In this document: in pieces, positions 1 through 64,000 of the stretch
Position numbering within the stretch: the stretch's first letter is position 1
Layout: every line of letters starts with the position of its first letter
Origin: Podarcis pityusensis
Lineage: Eukaryota
DNA: 64,000 bases
Assembly: GCA_964106645.2 (NCBI GenBank)
Contig: OZ067040.1
Strand: one strand, 5' to 3'
Notes under the pieces: model-generated
What the model was told of the DNA's origin: nothing
Databases searched by the model: none
What the model saw: the letters and a program-made list of their open reading frames with translations, nothing else
Position numbers and translations under genes: made by a program

Positions 1-709
1 TTCTACCTCTGCTTAACAGCTGACAGGCAGAAGTTAAATCCTGCTCAGTTTCTCTCTTGGGAATAGGCACACACAGCTAAAGAAAGCAGCAGGGGAGGGA
101 AAACAGGTCTGCTTGCTTTCATAGCAAGTGCCTGTTCCCTATGAAAAGTTGTGTGCCACAAAAGCAAGACGACTTGATTTTTAAATTGCATTGCTACGTG
201 AAGTCGCACCTCCCAGGAGGAGTGGGGAAAGAACCTCTTAGGGAAGGCTCAACCTGCAAAAGGGATTTTTCCCCTCCTTTCCCTGTGAGATGTGTGCTGA
301 GGTTAAAGACTTCTCACTTTTGTCTGGCAGGCAGAGAACAGGCCTTTTAGATACATGTTTCCTTCTCTCTCCTTTCTGCTTTCTAGGCTAGCAACTCCTT
401 CTCAGCCTTCCTCAAGTATTTTCCCCACCTCTTTTTGTTTTTTCATTTTAGCCGATGGGGAGCCTATGACTTCAGAATCTGAAGTGGGGTGAGACTCAAC
501 CTCTGAGCTGAAGCACAATATCTATCTCAAGTACTGAGGTAAGACAATCCCCTATCCAAGTCCTTGAAGATGTTCCAAGCCAAATACCCCCAACCCCCTG
601 TTTATAACCCTATCTATCACTGTGCCTCTCTATTCCTTCCAGGAGGAATGTTTTCAGGAATTTGTTCAATCATGTTTCCCCTCAAAGAAAAGAGGCAAGG
701 TTTACATAC

Positions 710-827
710 CCAGTAGTGTCAATGAAGTCCTTTCCATTTGTTGGACTTGCGCCCAAGGCTTGATTACTCTCCAAGCTTTGCACATGCTGCATGTCATTCA
801 AGGTGCAAAAAGATGCAACCCTTTGAT
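710..827 (-). CDS. SIPA1L2: SIPA1L2 coding exon 19 (118 nt)
   Basis: CCCTTCCAG|AT...GG|GTATG; encodes DQRVASFCTLNDMQHVQSLESNQALGASPTNGKDFIDTT. Confidence 0.93.
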
Positions 828-1735
828 CTGGAAGGGAAATAAATAAATAAACATCTAAAATGAAATGACTGTATAAAAATACTCTCAGATTAAACAACCG
901 GTGTTCTTTTATCCAATTCAGCTACAGCCAAGAAACAAGTATATATATTACAGGGAATTCCCGCCCCCATACCCCCCGAATTTCCAACATAAAGCATCTG
1001 ATAGCAAGACCACTATAGCCTCAGCTTTGCATATATCAACAAAACAAGACAGATTTGTTTTCACTAAGTTATTTCGACAGAAATGTACAGAAAATCTGAG
1101 ACCAAGACCAATTTCAAGCAAACTACTGTAAGAGCAAATGCAGGCACTTAATGGGACAGAGGAAGATACATAATTCCATAAAAAGTTATGGAATGCAGTA
1201 TAGCAAGGCACAGTTATTCTACCTGAACAGAATAATATGCAAATGCTACCATTATGACTATTGCCATACATTTACCAATCTTCCACATATATTGTCAGCT
1301 GCTTCCTTTTAGGATTCTGGAATAAAATCTTTACCCTAGGGCTTGCAGAATACATGCTTGCCTTGTTTGGGAACAGAGTTTCTTTACTGAAGGACATGCA
1401 GTATGGCATACAAAAATATACCCAGTTCTAAAAGAAAATGAGTATGCCACACACAAACTGGTATAGAACGTGAGTAAATCACGCTTTGAGGTTTTCCCCC
1501 CATGCAAACGGTTTATGCTGCAACAACAGAGATCATTCATTTATATATAGACTATATTCAGATTTCTCTGGTCCACAGACTTCTGCTGGCCCTGACCATA
1601 ACATGCCTTCCCTTCCCCTCACATCTCACAAAGGCCCAATGCTTGCATATAATCATGCAACCGTGCAAACATATAAAAGCATAAAGATAGTTTTTTTTTT
1701 TATATAAGATTCAGCAGCCAACCCCAGACCATCAC

Positions 1736-1789
1736 CTAGAAACGGAGTGTGATGACAGACTGGCCCAAGTTCTTCGTCAGAGTCAAAAT
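1736..1789 (-). CDS. SIPA1L2: SIPA1L2 coding exon 18 (54 nt; symmetric phase 1, probable cassette exon)
   Basis: TTTCAG|AT...G|GTGAT; encodes DFDSDEELGPVCHHTPFL, similar to the recalled human LDSDEELGLLCHH. Confidence 0.88.
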   Translation of the reverse strand: MLTLTKNLGQSVITLRF

Positions 1790-3642
1790 CTGAAATAAGA
1801 TTTAGAATGCTCCTATGAACAACAAAGTCCACCGAGCTAACTTTGGAATAATATAGTTGCAATCCTTATGAGACACAACAGTTATGGAATATTACTTAAC
1901 ATCAACTCTTTCTGTGGGACCTTTGCTGATTTTCTCAAAACAGTAGTTTTCCTCATCAACTCACCCCACTGCTACATGTGCTTAGTAAAAAAAAATGATT
2001 TTACTTTTCAGTAATAATGGCAGCATAATAGCTTTCAGGATTTCCTCTTTCCAAAAGACAAACTATCCATTTTCGTTATTATGCCCTGTAAGAATTATGG
2101 GACTAAAATAAAATTGCAGCTTGAGGCCTAGTTATCACTTTCCCTTTTCATGTCAATCTTTTAATTATGAAATAAAAGTAAATATTTGAATCTTTTCCTA
2201 AAAATGTTCCCTAGCAGATGATGGGAAATGATAGAGGAGACACAGGAGTTCATAAACATATGTAAAATTTGAATGCTAGACAGTCTTTTTCTTTCGCTTT
2301 CTTGGCAAGATCGCATGATGCATGGCAACCTTCAGATATGCTTGACTGTAAATGTAATTTTACCAGGCTGCATGTAAAATACTGTATATTCCTAGTATAT
2401 GCTTTCTTTTTCCTCTAGAGACTTTTGAATAGTAGATATCCAGTGTCAAGGACTGTTGAAAGTCCTAGCAGCCAACCTTTAACACTTTTGTTTGATCTAC
2501 AAAAGGGAAAAGTATAAAAATACAAACAGATGATACATCTGCAGACTATCACTGGCACAACCAGAAGTAGCAAAAGTAAATACTAGAGAAGAAATGAGCA
2601 AAGGGTGATATTAAATTCTGGAGATATTAAATTTTGGAAAGATTGATTAAAAAATGTTAGACAGGGCAGTCAACGGGGCTCTTCTTATGTTCTTAATATG
2701 GCCAAAATACAAACATCTTTCTCAGAGTGTCTCAAGGCCTAAAAATGTCAGACACAGAGAAGAACAAGGAACATAATAATTTTTGACTTGCAATCCTGCA
2801 AATTTCCTCTGAAGAACTGAATACTGGCTGCTGTTGAAGACAGAATACAATTACTGATGCTATGGCTTTTTAAATGTAATAGCTTATCCAAGAAGAAAGA
2901 GCTATTGCAGATGGATTCCATCTCTGACAAAGGCAATACAGATCTAAGATGTTCATTCTGTCTCTCTCAAAGAGAATGAAATCATGGGAACGCATAACAT
3001 ATCAGGAATCTGAAATCCAGAAGTGAACTGAATGAACCGACATTAGACATGAACAATGATCCTTCTGATTAACAACATGTACACCAGGCCCTTGGATCCT
3101 GTTTGTGAGTAGAGGCCTCTATTCTGTCCTTCAGCATATAAATACAGATCTGAATTATGCCAGCCTTTTTTTTTTAAAGTATGGTATTAACAGATACCTT
3201 TGTTATACCTAGAACAGGAATACTGATTCTGCAAAGAAATATAACTGCTGAACAGTAGTCAGCTATGCAAGCAGAAGTGTGCTGATCACTGTTACAAACT
3301 GGAAGAAGCAAAGAATGAAAATTTATGCGAAGACATTTGAAGGTCTACAAAATAAAAGTTCAGAAACCAGCTGTTAGATCACATTTATATTAATCATTAT
3401 AACAGAAGTTAGCTTCAAGTTAATTGAAATACACCTATAGTAGATCCATTGTCTTTGTCAAACTGTTTAGGCTAACATGCTCTGTAAAGTTTAGTCCTAA
3501 CTTTGATTTTATGTTTTTATTAATGCAGTGCTCTAACAATGTAACATCCTGTTCTTAAACATGTATTCTGGCACAGTTTTAATGCTTTGCTAGGATAACA
3601 GGTCTTCTGATGTTGAGGTGGCAACCATAAACCAGAGCTATT

Positions 3643-3830
3643 GTGATGTAGTGAATAGTGTGAACCTTTGAAAATATGGGTTCCAATCCCTGATCAGTCA
3701 CAACACTTATTGGGGAACGTTGGGCTAGCCACAGTCTCTGACAGCCTAACTCCCCCCCCCCCCCCGGTTCCTTGTAGAGAGAAAATTGGGAGAAAACCTT
3801 TGTATACTGCCCTGAGGTCCTTTGAAGATG
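3643..3830 (+). mobile_element. Degenerate tRNA-derived SINE (boundaries approximate)
   Basis: A-box-like GTGATGTAGTGAATAG and B-box-like GGTTCCAATCCC, followed by a body similar to the copy near 4325-4460. Confidence 0.45.
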
Positions 3831-4324
3831 GAAGTGTTAAAAAGTTCAAACAAAGAAAAAGCATGTGTTCCATATGCATGATGACTTAGAAGCTGGCTTT
3901 CAATAGTATACATCCTTTAACAATCAACCTTATTATTCTTATTCTTTAAAAAAGATACATCTATTTTCTCTCCTCAGGTTCTTTTTACTAAAGCTATTCA
4001 TTCATAATTGTTTCCAATGTTTACACTACAATTCTAAACATACTATCAGAGCAATCCTTTGCATGTTTACTGACTGTTCAGTGGTATTTACTCACTTGTA
4101 ACTATGCATAAGATTGCAGTCTTAGCTACTTAGCTCAAGCAGATTTCCAAACACACACTATGAAACACAGTAGAGTTTTTAAAATTTCCATTATGTGCTA
4201 AACCGCACAAGTTTATTTATTGTATTGCATCCATGAAAAACAGCAGCGGCAATAACTGCTACAGTTGTCTGAAGGAATCGGAAAAGCCTTTTATATCCAA
4301 CATTTTGAATATGAATAAAATCAG

Positions 4325-4460
4325 GGCTGGAGAAATCCAGATTCAAATCTCTACTCAGCTTTGAACCTCACTCAGGGTGGGGGAGTACCTTTGGGCCAAT
4401 CACTGTCTTTCATTCTAATCTATTTCGCATAGTTGTTATGAGGATAAAATGGAGGATTGG
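4325..4460 (+). mobile_element. Degenerate SINE fragment (boundaries approximate)
   Basis: B-box-like AGATTCAAATCTC, then CCTTTGGGCCAATCACTG and GTTGTTATGAGGATAAAATGG, a MIR-like 3' part. Confidence 0.45.
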
Positions 4461-4679
4461 GGGGGGGGTAGAAAAGGAAGTCCTCTTGCATGAGCTCAGC
4501 TCCACTTGTTCAAATAACCTCCACCAAGTCTGGCAATTCCCCAACACTCAATTACAGTTTCCCATGCTACAGTCTACAACATTTGGGAGAGTCTACCAAA
4601 CTTCTGAAAATATTCTGGAGACGGTAGGGGTTGAAGGAAGCAACACTGGGGCAGAAAAGTCTTTGTGTAAATAACTTTG

Positions 4680-5450
4680 ATGGGGCTACACTCTGATTGA
4701 GCGAATACATAGCTTGGGGGTACTCCTGGATCCTTTGCTGTTACTTCAAGCTCAGGTGGCCTCAGTGGCACACCACTTCCATCACTTTTGGGTGGTGGCC
4801 CAGCTGCACCCTGATTTGGACAGGGACCAGTGCTTTTTTCAGGGGTACTCAAGGGTATGCAGCATCAGCACCTCTTTTGTTGTCGTTATAAAGTGTGGCA
4901 CTTACTGTAACAACTTCATGTTGAGTACCAGCACCTATTTTACTAGGAAAAAAGCACTGATAGGGACAGCCTAACTTATGTCATATATGCTTTGGTAACC
5001 TCTAGGTTAGATTATTGCATTATGTAGGCCTGCCTCTGTAGGCAGTTTGATAAATTCAGCTAGTGCAGAATTCAGGGGCCAGGTTGCTCACTGGGGCAAG
5101 ACTGTTTGATTATATTACACCAATCCTGCTCTGACTGCACTTGATACTAATTAGTTGCTGGGCCCAATTCAAAGTGCTGGTTTTGACTTATAAAGTCTTA
5201 AATGGCTCAAGGATACCTCAAGGCCCACCTCTCTCCATATGAACCTACTCACACCCTGAAATCATCCTCTGAGGCCCTTCTTGTGTGCTTCCTCCACAAG
5301 AGGTTTGGAGGGTAGCAACATGAGATGAGCCTTTTTTGCAGTGGCTCCCTGCTTGTGGAATGCTCTCCCCAGGGAGGTTTGGCCGGCGCCTTCATTTTAC
5401 ACATTTAGGAGCCAGGCGAAAGTGTTCCTCTTTAGCCAGGACTTTGTCTG
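4680..5450 (+). mobile_element. L2-clade LINE 3' fragment, degenerate, interrupted by a MITE (boundaries approximate)
   Basis: TTGGTAACCTCTAGGTTAGATTATTGC encodes LVTSRLDYC, typical of the L2 post-RT region. It is followed by GTGGCTCCCTGCTTGTGGAATGCTCTCCC (VAPCLWNALP). Confidence 0.7.
4828..4959. mobile_element. hAT-type MITE, 132 bp, nested in the L2 fragment
   Basis: Perfect 13-bp TIR CAGTGCTTTTTTC; 8-bp TSD ACAGGGAC (4820-4827) / ATAGGGAC (4960-4967). Confidence 0.85.
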
Positions 5451-5792
5451 ATTCTTAAGATACTTATAATATGAACTAGTGGCTATGTGTAGAAAAAAAC
5501 TGCCCTAAGAAAACTCAGTAATGTCAGCCTATGCTGTTCTCTTTCTAGCTCTCCTTATGCCACCTTTGGTCTTAGGCTATTGTGCAAAATGACCTGATGG
5601 TCCACCAACATAGTTCTTGGGGCTCATCTATCAACTAGAAGTGACTGATCACTGAATGGCAAAAAACAGGTAAGTCAAGGGTGCATGTGCAGGACTGCCA
5701 ATAACGAGGGGTAATGAATCATGTTACAATAAGCATTGGACTTTAATTTCTACTAACTACACGTGCAGCGGTTGCAGAAATTCTTACAGTAC

Positions 5793-5924
5793 CTTCAAAT
5801 GCTTGTGCAGCATCTACAAGGTGAGACCAGTCTAATCCTGTTACTGTATCTGGAAGGGGCATCAACCCAGGATCATTGAATCTTGATTTGTCCGATAAAG
5901 ACCCGTCTGAGAACCAAAACTCAT
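5793..5924 (-). CDS. SIPA1L2: SIPA1L2 coding exon 17 (132 nt)
   Basis: TAG|AT...G|GTACT; encodes [43 protein letters not shown]. Confidence 0.94.
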
Positions 5925-5934
5925 CTAAATTAAG

Positions 5935-5956
5935 AAGCAGAAGCAGAAGCAGAAGC
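5935..5956. repeat. (AAGCAG)n short tandem repeat forming the pyrimidine tract of the exon 17 acceptor
   Basis: aagcagaagcagaagcagaagc on the plus strand. Confidence 0.85.
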
Positions 5957-6623
5957 TATCTTCAGGACAATGTTTCAACAGGTTAGAAAATGAATAATTA
6001 CAATATTAAAAATGTTTTATTTTTTATGGACTGTGTATATGCCATAGTATTTTATAGTTTTTAATTAGGTCATCATAGATGTTATGCTTTTAATACAATG
6101 TGAACTACTTTGGGAGTGTCTGACCTGAAAGGAGGGCTATGACTGGTCCAAAACCAGAAAATATGTACACACAGTATCAAGCCATCAATATGCTACAAAG
6201 TGTATTTAGCTAATGGTTACCACTCTAAAATAAATGTTTTTCATTTATGAATCACTTCTCATTGTATATTTTAAAGTGATCAATTAAAACATACAAAAAC
6301 AATTTCAAATCCAACACAGATGCCGACTGGGACAAAAATTGCCACTCTTAAGAGGCTTCTTGAAAAAGGAAGGCTTTCAATAGCCATCAAAACTACAACA
6401 GAGATGGAACTTGTTTGAGATGTAATGGGAAGGAGTTTGAACAGCTAAGTGGCAGCAGCCTGATCCTTACCTAAGACTGAACAAGCTTCCTAGTGCTCGG
6501 TTGGATATGAATGAGACAATATTTTAGTTTATGCTGATAGTTTCGAAATCTTGTTTGGAAAACCTTACTTCTAGCTTCCATCCCTCCAAATAGCAATCCC
6601 AGCTTTGATGAACCGACCCTAAC

Positions 6624-6799
6624 CATAGGAGCCAACTCCTAGGGGCTGAGGTCTCTTCAGCTCCAATAAAATATTTGAGGGGGCCAAGGGTCCCCAAAGT
6701 TGATGGGCATTGCCATTAAAACAGCATGTATGTCTTGTGATCAATTATGTGGGGCAGGGAATACTTGCTCCCCCCCCAATATTTAAGTTGGCACCTCTG
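6624..6799. mobile_element. Older hAT-type MITE, 176 bp
   Basis: TIR CATAGGAGCCAACT vs CAGAGGTGCCAACT (12/14); TSD ACCCTAAC / ACCCAAGC (6/8). Confidence 0.65.
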
Positions 6800-7764
6800 A
6801 CCCAAGCTGTATTTTTTCACAAACTCATCTGCTTACTGGTCCTGATCTCTAACAATGGTAAAAGATTGGGTGGGCATTATTTAGGTGGGCATTCCTTGCT
6901 GCTCGAGTTCCTTGGTTTTTGTGTGAGAAGCTGCACCAGTTCCAGGAGATGTGAGAGTTTGTTGCCCCACTATGGGTGCTGCAAGGTCTTCTGAATGGAA
7001 GACTTGCCCTTCTGGTGTTGGGAGATGTAGATTTTGGTTTTACTGCTGTCCTCCCTGTGGAGATAAACTTCCCTGGTGCTGATGGCAGTGATCTCAGCCT
7101 GGACCAGGTACTGTGTGTGCTCCTTCCCCTACCCTTGATTGAACTAACCACGGTTATGGGTTATGTCTGAACCAGCATAATTTATTTCTTAAGACTAATT
7201 AGCCTCTTAAACTTTGGTTGCAAACAAGATTCAAACCTGGGATTTAAATCTTGTTTATGATAGGAATCTCAGTTACTGTTAGACATGATTAAGATTCATA
7301 GTATCTTTTTCAAGCCGTATTCCACGCTCCCCTATTACATCATTTGATTAGCAAAAAGCACAATACATTGTAATTACCTCACAGATAACAGAATTAAGAA
7401 TAAAGATGACAGACTGAATAGAGGAGCAGAAAGAAGAATCCAAGCAAAAATGTGAAAACAGTCTGAGTGAAACCATCTGACCACTCTTGCCATCTTTTGT
7501 AGCTGAGGCCCCTTCCCAGAGGGATTTTGTCATCTAGCATTGGACTGGTGTTCATACACAATGCCCGAAGTTCAAGCTCTGCCATCTTCAGGTAGGGCTG
7601 GGAAAGAAACCCGGAGAGCTGATCCCAGGTGAACAACTCTGAACTGCTCCTGGTCAGTACTGAACTAGAGGAACTAATGGTTCAATTTGGTTCCTACATT
7701 CTGTTTAGAAGATCTACCTTCAATTGCACAGTATCAAATGAGACAGTGTTTAACACACACTTAC

Positions 7765-7984
7765 GTCGTAGGTGTCCAGTACCAGTGGTTAAGCTTGTTC
7801 TAGGAGGTAAGGTGCTGTGATATGGTGGTGTAGTACTGAACAAAATATCATTTGGCAAAGCTTGGTCTAGCATTGAGCTCCGCGAGCTAGCATATGAAGA
7901 TCCTCTCCGATTGCTACATATGCTCTCATCAGAAAGAGTGCGGTACAGTGTCTTCCTTGGAGATAGGTTCCCGTAAAATGAAAA
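7765..7984 (-). CDS. SIPA1L2: SIPA1L2 coding exon 16 (220 nt; SPAR C-terminal region)
   Basis: TAG|TTT...C|GTAAGT; encodes [62 protein letters not shown]. Confidence 0.95.
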
Positions 7985-8536
7985 CTATGTTTTTTGAAAA
8001 ATATAAATTAGAAAATATTTTCCATCATCATTATCATCATCATCACTATTATTAATTTATTCATTTATATACTGTTTAATTGGTGAGGTGGCGTCTAATA
8101 ATTGCTCTAATAGTTCATTCTGTAGATAAGTCTTACCCACTATAGTACACTAACATCAATCATTTTGGGTTATCTGGCATTTTAGCAAAGTTACTGGATT
8201 ATTAGATTTTCTTCTGACATACAAGCATTCATCATAATGAATGATTACTTACTGAAATGTTGTATTAACTCCAGAGTAATAAATGAAACCTCTAGCTCTC
8301 TGAAGGTAATAGTTGCAAGAATTCTTTGAAATCCTTCTAAAACTGTTAATGTGTAGTCTTGATTTAAAGACTGTTCTAATATCTAATCCAAGTCATTAGC
8401 TATATATAGACTCCAAAATATAACTTGGATTAAACCAATTATCTTCTACTTCTCATTTGCAGAAAGTCCCTTGATCCACTCCAGGGTCCCTCTGATGGAA
8501 GGAGGTGGCAATTTTCACCGATTCCCCTTTCCTTGC

Positions 8537-8823
8537 CAGGATTGGGGAAGCTTTCTAGCCTCGAGGGCCAGATTGTTATGTTCTGTCCACCCCTTGCTGC
8601 CTTTGTTTGACAGGTGAGTGGAACCAAACACCTGAGAGCAGAATCATGGCAAGTGAAATCCCAAAGCTAGGAAATTCTGGGAATGGGAGCATACAGCCAA
8701 ACTGAGCAAGATCCAACCCCACCCTCCTGTTCAGCAGACAATGTCACGAGTGACAAAAGCTAATAGGTAGAAGGGTATGCTTTGGATAAAATGGCTTCAC
8801 AGGCTAGAGATTCCCCACCTCTG
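8537..8823. mobile_element. Degenerate hAT-like non-autonomous element
   Basis: Left end CAGGATTGGGGAAGCTTTCTAGC vs reverse complement of right end CAGAGGTGGGGAATCTCTAGC; no TSD recognisable. Confidence 0.4.
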
Positions 8824-9300
8824 CTTTAGGACATCAACCAAGTTCTCTTAAACCCATTTCAGGTATTACTTAACCAGTATGATCACTACACAATATGGAA
8901 AGTGGATTATTGGAAATGGTTCCCATGTGGTTCAGGCTGACTTCCCTCACCTTCCCCCTCAGGTTTATATACTGTCACTAAAGTTATACCTAAAAGTATT
9001 TGTTAGCTGCTTTACCTTTCCCAGGGCAACCCAAAACACCATACAACCAACCAAACAGACAGTTATTTCATGATAGCCTCTAAGCTTATTTTCTGGATAA
9101 CTCTCAAACCTCTCCAGAAATGCCAGTCCAATCCTCTATACTTAAAATACACTTCAAAGAATGTGTTAAAAATGTTGTGCAAGTTACAGCAGCCTAGCTC
9201 ATCCATCACATTTAACCATAGTCCAAATGTGCAAGTTCAACATCATTATTTTCAGAAAATTCCATCCCAAATGAGAATCTATACGTAGCAACTTAAAAAG

Positions 9301-9436
9301 CAGGGGTGGCTAACCTGTGGACCTTGAAACGTTGCTTGACTACAACTCCCATCATCCCTAACCATTGGCCATGCTGGCTGGAGCTGATGGGAGTTGGAGA
9401 CCAACAAAATTTGGAGTCTCAGGGCAGCCACCCCTG
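9301..9436. mobile_element. Foldback hAT-type MITE, 136 bp
   Basis: Perfect 11-bp TIR CAGGGGTGGCT; internal inverted repeat CAACTCCCATCA / TGATGGGAGTTG. A related copy lies at ~29010-29124. Confidence 0.75.
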
Positions 9437-9677
9437 CCTTAAAGTGAAGAGCTTTCAGGTTAAATATACCAAACCTCCTGACTATAACCATACCAGGCTT
9501 CATATTTGTGAGCATGCTTATTATTATTATTATTAGTAGTAGTAGTATTACAAGCTCTATACTCTCTCTCATTTACAGCTCTTTTTAGAACTTATCTCTA
9601 TATCAAGCAGTGCTCCCACCACCATAACTGCCTCTAACGGTTACACAGAGACAAAGCAAAAAGTAACAGCAGCTAAC

Positions 9678-9828
9678 CTTTCTTCTGCCTTCCTCCACAG
9701 AGATGTTGTCTGGCATCATCAACTTCAGAAACTCTTCTTTTGATAAGACTCGCTGACTTTCAGAAACTGTATTCCTTATAGAAGCCTGAAGCTGACTTGA
9801 TGATAGGCCCTCAACATCACTATACATT
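9678..9828 (-). CDS. SIPA1L2: SIPA1L2 coding exon 15 (151 nt)
   Basis: CAG|A...AAG|GTTAG; encodes MYSDVEGLSSSQLQASIRNTVSESQRVLSKEEFLKLMMPDNISVEEGRRK. Confidence 0.92.
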
Positions 9829-10446
9829 CTGTAGAAACAATTTGTTCTTTACAATTAGAGGGAATGCTGCAAAGTTGTTAACTCTCTAAAATGATGATCA
9901 AAACTTGACACTAAAACCACAGTATCTAGTACATCATTCATTAAAAGTTCCAAGGAAGTTTTTTTGTTTGTTGTTTAAAGCTGGGTTCCAACATGGAGGA
10001 GAAAACACACAATACAATTCCTTTTTCTTCCTGGATTATTATTAAATAAAAAATAACAAAGTACACATTCATGTTGAGCACAGATTAGGTTACTAGTAAT
10101 AAAGCATAACATTCCTTTTACATTTATGTAATTATATTATTAGAGCATGTTTTGTTATTACCAGAAATTTTGCAAAGCAGTTTTGGATAAGAAATCAACT
10201 GCACATAAAAATGTATAAAACAAACTGAAATATTCAACTATACACTTTCCTTCTACATACTGATTTAGAACTTTGATTTCATGCCAAACCGATAGAAAGC
10301 AGCTAACTTTGTCTGGCCCTTCCCTGCTTCTTCCTAGTCCTGGGATTATGCATCATCTAGCCTGCATTTCCTTTCATGATTCAGGCTTTTCTCCGCCTCC
10401 AATCCACACAAACTTTTCTTCCCCAAGAAAACAAACTATCCCTTAC

Positions 10447-10671
10447 TCTTGGCATTCCGAAGCTTCAGACTCCTCAGGTGTAGGGCTACCTTCTGACTTT
10501 TTCCAGCCAATGACATATTTGCTTATAGCTCCTTGTCGAGGGTAGCATTTTGCTATGGGGCCAGAGATCTGTTGACTACAATTTTGTGACACTATGTACA
10601 CTTTGGATGTATCTAATGATCCACTGCTTTTAGGGCCATGTGTTGAAGGACTTCCTGAATGATGTGACCCA
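10447..10671 (-). CDS. SIPA1L2: SIPA1L2 coding exon 14 (225 nt)
   Basis: TAG|T...GA|GTAAG; encodes GSHHSGSPSTHGPKSSGSLDTSKVYIVS...GAISKYVIGWKKSEGSPTPEESEASECQ. Confidence 0.94.
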
Positions 10672-12756
10672 CTAGAGGAGAGGAAAACACACAAAACAAA
10701 ATACACAGTGAACTACATGAGGATATATGTGACAGGAAAATATATCACATACATATTTTTTTAAAAAATAAAGTCTTCTCAAAAGGACAGAGGTCAGTCA
10801 TATTTAATGTTATTTGCTTTCTTTGTCCAATATCGAATAAATACTTTAAAGTCATCCTGGCTTCACTGGATGTATTTATAGAAATTCATAATTTCCCCAT
10901 TACAACTGATAGGAAATTTATTTTGAAAATGTATGCTGTACAATTCTCAAGGCAGTATCCATTAAACATAAATGAATTAGAAATATAACTTAAAACAAGA
11001 AAAATGTAGAGAAAAAACACAGCAACAATAAAATCCAGCAAAATGGATGAAGCCACTATTAAGACCAGTACATGCTGGAATACCTAGGCAAATAAAAAAT
11101 AATTCTACTACTACCAAAATGATATCAAGGATGGCACCAGATGACCTTCCCTGGGGAGGATATAACATAGGTTGCTACAACCAAAAGCCCCCGCCCCACT
11201 TCCTGGATCAGCTATATTTCTTTCAGGAGGCGGGGAATTAAGAGAATGGCCCAGATAACGACCACTGTGTTTGACAGTGTTATTCTTTGGCTAGACTGTG
11301 CCCAATCAATTTAAAAGTACATTTTGTTATAGGTTATAAAGCATTACTACATATGTCCCACCTTTCTTCAATTTAACTCAATGCTTAAAACACACCAGTA
11401 TCAGATAAACTATTCAAAAATATACCCAAACATTGCTGTAAGAGGCCTTTCAAACATCATAGTTTAAACTGACATTTCAGCAAGAAAGATGAACACACTC
11501 ATGGAATTCCTATATTTCTGTGGGTTTTATTCTATTTAGTTTTTATGTTCTTACTTCACTGCCATCTTCTACAGCTTAGTTAAGTTGAAACTGAAACTAC
11601 AGAGACCAGATGTACAAAGACATTTAGTACAGAACTTGAAGTGACAGGATTTCAAGTGCCGAGTTGATTTGTTTGCAAATGTTTTGTATTTCAGAGAAGT
11701 AAAAAATAGGAACAATTTCCACTGGTTAAGTTCTTAAACCCTTAAAAACTCTAAATGTGGAAATCCCAACACACTTTTTAGAATGTCTTGTTCTGTTCCA
11801 CTCAAAGGACATATGCTTTTACTCAGTATTGCTAGGGATTGCCCTGCAAATCACTATCATCATAAACCAGACCCACTTGTTCACAAAACAAAGGTAAAAT
11901 ATGTACACACATTTGCGTGTCACATTCTTTTCAGTGTCAACATTTTATGCAAAAGCCATGGAGCACTCCATGAACTGAAAGAGCGTGTGGTAGGGCTACA
12001 GGGCTTGGTCCAACTTACTATCACTTTCATGCAGGCTAGCCTTGTCCAACACTGTCACACTCCTCTGATGCCAGCACATTCAAATGATGTCAGAAGGTCT
12101 ACACACATACATCTGTGGTGGCAGTGGGTGGAGCTAGACCACACAGCCATGCACTCACCCAAGCTCTCTTTCAATGCATAGAGGGGTTCATGTGCATCTC
12201 TCCCCCCCCCCCCCAAGATTGCAATAGTCTATATATGCTGGGATAATCCAAAGGGTTTTGCAGATTTAAAAAGTGTAATGTAATTTACAGATTTCATAAT
12301 TGAAACATTAGAGGTAGGGGGATATCTAGTTCAATCTTCTGCCACATGGGAAGACTATCCACTCAAAAGTGTCCACATATAAAATCATGTTATCTAAATT
12401 ATGTTGTTGAACAAGCAGAGACTTGGCGTACAGCAAAGAAAACAGGTCACATGCTATTATGCAATTGCATGGAATATACAGCTCTACACAATATTGCATA
12501 TTCTTCTCCTTTTATAGTTTTACTGTCAAGCACATGAAGGCAGTTCGTAAGGAAAGTGGCATTTTAATCTTTCCTCCTCTGTTCTGAAATGTAACATTGT
12601 TGAAATGAGGTTTTATAAAAGCACTCATGTAAAATGTAATGTTAATAGCAAAAAAAAAAAGAAAAAAAAAAAAAGGTAAATCCACGCTTTACTCAGAACT
12701 ATCCATCACAGAATTGTGGAGCTGGAATCTTGGGGGGGGGGGGGGGGATTGCTTAC

Positions 12757-13142
12757 CTGGAATGTGAAGATATTTCACTGAGGTCTCCCATGCTACCATC
12801 ACCTGTATGATTGCTAGAAATGGCAGAAGCATAGCTGTGAACAGCATACATTTTAGTCTCATCATCTGGTCCAGGAGTTTCAGATGATTCAGCCCACTGA
12901 TCAGTCCGGCTATGTATCCCTGACCGGCTTCCAGCCAGGTGCAAAGGAGCCAAAATTGGAGCAGGCATACAAGGAGCTGTATCAATCCCACTGTCAGTAG
13001 AAGCACCTTTAATGTATGTTAATCCAAGCAAGTCAGTGTCCATTAGGTCTTCGGAGCCAAAGTGCTTATCATCACTGTTGCTGGATGTGTTACTTGACAG
13101 GGTATTACTGCTGGAATGGCTGGAACAGTTTTTGTCTCCAAT
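12757..13142 (-). CDS. SIPA1L2: SIPA1L2 coding exon 13 (386 nt; Ser-rich, contains DSGIDT)
   Basis: Acceptor TTTAAG|ATT (the less common AAG type) and donor AG|GTAAG; encodes IGDKNCSSHSSSNTLSSNTSSNSDDKHFGS...ASTDSGIDT...GDLSEISSHS. Confidence 0.95.
12978..12995 (-). other. Encoded beta-TrCP-type phosphodegron DSGIDT
   Basis: Codons GAC AGT GGG ATT GAT ACA fit the DSGxx(S/T) consensus. The paralog SPAR/SIPA1L1 is a known Plk2/SCF-beta-TrCP substrate. Confidence 0.7.
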
Positions 13143-15215
13143 CTTAAAGAGAAACATTTTACAATACAGTTTTACTTCCTCCTGTTCACAGTTTCATCAA
13201 TCAAAGAAGCAAGCAGCTGCCTCACTACTTGTTGGAAGTGCCAAATAAAAATGAAGCAGATATAATGAATAATGCTAACAGCATAAACTTGTAATATGGA
13301 TAAAATAATTAGTATTTTGATTAACACATGCTCAAATGCATCTTGGTGGTGGTGGATTTTTTTGAGTGACTTTTTGAATTAACACTTTTTGCTTATTGCA
13401 TGATTTAAAGGATATGCCATTATCACTTGTATTTTTAATTTTTTTTATCATTTGTAAGCTGCTTCAGGACTCTGGCTATGGGAAGCAAAGAACAAATTTA
13501 ATAAACCAGAGTAAAAACAGGATGGGAAATAATTTGCCCATTGTATAGAAGATTCCACTCTGCAGAGTGAATTGTGTTCAGTACAGAATAAATGTTATAA
13601 CATAGTTTTAAATTAAATCCCTAACACGTCATATTACATCAGCAAATGTCCATTTTGTTATAAGAGAACCTCAGCATGTTTGCAAGTAAGTGAACACAAG
13701 ATGAACTATTTTAAGAAAAAGACTGGCATCAGCCTCTGCATTTGCCCCTCCTGAAGCTGGGCAAGCAAGGGACAGCAAAACCCAAACTGTTCTCACCTTC
13801 TCTTCCCCACTTTGACATAACAAGCAAAATATGCAAGATTCAAAATAAAGAAATACAGATAAAGTCAACAATATCAGTTCCTCTTGTATTGAGGAAAGTC
13901 AATGTTTAAAAGGGTGTAAGTGAGGAAAGGGAAAGGGATTTAAAAAGCCTGTGTCATATTAAAAAATCGCCAGCACATATCCACCTAAATGTTTATGTAT
14001 GCAGAAACATAGGATAAGACACAGGATAACCTTGTACCAATGTTGCTCCCTTAGGTGGCTTAGATAACCAGTGCTGTTTTGATCCTACAATCATCCTTCA
14101 GTCATGAAGATGAGCTGTGACCAGCACTGGTTTTGTCCGGACAGAGTGTGGGAATCAAATATGCTGAAATAGTAGATTTGATGATTGCTCTTTTGTTTCA
14201 CTGACAAAAAGGCGATGAACATTTGCTAGCTGCAACACGGGGGAGGGACTGCTTATGCATATGAACTAGAGAAAAGCTAAGAATTTGGCTTGGCATAGTT
14301 CCCTTGTCATTTAATTTACCACAAAAGTGATATTTGTGCACAAACAGGCTCTATTTTCCAAATCTCACACTTCAGTTCTCACATTATTTAATTCAGCTGG
14401 AAATAATTGTTTCTTAACATCAGGTCATCACCACCACCACCACACAAATTAACAGGAACAAGCATAACAATATATTCTTATTAGATGCATTCTTTAAATG
14501 TGAAATTTTGCCTAAATAAAAGAAGTGCAATTGCTGGTAATTAAAACAGATGCTTATCCCTCACAATATGACAAGAAATGGCAATGTATGAATGTCACTT
14601 GAATACAATAAGAAATGTATTCAGGACTATGCAAGTCAATGTAAATTACGTTCTAATCACCAGAGTGATGCTTACATGAAGCTTTAATCCACGCAGTGCC
14701 CTAGAAACCTGCACATGCCCTTTATAATGAGATTGTTTGAGGTCACTGCCAGAAAGAATACTTGAAACTATTTCTGCATCAGTGATGCTTATTAGTTGTG
14801 CACACACTTTAGAAAAAAATTCAAGACTCTTGCAATTTATTCCACATCTGAGATTGTAACACTGGCAGATACAACTGGATGGCCTCTTTTCCATTCAATT
14901 TTACAGTTTTTCAGTTATTCCATTAAAATGATAGGACGCAAAACAATGCCAAACAGAACTGTAGGACATAGCAAGATACAGAAATAAATTTATTAACCCC
15001 AATAGCTCATTCATCTTGCAGGATAGTTTACCATCTGTAATTCGTACTTCCCATTTCTATACGGGAAAGCAGGGTCAAAACATACACTTTCAATCAAGTT
15101 GCTGGCTCAAACGCAACCAGCTATTTGCACAGCTCTCCCAACTTTTGCAACAGAGACTGTGCCCACATATTTGGAAAGATTCCTAATTTGGGAAACCCTA
15201 AGAAAAAAGACTTAC

Positions 15216-15319
15216 ATGAGAAAATTTGTTTGGTGAATCCTTGCCACTGTTCTCTTTCTGTAAAGCGCGGTCTTTATAGGAACTCAAGACTTTGGTTGAT
15301 GGTGCATGCCACTTGGTTT
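15216..15319 (-). CDS. SIPA1L2: SIPA1L2 coding exon 12 (104 nt)
   Basis: CAG|AA...CAT|GTAAG; encodes ETKWHAPSTKVLSSYKDRALQKENSGKDSPNKFSH. Confidence 0.92.
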
Positions 15320-16596
15320 CTGCCATAAATAATTATGTGTTTTAATTTCTAAACGCACAAAACATATTGTACAATGAAAAGAAGCTCACAACTTAATGCT
15401 ATATGCATCAGGTTGAAACAGTGATGTTCTTTCAAATTTCCTAGAGCAGAGAGTTTACTCTTGCCCATCATCTTAAAAGATAATTAAACTTATGTCTATA
15501 CAGCTTACTAAATGAGAGTTCTGAATAAGAAGGGCCTGTTTGTACATGTCCTTTTGCTGTGTCATTTCTACAAAACATGGAAATGCAAGCACAATGCAAA
15601 ATCAATACAAACATCCGCTTAATGTTCTGATGATCAAAAAACAGAGGGAGATAAACAGTATCATTTTAAAAGGAGTCATCCTAGTAACTTTGAGGAAAAG
15701 TAATTTAGCTTGTATGTGGATAAAAAAATATCTTAAAACTCTCTTCAAACAACAAATGTGATGAGATACATATGCAGCTGATTCTAGTCTTTATTCAAGA
15801 GAGTACTATGCGCAGGTGCACAAGACTGTGTGAAAATATGGTAGAAAATGGTGTGTGCAAGGATGTTTGCAATTATATGAGGAAGACAGAAACAGGGAAA
15901 TAGGAATATAAAAAGAAAGAAAGGAAGTAGCAGAACTGTATTAGAAAAAACAACCTTGTGGGACATCCCTTGTACCATATACACATTTAGCTACAGCAAA
16001 AGCTCCCGATCATGCCACAGCACTAATTCATGTAAGTTCCACACAAGGACAAAAATGGTACCTGATAACTATAAATCTTGAGATTTAGCATGAGTGAATC
16101 TGTATTTTCAGCAATCACACTCTCACGTGAAGAAAAATCCTCTGTAGTTTTGCACACAAATATGCAAATCTCATATGGGTGGAATCAGGTTTTGGAACAG
16201 AGATAGCCTTGATTGGCCTGGTGGAGGATTTATACCAGAAACTGGGCAAGGAGAGTGCTGGTTCTTGACCTCTCACTAGCTTCCAATACTATCAACCATG
16301 GCATCCTTCTAGATCACTGAGCTGGGATGAGACTTGGAGAAAATGTCCTTCTTGGCCAGATTTCAGAATGTGCCAGTGGGAATAATCTTTGGGATATAAT
16401 TGTGTCATAGGGCTGATATTCTCAACCATGTTGTTTTACATTTACATAAAATGGCTTGGAAAGATTTCCAAAGGTTTTGCATTTGTTACCATCAGTATGC
16501 CAGTGATAGTTTAAGATAGTTTATAATGCAAAACATTATACAAGTGGAAAACAAACCAGCAAAGCTGTAATTAAACTGAAACAGAATAATAATTAC

Positions 16597-16700
16597 CATT
16601 GGGATGCCTGGTCGCTTCCAAAGATTCTTCATGTTCTCTGCCTCCTTCACTCTCCAGTTGACCTGAACCCTGGTGATCATGAAGTAAAGGGGACTGGCAC
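16597..16700 (-). CDS. SIPA1L2: SIPA1L2 coding exon 11 (104 nt)
   Basis: TAG|G...G|GTAAT; encodes CQSPLLHDHQGSGQLESEGGREHEESLEATRHPN; phase 2 in, phase 1 out. Confidence 0.9.
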
Positions 16701-17321
16701 CTATTAACAAAGAAAGAAATTGTTGCTTTCCCCTGCTCACTAGGGAAAGCTTCTCATCCAGTTTATAAAATCCCTGCTGTAAAATGGCACAACTATATAT
16801 TTTCAGTATTGACAACGGGTAAGCAAAGAAGAGTAAAACATTCCACAGTAGTTAGAACAATTTAAATATATTCTGCTCAAGTTATTATTTATCTAAGACA
16901 TATACACAAAGTTGCCCAAATATAGCTGCTGATACCCCTGCTCAACACATTAGATCTTATGTTGATTTCTTTTTTAAATGGGTGGTTTTGTTACTAGCTG
17001 AGCCGCTTTCACTTGAGCAAAGTAGGGTACCAGTTTTTCACTAATCAGGTCTATCCAACCTAGCCCGCTCCCCCCACCCACAGCCAAATGCTGCTCCAAA
17101 AGCTTCTCCTGAGGGTTGGGAGACCCTCTTGAACAGTATGAGATATGACATAGGGGGCTGCAATTGCTACAGGGGACTGGTGAAAAACAGCTCCCTCTTC
17201 TTGTGCTAGTTGATGCACTTCCACTAGCAAATAGACGCCACTAGATACCACCACCACTCAGCTATGTATGGATTGCCTCCAAGCCTTCAGAGATGGGGCA
17301 GATTGACTACAGCAGCACATA

Positions 17322-17501
17322 CCATATTTACTTGAATCTAATGCACCATCGAATCTAATGCACACCTCAATTTTCAGAACCTTGAAACCAAAAAAAGTAT
17401 TTGCTGGTGAATGTAAATGTGCCATCAAATCTAATGCGCACCTTAATTTTCACAATGTAATTTGGCCAAAAATGGTGAGCATTAGAATTGAGTAAATACG
17501 G
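17322..17501. mobile_element. Tc1/mariner-superfamily (pogo/Tc2-like) MITE, 180 bp
   Basis: TA on both sides; 23-bp TIR CCATATTTACTTGAATCTAATGC vs CCGTATTTACTCAATTCTAATGC (4 mismatches); internal AATCTAATGC repeats. Confidence 0.8.
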
Positions 17502-17631
17502 TAATTAAATTATTATCTTTACAAAGCCACCTATGAAACATTCTACAACAGCCAGTTGGATATTCCACACGTAAATTAGCTTCTACAGTTACTGTTCATA
17601 AAAAGGGATTCAGATGTAAAGAAACAAATAC

Positions 17632-17715
17632 CCATCATATCCCACTTGGTGTCTCCACTGACTACTCCCACTTGGTCCTGGGTCACTGGAGGATGATTGG
17701 TTGCTCGGTGAACTT
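17632..17715 (-). CDS. SIPA1L2: SIPA1L2 coding exon 10 (84 nt)
   Basis: TTTCAG|A...GG|GTATT; encodes SSPSNQSSSSDPGPSGSSQWRHQVGYD. Confidence 0.92.
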
Positions 17716-18744
17716 CTGAAATAGTGACTCAAGTAATTAACCATGTACACAGTTCTGTGATGCTTCAACAACAATCAATTTTTGATATAAATTCCTAATG
17801 AAATTAGAAATACAGACAACAATATGAAGACATTTGAATAGTTTTTGTGAAATTTAAACCATTTTTAGATGCGGGGACATCTAATGATATGCAGCCTCCC
17901 TTCATCCCCACTTCAGTAGCCCTACAATCTGCTCTGGAGGGGCCTGCAACGAGGGAGCAAGAGACTGGTGAAGTCTGCCCGTGTGATACTGGATGTTTCC
18001 TACAGTCTGCACATTTTCGCATAATGACCACAATTCAGCACTTTTTAAAGTACATATAGATAGATCCTTGCAAGCAATAGTGTCTTTGCGCTCATCCGCA
18101 CTTCCATTTGTCCTGTGATTTCTAGGTACGGGCCTGAGAGGGGATTTTTTTTTGTCCGGCCACTTTCCCTGGAAAAACCCACTGCCTACTACAGAATTGG
18201 AACAAACGTCAATTGGGTTTTCATTTAACTTTTAAGTCATTTCAGTTTTTAAACAAAGACAACATTCCACAAATATCCATTTGCTCTTGGACGTTTATAG
18301 CCATGTTCTGTTGACGTTACAAATATAATAAAACTCTCTTGGAATGAGATGAAAGTATTAACCTGCAAGCAACTAATTTCATTTTTTTAAATGCTTGTTG
18401 CTCTTATTCAGAAGTTCTTATTTTATTGGTCGACTACCACAGTGGCTGAATTTGCCTGGTACCTAGCTTTTATATTCCATTATAAATAGAGAAGAGGGTG
18501 TGAGTTTTAATGTCGTCTACCTTTTAAAGTATTATTAGCACTGACCATTGTTTCAACAAGGATTAGTGGAGGCGAACACTAAGCTCACTGCAGCTCAAAT
18601 CTGTTAAAACCTTGTACAGTAGTATATGAATGAGGTTTAAAAAGAAAACAGCTTTTAAAAAATCACTTCATACCAAAGACCAGAAAGGTTTACTAATAAA
18701 GCACTAAGAAAATACAGGAATTAATAACAGAGAGAACATATTAC

Positions 18745-19002
18745 CTTGCACCATCTGGCAGCTTTCTGTCAAATGAAGTACTGCGAGGAATGGCTGTTTG
18801 CGCCTGCTGGAGAAGCTGCTGGCACTGCAATCTATCAGATGTTCCTAGGATTGGAGAGGCACGAGAAAGAGGCTGCCCTGCAGGAGCTGGCACCCGATGC
18901 CAAGTAGTATTCCTCCTGAAAGGGGTTTTATACTCACATGGGGTGCCTTCACTGTCAAGTTTGTACTCCACCATGGGAATTCGACACAGTTCTGAGCAAC
19001 CC
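18745..19002 (-). CDS. SIPA1L2: SIPA1L2 coding exon 9 (258 nt)
   Basis: CAG|G...AG|GTAAT; encodes GCSELCRIPMVEYKLDSEGTPCEYKTPFRRNTTWHRV...STSFDRKLPDGA. Confidence 0.95.
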
Positions 19003-20840
19003 CTGCAGTATACATAAACGTAATAATCCCTGAGTCTTGTAGAGATACAGCCCATCATTTTTAAAAAAGAAGTATAGCATGTGCATGTCATAAAATTATA
19101 TATTATATCAGTTATATCGTAATATAAAATATGACCCATCATCTGTACTCTTACACTAGATTATGTAAAATTTAAGTTGTCAGAGATAAAACTGAATGCA
19201 AAGCAGCTTTTCCATTCCAAGGGAAACCTGCCTGCTGAACATGCCGCTAGTATCCCTGGTGTCCAAGATATCTTAGAGTAAACAAGGAAGACTTCAGTGG
19301 GGTTGAGGGGTTATTTTATTACCCACAAGTTCACTGAGGGCCCAACTAGAGGATACATTAGCTCCATATCTGTGTTGTTTAAGTGCAGAGGACTATTTTT
19401 TTAAACACATACTCCCTGCCCAGGTGGCCAAGCAGTATTAAGACCCTATTATGGAGTAAGGGGGCTTTGACCCTTTAGCCTCCTTATGGTACCAATTCAG
19501 ACCAGGCTTCCCATGCTGGCTTCTTGCATGGGGAAAGCGAGCTTTAAAAGACACACTGTGCTAATTGCAAGTTTGAGGGGCCAAATTGACTGCAAAGGGT
19601 TAAAACCTTCATGCCCCATCATTCTAAGGTCCCAGTCTAGATTGCCAGTAGAGAGATGGGCAATCTTTTTTTAAAATAATAATAATAATAACAGCACCAC
19701 AATACCTAGCACTTAAGGGCAAATATACGGAGCCTTAAAACTCATCTAGAGGTTATTTGAATGGCTTCTCAGCAGGAAAAGGGCAAATTTACCAGCTGAG
19801 CCCTACAAAGCCCAAAGCTTGAAGAAGTGGCGTTTTCTACCTACAGTGGTCACTAACACAACAAAAACTGAAGCCGATGCTAGGACAGCATCATCTACGT
19901 TAAGTATGGCTAGATTTTTTTAAAATCAATGACCTGATCAAGCCTGAGTTTTGAGATAATATAACATGGACCTTTGATTTCAATGGATTTTCCAGAGTTT
20001 GATTTCAATGGTCTGTAGACTCACGAGGCTGAAAATCTTTAGCCATGGGAAGCACAGGGTCTAGCCCATCTGTCCACATTGGGAAGGAAAATATGCTGAA
20101 CATGTCAATACAACAGGGATAAAGCCTGGGAATAGATTAAGGTAGCAAATTAGCTATCCCTCCTGTTCACTGGACATATGCCTGTGGTTGTGAAATGCAG
20201 TGACAGAAGCTTGATCTGGATATGGGGTAACAAAACTTAGGGCAGTGGTGTCTTTAACATTTTGACAAGCACAGAAGGTGGGAAACCGGACACACATAAT
20301 CTATTATAATTTGTCCCAGTTGCTGATTGTGGACTGGAGTTTTAACCTTTATAGAAAAGTATCGGAAAGAAAATCATGTGAGAAAAATTTTGGAAGTGGA
20401 GAGTACTCTTTTTCCAGGGGCAGATAACTTGGAAAACCTCGTAAGTTTCATGATCATGTCTTCATCTTAGGATTTCCATCATAAGCGATGTCCACTAGTA
20501 TTGTCTCTAAGTCCCCTGCTGTCATATTTTCTGGTCTCTGAAGGAAAGGTAGTTGAAGAGCAAAACAGTGTTTTCGCCATGAGATGTAAAGTGAATTCCT
20601 TGTTGTTAGGGTAGTAGAGTCATAAACATTGTACAATTCAGATAGTTGGGCATCAAACAGGACAACATGATATATATGGGATCAGTTATAAGGCAAGTCA
20701 TGACATCATATGAATTTTAGAACCTGTGATGACTTCCTTGTCTCTGGTCTCTTGAATCAGGGTTTAAGATGTGATCTAGTATGTTGTATATTCCCCCATG
20801 AACAAATATTTCACAGCACAGATCTGTCTTTACAAAGCAA

Positions 20841-20889
20841 AGGAAAGGAAAGGAAAGGAAAGGAAAGGAAAGGAAAGGAAAGGAAAGGA
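20841..20889. repeat. (AGGAA)~10 microsatellite
   Basis: Directly visible; it produces the KGKER repeats in the ORF track. Confidence 0.95.
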
Positions 20890-22667
20890 GTCTTTCACAA
20901 GAGGGTTCTATGTTCATATTTAAGAGATTATATGTTTATATTAAGGTCAGTTTTAGTTTTAAACCAATTCCCAAATGAATAGTTGAGTTAGCCTGTTCTT
21001 GCAAAAAAGTCTTACGGCACCTTGAGCCTTTGATGTTATGCAATAACCTTCATGGTTTCAACCACATTATTTTTAGAAGAGAAACAGATTATAGACTGAA
21101 CTTTTAAAAAATGTAAGATTACTTTTATCCATTTTTATTCACCTTGGTTGGAAGTAGTAAAAAACAGTGGACTCTGGGGAAAACTATACTCAGTCCAGTC
21201 TGCTAAGAAGGCTTCAAAGAGTCGGATAATCCAGGAAGAGCAGACATTCTTTTAAAGAGGCAGTTGAAGAGTCTCATATTACAGGAAGTTTATACTGCAG
21301 AAAATCCCTTCTCCTTCTGTTGGGGTAGATGATGACTTAGGAGCCTGTAGAAGGGCTCTGACTTTTCTAGACTTTTTGCTGTCTGCAGCCTATCCTAAGC
21401 TATGGATCCAACTGTTTTGGAATGGCACCAGTGATAATCAGGAGAATAAGTACCAAAAAGTGTTATTTCATACTTGGAAGCAGATGGCAAAAATCTCCAA
21501 ATGAAGCTGAGAAAATCTTTCAGCTGCCAAAGGCAGCACATGTGTGGCAATATGAGTGGCAGCAATAAAGGGATAATTTCCCCCATTTCACTCTAAGAAA
21601 TTAATTTTTGGAGAACATCCATAAATAAAATGCAACATATATATCACCAATTCTACAATGCTATAGTTAAATATGTTAATGTGGCAGTCATACACAGCAA
21701 GCACTCTCCCTATTAAAGAAAGCAACTGAACGCTTGAATTAGCTGAGATAAAAAAATCATTTATTAAAGCGGGTATAACGGACATGTATTCTGTCCTCAT
21801 AATATCTATCTGCCTAGCTACAAAGGCACATCTAGCACAAGGCTGCCTCTTTTAACCTAAGTTTCCCTTTCTGCTTTCTCAATTTCTTCCTTGCTCCATC
21901 TGTTCTGGATACTTTTAGTTGAAAGTGAGAAATGGAAGAAAACATTGGTTGCCCAATCTCAAAAAGAATATTTAGAGCTGAAAAGGGTGCAGAAAAGCAC
22001 AAGCAAAATGATTTGGGTTTGGAATACGTTACCTATGAGGACAGAGCATGTGGACAAGCAGTAGCTAACATTTTTGGTGCTGAGGACTGCATCGACCTAT
22101 GGCCAATCCCTCAGGGGCTGCATGTCAATGTGAGTGTAGTCAAAGCCAAACCTTCTTAACCATTTGCCTCATTAAATATACTGAGTATCCTCACCCCTTT
22201 CCTCAATATTCCTTATTACTTTCTATCCTTTCCCCCCTTATTCTTCATTAATTTCCATTCCATTCCAAAAGCCATATTAATTTCTACTCTATTTCCCTAT
22301 TTCAAACCCCTTATTAATTTTCACTCTTTTCAAAAACATTGATTAATTGCCACCACTTGCCCCACTTATTCCCATATTGATGCTTTCCCCATTCTATAGT
22401 AAACAGTTCACTTTATTCAGAAAGCACTGCTCACTTAACTAAAAGCAACCAGTCCCCCCAGTATACAATCCATCCTTTATTAAAATAACTTATAAGATCC
22501 ATTCCATCTATTACAAGATAGCACTTCTCTCACAGACTGTGTTAGCTGCAAGTCTCATTAGCACCAAATGAGCACTACCCATTTAACAAGAAAGCCATCT
22601 GTGAAAAGGGCAAAAGAATGTCAGCAGTGAAGACACAAATAACCTACTAGCTACTGTGACTTCTTAC

Positions 22668-22942
22668 CGTCTAGGTGATCCATCTTCATGTGGCTGGATA
22701 ATCACCACCTTTACAGTCACAGAAGTGCGCAGCAGGTCAATCATTTGTTCATGAGTCAGGGTTGCTACAGCTACTTTACAGATCTCCACAAGGCGACTGC
22801 CTTGACGTAGGCCAGCTTTCCAGGCAAAACCAAATGGCTCCACATCTGCTACAATCCCTTCAAAGTTAACATGGAATCCGAGCTGTCCCAAGCCATTTCT
22901 CCTTAAGGTCATTTCTGTTGTTTCACACCCTCTAGTTACTAT
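22668..22942 (-). CDS. SIPA1L2: SIPA1L2 coding exon 8 (275 nt; PDZ domain)
   Basis: TAG|ATA...CG|GTAAG; encodes [56 protein letters not shown]...EDGSPR. Confidence 0.97.
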
Positions 22943-24353
22943 CTAAAGGAATAAGAAATTAGTGAGACCACAGTATAAAAGAATAGTGATGTAAAAATTC
23001 CAGAAATGGTGAGCTGTGGGTAGGGTGATATTGAAATGGTTTTTAAAATGTGATTTTATCCCCCTGCCATTAAGAACAGTGTAATATTTATTATAACCTA
23101 TAAGATAAAATTTTATTGTTTGATATGTTTCTGAAATCCAAAAGTAATAACAACTTTGTTTTATTAGAACAATTATAAATCAGTGTCATGATGGAACCAA
23201 TACATAAGAGCCACACTGTTAACTGGGACTTACTCCCAGCTAAGTGTTTAGGATTGCAGACTTAAGGTCTTCCAATTATTCTATTTGTGCTAGCATTCCA
23301 GCTTGCCAAATGGAACAATACGCTTCCCCCTGCACATTGTTCTGGAGGTTCTCCCAACCCTCTAAGCCAATTCTGGAAGGCATGGGGGGGGGGGGGGGGA
23401 GAGATGGGGGAAGCCTTATAGCACAAGTGAAAGTCCTTGCACAAGGCTTCCACTGACAGGGCTGGTTAGGTGAATCCTAACCTAAGTAACCTAAAAACAA
23501 GATGAAAATAAAAATTGTTTGCTATATTACAGTGTATAGTAGTTGTGTTATTGTGAGACACCCTGTAATTTTATTTTTTTATTAAGGGCCATGCATAAAT
23601 ATTTTAAACAAATTCTTAAAAGAGGAGTCAAAAGCCAGCCTGTACAAAGTCCACCAGGTTTCAGAATCAAAATGACTGGAATACTCTCATAATGTACTTC
23701 TGGACCAAACACTCACAGATGTACTCTGCAACTTCTGAAGTAAGTTTCCAACATCAAGATAGAAAATAATTACTTCTTCAGTAATCCTGTCAGACACAGT
23801 ATCAGTTCTGTCATCAGTCTTATTACTGCTTTGGAATCTTAAAACTAAACTTTTTCAGCAGGGTAAATTAACTGTCGGATTCTTTTATACACATTAGTAT
23901 TACACATTCTGAAATGTGCATTTCCTAAGAGATCCCCCCCTCCCAACTACCAATTGTTCAGTAATCTGTTTCTAGTCTTGCATGCACACCCACACCCACT
24001 TTTCATATACACCCATTTCTTTTCCACCACTTTCTTTTTTTTTTTTAACCAAGCCTTCACATCTCCCTCACTGGACACATGCCTTCTGAAACATGTAAGG
24101 AACTGCTTTCAAACAATGCAAAGTCACATGTACTAATATATTATACCCCTCGGGTAGCTAATATTGTTTTTGTCATTCATGGCTGACTAGCGATTTCTGA
24201 ATAAAGATGTTGTTCTCCAAGCTCTAACATTTGATGCCCCTGGAGCAACCATCTGTGCTGTGTCCAGTTTCTAAGACAGTACATTTCTCTTACTGATTAC
24301 TATAACAATTCAGGGATTGTTTTGTTTGTAGAAGACTTAGCAGCTGCCTTATA

Positions 24354-24718
24354 CAGTGGTGCCCCGCAAGACAAATGCCTCGCAAGACGGAAAACCCGCT
24401 AGACGAAAGGGTTTTCCGTTTTTGAGTTGCTTCGCAGGACGAATTTCCCTATGGGCTTGCTTCGCAAGACGAAAATGTCTTGCGAGTCTAGAGATTTTTT
24501 TTTCGCTTTCCCCCCCTTTATCTAATCTGCTAAGCCTTTAATAGCCTTTAATAGCCTTTTAGCAGCTAATCCGCTAAGCCTTTAAGCCTTTAATAGCCGC
24601 TAAACCGCTAATAGCGCTAATCCGTTAAGCCGCTAATAGGGTTGCTTCGCAAGACGAAAAAACCGTTAGACGAAGACTCTCGCGGAACGGATTAATTTCG
24701 TCTTGCGAGGCACCACTG
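24354..24718. mobile_element. Young Tc1/mariner-superfamily (Tigger/pogo-like) MITE, 365 bp
   Basis: TA TSD at 24352-24353 and 24719-24720; 19-bp TIR CAGTGGTGCC(C/T)CGCAAGAC; CpG-rich. Confidence 0.92.
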
Positions 24719-25158
24719 TATTAAACAAGGAAGCAAAATAGTAATTTACTGAAGTCTTTACAGGTACAGATCACCTTTTTTCATTAGAACAATGCTAAAT
24801 TATTGTAACCTGACTCATTTGACTGGGTCAGGTTATATATCTGAACAATATAACACACTTAGAGAGAATCTGAATTAAGTGAAAATTCTCTATTATGCTT
24901 AGTAGAATTGTCTGGATTTTTATTTCTTGAAATATGGCAACCCTAACTGTAATAAAAAGGGAGAATTCTGTTTCAGACTACAGCTGCCACGTTTCCAGTT
25001 TAAGCCTGGAATACAGAAATACCCTTGAAATAGTCTGGTAAATTTTTCATTTTTAAAATTCTATAGTCAGGTATCATATTTATCCATCTCCATTATCTTG
25101 AAAAATTACTGACAATAGCATTTGAAATTGCCAAGCACTTAAAAGAAACCATACTTAC

Positions 25159-25735
25159 TTCCAGTCTTTGAACCATTTCTCTGATGTCGTCAGCACAGTT
25201 ATCAAGTGCTGAGAGAAGAACACATTCTCCTCTTTCATAAAAAACTTTAACACTCATTAATCCAGATGTCCATCCAATAACATCTCTGCAGGAGCAGTTG
25301 AAAACAACATTCTTTGATTCCTTTTCAATCAACACGATGAACTCATTTGAGATACCAAGAAGACATTCAATGTCAAGGGACTGACCAAAGTCTCGTGCTA
25401 TCACATTCCATATCACTGCTCCAATGCTGAATAAGTGGGCATCCTTCCTTGGTTTCACTCTCTCTTTTTTCTTTGCTCCCAGTGTAATAAAACTAAATTT
25501 GACTGATGTGTCTACTGTAGCAGTAGTAACAAAGTTTTCTGCAAGGTCTTTCAAGTACTCTTGCCGTGTTCTAGTGGCCATGGCTCGAAATTTTTCTGAC
25601 TTGTGTGCTGCATTTTCTGCATTAATAACTTTGGCCAAAAGGAAGTCCCGGAAAACTGCTGATTTAGGGAAAGTCACTCCTTTAGGTATTGGTGGCCCGA
25701 AAGGTGGTACATCTTTTGACCTTGAAACTCCAACA
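25159..25735 (-). CDS. SIPA1L2: SIPA1L2 coding exon 7 (577 nt; end of RapGAP and linker)
   Basis: TAG|T...GAA|GTAAGT; encodes [49 protein letters not shown]...REMVQRLE. Confidence 0.96.
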
Positions 25736-26913
25736 CTAGAAAGTGAAGAAAACTTATTATAGGATCAATGTTTTGTAAGTTATTTTAACTAAAACATTAT
25801 TTGTTTATACATAAGATATTCATGCACCTACCAAGGACAAGAAAAAATTATATAATAAACTACCTCAAAACTCTTCAAAAGCAGAAATTGTCAGGAATTA
25901 CATTTGCAGCAAATTGAGAAAAATAAAATCATAGATTTGTAGAGTTGGATGGAACCACTAGGATCATGCAGTCCAACCCTCTACAGAACTCTTCCTAACT
26001 GAATATATTTTTTATCAAATTGAAAATGTGCTGCATCAAAAAATTTAATATTCACAGAGCACAAATGTTGTTGTACCAACCCATCATAAAATGGTGTGTT
26101 ACAGATGCATGTACATGAACACTAAATATATAGATCAGCGTACTAGTGTATAAACAAATGCACAATTTTTTAATGCCATATGCCTAGAATGCACTCCTAT
26201 TCAGTATTGATTCATGGTATGAACATATAAGCATGCCACGATCCATTATGGGCTACCTTAGAACTGAGTCAGTTACCCCACTTCTCCAGTCTAGAGTCCC
26301 CATGCATATAGAAATTTGTATTAACAAAAGGGCTCAGCTTTCATAAGATTGCTTCTTGTCCTTGAATAATTCAGAGATTTAAATATAGAGACTACGTTCT
26401 ATAGGTACCATACAACTTATTTTTATTGAAGCTAGCAAGTTTCCTGAACCTTACTAATATTTCTTTAAAGTACTGTCATTTTTGGTTTTAGGGTGCAATC
26501 CAAACCCTCTCAAGCCATCATTTGGACTTTTTGGAGCAGTACATCCACCACCCATCTGCACTCTGGTTGCTCACTGTGGCCAAAGATGAGGAGGTACAAG
26601 ACAACTGGAACAAATTCCATCATCCGATGGCAGTGATCCCAGTGGATCCCAGTGTGGTTTAGCCCCTCCCTGAGGCACCCCATTTGGGGGCTTGCTGCCA
26701 GCCCCCACAGGCAAGGATATGGCCAGTGGGTCTCCCACTAAGCTCATTCATTGAGTGGAAGGGGGAGGTTGGTGCCATGATGGTTGGCTGGGTGAGCTGG
26801 GAGCACAGGTACATGGAAAATGCAGAAAAGGCTGATAAAGCAAATAAACAATGGCCCCAGCAATTTCCAATGAAAGCCTAAGAAACTAAGGCAATTGACA
26901 AACCTATACTCAC

Positions 26914-27071
26914 CTATAGCACACATTTTCAGTGCAAGGGTTGTGGACTTTAACAATGACAAACACATGTTGAAAATGAGAACGGATATTTTTTGGAGTG
27001 AAAGGAAGCGCTCCAGGCTCTTGGAAGACAATGGTAACAATGTCATTTCCTATGTGCCTTTTCCTTAAAAG
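26914..27071 (-). CDS. SIPA1L2: SIPA1L2 coding exon 6 (158 nt; RapGAP catalytic Asn-thumb helix)
   Basis: TAG|CTT...AG|GTGAG; encodes [52 protein letters not shown]. The KRHIGND catalytic motif is intact. Confidence 0.97.
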
Positions 27072-29009
27072 CTAGATGCAAAACAAACAAACAAAAAAAC
27101 ATTAAAACGGTGACTACAATTTCCTTCACATCCACTAGAAAAAAAGATAACTATTAAAAATGGCAATTATGTATTTTAAAAAACCCTAGACTTTGATTAG
27201 TCACAATGTTCTTGTCTTGGCACAGGCAGCACGCAACCTAAGTACGGTATATTTTACAGGTCTTGCCTATACCGTTTGAAATACACAGCTCTTTAAAAAG
27301 GGGAAAGTGGTGGGTTGAGAATAGGTAAAATCTTAAACCAGTCTTGTTCAAGTATATGAAGCATAGACCCACACTATATAGCCCTTTAATCATTTCCAAG
27401 ATGCAAAATAACTTTTCATATATGAAATAAACATTTCTTGTTTCCTTAAGATGTTTTTCCTCACTGTAGTGGTTTCTATATCGACTAGAAATTCTCAACA
27501 TTTTAAACCAATCTTTCCCCACCATAAAAAGCACAACAGTCACCAAATATCTTCACAGGACAATTTTATTTCAATTAAGTTTGGAAATGCAGCAGTGGAC
27601 AAAGGCAGGCCAAGATCCAAGGATTCCTAAATGTACGTTGAAGCGGTTCAACACAGCTTTTGCCTTTTATTTCCAGCTGCAACTTTCCACACTATTACAG
27701 TAACCTCCCAGACTTTTGGGAACAGCTTTTTGGGTAGTGTGTCTGCAGCAGACTCTGTGAAAGAAAGGGGACCTCAGATATCCTGGCACACATTTAGAAT
27801 CTCTCATGTGGTCCTTTGGATATTGCCCCATGCAGACATTCATATTACAGCTAAAGATGATATTTTGAAGTAACATATCTTAAGTAACATAACCTAGTAT
27901 CAATTTAAATAACTTGTAACCATGTAACAAGCATGTAATTAAAACATCAACCTTTTCTATAATTATTTGGAAAGCTGAAAAGGTGTTGGAAATGTTACAA
28001 TCCAGGAGCTCCACAGACACATACCGATGTTCACATGCAGTTTTCTGGTGAATTTTTACTTCAGTAGTCCACAATAGTAAACCAGAAGCTATTTCAGCTT
28101 CTCTTTGTTAGCTTAAAAGAAGAGCTGTCAGTGAAAGGAAATACTGAAGCAACACAAAGTCTCTGTTAAGTCTATCTACCAGAAAGTTTCGATCTCAGGG
28201 CTTTTGGAAATGGTGCAATACCTTTTTGTTTACTGTGTAAATTTGGGATGTCCAGGATTAAGCTGCTAGAAAATTGGAGATATGACCTCTGCTGTATTCT
28301 GAGGTCTTGTAATTGAATTTTATTTAAAACATTACCTATTACTGGCTTTTGAAATGATGTAGATGACAGACATATGTAAATGAAAATCACAACTGTGGGT
28401 ATGCATCTGGTGCACACTGAGTTATGGTATAGGGTACAACCCAACTCTATTAAAATCAATGAAAGTTTTGCCATACCATTATAAGCCAGTAGCTGCAATC
28501 CATTTTACAGCTACAAACACTAATTTCAGCGTGTTTTTAGTGGGGCATAAATACTTGGGTACAGGTGGACTAAAGTAATTGGACTGGATTGAACTAATCT
28601 GTTGCACTAGCAGAAGCCAGTGCAACAAGTCCTAAGAGATCAATAGGACTTGCCCCCCTCACCTTCACACCAATGCCCCCCCCCATATCTGATTGGGAGA
28701 GTCAGGAGAGCCCCCAAAACAGGGTGCAGAGGGAGGAGTTCATTTTGCCTGGCAAGCAAAAGTAACTGTGCGGATGGAATGATCTCCTTGGGGCAATGCT
28801 GAATTCCCCCCAAAGGCTCTATGGAAGTGAGTTTTATCACTGCTAACATATTACCAAAATAAAAGTTCATGTACAGAACAGCTGTAGTTTCCCATATATT
28901 CAAATTATTCTAAAGTTGCAGAAAGTGACAATAATACCTTTGATTTCAGTTTCCTCTGTTAACAGTGACAGATTAAAAATCAGGAAACAGAAGTAAGAAG
29001 TAAATATTT

Positions 29010-29124
29010 CAGGGTTAGCCAACATGGTGACCTCCAGATGATTTGGATTACAACTCCCATCAGCCTTGATCATTAGCCATGCTGGCTAAGACTGAAAGAA
29101 GTTGCACCACATTGGCTATGCCTT
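29010..29124. mobile_element. Foldback hAT-type MITE, same family as 9301-9436 (internally deleted)
   Basis: CAGGGTTAGCCAAC...TACAACTCCCATCAGCC...GCCATGCTGGCT...TTGGCTATGCCT. Confidence 0.6.
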
Positions 29125-31825
29125 CAGGAAAGTGTACAAACAGAATGAACATTTTGCCTACTCCAGTCTGTGTGAGGAAAGGCATGTAACAGCTAGTTGA
29201 GTGGAGGACAGATTTTTTCCAGGGGATCTCTAGAAGGCCCACTTATGGGCTTCAAAGGTTCCTGACTTTGGATGACATGCTAAGCAAAAACATAACTTAG
29301 CTCGGCAAAGTGCAGCAGCAAAACAAACTAGAGAGGGGCAAAATGGACAATTTCCTTTTTGGGATCCCACATATTTGCCTCAAGCCATGGCTTGGCTTAG
29401 ATATTAGGTGCTAATTGGGTTGAATAATAAATAACAGACATTTGCAATATAAACCTTTCTAAATTATTTTAAAGGGCATCAATAGTTCCTGAAAGGAATT
29501 TGAGTCTTGTCACCAACATGCATGAGCATATTCATTAATGTAATTGTATTAACCTAACCATATAAAACAAATTAGAACTCGTTCATTCTTTAAAATGTTG
29601 GCAAATTGGGTGAGATTTCTGAGGTACAACTAATATTTTAGTCAACATAGCAGACAACCATTATAATCATTACCATAAAGGTCTGTACAACATCATAAAA
29701 AACAGTAATAGAACCATATAATTATAAATGGGGAATTGAAATGCAAGGAACAGGCAAGGAGAGTTAAATAGATGATATTGATATGTAATACATTGATCTC
29801 GGTAGGATTGTATAAATGGAATGCAAATTGAATGGAGAAAAAGGTATGAAAAAAAGAGAGACACTGTTCTGAAAGCTGAAGAAAATGGTATGTAACTATT
29901 ATACAGAGCTTGTTTTCATATCTCTAAGTTCTTTTCCCCTTTCTCTCCTTATTTGTTCAACTGCCCTTCCAACACACTCTTAACAATGATACAATTCAAT
30001 TGGAATTTTAAATATAGTACATAGGTCAAGTGAGATTATTTTCAGGAAGTAACACAATATTGACAACAAGACCCTAATAACAGTTTTCACCTTAGTTCTA
30101 ACACAATATTTACTTGGAAGTAAGGTCCACTGATAATAGTATTTTTTTAAAAAAAAAATGTAGATCACAACCTTAATTGGGGTGGTAAATCTAAATATGA
30201 ATCCAGTAAAATATCAGCATTAATGAACTTAATTTTAATATGAAAGAGTATCAAGTTAAGAGAATGTTAGAAAAGAAATATCTACCACCTTTTAAAAATA
30301 ATGTATTCGTTCTGATCTGACCTTAATTGTGGACCTTCAATTTACTTTACTGGCTCTGTTTTCCCTAACATGCTAATCAAATGTGATTTTAAGTTTTCCA
30401 GATAATCTGAAATAGGATGCACCACCTAATCTGTCCCTTTAGCATATTTTTATTCATCTCTAAGCTTCCCAAGCTAGATTGACCATTATCGGACAGCTAA
30501 AGCCACAGCAATCTATTTCTGTAAGCCTTAATTGCTCAAGCGAAAGCAACAAAGCTATCCTGTCATATTGCATAAAGCATCTTTCTTCATTCAATTTAAT
30601 GGGGGGGGGGAATGAAAAGACATCACAAGAAACCTTCAAGCTTATTTTAATTTAGTAATAAAATAAGTGGTTTCATAGTAAGTTTGCATTATAATATGTT
30701 AATATTTACATATACAAAGATCACATATTTCAATCAGACCTGATTAAAACTAGGAAAATTCCAAACACTGAAGAAGCATTTAATCTTACATACCAAGACA
30801 GTAACTCGTTTTCATTTTTTTTATTATTATATCAGACAAGGAGATAACTTGACAAAAGATTTGGATTAATCAGATCTGACCAAAGATAACAAAAGCAAAT
30901 GGCAGAAGTGTGAGGAAATATTGCAAGGAAATGATCTGGAAAGGGTGTCTACAAGGGTAAAAGTTCAACAGGAGAAGCCTTTAACTGTGATGTGTAAGGA
31001 AAGCCAATACAAGGAGGTGGTACTGGCCACACCAGAGTGGGTAGCTCCCTCTGTTCTGATCAGAACACAGAGTGAAGACTCCCCACCCTATATTGCAGCC
31101 AAAGTGAAAAATTACCTGTGTGTTTGGATCTCCTGCTCGCTCTAAAACTAGAGGGATGTCCTGATCAGTGACCAAGCAGGGCGTAGTTATTTCCTAGAAA
31201 AAGCAACAGACAGTTCTGGTGTGGCCTATTTCTGGCTCACAGGTAATTGGATTTTATGAAATGTTCATTGGAGATAGTGCTCACAGTAGCTGGCTACATA
31301 CCTTGGCCAGTGACCATATGAGGTATAATGGATGTATAAACCTATTCACACCATAATTTCAGTGGGAGGCTAGACCTCTAGATCCCATTCAAATCTAAGA
31401 TGGGAAGTTCCCACATGACTCGGATAAGTGGATGAAACAAGATAAGCCCTGTACACAAAGTAAAATTTCTATACCACAGGGCTGGTAAGACTGTTCCTTC
31501 AAGACAGCAGCAACTTTATCTGTGATGCTGAATCTTAGCTTCCTGTGTGTCTCAGAGGGAAAGGTTTGTTATTTTATGTGAATTGTTCCTAGCTTGTCAA
31601 GAATACTTCCATGGGTGCATTCTACATTATATAGTTTGGCAAGGAGGTACCAACAGAAAGAGAAAATAAACATTCATTAGCTATTTCTTCTACACATTAA
31701 GGCTGGCTAAATGTTGATTACTAGAGTGTGCTTATCACATTTTATTGAAAAGTGTCCATGCTGTGCAAATACCACTGGCATCCAGTATCATAAAAAATAA
31801 TGTGGGGGGCCTTCAGATCTCAGTT

Positions 31826-32207
31826 GCCTGGTTTGTGCATAACGCTAAATCAAATTATGGTTTAGTGTGAACAAAGAAGTATGCTTTGCTCCTGCAGCAA
31901 CACTACCAATAGCTAAGCCATTGGTTAGCTAAGCTAAGCTTAGCCTTATGAACTAGAGCTCATGGTTCATCTCACTCCAAACAAACCACAATGTTAGCCA
32001 AAGTTTGTTCTCAGCTTACTGTTCTTGGTTTGATTTGGGGGAGACAAACCGTAAGCCCAAGTTTGCTAAGTCAAACCATGGTTTACCTATTGGTAATGAA
32101 ACAGCCGGGAAGGAGCTAAGCAGCCACACTTTTCACTATGTGCACCAGCACACTGTTTTGTTCAAATTAAGCCATAGTTCGGCTTAGTGATACGTGCAAA
32201 TGAGGCC
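31826..32207. mobile_element. Foldback MITE, possibly PIF/Harbinger-like
   Basis: Left end GCCTGGTTTGTGCATAACGCTAA vs reverse complement of right end GGCCTCATTTGCACGTATCACTAA; internal AACCATGGTT/AAGCCATAGTT-type repeats. Confidence 0.5.
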
Positions 32208-33065
32208 AATGTTACCTAAATATGGAAAACTTCCACATTATTTTATCCAAAGAAATCCATAGAACAGACTATGATATTACTGCTAAATATACCAAGACTG
32301 TCTAAGGTACAAAGACTGATGAGTGTTTACTAAAACATTGTGGAAGGGTGTGATTGTTACTGGGGAAATAATGGAATTAGGTTGGAAAATTTTGAGGATA
32401 AACCAAGAACAGGCTTTAGTTTGTCTAGAGAGGAAGACACATTAGGGAATATTTAGGTAAAGATATAAGCAAAGGTAAGAAAACTGAAGAGTGAAATGAG
32501 TGGCTCAAGCAAACACAATAGTGAGGGTGACAAACGCCATACAATTCTGGAAGAAGTGGATCAAGGTAAAAGGTTATTTCCTATGCTCACAGTTTAGGTA
32601 AAACCGAGACAAAGACTAACATTCAACATCAAGTAAGGGTTTAATGTATTGTCATTGCCTGCAATTAGGAACAAAAATATTTGAAATCAACATTGAGTAT
32701 ATCTTTTGTAGAAGTATTTTCTACAATAGTTAAACTTTGCAATTTAAACCCATCCACAGATAGATTACAGTTTCTCAAACATTTTGTTATTCCAGTGTAT
32801 ACTGTCTTTTGTGTCATATTGGAGGGAATAAAATATTTGCAAATAGATGCAGTAAGCTCCTTGTTCACAACTTTGATATGTTAACCTATCACTTTAATCA
32901 CCTTGGGCATGTGCACTGGATTACAAAGAAATTTAAGTGTTTCTAAATTACATGGAAATATAATTAACTTCATATGATAGATTGAATTTTTTTCTGTATC
33001 ATCATAAATGGTCAAAATGGTCCCAAAAACCATAGGTAGACCAAATATGGAAGATGTATAGTGGA

Positions 33066-33240
33066 AGGGACATAGCTCACTGGTAGTGCATTTGCTTTGT
33101 ATGCAGAAGGTCCCAAGTTCCATTCCTGGCATTTCTAGCTGTAGGGCTGGAAATGTCCCCATCAGAAACCCTAGTTTCTGTTGCTGGTTAGTGTAGACAG
33201 TACTGAGGTAGATGTATTCTAAAGCCGTTTCCTATATGCC
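33066..33240 (+). mobile_element. tRNA-derived squamate SINE (Squam3-like)
   Basis: Head GGGACATAGCTCACTGGTAG (A box) ... GCAGAAGGTCCCAAGTTCCATTCCTGGC (B box), followed by a non-tRNA body GTAGGGCTGG...GTGTAGACAGTACTGAG. Confidence 0.7.
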
Positions 33241-34679
33241 TTTCACGTATAATTTCTAGCTCCATTTTAAAAGGTGTTGCTACAATATTTTCTCATTGGA
33301 TAGAACTGTGCAGGTCTACTATTAAGACTTTCTCTTTATCCAACTAAGGCTTCGTTCTATCCTCTGGGCACTTGCCTTGGGAATAGTTCCCATTGAAAAC
33401 AATAGAAAGTACACCTGAGTTAAAACAGTACAAAACAAGCTATAAAGTTCTGATAGTTTGGTGAATTTGGTAAACAAGACAGCTGGTTACACCTACCCAC
33501 TTCTAGGAAAGTGATTTGCCAATGATTATAAAACTATTTTAATTTTTATACATCTACGAAGCTATTCTTTTAGAACTCCAGAATTGCAAGTTCTGCCACA
33601 TTCTCAACTTGCTCACTTTAGGCATAAATATAATATCATACAACCTAACTACTACAATTTTAGCTACTCTCCCAAAACAAATTCACCACAGATAAGGAAA
33701 TAACTTTTATACATCTGTCAATAAGTCTGAAAATATGTTTGCAGAAATCCTTATTCTTTGTGCAGATATACAAGGAACTGTTTTTGCTTCTTTTATCTAC
33801 ACACACTGGCTTGCAGAATGTTACACTCTGAGCAGTAATCTCATTTGTGAATGGCTCCTTTATTCACACATTAAATTCGTAGAAGTGGGAATATATTATA
33901 CATTTTAAAGTATCTATTTCTTTTAAATCCCATTTATAAAGCAAACTTATGCCAAAGGTATTATTTATATCAATTAGTACAGGCAAAGACAGGGTTAACC
34001 TTACAAAAACAAAAAAAGAAAATCATAATTCAATTCAAGCCAATGGCAAAAGCCCATTAACTTCAAATCATTCAAGACTGCAACCATTAGGATTCTACAA
34101 AACCTCTGATGCAATGTCATTTTTAGCCATCCTTAATGCTGCAAGATATTCTAAACTAGAACAGAATGGTACATGTTCAAACATTAACTGTATTTGCTAT
34201 ATAATGCTCTATTATCTATGTGCATAACAGACAAGCAGTATGTTAAGTTATTAGAATACCAAAACTTACACCATGAAAAATCAAATTACATATACTTGCA
34301 TCTTTTAAATGCACATTATTTAAAATTAGGCTGGATTCAGTTTGTTTTGGTAGGAGAGGAAGTATTTAAGTTTCCAGAAGTATCTGTATCACTGAATACT
34401 GGCAATTCAGTGAAATAATTTATTCTCTCTTTTTTAAAAATGGAAAGACCAGATATATTAAAAAAATAGTTAACAGAATAAACTTTTGGGTCAAAGCAGA
34501 AGTAATAAACCTAAGCATTTTAATCCGTAAGCAATATGCAATCCTCAAGTTAAAATAATAACAACAATAATTTTTACTGAGTATTCATAACAAACATTTC
34601 AACAACAAAAATACATTCTACAAACAACTTCTCAGACAAGAAATCATGCATGATTCCCTAAAGCTGACTTGAGACATAC

Positions 34680-34783
34680 CTGTTGCCTGTTACTGGGCAT
34701 ATACGGAAGCATAGTTGACACATGAAACATTATTTCGTAATCTTTGTAGGTAGTATAAAGGGAATGTGTTCCAGTTGAATCGG
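34680..34783 (-). CDS. SIPA1L2: SIPA1L2 coding exon 5 (104 nt; RapGAP)
   Basis: CAG|CC...CAG|GTATG; encodes [35 protein letters not shown]. Confidence 0.96.
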
Positions 34784-35616
34784 CTGAAATTAAAGTCCAC
34801 AAGTGGGTCAATGAAGACAATGCAGAAATTCAAGTATAATATAAACATCTCTCCCCACCACTGGGCCGCAAAAAAAAACCATCCAGCAAATATGACAGTT
34901 CCATAAAAATTCCAAATAGTTTCAGAAGCCCTTTCCAAGCCATATGTCCCTATTGTAATTTGGCATTCAACTATTTCCTGTGGCAAGTGAAAGTTGCATG
35001 CCATTCAATGGGTGCAGCACAACCACTAAGACGGAGCACGCAAAACACAGCCACTTACGTAACCCCTTGTTTTCCTCGCCAAGGAAACCAGCTGCTGGGT
35101 CTGGTCTTCCTAGAGCAAGGATGAGGAACCTCAGGCCCAAATGTGGCCCCTCCAGGCCCCTCTGTCCAGTTCTCATGCCTCTTCGGAATGCCTCTCTACC
35201 ACTTCAGGCTACATCCCTCACTGGTCCTACTCCATGCTCTCATCTTTGCCTGTCTGTAGTATGTCCTTCAATTGTAATGATGCCTCCTGCTTGCCTGGAT
35301 GGAGGATGGAGATGGGTGTCAGTGTGGGTGTGTCTGGACAGCTCTGCATGGTTGGAATGTAGTCAACTGCACAAAGATAAAACTCATCTGTTGCTATGAC
35401 TCTGGCCCTAATCATCAGCATGCAGGCCTGGAACACTGTCTGGCCCCACTGTAGGGTGACTGTGTTCAGACTGGAAGGGAAGAAAGAAATGCAGTGTAGA
35501 TGCTGTCTCTGTGATCTCTGTGTAATCTGCATTTACAGAAGGAAAGCACTTTGGCATAACAGATTCCCTTATTTTTATAATTTTAGTGTTTATTACAATT
35601 TATTATTAAAACTTAC

Positions 35617-35791
35617 TTTTATTGTCTAGCTGAGCTCGGTATTTACTGAAACCTTTCAGCCATACTCTCTGACCTAGGAGATCAAGGAATTCGTCAAAAG
35701 CCGGTCCTGCGGTCTCATTGTTATACATCTCCTCCTCAGTGCTTTGGCCTGCTTTGCAATACAGGATCCCAATCTTGTGCTGAAAACTCAG
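35617..35791 (-). CDS. SIPA1L2: SIPA1L2 coding exon 4 (175 nt; RapGAP domain)
   Basis: CAG|CTG...A|GTAAGT; encodes [58 protein letters not shown]. Confidence 0.96.
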
Positions 35792-37981
35792 CTGTAATTA
35801 GGAAAAAACTAGTCAGAACAGAAAAAGTCTCTAAAACAGGGTCTGACAGGTATATTTTGTAACCCTAGTAAGCATTTTTCAGTTTAGGATCAACATATTT
35901 GAACTTCCCTAGAACAGCAGCTAATGCCAATTCTGGCACACTAACTGAACTGAACTTCTTTAGCATATGATGGATAAATCATGCCTTCCCAAAGCCCCTG
36001 TGCAGTATTAATCATTGGATCATTTGCAGCTGCGTATCCTCATTCTCTCTAAGGTTTTCTTTTTATTCTCAGAGACCAAAATACATGTTATACCTATTGA
36101 GATAATCTCTGAAGTGAAATGTGATTTTAGGATTGCTTTGTATACTATAGTACTGTCTACATCTTCATCTAGCAAAATGGGACACCTTATGTTGATCCCA
36201 GTGCAAATGCATTTGGGCTAATTTAAGATATTGCCTGCATAAGCAGGAACATCAGCTTCTGCTGCTCTGGGTGAATGAATTCCCCATTTGTCTTTCGTAA
36301 GTGGTTGTCTGTAAAGAATATGAAGTGTAAGCAGAAAGCACCATATATGGAAGATGTGAGTACTGAAAGCTCTGGAATATTCAACCCAAAAAGACCACAC
36401 AAATTAGTTACTCTTGCATTAGGAAAAAAATACTGTTTTTTTCTAACTTAAATTTCAGATACCTGAAGTTCAATGGACTCTCCTCCTCTTTGCAATAACA
36501 CCAGCGATTTTCTCTATTTTCCCAATTATGTGAAGGATTTTGGTGGAGGTGGGGGTGAAGTTTATACAAGTTCCCTTTTAGATTGTAACTACTGTTGACA
36601 CAATCATCCTGCTTATTTCTGACAATAATTGCAGATGAACTAAAGCATCTATAATGTAAGTATGTATTGCCAATTGATTGTAACAAATAGTGATTATTTT
36701 CACCATAGCAATTGATTTGATCTCTTCTATTTTCAACTTTATTAAAAACTTCTAGTAGTATCAAAATAGGAAGAATCCAGTGTTCCTACATCCATTCTAT
36801 TAGCATTTCCTCTTCCTATTAAAAATTAACCAAGTGATAGAAAGCAGCAGTCTTCCTGTACTGCTTTCAGATATCCAGCCATGCTCAAGGCTCATAATCA
36901 CATACACTGAAAAATACTTATTTGGTCAAAATACATCCTCTGGCTACAGAATAAAAAATGTATGTCATTGAATCAATGAGGTGTGCTGTATAAAGAATAT
37001 TGCTCTATGGAATGAGGAATCCAGGGGACAAATCCCAGCTCAAAACCCCCGGATTGGTTTATTATTTTATTAATTTGTTTCAAAAAATATATATATTGCT
37101 GATTGTAAGAAAAAACCTCAAATGTTGGTTGACTGGTCCAAGGTCACCTTGGAGTCAAGACGTGAGAATAAAATGAGACATCCTCATATATGGTGTCCTG
37201 AGCTCCTTGGAAGAAGCCGGATATTTACCTTATTCATCATATTTGTATAAGGCTGACTAAAATGATGCTCTTTTTTCTGTATCTATATATGCATTTCTAT
37301 ATAAAATGATCAATTATGCCTTTTATAATCTTGCAGAACAGTGTCTGCCTTATCAAACCAATTAATCTCACCATTATTCACTCTGAATTTAAAGTATATG
37401 TTCATTTCATTGCTCATGCAGTGTTAACTTGTTAAATAGTCCCAATTAGAATTTCAGCTGTTTGATCTATCATATATTCCACATAAAGTAAGAAGACTGC
37501 CACTGCGAATGAGGTGTGCTAATTATAATTAGGAAAGAAAAATCTGAAAAGGTGAAAGATTGGCAAACCAATGATTTTCCCTTTAATACAATGTGCAGCT
37601 TTCTAATATTGGGTGTTTACCAAAAATGGCTTACTAAACTGTATTTTACCTCCATGGAAAGTACAGCCATTTGTGCTTGTGATTAGTATGTGTAAATGTT
37701 CATTTTGTATATTTATTGTTTTATGTGAACCACTTTTAACTGAAGCAGTATATAAATAAGCCAACATGTAAAAAAACCAAAAAACCTACAAAATTATCGT
37801 AATATAAATACACAGAAAGTCCCCTTTTGTTAAAGTTCCTTAAAAACCTCCTTCACTTATCGTAAGTTAACTGCATTTCCACAGACAGGTCAGATCAAAT
37901 TCAGTTGTATTTATGACAACAAAACACTGCAATAAGACAACTCACAGGCACGCAAGTTCAGGCAAGGCATGCAATACCTAC

Positions 37982-38170
37982 CCCTTGTTCGTCAAGTTTA
38001 AGCAGCTGCTCAGAAACTTTGGGTGAGTTGGAAGCTTGCCGTAGGCACTGAATGCTCAGTTCTGGTATTACATATTCCAATACTTCTTTAAGAGGTAAAC
38101 CGCGTGCTGTGCCATGTCTAGCAGTAGATGGAATAGCATCTTCTAAAATGGCTCCCCTCAACGTGGTAAG
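37982..38170 (-). CDS. SIPA1L2: SIPA1L2 coding exon 3 (189 nt)
   Basis: TAG|CTT...GGG|GTAGG; encodes [63 protein letters not shown]. Confidence 0.96.
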
Positions 38171-39460
38171 CTACAGCAAGAGTATAAGTCTTACTAAATG
38201 TTTATCATTGTAACACAATCTTCAACAAGGAAAAGGAAGATACAAATTCTATTAAGCTGTTACTGCCTGAACCTGCATAGGGAGAAGTAGGAACATGCAT
38301 GCTAGCCTTACCCCCAACCTTGCTATGCTGAATGGGAAGGTTTGACAGGGGATTAAGTGCATTTGACTGAACCTCTATAGAACTGCACTATCAAGGATTG
38401 TGAAGGGTATTCTAAATGCATTCATCTGGCACATGGTGCTAGGTTGGGGAACCTACACTAGCTTGAGCAATAATGCTTGAACATGGCTACACTTAAGCTT
38501 CATTTACTGTGGTGCTGGGCAACAGCAATTAGCAAAACTTCAAAATTCAACTAAAGGCACACATTGAAAAGAATAAAATAAGCAGAAGGGTTAACAGTCA
38601 GAATCAGGTGTCTATTGAAACATGTTCACAAGCAGTATATTTTCAGCAATAGCACTTGGAGGTTAGCATGAAACCATCACTTTGGGCTCAGTTTCCAGCC
38701 CTCAAGAAGGTTTTATATAAACTTCATAAACTGCACCAGCAAACTATATGGCAAAATGCATCCTTTAATTCTGTGTATGCTAGCCAATGTAAGATCTGAG
38801 AAACCTTTAACAAAGATTTATCACAAATGTCATACACAGCCATTCCCATGATTAATTAACAAGAGAAGGAAAACTGAACTGAAAAACTACCTATAACTGA
38901 AATTAATGGTGGACAACCAGATTTTCGTATGTGTTTTGTTAAAGCTGCCTAAGAAAGTGCCTGAGGCTTAATTAGCATCCCTCCTACGACTTCAGATGCT
39001 ATTGTTTTTTAAACCTTGAACATGCCATTATTTTACAACAAATTACCCTACTGTGCTTTACATAGTTAGTACACTGAAAAAAGAAATAGCTAGAACATCC
39101 AACAACACGAAATAAAATAGACATTTAAAGTATTTTGTTAAAGAGGAATTCTATGTCACATCCCCTTTCTCCCTTCCCCCTCTCAAAACATTATTCCTTT
39201 CCACTCTCTTCCCAAGCCTGCTTATACTTTTATAATCCTCTTCTGTCAAGCATCTGCAGCCATACTTATCTTCTACACTCTCAGGCTCACCATCTGTTTA
39301 TTTTTGGAAAGTGTACCCATTTCCTTCATTCCTCAATAGGGAAAATGAATTTCTGACATAAGAATTGCTAGGCTCCAGTATGCTTTGATTCTACAAGAGC
39401 CATCATATTCTATCTAACTATAAGCACATCCACAAAATAATGTAAAACTACTGCAATCCT

Positions 39461-39487
39461 ACACACACACACACACACACACACACA
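39461..39487. repeat. (AC)13 microsatellite
   Basis: Directly visible. Confidence 0.95.
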
Positions 39488-41888
39488 GGACTAAATCCCT
39501 TTGATTTAGTGGGACTTTCTAACGGCATTTACCAATGTTTTTAGAGGTATCAGACAACTTGAAAATGAAATACAGAATGACATAAAACCAATAGCAATTA
39601 CAAAATTGAAAAGGCATTTGAACACAAATGGTAAGAGTACAGAAAGGCACAATAACTTGAGGTCAAACCCAGTGGAACACAGATTTGGAAACATGAATAG
39701 ACTTTCCTCACAGGTGGCACTTCACAAAGGACTTCCCACTGTTAACCCCATGAACAGAAACAAGATAATAATGGAAATCAGGGTTACAGTACATAAGATA
39801 GGAAGAAAAAACAGAGATTGTGGGTTGGTAGAGTTGCTGGATTATAGTGGCAAGATCTCTCTCTCACACACATATGTATGTGTGTTATGTTACTTCTTTT
39901 CCTAGAAAAATGTTTGTGTTTCATCTGTGTCATTCTGAACGTTAACTTTCTCCAGAATTCTGTAAGAGACAGGTGCTGTATAAAAGACTAGGGTATATTT
40001 GCCCAAATTAATCTCACTCTTTGCTGGCTATATTCAGATGTAATTACTCTCAAACCCTGGAGCAGGAACACAGCAGCCCTCTTTCTCCTGCCAATTCCAT
40101 AGATCACTCTGAAACCTGGGCACACAAGAACATGGCCTAATGTTGATTAGCTTGTGATGCAGGGACAAGCTTTTTCATTGGTGGCACCAGAATTCTGGAA
40201 TGCACTCTCTGCTGAAATCTATATTGGCATGTCACCAGCTTTTGAAGATGCACCTGTTTACACAAGCATTATCTTGATTTCTTGACCTGATTCTCTTGTT
40301 TTAATTGCTGTGCTGATTTAATGTGATTGTTTTATTACATATTTTAATTATTCTGTACTTTATCAATGTTGTACAATTGGTTTTAAGTTTTATAAACAAC
40401 TTACAAACAACTTAGAAGTCACCAGGACCTTAATCAATTAATAACAATAATTAAAGACTATATTTCTTACATGGGATATTATATTTCTTACAATCTAGAC
40501 TGGGCAAAATAAGTTTACTCTCTGTCAGAACAGAGTAACATCACCAGACTGTCAGGCAGCAAAAAGCATGTATCACTCACTCTTAGTAATAAACAGGGGG
40601 AATCACCCATAGCTCCCATCCATCTAGTGTGCTGAACCAAGATGTAGTATACACCTAATTTACACCAAACTGCTAAACAGGAAGGAAACAGATAATTATT
40701 TATGATTCTGTGGTTTTGTTTTAACCGCAGTGGCACTTTCTCCAGCCACTGCAGCTTATGGGAATTGCTGCCAGTAATTGCCTGTTTCTCCTTGCAAGTG
40801 CCTACATGTCCACATGCAGAAATAGAAATGGGATTCTGCCTTCTCAACAGAACTTCACTTTCTCTTCTTCTCTCATGCACCCCTCAAATCTGCTCTGGAG
40901 GATAGGGGACCCTCTGGAGCAGATTTCATGAGGTATGAGGGGGAGAAGGGGAAGTTCAGTTGTGTGAGCAGAGCAGAAGTCAGCTCACATGATATCTATT
41001 CTTATATATGGAATGAAAGCTCTGGGAATTTATTATTTCTCTTTGAATATCTTTCAGTACTTTCTGGAGCAGTGTGGAAACCAGGGGCATTGTCAAGGGG
41101 TGATCCACAGGGCCCAAGTAAGAGTATTTTGCACTAGTTCCCAGACTTTGCACTAGATCCCAGACTTTTGACCCTTTCCCCTTCTTTTAATTATTTTTTT
41201 TAAAGCAAACTTTGTTCACAAGGCAGCAGGGCAGGCTACAGCACTAGTAAGAACTCCTGGGCACCTGCTATGTCCCAGGCTTTAGCATCATATTCCCATC
41301 TTTAAAATAGACTACCGTAATTTTCCTAGGTTATCTGCTTTGTACATCCAGTATTTTCCTGCACATCTGGTATTCTTTTAATCTGGGGTTGCCAGGTATT
41401 ATGTGTGGATGGCACTGAGTTTTTAAAACGACATGTAAGCATATGTGTATGTGTGAAACAGAGATAAGTTGTTGTTTGCGCACATAAGTCCCAAGGTATG
41501 GTCTGGCCATTAATTTGCTGAAACTAAGCTGGTTAGTGCCTCAGTGGAAAATTGCTTGGAAACCACATTTATGCTACCTTGGGCTCTATTACTGAAGGGA
41601 GGCAGAACAGGAGAAAAAATACAAGCAAACACCTGCTCTTACCAATATATTACAGATAGGACAGAGGGCATAATACAGTATACATTGCCCAGAAAATCCT
41701 CATGGTACCCCATAGCTCAGAATAAGCCCTGTCAGCAACCCCAGCATTTATTTCCCCCCTCTGAAAGTCTATTTAAATTTGCTTCTATGCATATAAATAA
41801 GCATATGTTAATTTTATTCAAATTTGTGCCATAGGACTGTGTCCCAAGTCCTTTAACTACCTATCAACACACCTGGCAGAAACCCTAC

Positions 41889-42022
41889 CTCACTTGTTCT
41901 GAACACTACACGGTAGTTGAACTGTGAACCTTCTTTCTCTTTTGCATCTTCAAACTTCTCCCTTCTGATGCTGACTGCTACTGGTCCTAAATTTTCATCT
42001 GTTCCAAAGTAGTTTTGATGCT
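41889..42022 (-). CDS. SIPA1L2: SIPA1L2 coding exon 2 (134 nt)
   Basis: CAG|AG...GAG|GTAGG; encodes [45 protein letters not shown]. Confidence 0.96.
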
Positions 42023-42607
42023 CTGTTGTACATAAAGAGGAGAAGACAATAATGAAATATTAGACTGACAAATTCCTGTTCGTTTGTCAGATAAATGTTA
42101 CTGGTTGAGATTGGAAAGTCCCTCAGACCTATTTGTTTACACTTTTATTATGTCTTATGTGCAGGCAGGACAACGAACCTAAAAACATAGTAAGTGTATT
42201 GCAAGTTAGGACATCTGTTCAGCATAGATCTGTATTGTAGCTGAAAACTGTCAGCCATTAAAAAAAATGCAAATAACTAAAATATTTTTTCATACACACT
42301 AGTTTATGACCCATTCTGCAGCATATGGGATGCCAGAGCAATACTTCGTTAGAAATTAGTCTTGTATATTTTGGCACACATGAAATTATGGCAATCCACA
42401 GATCAGGTTCTCTTAAAACAAGATTTCCCCACCTTCCAAATGAGGCAACTGTAATTTCAACTATATTAGAAGTAAATTAACTCTCTTTTGCAGGAAAACT
42501 CACATTTCTAAATGCACACACAAAGTACAATCCAACCTAAGTTAAGCATATTTAAACCCTATTGATTTAAGGTGGAGGGTAGGGAACTTCCAAACTGTGT
42601 GCCAAAC

Positions 42608-42652
42608 TATAATTAAGATTAATAATTAATTATAATTAAGATTAATAATTAA
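42608..42652. repeat. 23-bp AT-rich tandem duplication
   Basis: TATAATTAAGATTAATAATTAA(T) repeated twice. Confidence 0.85.
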
Positions 42653-43863
42653 AATTTCCCCATCTGGCCCACTAGCTCCTGACAGTTCCATTGCTGGAGC
42701 AAGGCATGCTCCCAATCATCTAGCATGTGATGGTAAGGAGGAGTGTGCCTTGCTCAAAGAGAAAAAAGCAGTTTCCATCCAATGAAAGCCAACTCTCGCT
42801 ACCAGCACTGCTCTTTGAAGCTGTTCCTTTCCACCTCACACATCGGGGTGGAAAGATGCAGCAAAGAGAGGCTTGCAAAGCAGAGAGCTGGCAACACTGC
42901 TTGCACTGTAGTTCCCAAGCTTGGGAACACCAGGCAAGGGATTCGGACAGGTAGGTGGGACAATCCACCCATCAGTCTTCTGATGTCATAATATTGACAT
43001 GTGATTGGCAGGTGAGTTACCCTGAGTTCTCACAGTGGTCAACGAGGTACCCATTGATAGCCTGAAAACAAGAGCTGAGCACAACAGAACTCTGCCCTGC
43101 CCCCTGCAGTTTCCAGCAACTGGTATTCAGAAGCATACTGCCTATGGCCGTGGACACAGAGTAAGGAAGAAAATCAAGCACCTCATTAATATCCTCATTG
43201 AAGTCAGTGGTATTTAAATGTCCTTGACTCTGGCTGGATTGTGTTTGCAATATTTATTTAGAAAGGAATCCAAACTTCCCTTCTTCCCCAGCAGCAGAAG
43301 TTTGGTGCGGTGGGGCAACCTGGAGCTGGGGAAGAGCTTAGAGCCAATGCCCCACTCAGACATTTAGAGGACAAAAAGGGGGAGCACCACAACAGCAGAA
43401 TGATGCTGGTGTCTCTCTCCAGGCACTGGCCATTGGAAGGATGACAAAGCTGGTGAAGGAACACTTCTGCCCAGTCCTATCCACCCACCCCTATCTGATG
43501 CAAAGTGGGGGTTTGATTGCTCTGCCAGATTCTTTAAAATATTCTGTGTCAAAAGACATTTTATTGCTATCTAATGTTCCTTTGATATTGATATTTTTAG
43601 ACGCAAGTGTTTTAGTAACAAATTTTTATTCAGCACCCTACGGCACTTGAAAGACTAAAAAATGTATTATGGCATAAGCTTTTGTGGACTATAGTCTTCT
43701 TCATCAGATGCATGAAGTGTTTCCCTGAGCTGCAGGTATATATACAACTCAGCAAAACGCACCACAAATTTGATGAAGGGGACTGTCTGTTTTTCTTGAA
43801 TAGGAGTCAAATAAGTCATACATGCACCTTGCCTTTAAAACTGAGACAGTGCCAAGAACTGTA

Positions 43864-44089
43864 CAGTGGTACCTCTACTTAATTCGTTCTGGAGGTCCGT
43901 TCTTAACCTGAAACTGTTCTGAACCTGAAGCACCACTTTAGCTAATGGGGCCTCCCACTGCTGCCGGAGCACGATTTCTGTTCTCATCCTGAAGCAAAGT
44001 TCTTAACCCGAGGTACTATTTCTGGGTTAGCGGAGTCTGTAACCTGAAGCCTATGTAATCTGAAGCGTATGTAATCTGAGGTACCACTG
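43864..44089. mobile_element. Tc1/mariner-superfamily (Tigger/pogo-like) MITE, 226 bp
   Basis: TA TSD on both sides; TIR CAGTGGTACCTC; subterminal repeats (G)TAA(C/T)CTGAAGC and GTTCTTAACC. Confidence 0.88.
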
Positions 44090-45114
44090 TACTGATATGG
44101 CATTCAAAGGAGAAAGAAGTGAAACATTCCACTGGACTACGGCAAGCCCCTTGCATCAACCTTCTTAGCTCTTTGAAACCAAGGCTTAGTTATCATCATA
44201 GTAATGCCATTAATAAGGTGAGCCTGAGTAGCATCTAGCCTTCAGGCTAAACAGAATTCTTATTTGCATCTTCCAAGCCTCCACAAAATATGGTCAAAAC
44301 CTATGCGCATTCAAAACTAGCTAACATCCTTTTAAGTTTGATGAGAAGGGTAGGAGATGTTGAGTTCTAATCCTTCCTGCAACCTATTTTTCCTACTCTG
44401 ATTGAATGACTGAGGGAGGACACTGAGACTTTTGGGTGAGACAGAACAAGGGATGCAAATCCTCCCACTCCCCTCAAACCCTACATGTTAAGGAGAAGTG
44501 CAGGCAGAATGGGAGCTCTACATTGCCTAGAGCCTCCTAAATATATTCCTGGGAAAGGACTAAAGAGAAGGGGAGAAGAAGCTGTTCAGAGGAGTGGGGT
44601 TGAATATTGCTTCCCCTATTAGATTCCTCATGGTAGAAGTTGGGATACCCACTGTCTGCAGGTTTTGCCCACTTTATTTTTTTATTACACAAAGTGAATA
44701 GCTGCTATTCACTTATATGGAAGTAAGAGATGACATACATGGATGAGCACAGTTCTTAAGAGGATAGTTAAACTGACAGTGCAGTAAATGTCATTGTGAC
44801 TATTTTCATAGGCTAGTCAAATGTGCTTTAAACATTTTCATAACTGACAAGTCTATATACATAGTTTCTATTAAGATAGTAGGTTTTAGTTTACACAGAT
44901 TATATTCCAACACATATTTTTTTTAAAAAAAGAATATTTAAGTCGCAATGGATCTAATATAAAGAATTTCCACATTTTTGGAAGGTGGACAGACAGAATT
45001 TTCTTTTTGCCAAATCTGACTATTTATACACATGCAAGTCCCCAAATCAAGCAATTATTTGTTTAATAACATGCCTCTTTTAAAAAGTGATAAAAATAAT
45101 CTGAATATATTATC

Positions 45115-45223
45115 CTTCTAGCTTTGCCTTCACTGGCAGTAGGAGTGGGAAATTTCATTCCCATTTCTTCTAGCTTTGCCTTCACTGGCAGTAGGAGTGG
45201 GAAATTTCATTCCCATTTCTTCT
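45115..45223. repeat. Perfect 52-bp tandem duplication with 5-bp CTTCT microhomology
   Basis: CTTCTAGCTTTGCCTTCACTGGCAGTAGGAGTGGGAAATTTCATTCCCATTT twice, then CTTCT. Confidence 0.95.
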
Positions 45224-45254
45224 TTGAACTTACCGGTACTTCAAGAGTATTCAC

Positions 45255-45680
45255 CAGTGGCGTAGCGTGGGGGGTGCAGGGGGGCCCGGCCGCACCGGGC
45301 GCAACATCGGGGGGGGCGTGCTTGCACTCGCAGCTCTCTGCCCCTACCTGGCTCACTCACTCTCTCTCACTGCAGTGCTGGCTGTGCAAATCCGATCCGA
45401 GCCGCTGGGTCGCCGCCCACTGTGGAGGGGGTGGGTGCCAGGCGTGCGGTGCGGAGAGAGAGCGATGGACTATCTGGGGGAGGGACAGTGCAGTGGCCGC
45501 CCAGCGCAGCGCTGAGCGCGGGAGAGAACCACACCAGACCAGACCAGGCAGCAGCAAGAAGAAGCTGGCAGCGGCGGCAGGTTAGGGGTTAGGGGGCGCA
45601 AATTACTTGCCTTGCCCCGGGTTAGGGGGCGCAAATTACTTGCCTTGCCCCGGGTGCTGACAACCCACGCTACGCCGCTG
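45255..45680 (+). mobile_element. Young non-autonomous hAT-type element, copy A (426 bp), with GC-rich interior
   Basis: Perfect 8-bp TSD GTATTCAC (45247-45254 and 45681-45688); 17-bp TIR CAG(T/C)GGCGTAGCGTGGG; two 33-bp subterminal repeats. Confidence 0.93.
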
Positions 45681-46119
45681 GTATTCACAGAACCTTACTT
45701 TTCCATTTTTTGAATTTTAAATGTTTTCCTCTCCTTACTGTTTTATATTTTCCAATTTGAATTGTTGCTTTTAGCTTATGATTGCACATTTTAATTAAAG
45801 ATTTTATTTTGAAATTTTGCGAGCTGTCATGGAAACCTACTTGAAGCATGGGGCAAAGATGGCTAAAACTAATAAAAATTATTTACTAGTTACTTTACAG
45901 TCTTGCTTGAGTACCTTTCTCGAACTTGTCCTCCTTTGATGAGTCCTAACTGATATATCATTTTCTGGTGCATTCCTTTTGTCCTTCAGAGTTCACACAG
46001 CTCAAATTCTCTTAGGCTGTGAGTAAATGCCATTGAACTCAATGGGACTTACTTCTAGAAAACATTAAATAATCCTGCTGTTATTCCTTCAGCTATTTCC
46101 AAATCCTCCTGTGCTTTTC

Positions 46120-46260
46120 GTGTACTGTCTACCTGGCTGTACTACCTCCCTTTCTGAGCTGATGGTGTGTGGTGTTGGAGAACCCTTTTACAGCAGTGTT
46201 GGAAGACTTCAACATCCATGCTGAGACTGTCTCCAATGGGCTGGCTTGGGCCTTCAAGGT
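46120..46260 (+). mobile_element. Degenerate LINE (L2-like) endonuclease fragment
   Basis: GTGTTGGAAGACTTCAACATCCAT encodes VLEDFNIH, a decayed GDFN motif of APE-type endonucleases. Confidence 0.4.
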
Positions 46261-47739
46261 TCAAGAGAGCTTCAGTTTTCTGTGAGAGGCTTATAGCATT
46301 GTATAAGCCTCTCTCCAGAGCACCCCGGAAGATTTCAATCTCCCATGGGGTTTCTGTCTACATGCTGTTGTCCATCACATAGGAAGAAGGAGTATGTTCT
46401 TAATGTATTTCACCTAACACCACATACCTTGAATAAGAATCAACATTAAAAGTTATTTCATAGTCCATACATACCATACAAACATTTAATAATAAATAAA
46501 AATATCTGCTTCCACTTAAAGCTAAGTAGAGGCAGGTATTTATTATATACCTAAATTTTATCACACTTTGTTTTAAAACCCAGATTTTGTCCAATTCTCA
46601 AAGCAGCAGCCCCCTAGCACATATTTTAGACAATTACAATTCTGCATTGTAGCTTTCGTAAATAGGAAACTGGTAAGAATGGCCCCTAAACTTTGAGAAA
46701 ATAGTTTGAATATTTTTATAAATATCCTCAGAAACAAAGAAACAGCATGTGTATGCACATGCACAACATACTACTGAATGACTCTTAAAAACAAGAATAC
46801 ACTCAGGGGAATACACTCATAGTACCAAAACTAGATGGAAGATGGTCAAATGCATTTAACGCTTTATAACAAATATGGTTTAATGCTTTTTTTACCCAAA
46901 AGCAATTCCTCCAAGGGCCACATGCCAGTGGTTGACATGGCCAATGCATGTCAATGTGCACACACATTCCTAGAAAAACACTACACATACAGAACACTCA
47001 GACCTTCCCTGCCCCCGCACACACATTCCTTAGATATGTGGGCACACAGCCCACAAACATGTTCACACACCAAATGCACAGGGACAGATATGCACGGGCA
47101 CACATTTTAACCCTCTCCACTCAAATGCTGGGGTAGGTGGAAATGCTGCCATTTATTCTTAAAGAGCAGGTACCAGACTCTTTCTCTGATCTTGAGTGTT
47201 CTGCTGCTTAGCACCAAGACTGAAGATAAAATCTCTCTCCCTGCCCTTTAGAAAAGATCTTTAGAGAAGTTAGTTCTTTAAAGAGTAGATAGAGCTCTAT
47301 CTCCTGATCAGATTGAGAGATAAAGTTGGAGGTGCTGGAACTACTTCCTGTGCCTTGGCGGGCAAGATTCAGACCATGGGTTAATCACACTTTATGCACT
47401 TTTAAAGTTCAAATGCGGCATTTTGAGTATTTTTAAACATATCTGTAGCAATATTAAACCCTTGTTTGCACTAAGTATGGAGTTTAAAACTCATCACATC
47501 ACCCTCACATGTATTAGGCGCTTATGAAATTAGCTGGTTTATTTGTATAAAATACTAGTTAGAGAATAAGAGCATATCACTTATGGCATTTTGATGGAAG
47601 ACAGTTTTTTGTACTTGTTTTTTGTACTTGCTGCAACCACTGACAGTGTGATACTCTCACACTCCTAACTCCTTTAATCTTGTCGTTCAGAATAGGAGAC
47701 CAGATTATGGTTTTCATTAAAGATGTCAAAGCATATGTA

Positions 47740-48319
47740 CAGCGGCGTAGCGTGGGTTATCAGCACCCGGGGCAAGGCAAGTAATTTGCGCCCCCTAACC
47801 CGGGGCAAGGCAAATAATTTGCGCCCCCTAACCCGGGGCAAGGCAAGTACAGTAATTTACTCTCCCAAGCAGCAGCAGCAGCGAGGCTTCTCTTTCCCCC
47901 GCACTCTCCTGGAGCTGCCTCTTTTCTTTCCTTTTTTCCCTTTCTCCAAGGCTTTTCGCTTTCTCTCCTTAATTGATTCCTCCTCCACACCGCAGCGTTT
48001 CCTAGCTGCTTCCCCCCCCCCTTCCCCTCTCTCTCCTCCTCGCTCTGCTTGCCTTGCCCTGCACCGGCAGCAGCAGGCGCAGCCAGACCCCCGCCAGCCA
48101 GCCCGCCCGCCCGCCCACCCGGCTTCCTCTCCTTTTTTTGCCCGCGGCAGAAGGCTTCACTCTCCCCCTTCCGCGACCTCCTCGCCAAGCCGAGCGAGCG
48201 CGGGCTCCCTAACCCATGGATTTTAGTAGGGGCAGAGAGCTGCTAGTGCGAGCGCGCCCCCCGCCCATGTTGCGGCCGATGCGGCCGGCCCCCCTGGCAC
48301 CCCCCACGCTACGCCACTG
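47740..48319 (-). mobile_element. Young non-autonomous hAT-type element, copy B (580 bp), inverted relative to copy A, with a different GC-rich interior
   Basis: Perfect 8-bp TSD CATATGTA (47732-47739 and 48320-48327); same TIR; 2.5 copies of the 33-bp repeat. Confidence 0.93.
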
Positions 48320-48565
48320 CATATGTAAGAACATGACACCAAAGTCAGAGAAACACAACCCCAATAGTAAATCATTAATATTAAATAAGTAGGTTGGGGC
48401 TTTCAATACTTTAAGGAGGGCCACAATGATGCCCTCTAAGACACATATTAAAAAAGGAGAGCTTCATTTTACATCAGATATTTTCACATCTCACAACACT
48501 ACCCACAAGTTCAGCCAATGTTTTGAAACCTTTGGGAGTAAGAGATTTCAGAAAAAATTGCTTAC

Positions 48566-50024
48566 CTTTTCCATAGAAAAACTTTCTATAGTAATATGCA
48601 CCAAGATCAATGTGCTCGATGATATAACGTTTCACTTTCTCCCTGTGGATTGGTTGATTCTCCCTGGGTACTTCCAGCACCGAAACACCGGCATTCGTGC
48701 AATGTGAACTTAGCGAAGACTCAAAAGAACAACTATCTCCTGCACAAAAAGAAGCTGAGTTTGCCCTAGAGAGCGCAATCCGCCTATCACCTTCCCCACC
48801 AGTTTCATTCCTGAAATAAGGACAGTTCAGTACTAGGTCATTACTTTTCCCATCACCTTCATCAGCATCTAAGTTCTCTTTTGAATTGAGATCCTCTTTA
48901 CTCCCCATAGGAGATTCACAGCTTCCAAGCTGTCCGGCTACTGTTGAAGTTTGTGATGCAGCAGATGCCCCAGTGGTTATATTTTTTCTTTTCCCCACAT
49001 TAATTCTGGTAACCATTGCTTCATTAATGTTAAACAGAATGCTCTGGACATCATAATGTGCAAAACACTTCTGACAATTCCAAGCATGAACATTTTTATC
49101 AAGTCTACTTTCTTCTAGTTCAGATGAGAATTTAAGAGTTTCATGTTCACTTTTAGCAGTCCGCAATTTTCTAAAGAGTGACGTTTCTACAGATTCTGAC
49201 TTCAATCTCCATTTGAAAGATTTGTCCCGGTCTCTGCCAATTAGCAGGGCACTATCCATGTAGTCAAGTCCAGAAATTCTTACAAATTCTCCTCTGGAAA
49301 TCTGTGCTGCAGCATGCAGGCTTGGAGAAATTGTCGGATCGCAGTGAAAAAATTCAGGAAATCCAAATGGCATGTGTGTTTTATGCTCAAAGTTTTCCAC
49401 CCTGTAGCCTCGAAGCATTGCAAAAAAATTCTCACCAGATAAACCCTGTCTGTCAATTGATGAAGTGCTTCCATATTCCCTATGGAGAGATGCTCCTGTA
49501 TTTGGATTAACAGCATTCTGGTCTAGTACATCCTCTGTGTCAATGTCACTGATTGTAACATCACTGTTGCTTCTTTGTCTTATAGGGTGAAGCCCTCTGT
49601 GTGGTGAATGGAGAAAAATGTCTCCTAATGCATACTTTGCCTCTGCAAATTCTATATCAAGGGGTTCTTTTTGCTGCCCCTCATTCTGGTCACCATTTGC
49701 TGACCCAGCACCGTCATAACTAACTTGAGGTCTACTTTCCCATGTAGCTTTGCTTAATTCCTTGGTACAATCTTTCTTAGGAGGCCATTCAGATACTCTG
49801 GCTCGGACACCCATCTTAGGCATAGCTGGGGTACCATTGGAAGGGTTGCTGCTTTCACCTTTGTTGGTTGCGCTTAAAGAAGAAGGAGGGCCCATATTAC
49901 CATTTAGAGCCTTAAATTTTCTTGCAAAATAGTCATCAGACTGCATAATTCTTGCTGATTCCTTAAACTTTAAGGAAGTTCTGCTGGATTTGTGTTTTTC
50001 TTCCTGTGATGTGTGATCACTCAT
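48566..50024 (-). CDS. SIPA1L2: SIPA1L2 coding exon 1 (1459 nt CDS; N-terminal region)
   Basis: Lies in ORF 48474..50030, whose first codon is TTG; the real ATG is at 50024. Encodes MSDHTSQEEKHK...YYYRKFFYGK. Donor AAG|GTAAG at 48566, phase 1. Confidence 0.96.
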
Positions 50025-50257
50025 ATCCAAGCAATGGGAAGGGAATGCAAAGCCTTATATTCAAGAGCAGTGCTGTTGGCCTGCCATTTCCATTATTTAT
50101 GAAGTGAGGTAAGAAAGAGTTACAGTGTCTGTGCGTATCAAAAGATCTTTCAGGTTGTCATTCCAGAAGGTAGTTCAGTAGGACTCATTTCTGGGTCTGC
50201 ATTTTATAACTTCGGATCAAGATCAAGTTGATAGCAATTCACTTTTACTCCACATAC
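50025..50257 (-). promoter_or_regulatory. SIPA1L2: 5'UTR part of the first coding exon (233 nt), containing 4 short uORFs
   Basis: Acceptor TCTTCTTCCCTTTTGGTTGACAG|G at 50257. uORFs at 50255-50223, 50202-50185, 50188-50150 and 50093-50061. Confidence 0.75.
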
Positions 50258-53200
50258 CTGTCAACCAAAAGGGAAGAAGAAATCAATTAACACATCATCT
50301 ATTCAAAATGCAGAGCCTTACTCTAAAACACCACCAGAATCAGAACCATCTCCTATACATAAGAAATCAATTTAAACAAAGAAGAAATCCATTTGGACTG
50401 ATTTATGTCCCAATATGACACATTCAAAATTATAAAAAGGTATAAACAATTATCTTCCATATCAGGGTACCGCAATATTGGCCCTTCTAGCTGTGACAAG
50501 CTGCCATCTCATGAGTTTAGTAGCCCTGAGGCAACTTTGTATATTCAGCTATTTGTAGTTCAAAATGCACATTTTAGAGAGCCCCACAATAATCTTTTAG
50601 TAGTAGCATAAGGGTGGGATACAACAGAACAAACTTTAAAGAAATATCCAATCACTTATATTTCACACAAACCAGGTTTGCACATCACACTAAACCAAAC
50701 CTTGGGAGAAGTCACTGCGGCCTCCAGCTCCTCCGCAGATGTGCTTCCTGAAGCCAGTTTCCAGAAGTCCCACAACGGAAGGAGAAAAAAGAGTGGTGAT
50801 GCACAGGGGCAAGGTAGGCTTTGCTTCTGTTTTTTGGTCCTACGCTCTGGTGTGAGCCAACTGAGTCACACCACAGGGAGAGATGAAAAAACATCCATCT
50901 TTTGGTCCCATGTTCTGGCAGGGCCAGAGCACAGAAGCCAGAATGGGACATCCAGGATTGGGATCAGAAGGCGTCAATCCAGGATGTCTCACATAAAATG
51001 GGACAGTTGCACCATATATGATTCAGGAAAGGAGAATACAAACTTTTGATTTTTAAATCCCAGTCCATTTCCTATGAAAATGTCTAAAAAAGACTTATTG
51101 CTAGTCTTCTCCAACATTTCAGAAGCATTATGTACTACAAAAGTATACATATACAACTACCTGCAGCTAAGAAGTTTTGTAATGTACATAGTCTTCTGGC
51201 GTCAGTAGCAGAGGAAGCTACTAGATTCAAAACCTTGTTCACCTTGAAAGAATACCAAATGGCCTTCAGACACAATTGCTAAGGCAAACCATGGCTTAGA
51301 CCCAGGTGACATGGTGGCAGCAGAACTAAGGCAGGAGCAATACAGCTGCAACCTTTGGCCTGGAAATATGCACATTTAGTTGTTTGTGATAAATCATGTT
51401 TTGGCTTAGCATTATGTGTGGCATGCTCACTATTTTTTTTAGTTACATAGCTCTTTTAATGGCTATCTGGAATAGAAAGATTTGGGAGTATACAGGTAGA
51501 AGCAAATTAAAATTATAGTCTTCAACTTAATGGGTTTCCGTTTATATTATGTAACAAAAAGGTTTCTTCTTCTTTCGGAAACACTATTACATTAAATTAT
51601 CTTAGTGATTAAAATTATTTTACAGACAGAGAATAAAAGTACAATGAATATTACATAATGAATTGATACTGTGTAACATACATTCACTACATATAAAATT
51701 ATATCAGTACATACTACAGACCCAAGAATATCCAGCTAAATATAAAGTAAAATAAAATGATTGCACCTAAGACTTAACTGGGAAGCACACAGTTGCTGAA
51801 TAACCTGTACTACAACACCCTCCCCAGACAAAACTACTGGAGTACAATCTAATAATTAGAACACAAAAGATGAAGGGGTAGAGTAGTAGACCATGACATC
51901 AACTTATCTGCTTCACAGAATCAAATGTTTGGAAACACATCTAAACTAGCCCACTAGAACTTCAGAAATTCTAAATAAATGTCTGCTGATAAAGGAACAG
52001 CAAGGGAGAATACATTTTAAAATTAAATCCACGAATGAGAATCCATTTCTAAGAATGCACAAAATAAGAGAAATCCTTCCCTGCCAACCTGACAAGACAA
52101 ATCTAGATCTGTAAACATACAAAATTATGAGCCATTATAACACCTAGCAATTCCTAGAGTTCCCTGGGAAGAGTGATTCAAAGAATTGCAGTTGCTTATG
52201 GAAACAGAGGTCTCCTAACAACTCTCAGCACCCTTAACAAATGACTTTTCCCAGGATTCTTTGGGGGATGCCATAACTGTTTAAAGTGGCACGATACTGT
52301 TTTAAATGTATAGTGCAGGTGGGGCTATAGATCTGTTAAGAAGCAGCTTTCTAAAAAGAACTATCATGCTCATGACAAAACAATAAAGGGGCAAAACTTG
52401 CAAGGAAGGATCCTTAGTGTTGAGAGACCTTTGCTGAATATAGGGACTGCTCACTGGTTCACTTTTAAGATCTGTCAAATTGGTGGGATTCACAGACAGA
52501 GACTTCAAAGTACAGTGGTCTCCACTTTATGGATCTCCCTCTCAAGGGATGTGCTGTGTTCAAAAAGACAAACACCTGTTTCATGTGGTTTTTAACACAT
52601 GTTATTTTATTGTATATACTTTTTATTGCTGTGGCTTTGGAAACTATTCTGTACTGCTGAATTATATTTTACTGTATTCTTGCTTGTTTGTTTCTGCAAT
52701 TTAATGTTTGAAACATCATGTTACATTATTGCAATTTTATGTTTATATTGTAGTACCCTGCCTTGAATAGACTTAATTCTAAGCAAATAGCTACGTGGAA
52801 AGGTAATGGTGGACTATTAAGTCCTGTGTGAAGCCTTCAGCCAATGAAAAGCAAGGTCTCAGTTGCAGTAAAGTGTTCTAGTGGGGAAACAACCTTTATT
52901 TCACTTCAAGGCAGGGTGGGTGCAGAGATTTACTGGAGTCCTGTTATCACGCATCCTCCAAAATTTTAAACTACAGACTATCAGGCTACATATTTCCTAG
53001 CTAATTTGTTCAGATTGTATTCAAAATTGCTGTACATCTTTGCTTCAAAATTTAAAAAAGGCAGTGCACAAACAGCAAACTTCCTGTTTAAAATTACATT
53101 CATTTAACTGTGTAAATCCCCTGTTCATAAACTATGAATAGGGATGGTTATGCGATCTATAAGCTTCAACTTCAACCACTAATGTAAAGAGTTAAGAAGT

Positions 53201-54479
53201 TTTTAGGACTCAAAATAGATGCACCTATTTTGCAGCTAATTTCCCCAAACTATTCTAAAATCAATTTTGCCAGCAATGTAGCCTCAACACAATGAGCTGA
53301 TCTCTGTAAAAGAACATTTCCTTCCGTTCATACAGCAAGCATCCTGCAAATAAACAATTTCCCATTCTGCTAACTGATTGCTTTTGTTTACATACAGGAA
53401 ACACAACTGGCAGCAAGAGCAGAAAGTGTTTCATTTCCTATCATACTGATGTGTACATGAAGCAGGTATTACAGTAGCAGGTACTGCTACGTTTGATGTC
53501 TTGTTTCAGAAGAAGCATGCTGATTAATGGCAATGTATTTGAGGACACAGAATGCTGCACTGGGGTGGGGGGGCGATATTTAACCTACCCATTAAAAACT
53601 TCACTTATTTCATTTGCAAGAGGGACAAAATAATACAAAATATACTGCAGTATAATAATAATAATTTATTATTTGTATTATGCAGATGAGGGAACCTAAG
53701 CCTCCCTCACTTTACCTCTCCACTTTCCATTGCTTCAAGAAGACCTTCTAGGCCAGGCCGACAAATGCCTGAAGAAACAAAGTATGGTGGCGGAGGGCGG
53801 GAGGAAAGACAAGGTACCCTTCCCTATTTGCACTCATTTTTAATATAAAAAGCAGCCTTTCATGCTCTCACTCCAATTTAATGTGGCGGCCCGAGTCACA
53901 TCTAGTGCTGATAACACATCTAAATCGAGCATTTCCTTGCTTCCCATTAGCCCTCAAACTATTCTTACCATAGTGAGGACAAACAACTGTAAGGATTTAC
54001 AAGGATTCTTAACTTTGTCATGTCCCTTATAATCCAAAGCATCTTTAAATGGTCAGTCAGCCAACAGCTCAGGAACTGAATAAAGTCAATAGATGCATAC
54101 CAAGGCTGAGTTCAGAGCAGGAACTGGGTATGCAGAAAGGTCTGCTGGACACCTGAGAACCATGGACACTGTGGCAAGCTGCATTTAACAGTGACGGGAA
54201 CACCGTAAAGCATACACATGAGGAGTTCTGCCATAGTGGCTCATGTTTAAGAATTCTTTAACATGGATTCACTCAAATACTTGGCTTGTCCTCTCTCACC
54301 TCTCTTACCTAGTCCTTTCTACAATGTATTTCAGTTCCTTAATTTCACAATATGTATAACCTGACCTGTAGTGTGCAGCTGTTATCTGTTCTATATGAAC
54401 TTCTTTCTTCTGCCTGTGGTCCATCTGTTCTCTGTTTGTGATGGCCTTGATTCACTATTCTCCCCTAGGCAGGACATGA

Positions 54480-55435
54480 ATACAACATCACACTCCCCCC
54501 ACTTGTGCTTTCCAGCAACTGACATTCAGGGCCATATTGCCTCCAATACTGGAGGAGGCAACTAATAGCCTTATTCTCCATGAACTTTTCTTTTAAAGGT
54601 GAGTAGTTTAGTGGAAATCACTACATCTTGTGGGAACAATTTCCAGTTTAACTGAATTAAGTACTTTTTTTCATCTGTCATAAATCTTCCAACATGCAGC
54701 TTCATTGGATGGCCCCCACTCTAGTATTGTGAGGGGATGGCAACTTCTGTCCATCCACTTTTTCCTACAACTCTGTCATGTCCAAATGTTGTAATCTTTC
54801 CTCATAGGAGAGTTGTTCCAATCCCTTGATCATTTTGGCTGCCTTAATCTGAACCTTCTCCAACTCTACGTCTTTTTTTGAGGTATGAAGACCAGAACTG
54901 AACACAGTATTCCAAGTGTGATTTCATGACAGATTTGTATAATGGCATTATGATACTAATTGTTTTCTTTTCAATCCTTTTCCTAATTATCACTAACATG
55001 AAATTCACATTTCTATAGTTAAGTTGACATCTTCATTGAGTTATCCACTACAACTCCAAGATCACTTTACTGCTCAAACCACTGCAAAGTCACATATCTG
55101 TGAAGTTAGGCTTTTTGTTCCAGTGTGCATCACTTTACATTTTCTTACATTTAATCACATCTAATGCCCATTACTCAGTTTGGAGATTTCATTTTGGATT
55201 CCTCAAAATCCCTTTTTATTTTAACCATAAGACTAATCCTTACACAAATCACACTGATTCTTCATCAGCAAAACTTGTTCCTCAAGACTTGCTCAGTAAT
55301 TTCCAGGAATAGATGTTAAACTAACCAGATTGCCATTTCTCAGATCACTCCTGGATCCTGCCTCCCTCTTTTAAAGTTGCATTGGCCTCTTTCCAGTCCT
55401 CAAGTATAGAGGCTGATCTTACAGACAAATTACAC
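54480..55435 (-). mobile_element. Old CR1 LINE 3' fragment(s) (boundaries approximate)
   Basis: The reverse complement of GACCAGAACTGAACACAGTATTCCAAGTGTG and CCCTTGATCATTTTGG matches the plus-strand CR1 text at ~60857-60955 of this window (CACACTTGGAATACTGTGTCCAATTCTGG, CCAAGATGATCAAGGG). Confidence 0.75.
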
Positions 55436-55436
55436 T

Positions 55437-55676
55437 GGGTTATATCCAATAGTGTTGATCAGCTGACAGCAAGGCTTCTGTCAGAAGAATGGAGAGAATT
55501 GTTTTTTTCACAATTCCCCTCCACATTCCCCTTAAATTTGCTCAAGCTGACCCCTCCAGAGCAATTTTGGAGGAACTTGGGAGCTGCAGGGAGGAGTGGG
55601 GTTCACTGAAAATTGTTTTTCTCCCCATTCTTCTGATAGATGTTTTACTATCAGCTGAGCAACACAGTTGGATATC
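55437..55676. mobile_element. Foldback element
   Basis: Long imperfect inverted arms: ATATCCAATAGTGTTGATCAGCTGA...CTGTCAGAAGAATGG vs CCATTCTTCTGATAG...TCAGCTGAGCAACACAGTTGGATAT. Confidence 0.65.
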
Positions 55677-58600
55677 TTCTAACAAAAGTATAGCTCATAA
55701 ACAAGTTCATATTTGAGTTCTTTAAGAACTCTTGGGTGGATGTCATCTGTCCTTACATAGTTGCCTATCTCACTTGTCTTGACTTGTCATCACTGAGGCT
55801 GAAATGCTTCATCAGCTGAGGCCCCCCCCCCCGTCCCCTAACATGCTTGGGCAGTGCCACAATCACAAGACAACTTTAATCAGAAATATAAGGAATGATA
55901 AATATATGAATCAAGTACACTGACTGTTGCAATTGACCTGAAAAAGAGTTACAACAGTTGAATATTTAGTCGTGGTAACTGCAAGATTTGGGCCAAAATC
56001 TTGCCTCGAAATCTTCTAGAACATAGATGGTCATTATTGAATCAAGTAGCATTGTGAAAGCCATTAGTTAAGGATTTATGGTAAAGCTTCTAGAAAGAAG
56101 CTGGTCAAGATCTCAAGCAGGCTACTAAGATTCAACACAGTAAGCACATCTCAGTAAATAATCATTCTACCATTCCCTATGTTTTTGAAGTCCAGGCTGT
56201 GAGCACTAATAGCCAAAAACAGCATAATCCACACATAACATTGATATATTAGTGGGCTTGGGAGAGCCCAAGTTGCTCAGAAGTACAAAAATGCTTAGGA
56301 GATAAAAACCAAGAGGGAAACACAAAATAATCCAATGAGAACTACGCTTACTCAATGGCCAATAAATACTGACTGATAGTTGAAGGGAAGGGTAGAAAAC
56401 CAGAGGAGACATGAATTGAGTTGTGTTATCATGCATTGGAGCATGGATGAGTGATAGTAACAGTGAACAGAACTCGCAAAGCTACAACATTTTGCTTCAG
56501 ATCTCTTGTGTATTACAAACAAGCACTGCACCATTGACAGCTCATTTGTATTAATCATAGTCTGAATATGTGAGTGTCTATGTAGAGAATTATTACTAAG
56601 CACAATTACATAAAAGAATAAATTGAAAGTTTGTGAGAACATACAAAATAATCCTGTAGATGCCTTTCCTTTCAGTGACTTACTATATTGTTATAGACAG
56701 AAGGGGGGGGGATCTGTACTGTGTGTAGTTGAAACTAAGTGACCTTGATCTAGCTGCTCAAGCATCAAACTACCTTTGTTGGATAGGCAGAAGTAGAATA
56801 ACTTTCCAACTGCCACAGCTTGTGATGAAAATACGCAATCTGCAGCTGTTCAACTACACTACCTACCAAAATCAAGTGAATGCTAAAAATGCACACACAC
56901 CAGTACTTAATGTTATTTTTAAAAGCAGCTGTTATTTTGAAATGTCATTAACTCCTATAGTATTTATGCTATGCTTTAGAAAAAGCTATTTACAACTATA
57001 ATTGTTGCTTTTAAGATGGAAGCAAGTGATTAAATCACACCATGTGAAACATATATAGAACACATCATCTTCTCACTGAAGTTTTTTTGAAGGCCATACT
57101 AAATAAATCTATTTAAGGCAAATATCTATCATGATCATTTTAACGAAGCTTATAAATTTCTTATACATTAATGAACTAATTTCAAGGTTCCACAATACAG
57201 GTTACAATTCTGACTACACTGGGCTTATATATATGAGCAATTCACTGGGAACATTTATGCAAGCAACCCTGGATGTAGCATGCAACCATTCATATAGTTG
57301 CAATGGCATTTGTGCCAGAGACATTTCCACTAAACGGTGTCCTCAGTAGCAATAAGAAATAATGTGTTAACAAATGGTAGACCTTACTATAGGTTACTAT
57401 GTGTTATAAGACCTTTTAAAGGGGATTATTTATTACACTTTTAACAAATACTATTCTTTAGGGTTTTCACAACTTCACTCCTATCTACGTTGAACTTTTA
57501 CAATACATATTCTGAAAAATATTTTAAACAAAATCTGTAAATACTTTGTTTTGCATGCTATTCCATCTATGAAAACCCCTGATTCTACTTTATTCCCACC
57601 TCTTAAAATTCTTGTCTCACCACAATGCTGTCTACATCTTATCCATCCATGCACTTCCTTGCCAGTCCCCTCTCCAACCCCCATATGTGGCCAACTCTGG
57701 AAATTGTATATTAACATCACATTTGTTTTCCCTCTTTTAAACAAAGCACCACTCAACACAATCATTTGTAGTGGTACAGCTGGTATACGAAGCCCATGGA
57801 GGACAATTGTACTGCTGGTCAAACAGCAAATGTGTTAGCTTACCTCAAATGGCTCAGCAAGAATAATCTTCTTGCTGGAATGTTGCTTAGAGGTTACAGT
57901 AGAAAAATGAAACCATGTACTGTATTTGCATGTAAGCCACAATTGAGATTTCAGTAGGACAGAGTTTATTTCCATGTTAGTGAAAGATGTTTGAATAAAT
58001 TGTCTAAACCAAGATGCAATACATTAATGGCAGGGTCCATCATCTGGTGATAAAATCAGCCTCATTAGGAAGTTGAAAGAGCAAGTGATGACTCAACAGC
58101 TTACTTTAACTCTGTCTAGGAACTTGGTTTAATTTTCATCTTACTTATCAATGAAATTAAATTCTACCTCTAGGTTTCTCTCCTATCCTTTTATTTTCAC
58201 TCCTCAACTTCCCAACAAAGCTTTCTTCCCAACTTTGAAGCTTTAGTGGTGAGTGGAGGTCATCCAGACAAGTGTGTGGTTATGTCTGCCACCTCCAAAA
58301 TTGTAAGGAATGATGGAAATTAGCAGCTGCATTGCCAAAATGTCTGATGAGCCTTGGCCACACAGGGCCAAACCAACAACCCCCACACTGGTTCTTCCTG
58401 CTTTGGAACAGGAATGGAATGCACTGGGGAGGGCTGGATGCTATTTTCTGAAGGCACTCAGAGTGTTTTCAAACCAGCAGTGCCAAACCTGGTACACTTC
58501 CTACTGGTCTTTTCTTTGAAAAATACCTGTTGGATTATTGTCCAGAGAGAAGAGGGCTGGAGGCTTGATTGGGTGGTGTGTGTCTAGTAGCTAGACTTAT

Positions 58601-59838
58601 TTGGCTTGGTGAGCAACGCCAACCAAAAATGGTAGACCCCTGTCCTTTACACATTCCAACCATGTAGATGCTGACACTATTACAACGACCTAAACCCACT
58701 GCTCTTTATCAAGCCACATATATCTGGAGAGGTGCCTTATTTTCAGTACTGTAAGTCTCAAGCTGGAAGCTTACTGATTAGATCAATTGTGCCCCTTGTG
58801 CTAAGGCTGACAAGAGCATTCTCTCTGAATGCTTCACTACCCAGACAATCCATTGTTTCTCTGACCTGCCTTAAATACTTCCAGATCAGGCCTGATCAAC
58901 AGCCAGATGTTGGTCTTATTTCCATTTGGCTGTAGTCTACCTCTAGTTGCCTCTGCTTGTCAGCTTGCAAATACTTTCTCACTTCCCTGCTTTTTCCCCT
59001 CTGAGTCTTCCAAATTTCTTGCCCACCTACCTTCCAGGCAGTTCACTGCTTGACTGCAACCCTGCTTCAGCCTCTCTAAATGGAATAAATTGACCTCCCT
59101 ATGCTGTGTTCATTTGATATCTACATCTTAAAATGTTCCTAGAACCTTCTGTAATACTCCACAGATATCTGTTCTATTCAGTCCTCATCTTGCTAGGACT
59201 TTCCACATGCCATGCTGTTTTGCAACAAATATAAAGGGATAAATCCTAAACATACAAGCTATTTCAATGAAGTTTCTTCTAATTTCAACACAAATTGAGC
59301 CCAGTACTCTATTCTGCATCTCTAATAAATAAAGGAAGACATACTGCTTATGGGTCACTGATATTTAAATACAATTATGTATGTGGGTATTCAATTCTAA
59401 TCAGAACATTCTTATTGTATCTGTATTTTTCTTCCCTATACCATAACTTCATTCTCCAGCTCTCCATTTTCTGGATGCTTTGCCACACTGGTATTTGAAA
59501 AGCTAAAAAGGCACAAAAGAAGCACTAAATACTGTACTATGATCCTATGCAGCAGAAGGTATGCCCACATTGCCAGACCAACACTTCTCTCCGTAAACTG
59601 CTCCCAACTTTGCTGCTACAATGACCAGCTGGAGATACTATAGAACACTTCTCATGTTAATAAATGTTCAAAGTCACCTAACATGACTATTTATTTATTA
59701 TACATGTTTTATTCATGTTGAACAGCTGTCAGTTGTAGGGGTTCTTTTTCTTCTTACTACAGTTCTTACTACAGAATACTTATGCAGGAGTGTGTGACTA
59801 TACAGAGTGGTTCACACTGTGTAGACAGTGAAGTACAT

Positions 59839-61352
59839 GTTATGATATTCTTGTGAGGAAACTGGTAAAATGTGGGTTGAACGAGGTGGATTTGTAGCTG
59901 GCTGACTCAACCCAAAGAGTACTCATTAATGGTTCCTTGTCAACTGGGGAAAAAGTGACAAGTGGGGTGCCACACTGTTCTGTCCTGGGCCCATTATTGT
60001 TTAACGTCTTTATAAATGACTTGGATGAAGGAATTGAGGGGATGCTCATCAAATTTGCAGATGACACCAAACTGCGAGGGGTAACTAATGCTGCAGAAGA
60101 CAGAATCAGAATTCAAAATGACCATAACAGATTGGAGAACTGGACACAAGCTAACAAAATAAATTTCAATAGGGACAAATGTAAGGTCCTACACTTAGGC
60201 AGGAAGAACCAGATGCACAAGCTTAACTTGAGTCAACAGTGTGATGCAGCAGCAAAAAAACTAACACTATACTAGGCTGCATCAACAGAAGTACAGTGTC
60301 CAGATCAAAGGAAGCAATTGTTGCTGTTGTTTAGTCGTATCCGACTCTTCATGACCCCATGGACCAGAGCACGCCAGGCACTTCTGTCCTCCACTGCCTC
60401 CCGCAGTATGGACAGACTCATGCTGGTAGCTTCGAGAATACCATCCAACCATCTCATCCTCTGTCGTCCCCTTCTCCTTGTGCCCTCCATCTTTCCCAGC
60501 ATCAGGGTCTTTTCCAGGGAGTCTTCTCTTCCCATGAGGTGACCAAAGTATTGGAGCCTCAACTTCACGATCTGTCCTTCCAGTGAGCACTCAGGGCTGA
60601 TTTCCTTAAGAATGGATAGGTTTGATCTTCTTGCAGTCCATGGGACTCTCAAGAGTCTCCTCCAGCACCATAATTCAAAAGCATCAATTCTTCGGCGATC
60701 AGCCTTCTTTATGGTCCAGCTCTCACTTCCATACATCACTACTGGGAAAACCATAGCTTTTACTATACGGACCTTTGTTGGCAAGGTGATGTCTCTACTT
60801 TTTAGGATGCTGTCTAGGTTTGTCATTGCAAGGAAGCAATTATGCCTTGGTCAAGCCACACTTGGAATACTGTGTCCAATTCTGGGCACCACAATTTAAG
60901 AAGGATGTTGAGAAGCTGGAATGTGTGTAGAGGAGGGCAACCAAGATGATCAAGGGTCTGGAAATGAAGCCTTACAAGGAGTGCTTGAAGGAGCTGGATA
61001 TGTTTAGCCTGGAAAAGAGGAGACTAAGAGGAGATATGATAGCCATCTTCAAATATCTTAAGAGCTGTCACATGTAAGAGGGAACATGCTTGTTTTCTCC
61101 TGTTCTGGAGGGTAGGACTCGAACCAATGGCTTCAAGTTACATGAAAGAAGATTCTGACTAAACATTTGGAAAAAGTTTCTGACAGTAACAGCTTTTCAA
61201 CAGTGGAACCCCATAAGAGGTGGTGGACTTTCCTTCATTGGAAGTTTTAAAGCAGAGGTTGGATGGCCATATGTCATGGATGCTTTAGCTGAGATTCCTG
61301 CATTGCAGGGGGTTGGACAAGATGACCCTTGGGTCCCTTCCACCTCTATGAT
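59839..61352 (+). mobile_element. CR1 LINE 3' portion (RT pseudogene fragment plus 3'UTR), interrupted by BovB
   Basis: ORF 59937..60275 encodes VTSGVPHCSVLGPLLFNVFINDLDEGIEGMLIKFADDTKL (CR1-type RT, FADD motif). The 3' end GGTCCCTTCCACCTCTATGATT is typical of CR1. Confidence 0.92.
60320..60829 (-). mobile_element. BovB (RTE-clade LINE), 5'-truncated insertion of about 510 bp
   Basis: Uninterrupted [72 protein letters not shown]...; (CAA)-like tail; 12-bp TSD AAGGAAGCAATT (60308-60319 and 60830-60841). Confidence 0.95.
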
Positions 61353-62612
61353 TATAATTCTCACCCAATTAAAGAAAGTCAAATAACTACAAGAGTTTGG
61401 AAGAACAATCCTACCCCCCCCCCCATTCACTGACTGGAGGAGGCGCTGGTGAAGAGCTGCACTTGTAGATAGGCACATCTGCTGCACAGCCCCCTGCTGC
61501 ACACTGGCAGATACTTCTATGAGCATAGTTCTACTGCTGGCAGTAGACAATGGTAGGCCCTGAGATGGTTCATTCCAGGCGTGGGGTAGAGGCAGTCTTC
61601 AATCTGAAACCTTCAGGATCATAATCATCAACAATGCCAGTTTGGAACTGGCATAATTAATTATCCTGCATTGGTTATTTTTTATTTTTTGGAGGGGGGC
61701 ATTTTATTAAAAGGAGATCCACCAAGGACAGACAAAAAAACTTGTCCAACCCTGTCCAGCACAACCTTGGAAACACTTCTTCCTCTACTGTTACTAGAAG
61801 TATTTACACAGGAGCAAATAAACATCTACTCAATTAGTTGGGGGGACTTTTTACTTCATCAGTAAGTTTTAAAATCAATTCTTCCACAACTTTTTGTAAA
61901 TGCTGCATTTATTTAATTTAGTGCCATCAATGTACATGGGGCAGACATTTCAAAACTCTGATTAAACAAGTGTTTCTCACACATCAAAATAGCTTGACAA
62001 AATATTCTAACTAATAAAAATTCAAAGAAAACTGAAAAGATAGGAGTTTGCAAGATTGAAATTATGTTAATGAATTACAAAAGTACAGGTAGGCAACTTT
62101 TATTCCAGAAATTTATTCCGTTGCAAATTAACAGATGATGTCAAATATTCTGAGTGTCTTCTATAAAAGCCAAATGAGCTGATTACTTACAAGACACCTG
62201 CCAATCAACCCTGACAAATCCAGAAACATGGACCTGGATACACAAACCTAACTAAAGTGCATGAATAAGAGCACAGAAAATGTAAGTAGCTTTTACAAAC
62301 AGAATGTAAACAATTTGACTTATTGTAGTCATGTTATAAAGCATACCAAGTGAGTAGATTATACTCTAACCCTCTGTCAGGTCTAGGGATAGACATGACA
62401 CTGAAGTACATTTTATAATGAGGCCAAATCATACATGTAAAGTAACATCCATCAAGACAATTTCAGTTCTAACATTCAATGATGGAATTTCCAATGTGAG
62501 AAACAACAAGCAGAAGCAGAAGTGGCCAACTATTTCAATCTACTTCTTGTAGCATCAACCTACAAGAAAAGCCTACTACTGGGTAACAGACAACATTAGT
62601 CACAGCCTGCAT

Positions 62613-62657
62613 AAACCAACCAACCAACCAACCAACCAAATAAATAAATAAATAAAT
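62613..62657. repeat. Compound (AACC)n(AAAT)n microsatellite
   Basis: Directly visible. Confidence 0.9.
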
Positions 62658-63132
62658 ATTTACTCCAGTCTTGAAACTTATGCAACTCAAACCTGTGGAT
62701 GCTTAGAAGTAACTCCCACTAACAGCAGTTGGACTTTCTCCCTAAGAAGCATGCCTAGGGTTAGGGCAGAGCAATTAAAACTGGAGCTAGGATGGCACTG
62801 ACCAGTCAATTGACCACTACAACTGCAGCCCTATAGCTCCCTGACAGCCAGAGTAGAAGACATGAGGCAATAATCCTCTGCTTTTAGCTGTGCCAACTCC
62901 AAGCTGACACAGCAGAGGAGCCCATATTAGGCCCCTTGTCAGGAAATGGGGCAGTTTTGAATACACTGAATTGGACACTTCACAACTTTAATACCTCATT
63001 TGGGGGCTTTATTATGGCTGCCAGGGGCAGGAACATTGCGCTTGGTCAGAGTGTACAATGGGGGCCTCCACAGTGGCAAAGCTTACCCCATAGCAGAGCC
63101 GAGAAAACTTATGCCTTATTCTAACCCCTTCC

Positions 63133-63220
63133 TCTTGAAGACAGGAGTGCCTAGCGTGCTCTGGTCCATGGGGTCACGAAGAGTCGGACACGACTAAACG
63201 ACTAAACAACAACAACAACA
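63133..63220 (+). mobile_element. Extremely 5'-truncated BovB (or BovB-tailed SINE) insertion, 88 bp
   Basis: GAAGACAGGAGTGCCTAGCGTGCTCTGGTCCATGGGGTCACGAAGAGTCGGACACGACTAAAC followed by (AAC)n; matches the 3' end of the BovB at 60320; 10-bp TSD AACCCCTTCC (63123-63132 and 63221-63230). Confidence 0.9.
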
Positions 63221-63389
63221 AACCCCTTCCAGTATCAAATATTGGGATTTAAGATTCTTCACTAGGCCTACAGAGGAACTCCCAAGAATGCTTATTAGGA
63301 AATTCTATTGAAATTGACAAGACTTCCTTCCAAGTGAATATTCAGAATCATAATATTGGAAGTAATGAATGATGAAGTGTGCCTAAGCC

Positions 63390-63636
63390 ATGCGTCTCTC
63401 CTGAGGGTGAGGCGGCGGGTGGACTGCCTGCAAGCTCTGCACTGCTTTTTTGAGCAGCGCAGGGCTTGCGTCTGCCCACCACCTCAGCCACCTTATAGCT
63501 GAGGGGGAGGCTGCGGAGAGGCTTCACGCAGCGCGCCCTGCCTTGGCTCGCCCCGCCCCCATGGGCGGTTCACTTTGCACCCAGCTGCAGTGCGCGTGCG
63601 CCGCACCAGGCACCCAAATGGCTAGCTACACTGCTA
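63390..63636. promoter_or_regulatory. Small GC/CpG-rich promoter-like patch (GC box, NRF1-like site), possibly transposon-borne
   Basis: GCCCCGCCCCC at 63550-63560 and TGCGCGTGCGC at 63591-63601, with sharp boundaries against AT-rich flanks. Confidence 0.4.
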
Positions 63637-64000
63637 CTTAGACCATCTATACAATTTTTTTCAAAACTGAATACGTATATTATCTCATTAAGTTCAAAGC
63701 AGTAAGAGACAGCTACTACAGCAAACACAAGTCAATGGTTAAGATTTTGCTGGGATCCATTTTAATTTATATGAACACTCAGAGTAAGCCAACAATTCTG
63801 AAGCCAAACTGTGTTTTTAATGTCCTTAAAGTTGCATTATTGGAATAATTCCATCTGTAATTATTTCTTAGGTAGCAAGCAGTTTTTTCATTGGGGTCCT
63901 GCATTTCATGTTTTCCATCAACAATAGTTCAGAAAACAGCACAGATAAATGATAACCATAATGAGCCCAATAGCCTTCCTAAATCCAAATTTGGCAGCTC

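What the first reader, a model, noticed from the sequence alone, without database searches (positions are those of the whole stretch)
45255..48319. Pack-like hAT family: same ends, different captured CpG-island-like cargo
Seen: two independent insertions, each with its own perfect 8-bp TSD. They share the 17-bp TIR, a ~94-bp left end (45255-45347 vs 48319-48226) and a right end of 33-bp tandem units GGTTAGGGGGCGCAAATTACTTGCCTTGCCCCG (45587-45680 vs 47849-47740). The interiors (45348-45586, 239 bp; 47850-48225, 376 bp) show no similarity I can find. Both interiors are GC/CpG-rich and non-coding, and read like vertebrate promoter or first-exon sequence (GCA/GCG runs, CT-rich tracts). Cargo A ends in a donor-like GGCAG|GTTAGG. 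Known: an 8-bp TSD with short CAG-initial TIRs indicates the hAT superfamily. Host-fragment capture by non-autonomous DNA transposons (Pack-MULE, Pack-CACTA) is mainly described in plants. Inference: this may be a recently active vertebrate Pack-type family that picks up and redistributes regulatory DNA.
Basis: partly seen in the sequence, partly recalled or inferred. Interest (0 to 1): 0.78.

Follow-up and report, generated by a model that had tools for sequence, protein, structure and literature searches.

The report
Two subfamilies of a lizard hAT MITE
Two small cut-and-paste transposons in a lizard intron share their ends but carry different GC-rich middles; each middle marks a many-copy subfamily, one very young and partly built from non-transposon DNA, a pattern already described for lizard hAT elements.

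Summary
Element A (45255-45680, +) and element B (47740-48319, -) each have a perfect 8-bp target duplication. They share 17-bp CAG inverted ends, a ~93-bp left end and 33-bp right-end units. Their interiors do not align.

The interiors are not one-off cargo. In contigs of public runs each is highly repeated. A's is repeated in this species and its closest relative. B's is repeated in this species only, and lies at single-copy depth in the closest relative.

B is absent, as a precise empty site, from the same locus in two related species. It is therefore a young insertion.

In the closest relative, single-copy-depth contigs match two pieces of B's interior. The match stops within a base of where the transposon backbone resumes. 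B's interior also sits inside a split 33-bp unit. This favours acquired filler over a deletion derivative.

A host promoter or first-exon origin is not shown. The 'donor-like' GGTTAGG belongs to the element's own unit. The ends are as CpG-rich as the interiors. Five of six listed private changes are CpG decay.

This scan has noted the same pattern on other DNA of this genome (37 notes). Comparable lizard hAT families and vertebrate Pack-hAT elements are published.

The parts
45247..45254 (.). Left copy of element A's 8-bp target-site duplication (GTATTCAC)
   Evidence: identical to 45681-45688
45255..45680 (+). Element A, a 426-bp non-autonomous hAT-type element of the A-type subfamily
   Evidence: the interior is highly repeated in organisms A and B
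45255..45347 (+). A left end: 17-nt terminal inverted repeat (45255-45271) plus GC-rich subterminal region ending in GCCCCTAC
   Evidence: 89-92% identical to 48319-48226
45348..45579 (+). A-type interior (subfamily-specific filler). Its last ~40 nt, from 45539, are shared with another variant in organism E.
   Evidence: no similarity to B or to the rest of the window; 13-26 distinct contigs and very high summed depth at 45388 and 45466; loose end at 45539 in X13
45580..45652 (+). Partial unit GGTTAGG (45580-45586) followed by two perfect 33-nt units (45587-45619, 45620-45652)
45653..45680 (+). A right tip, including the terminal inverted repeat at 45664-45680
45681..45688 (.). Right copy of element A's target-site duplication
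47732..47739 (.). Copy of element B's 8-bp target-site duplication (CATATGTA)
   Evidence: identical to 48320-48327
47740..48319 (-). Element B, a 580-bp non-autonomous hAT-type element of the B-type subfamily, read left end to right end on the minus strand
   Evidence: precise empty site in X3, X13 and X17 contigs (records 27, 5, 13)
47740..47859 (-). B right end: terminal repeat (47740-47756), two 33-nt units, and the distal two thirds of a third unit that is split by the interior
47860..48042 (-). B interior piece 1. Of it, 47860-47968 matches the end of a 586-nt contig of single-copy depth in the closest relative; that contig carries no element end.
   Evidence: X3 record 28 and X13 record 6
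48048..48059 (+). 12-nt copy of the unit motif CTTGCCTTGCCC, inverted relative to B's own units, lying between the two interior pieces
   Evidence: (I17); the homology of X3 and X13 contigs to piece 2 starts 2 nt after it
48061..48207 (-). B interior piece 2. It matches contigs of the closest relative (572 nt, depth 7.9) and of organism E (382 nt, depth 71), with unlike sequence on both sides.
   Evidence: X3 record 29 and X13 record 7
48207..48225 (-). Backbone linker (TAAAATCCAT on the minus strand) and the first 9 nt (GGGTTAGGG) of the split 33-nt unit
   Evidence: the same linker joins the left end directly to an intact unit in cargo-less contigs (tables 5, 5c, 7)
48226..48319 (-). B left end with the terminal inverted repeat at 48303-48319
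48320..48327 (.). Second copy of element B's target-site duplication

Best explanation
A and B are ordinary insertions of two amplified subfamilies of one hAT-type miniature transposon (MITE) family of lacertid lizards. The family backbone is short: a ~93-bp left end, a ~10-nt linker, one to three 33-nt units and the right tip. A transposase encoded elsewhere moves it in trans. That enzyme was not found here; it is inferred to recognise the 17-nt terminal repeats and subterminal motifs. The stretch between the left end and the first unit is a hot spot where filler DNA gets incorporated. This is inferred to happen by interrupted, template-switching gap repair after excision, the textbook route for internally rearranged hAT, P and Ac/Ds derivatives. 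Each filler was acquired once in a founder copy and then multiplied by transposition. The 'cargo' therefore marks a subfamily and is not a fresh capture at this locus. The A-type filler is older: it is abundant in this species and its closest relative, and the A insertion is shared with that relative. The B-type filler is composite, with two pieces separated by an inverted scrap of the element's own unit. At least part of it comes from DNA that exists outside the element. It expanded only in this species. B inserted here after the split from the closest relative. Both copies lie in an intron of a SIPA1L-like gene and are decaying at CpG sites like methylated DNA. Shown: the anatomy, the multi-copy status, the empty sites and the element-free matches. 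Inferred: the mechanism of filler uptake, mobilisation in trans and the hAT transposase.
For: Anatomy, TSDs and TIRs. Repetition of the interiors. The single-copy flank depth is 25 in X2, 5 in X3 and 12-14 in X13. A's interior bins sum to 155,000-257,000 in X2, 72,000-91,000 in X3 and 1,250-10,600 in X13, with 13-26 distinct contigs at 45388 and 45466. B's interior bins sum to 14,900-30,300 in X2 (11 contigs at 47903), 4-9 in X3 and 73-1,565 in X13. Empty site for B: X3 record 27, X13 record 5 and X17 record 13 join 47730 directly to 48319. B is present in an X2 sample (records 20 and 22 enter both of its tips). A is present in X3 (record 25 starts at 45654). Cargo-less form (tables 5, 5c, 7): contigs join about 45344 to 45618, or 47802 to 48229, through short linkers such as AAAATCCA; a dozen different short linkers are seen. 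Split unit around B's interior. Element-free matches ending at 47860 and 48207, within 1 nt of the backbone junctions: records 28, 29 and 7. One independent A-type junction appears in an ENA contig product (P0001). Private differences of these copies from the contig majority are at 45319, 45323, 45388, 45466, 47903 and 48159; five of the six are CpG transitions, with P about 4e-4 if 15% of positions are CpG. Literature: lizard hAT non-autonomous families with like ends and family-specific centres that include captured genomic DNA (PMC3014272); gap-filling with template switching for animal Pack-TIRs, most of them hAT (PMC8277862).
Against: All runs laid were Logan contigs. The tool states that summed contig depth is not a copy number, so copy numbers are order-of-magnitude guesses only. 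The flanks of the element-free contigs could not be read, so 'no element end' rests on the absence of further aligned pieces for those records. In organism E the same pieces have several-fold to about 50-fold depth, which fits a repeat source as well as a host source. No autonomous partner or transposase was seen, so the hAT assignment rests on the TSD length and the terminal CAG motif. No source was found for A's interior. The 12-nt inverted unit motif inside B could be a chance match (rough expectation about 0.01).
Confidence: 0.7

Rival explanations
1. One reading: a Pack-type family that repeatedly captures host CpG-island promoters or first exons and spreads working regulatory DNA around the genome.
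For: Both interiors have GC 0.61-0.67, with 2-3 GC boxes and no TATA. B's outer pieces exist outside the element at single-copy depth in the closest relative. Earlier notes of this scan report one family member carrying the CRPPA gene start (s1-732213) and another with promoter-like cargo (s1-725623); I did not test these. A frog hAT that captured and amplified a 5'UTR is published (PMC8277862).
Against: No donor was tied to any gene. The interiors hold no coding first exon: the only ATG-led frame in A depends on a private T at 45466, where all other contigs have G. The 'splice donor' is backbone. The element ends are just as CpG-rich. These two copies lose CpGs as methylated DNA does. The pieces are multi-copy in organism E. 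There was no usable RNA evidence: X17's kind is only a guess, and it also holds the intronic empty site.
Confidence: 0.22
2. Both interiors are remnants of different parts of one long autonomous hAT element, i.e. ordinary multi-deletion derivatives. The 'element-free' contigs of the closest relative would then be internal parts of that autonomous element.
For: This is the commonest origin of non-autonomous hAT families (PMC3014272). The single-copy-depth contigs in X3 would fit a low-copy autonomous element. No autonomous element was available to compare.
Against: B's interior lies inside one 33-nt unit: 9 nt of the unit lie on one side and 19 nt on the other. Cargo-less contigs carry that unit intact right after the same linker. 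A deletion origin would therefore need three deletions, and the short form would need a deletion that exactly rebuilds a unit. The B-type interior is at single-copy depth in a relative that has the family ends and the A-type in abundance.
Confidence: 0.12
3. The interiors are pieces of other repeats (other transposons or low-copy repeats) picked up as filler, not host single-copy DNA.
For: 47871-47969 is present at depth 668, and 48061-48207 at depth 71, in organism E against 12-14 for single copy. Anolis hobo-type fillers 'often contain TEs of other classes' (PMC3014272). An inverted scrap of the family's own unit lies inside B.
Against: The depth in the closest relative is single-copy-like (4-9 against 5). 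No known repeat was recognised, but no repeat library was available here.
Confidence: 0.2

Closest known systems
Non-autonomous hAT (hobo_AC and hAT-N) families of Anolis carolinensis (Novick et al. 2010, PMC3014272)
   Same: Both are squamate hAT elements forming many non-autonomous families. These have near-identical ends and family-specific central regions produced by indels, recombination and incorporation of extraneous genomic 'filler' DNA. Non-autonomous copies number in the thousands.
   Different: The Anolis hobo-N families are 1.3-3.4 kb; the elements here are 0.4-0.6 kb MITEs with tandem 33-nt subterminal units. The termini were not compared, because no Anolis sequences were available here. 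An autonomous partner is known in Anolis but was not found here.
Animal Pack-TIRs, especially Pack-hAT-N8_XT of Xenopus tropicalis (Tan et al. 2021, PMC8277862)
   Same: A hAT backbone with TIRs and TSDs carries non-element DNA. The filler enters through breakpoints inside the element by template switching. The frog case carries a 291-bp 5'UTR piece and has transposed.
   Different: That survey found only four multicopy Pack-TIRs in 100 animal genomes; the example it describes in detail has three copies. Here each filler-bearing form is represented by many distinct contigs and very high summed depth. That survey defined the parental gene; here no parental gene was identified.
Pack-MULE and Pack-CACTA elements of plants
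   Same: Shared transposon ends surround different acquired interiors that are GC-rich, and the loaded elements amplify.
   Different: A different superfamily (Mutator or CACTA, with 9-11 or 3-bp TSDs). Plant cargo is demonstrably made of gene fragments, often several per element; that is not shown here.
Ac/Ds and P-element internal-deletion and filler derivatives
   Same: Non-autonomous derivatives keep both ends and carry short or long filler at the internal breakpoint, generated by interrupted gap repair after excision. The dozen different short linkers seen between this family's left end and first unit (table 5c) look like such products.
   Different: The mechanism is inferred here, not observed. 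The copy numbers here are far higher than for typical Ds or P derivatives.

Membership tests
hAT superfamily | 8-bp target-site duplication | tested here: met
   Perfect 8-bp duplications flank both elements. The empty-site contigs in relatives hold a single copy of B's 8 bp (records 27, 5, 13).
hAT superfamily | Short terminal inverted repeats beginning 5'-YARNG | tested here: met
   The tips read CAGTG or CAGCG, within a 17-nt repeat with one mismatch between the arms. The YARNG rule is from my own knowledge of the superfamily.
hAT superfamily | Weak target consensus nTnnnnAn | tested here: inconclusive
   A's GTATTCAC fits; B's CATATGTA does not fit on either strand. Two sites are too few to judge.
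hAT superfamily | Mobilised by a hAT (BED finger / RNase-H-like / hAT dimerisation) transposase with matching termini | not testable with these tools
   No transposase is present in the window; the long open frame at 48474-50030 is a SIPA1L-like exon. None is present in metagenome contigs with like termini.
MITE | Small (under about 800 bp), non-coding, with TIRs and TSDs, and high copy number | tested here: met
   The elements are 426 and 580 bp, with only low-complexity open frames. Thousands of contigs were laid on the ends and interiors: 4476 in X2, against two or three long ones for the single-copy DNA.
Pack-TIR (transposon that captured host DNA) | Internal sequence unrelated to the transposon family backbone | tested here: met
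   A cargo-less form exists with the linker joined to an intact unit. The A and B interiors are unrelated to it and to each other.
Pack-TIR (transposon that captured host DNA) | A parental copy of the internal sequence elsewhere in the genome, without the transposon ends | tested here: inconclusive
   For B, contigs of a sister species match 47860-47968 and 48061-48207 with unlike sequence beyond the junctions (records 28, 29, 7). Their flanks could not be read and this species' own genome could not be searched. For A, nothing was found.
Pack-TIR (transposon that captured host DNA) | The parental sequence is a gene or gene part (promoter, UTR or exon) | not testable with these tools
   There is no coding content to search. 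The word search with the translated interior gave nothing, which says little. No annotated lizard genome is within reach.

The most novel reading that the evidence does not exclude
A hAT-type MITE family of wall lizards that is active now or was very recently. It serially takes up GC-rich gene-start DNA and amplifies each load to hundreds or thousands of copies in a species-specific way: B-type about 10^3-fold in this species against single-copy in a relative whose flanks differ by about 0.5%. It would thereby seed promoter-like, CpG-rich modules across introns. That would make it the first high-copy Pack-TIR system in an amniote, and a natural experiment on the birth and silencing of CpG islands.
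Probability: 0.2. Interest if true: 0.75.

Novelty: new member of a known kind. Interest (0 to 1): 0.4.

Why it matters
If the depth figures reflect copy number, a DNA transposon subfamily rose from about one copy to about a thousand copies between two very closely related lizards. Recent DNA-transposon activity is uncommon in amniotes. It would provide insertion polymorphisms useful for wall-lizard population genetics and a possible source of regulatory variation. The family also offers clean examples of how filler enters a MITE: a split 33-nt unit and many alternative linkers. Multicopy loaded TIR elements are rare in animals (four cases in 100 genomes in PMC8277862). For annotation, these elements create false CpG-island signals in AT-rich introns. 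The same pattern was flagged 37 times by this scan's readers, and those flags are better handled as one repeat family than as separate discoveries.

Tried and rejected
(1) Splice-donor or first-exon reading of the end of cargo A. Rejected: GGTTAGG is the start of the element's own unit, and T at intron position +3 makes a poor donor (own knowledge).
(2) CpG-island status as a mark of cargo. Rejected: the ends have the same CpG o/e.
(3) A donor nearby in cis. No similarity of either interior to the rest of the 64-kb window beyond 11-17-nt chance matches.
(4) An RNA gene as cargo. No Rfam match at E up to 1.
(5) Reaching other copies through predicted proteins. The translated B interior gave no hit. 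The translated A left end plus interior gave one ENA product, P0001, with a different flank and the A-type junction.
(6) Metagenome scans. The 24-nt unit core gave nothing. The 18-nt terminal repeat gave 56 loci, mostly GC-rich bacterial chance hits. A few contigs of 41-50% GC match 30-37 nt of the tip, and four carry terminal-repeat pairs (L034, L041, L046, L056). They show no clean TSDs, no long open frames and no transposase domains. This gives no autonomous partner.
(7) Expression. The run guessed to be RNA (X17) holds family ends at high depth, but also the intronic empty site at depth 2.7, so it cannot be told from DNA. No claim is made.
(8) Whether A is absent in organism E. X13 record 2 reaches 45681 and runs on for 1159 letters. 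The first-bin depth of 5.02 equals 12.2 x 47/114, as expected if that contig also covers 45167-45254 with one 52-bp unit. The joint was not among those listed, so this stays unresolved.
(9) A literature search for the 12-nt tip of the terminal repeat found no paper.
Full report
**What is there**

Reading 45100-48500 and the repeat search confirm two separate insertions.

- Element A spans 45255-45680 on the + strand. Identical GTATTCAC octamers flank it.
- Element B spans 47740-48319 and reads left end to right end on the - strand. Identical CATATGTA octamers flank it.
- The 17-nt terminal repeat CAGYGGCGTAGCGTGGG occurs four times in the 64 kb, exactly at the four tips, against 0.01 expected.
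- The 33-nt unit occurs four times, two per element, against 0 expected.
- In a pairwise alignment the ~93-bp left ends and the right ends match at 89-98%. The interiors are at random level.
- Neither interior resembles anything else in the window.

**Anatomy of the backbone and where the interiors sit**

Contigs of public runs laid on the region (tables 5, 5c, 7) include many that jump from the end of the left end (about 45344-45347, or 48229 seen from B) straight to a 33-nt unit. They pass through a short linker such as AAAATCCA. About a dozen different short linkers are listed. A cargo-less short form therefore exists, and the stretch between the left end and the first unit is variable.

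Element B keeps that linker and the first 9 nt of a unit (GGGTTAGGG, 48207-48225 on the minus strand). Next comes about 350 bp of foreign sequence. The rest of the same unit (AAATTAC...TTGCCTTGCCCC, 47859 downwards) then resumes. B's interior therefore sits inside a split unit.

In element A the interior follows GCCCCTAC directly. It ends at a partial unit, GGTTAGG (45580-45586), which is followed by two perfect units.

**The interiors are subfamily markers, not one-off cargo**

Four runs were laid.

| Run | Organism | Relation to the window |
|---|---|---|
| X2 | A | The window's species: 1 difference in 2115 nt of single-copy DNA |
| X3 | B | 8 differences and 6 gap letters in 1738 nt |
| X13 | E | 33 differences and 20 gap letters in 1295 nt |
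| X17 | E | A small run whose kind is only a guess |

Summed contig depths were as follows.

| Region | X2 | X3 | X13 |
|---|---|---|---|
| Single-copy DNA between the elements | 25 | 5 | 12-14 |
| A's interior bins | 155,000-257,000 | 72,000-91,000 | 1,250-10,600 |
| B's interior bins | 14,900-30,300 | 4-9 | 73-1,565 |

A's interior has 13-26 distinct contigs at single positions. B's interior has 11 distinct contigs at 47903 in X2.

The tool warns that summed contig depth is not a copy number, so I use these figures only as orders of magnitude.

- The A-type interior is very abundant in this species and its closest relative, and much rarer relative to the ends in the more distant one.
- The B-type interior is abundant in this species only.

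A product from an ENA contig (P0001) with a different flank and the same junction of left end to A interior is one small independent confirmation.

**Age and activity**

- Contigs of X3 (record 27), X13 (record 5) and X17 (record 13) join 47730 directly to 48319. This is the precise empty site for B with one copy of the octamer.
- X2 contigs enter both tips of B from the flanks (records 20, 22), so B is present in that sample of the species.
- A is present in X3 (record 25 begins inside its right tip).
- Whether A is absent in organism E could not be settled; a depth calculation hints that it is.

Against the majority of family contigs, the window copies differ at 45319, 45323, 45388 and 45466 in A, and at 47903 and 48159 in B. 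Read in context, five of these six are CpG to TpG or CpA changes. That is far more than expected if about 15% of positions are CpG (P about 4e-4).

Both ends and interiors have CpG o/e 0.62-0.78, against 0.20 for the window. The CpG richness therefore reflects youth. The copies are decaying as methylated DNA does and are not behaving as protected CpG islands.

**Is the interior captured DNA?**

For B there is positive but incomplete evidence.

- In the closest relative, a 586-nt contig of depth 6.7 matches 47860-47968 with its last 112 letters. Its first 474 letters fit nothing on the stretch, although the element's right end lies just there.
- A 572-nt contig of depth 7.9 matches 48061-48207 in its middle. 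It has 237 unlike letters on one side and 192 on the other, although the left end lies 18 nt further on.
- A 382-nt contig of organism E shows the same limits, 48061-48207 (records 28, 29, 7).
- The outer limits, 47860 and 48207, coincide to within one base with the points where I had placed the backbone junctions from the split unit.

Pieces of B's interior therefore exist outside the element. Together with the split unit and the intact unit in the short form, this makes acquisition of filler more economical than a multi-deletion origin from a long element.

Between the two pieces lies a 12-nt copy of the unit motif in inverted orientation (48048-48059). This suggests more than one template switch or an inter-element rearrangement.

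Three caveats apply.

- I could not read the contigs' flanks.
- In organism E the pieces are at about 5-fold to 50-fold depth, so the source may be a low-copy repeat.
- Nothing ties the source to a gene start.

For A no source was found.

**Mechanism (inferred)**

A hAT-type transposase encoded elsewhere binds the terminal repeats and subterminal motifs and moves these short elements in trans. After excision, the break is repaired from a sister copy. Repair that stalls and switches template incorporates filler between the left end and the units. A founder with a given filler then multiplies by transposition.

This is the gap-repair route recalled in PMC3014272 and the gap-filling and template-switching route proposed for animal Pack-TIRs in PMC8277862. 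No transposase was found in the window or in metagenome contigs that carry like termini.

**Comparison with what is known**

- Novick et al. (PMC3014272) describe hAT non-autonomous families in Anolis. [quoted passage not shown]
- Tan et al. (PMC8277862) list 370 animal Pack-TIRs, of which 208 are hAT. They include a frog hAT that captured a 291-bp 5'UTR piece and spread to three chromosomes. They found only four multicopy cases.

The present family is thus a new member of a known kind. What stands out is the apparent scale and recency of amplification of the filler-bearing forms.

This scan's own notes flag the same pattern on other DNA of this genome. 37 notes fit 'hAT cargo', and the two of them seen here with follow-ups (s1-732213, s1-725623) report a CRPPA gene start and a promoter-like load. 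I used these as leads only and did not test them. From those notes the genome is a lacertid (wall lizard); I did not verify the species.

**Limits**

- The look-up of sequencing runs and read laying allow one call each, and all runs were contigs.
- No lizard assembly or repeat library could be searched.

The decisive genome-wide BLASTN of the interiors remains to be done.

Noticed in passing
window 48474-50030 (- strand): A 518-codon open frame without any Pfam match. Its nearest Atlas clusters are SIPA1L2/SIPA1L3-like (scores 0.98 and 0.92). It ends ...YYRKFFYGK, with a likely splice donor near 48567. Elements A and B therefore lie in the intron just downstream of a large SIPA1L-like coding exon. 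B lies about 245 bp from the exon and in the gene's orientation.
   Followed up: partly
window 63400-63640: A third CpG-island-like stretch (GC 0.65-0.68, CpG o/e 0.6-0.8) in otherwise AT-rich DNA. No terminal inverted repeats and no similarity to the hAT family ends. It could be a real CpG island or a fragment of another young element.
   Followed up: partly
window 45115-45218: A perfect tandem duplication of a 52-bp unit immediately left of element A. Depth arithmetic suggests that the more distant relative has a single unit.
   Followed up: no
window 46017-46056: A roughly 40-bp island of a very high-copy repeat (summed depth 2299 against 25). Dozens of contigs run off on both sides into a shared consensus (...GGCTGCAATCCTATAC / GAGTAGACATGCATAGGATTGCAC). 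It is probably a fragment of a common squamate SINE or LINE tail.
   Followed up: no
L041:433-1650, L046:4-1660, L056:970-1784, L034:156-361: JGI metagenome contigs of 41-50% GC carry elements with the same type of terminal repeat. L041 matches 35 nt of the lizard left tip at 89%. This suggests that this terminal type is spread over other eukaryotes. No transposase and no clean 8-bp duplications were seen.
   Followed up: partly
window 45431-45646 and 45539: Organism E carries further variants of the A-type. One is a 214-bp internal deletion with the filler GGTGC. Another shares only the last ~48 nt of A's interior (from 45539) behind different upstream sequence. A's interior is therefore itself a mosaic.
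   Followed up: no
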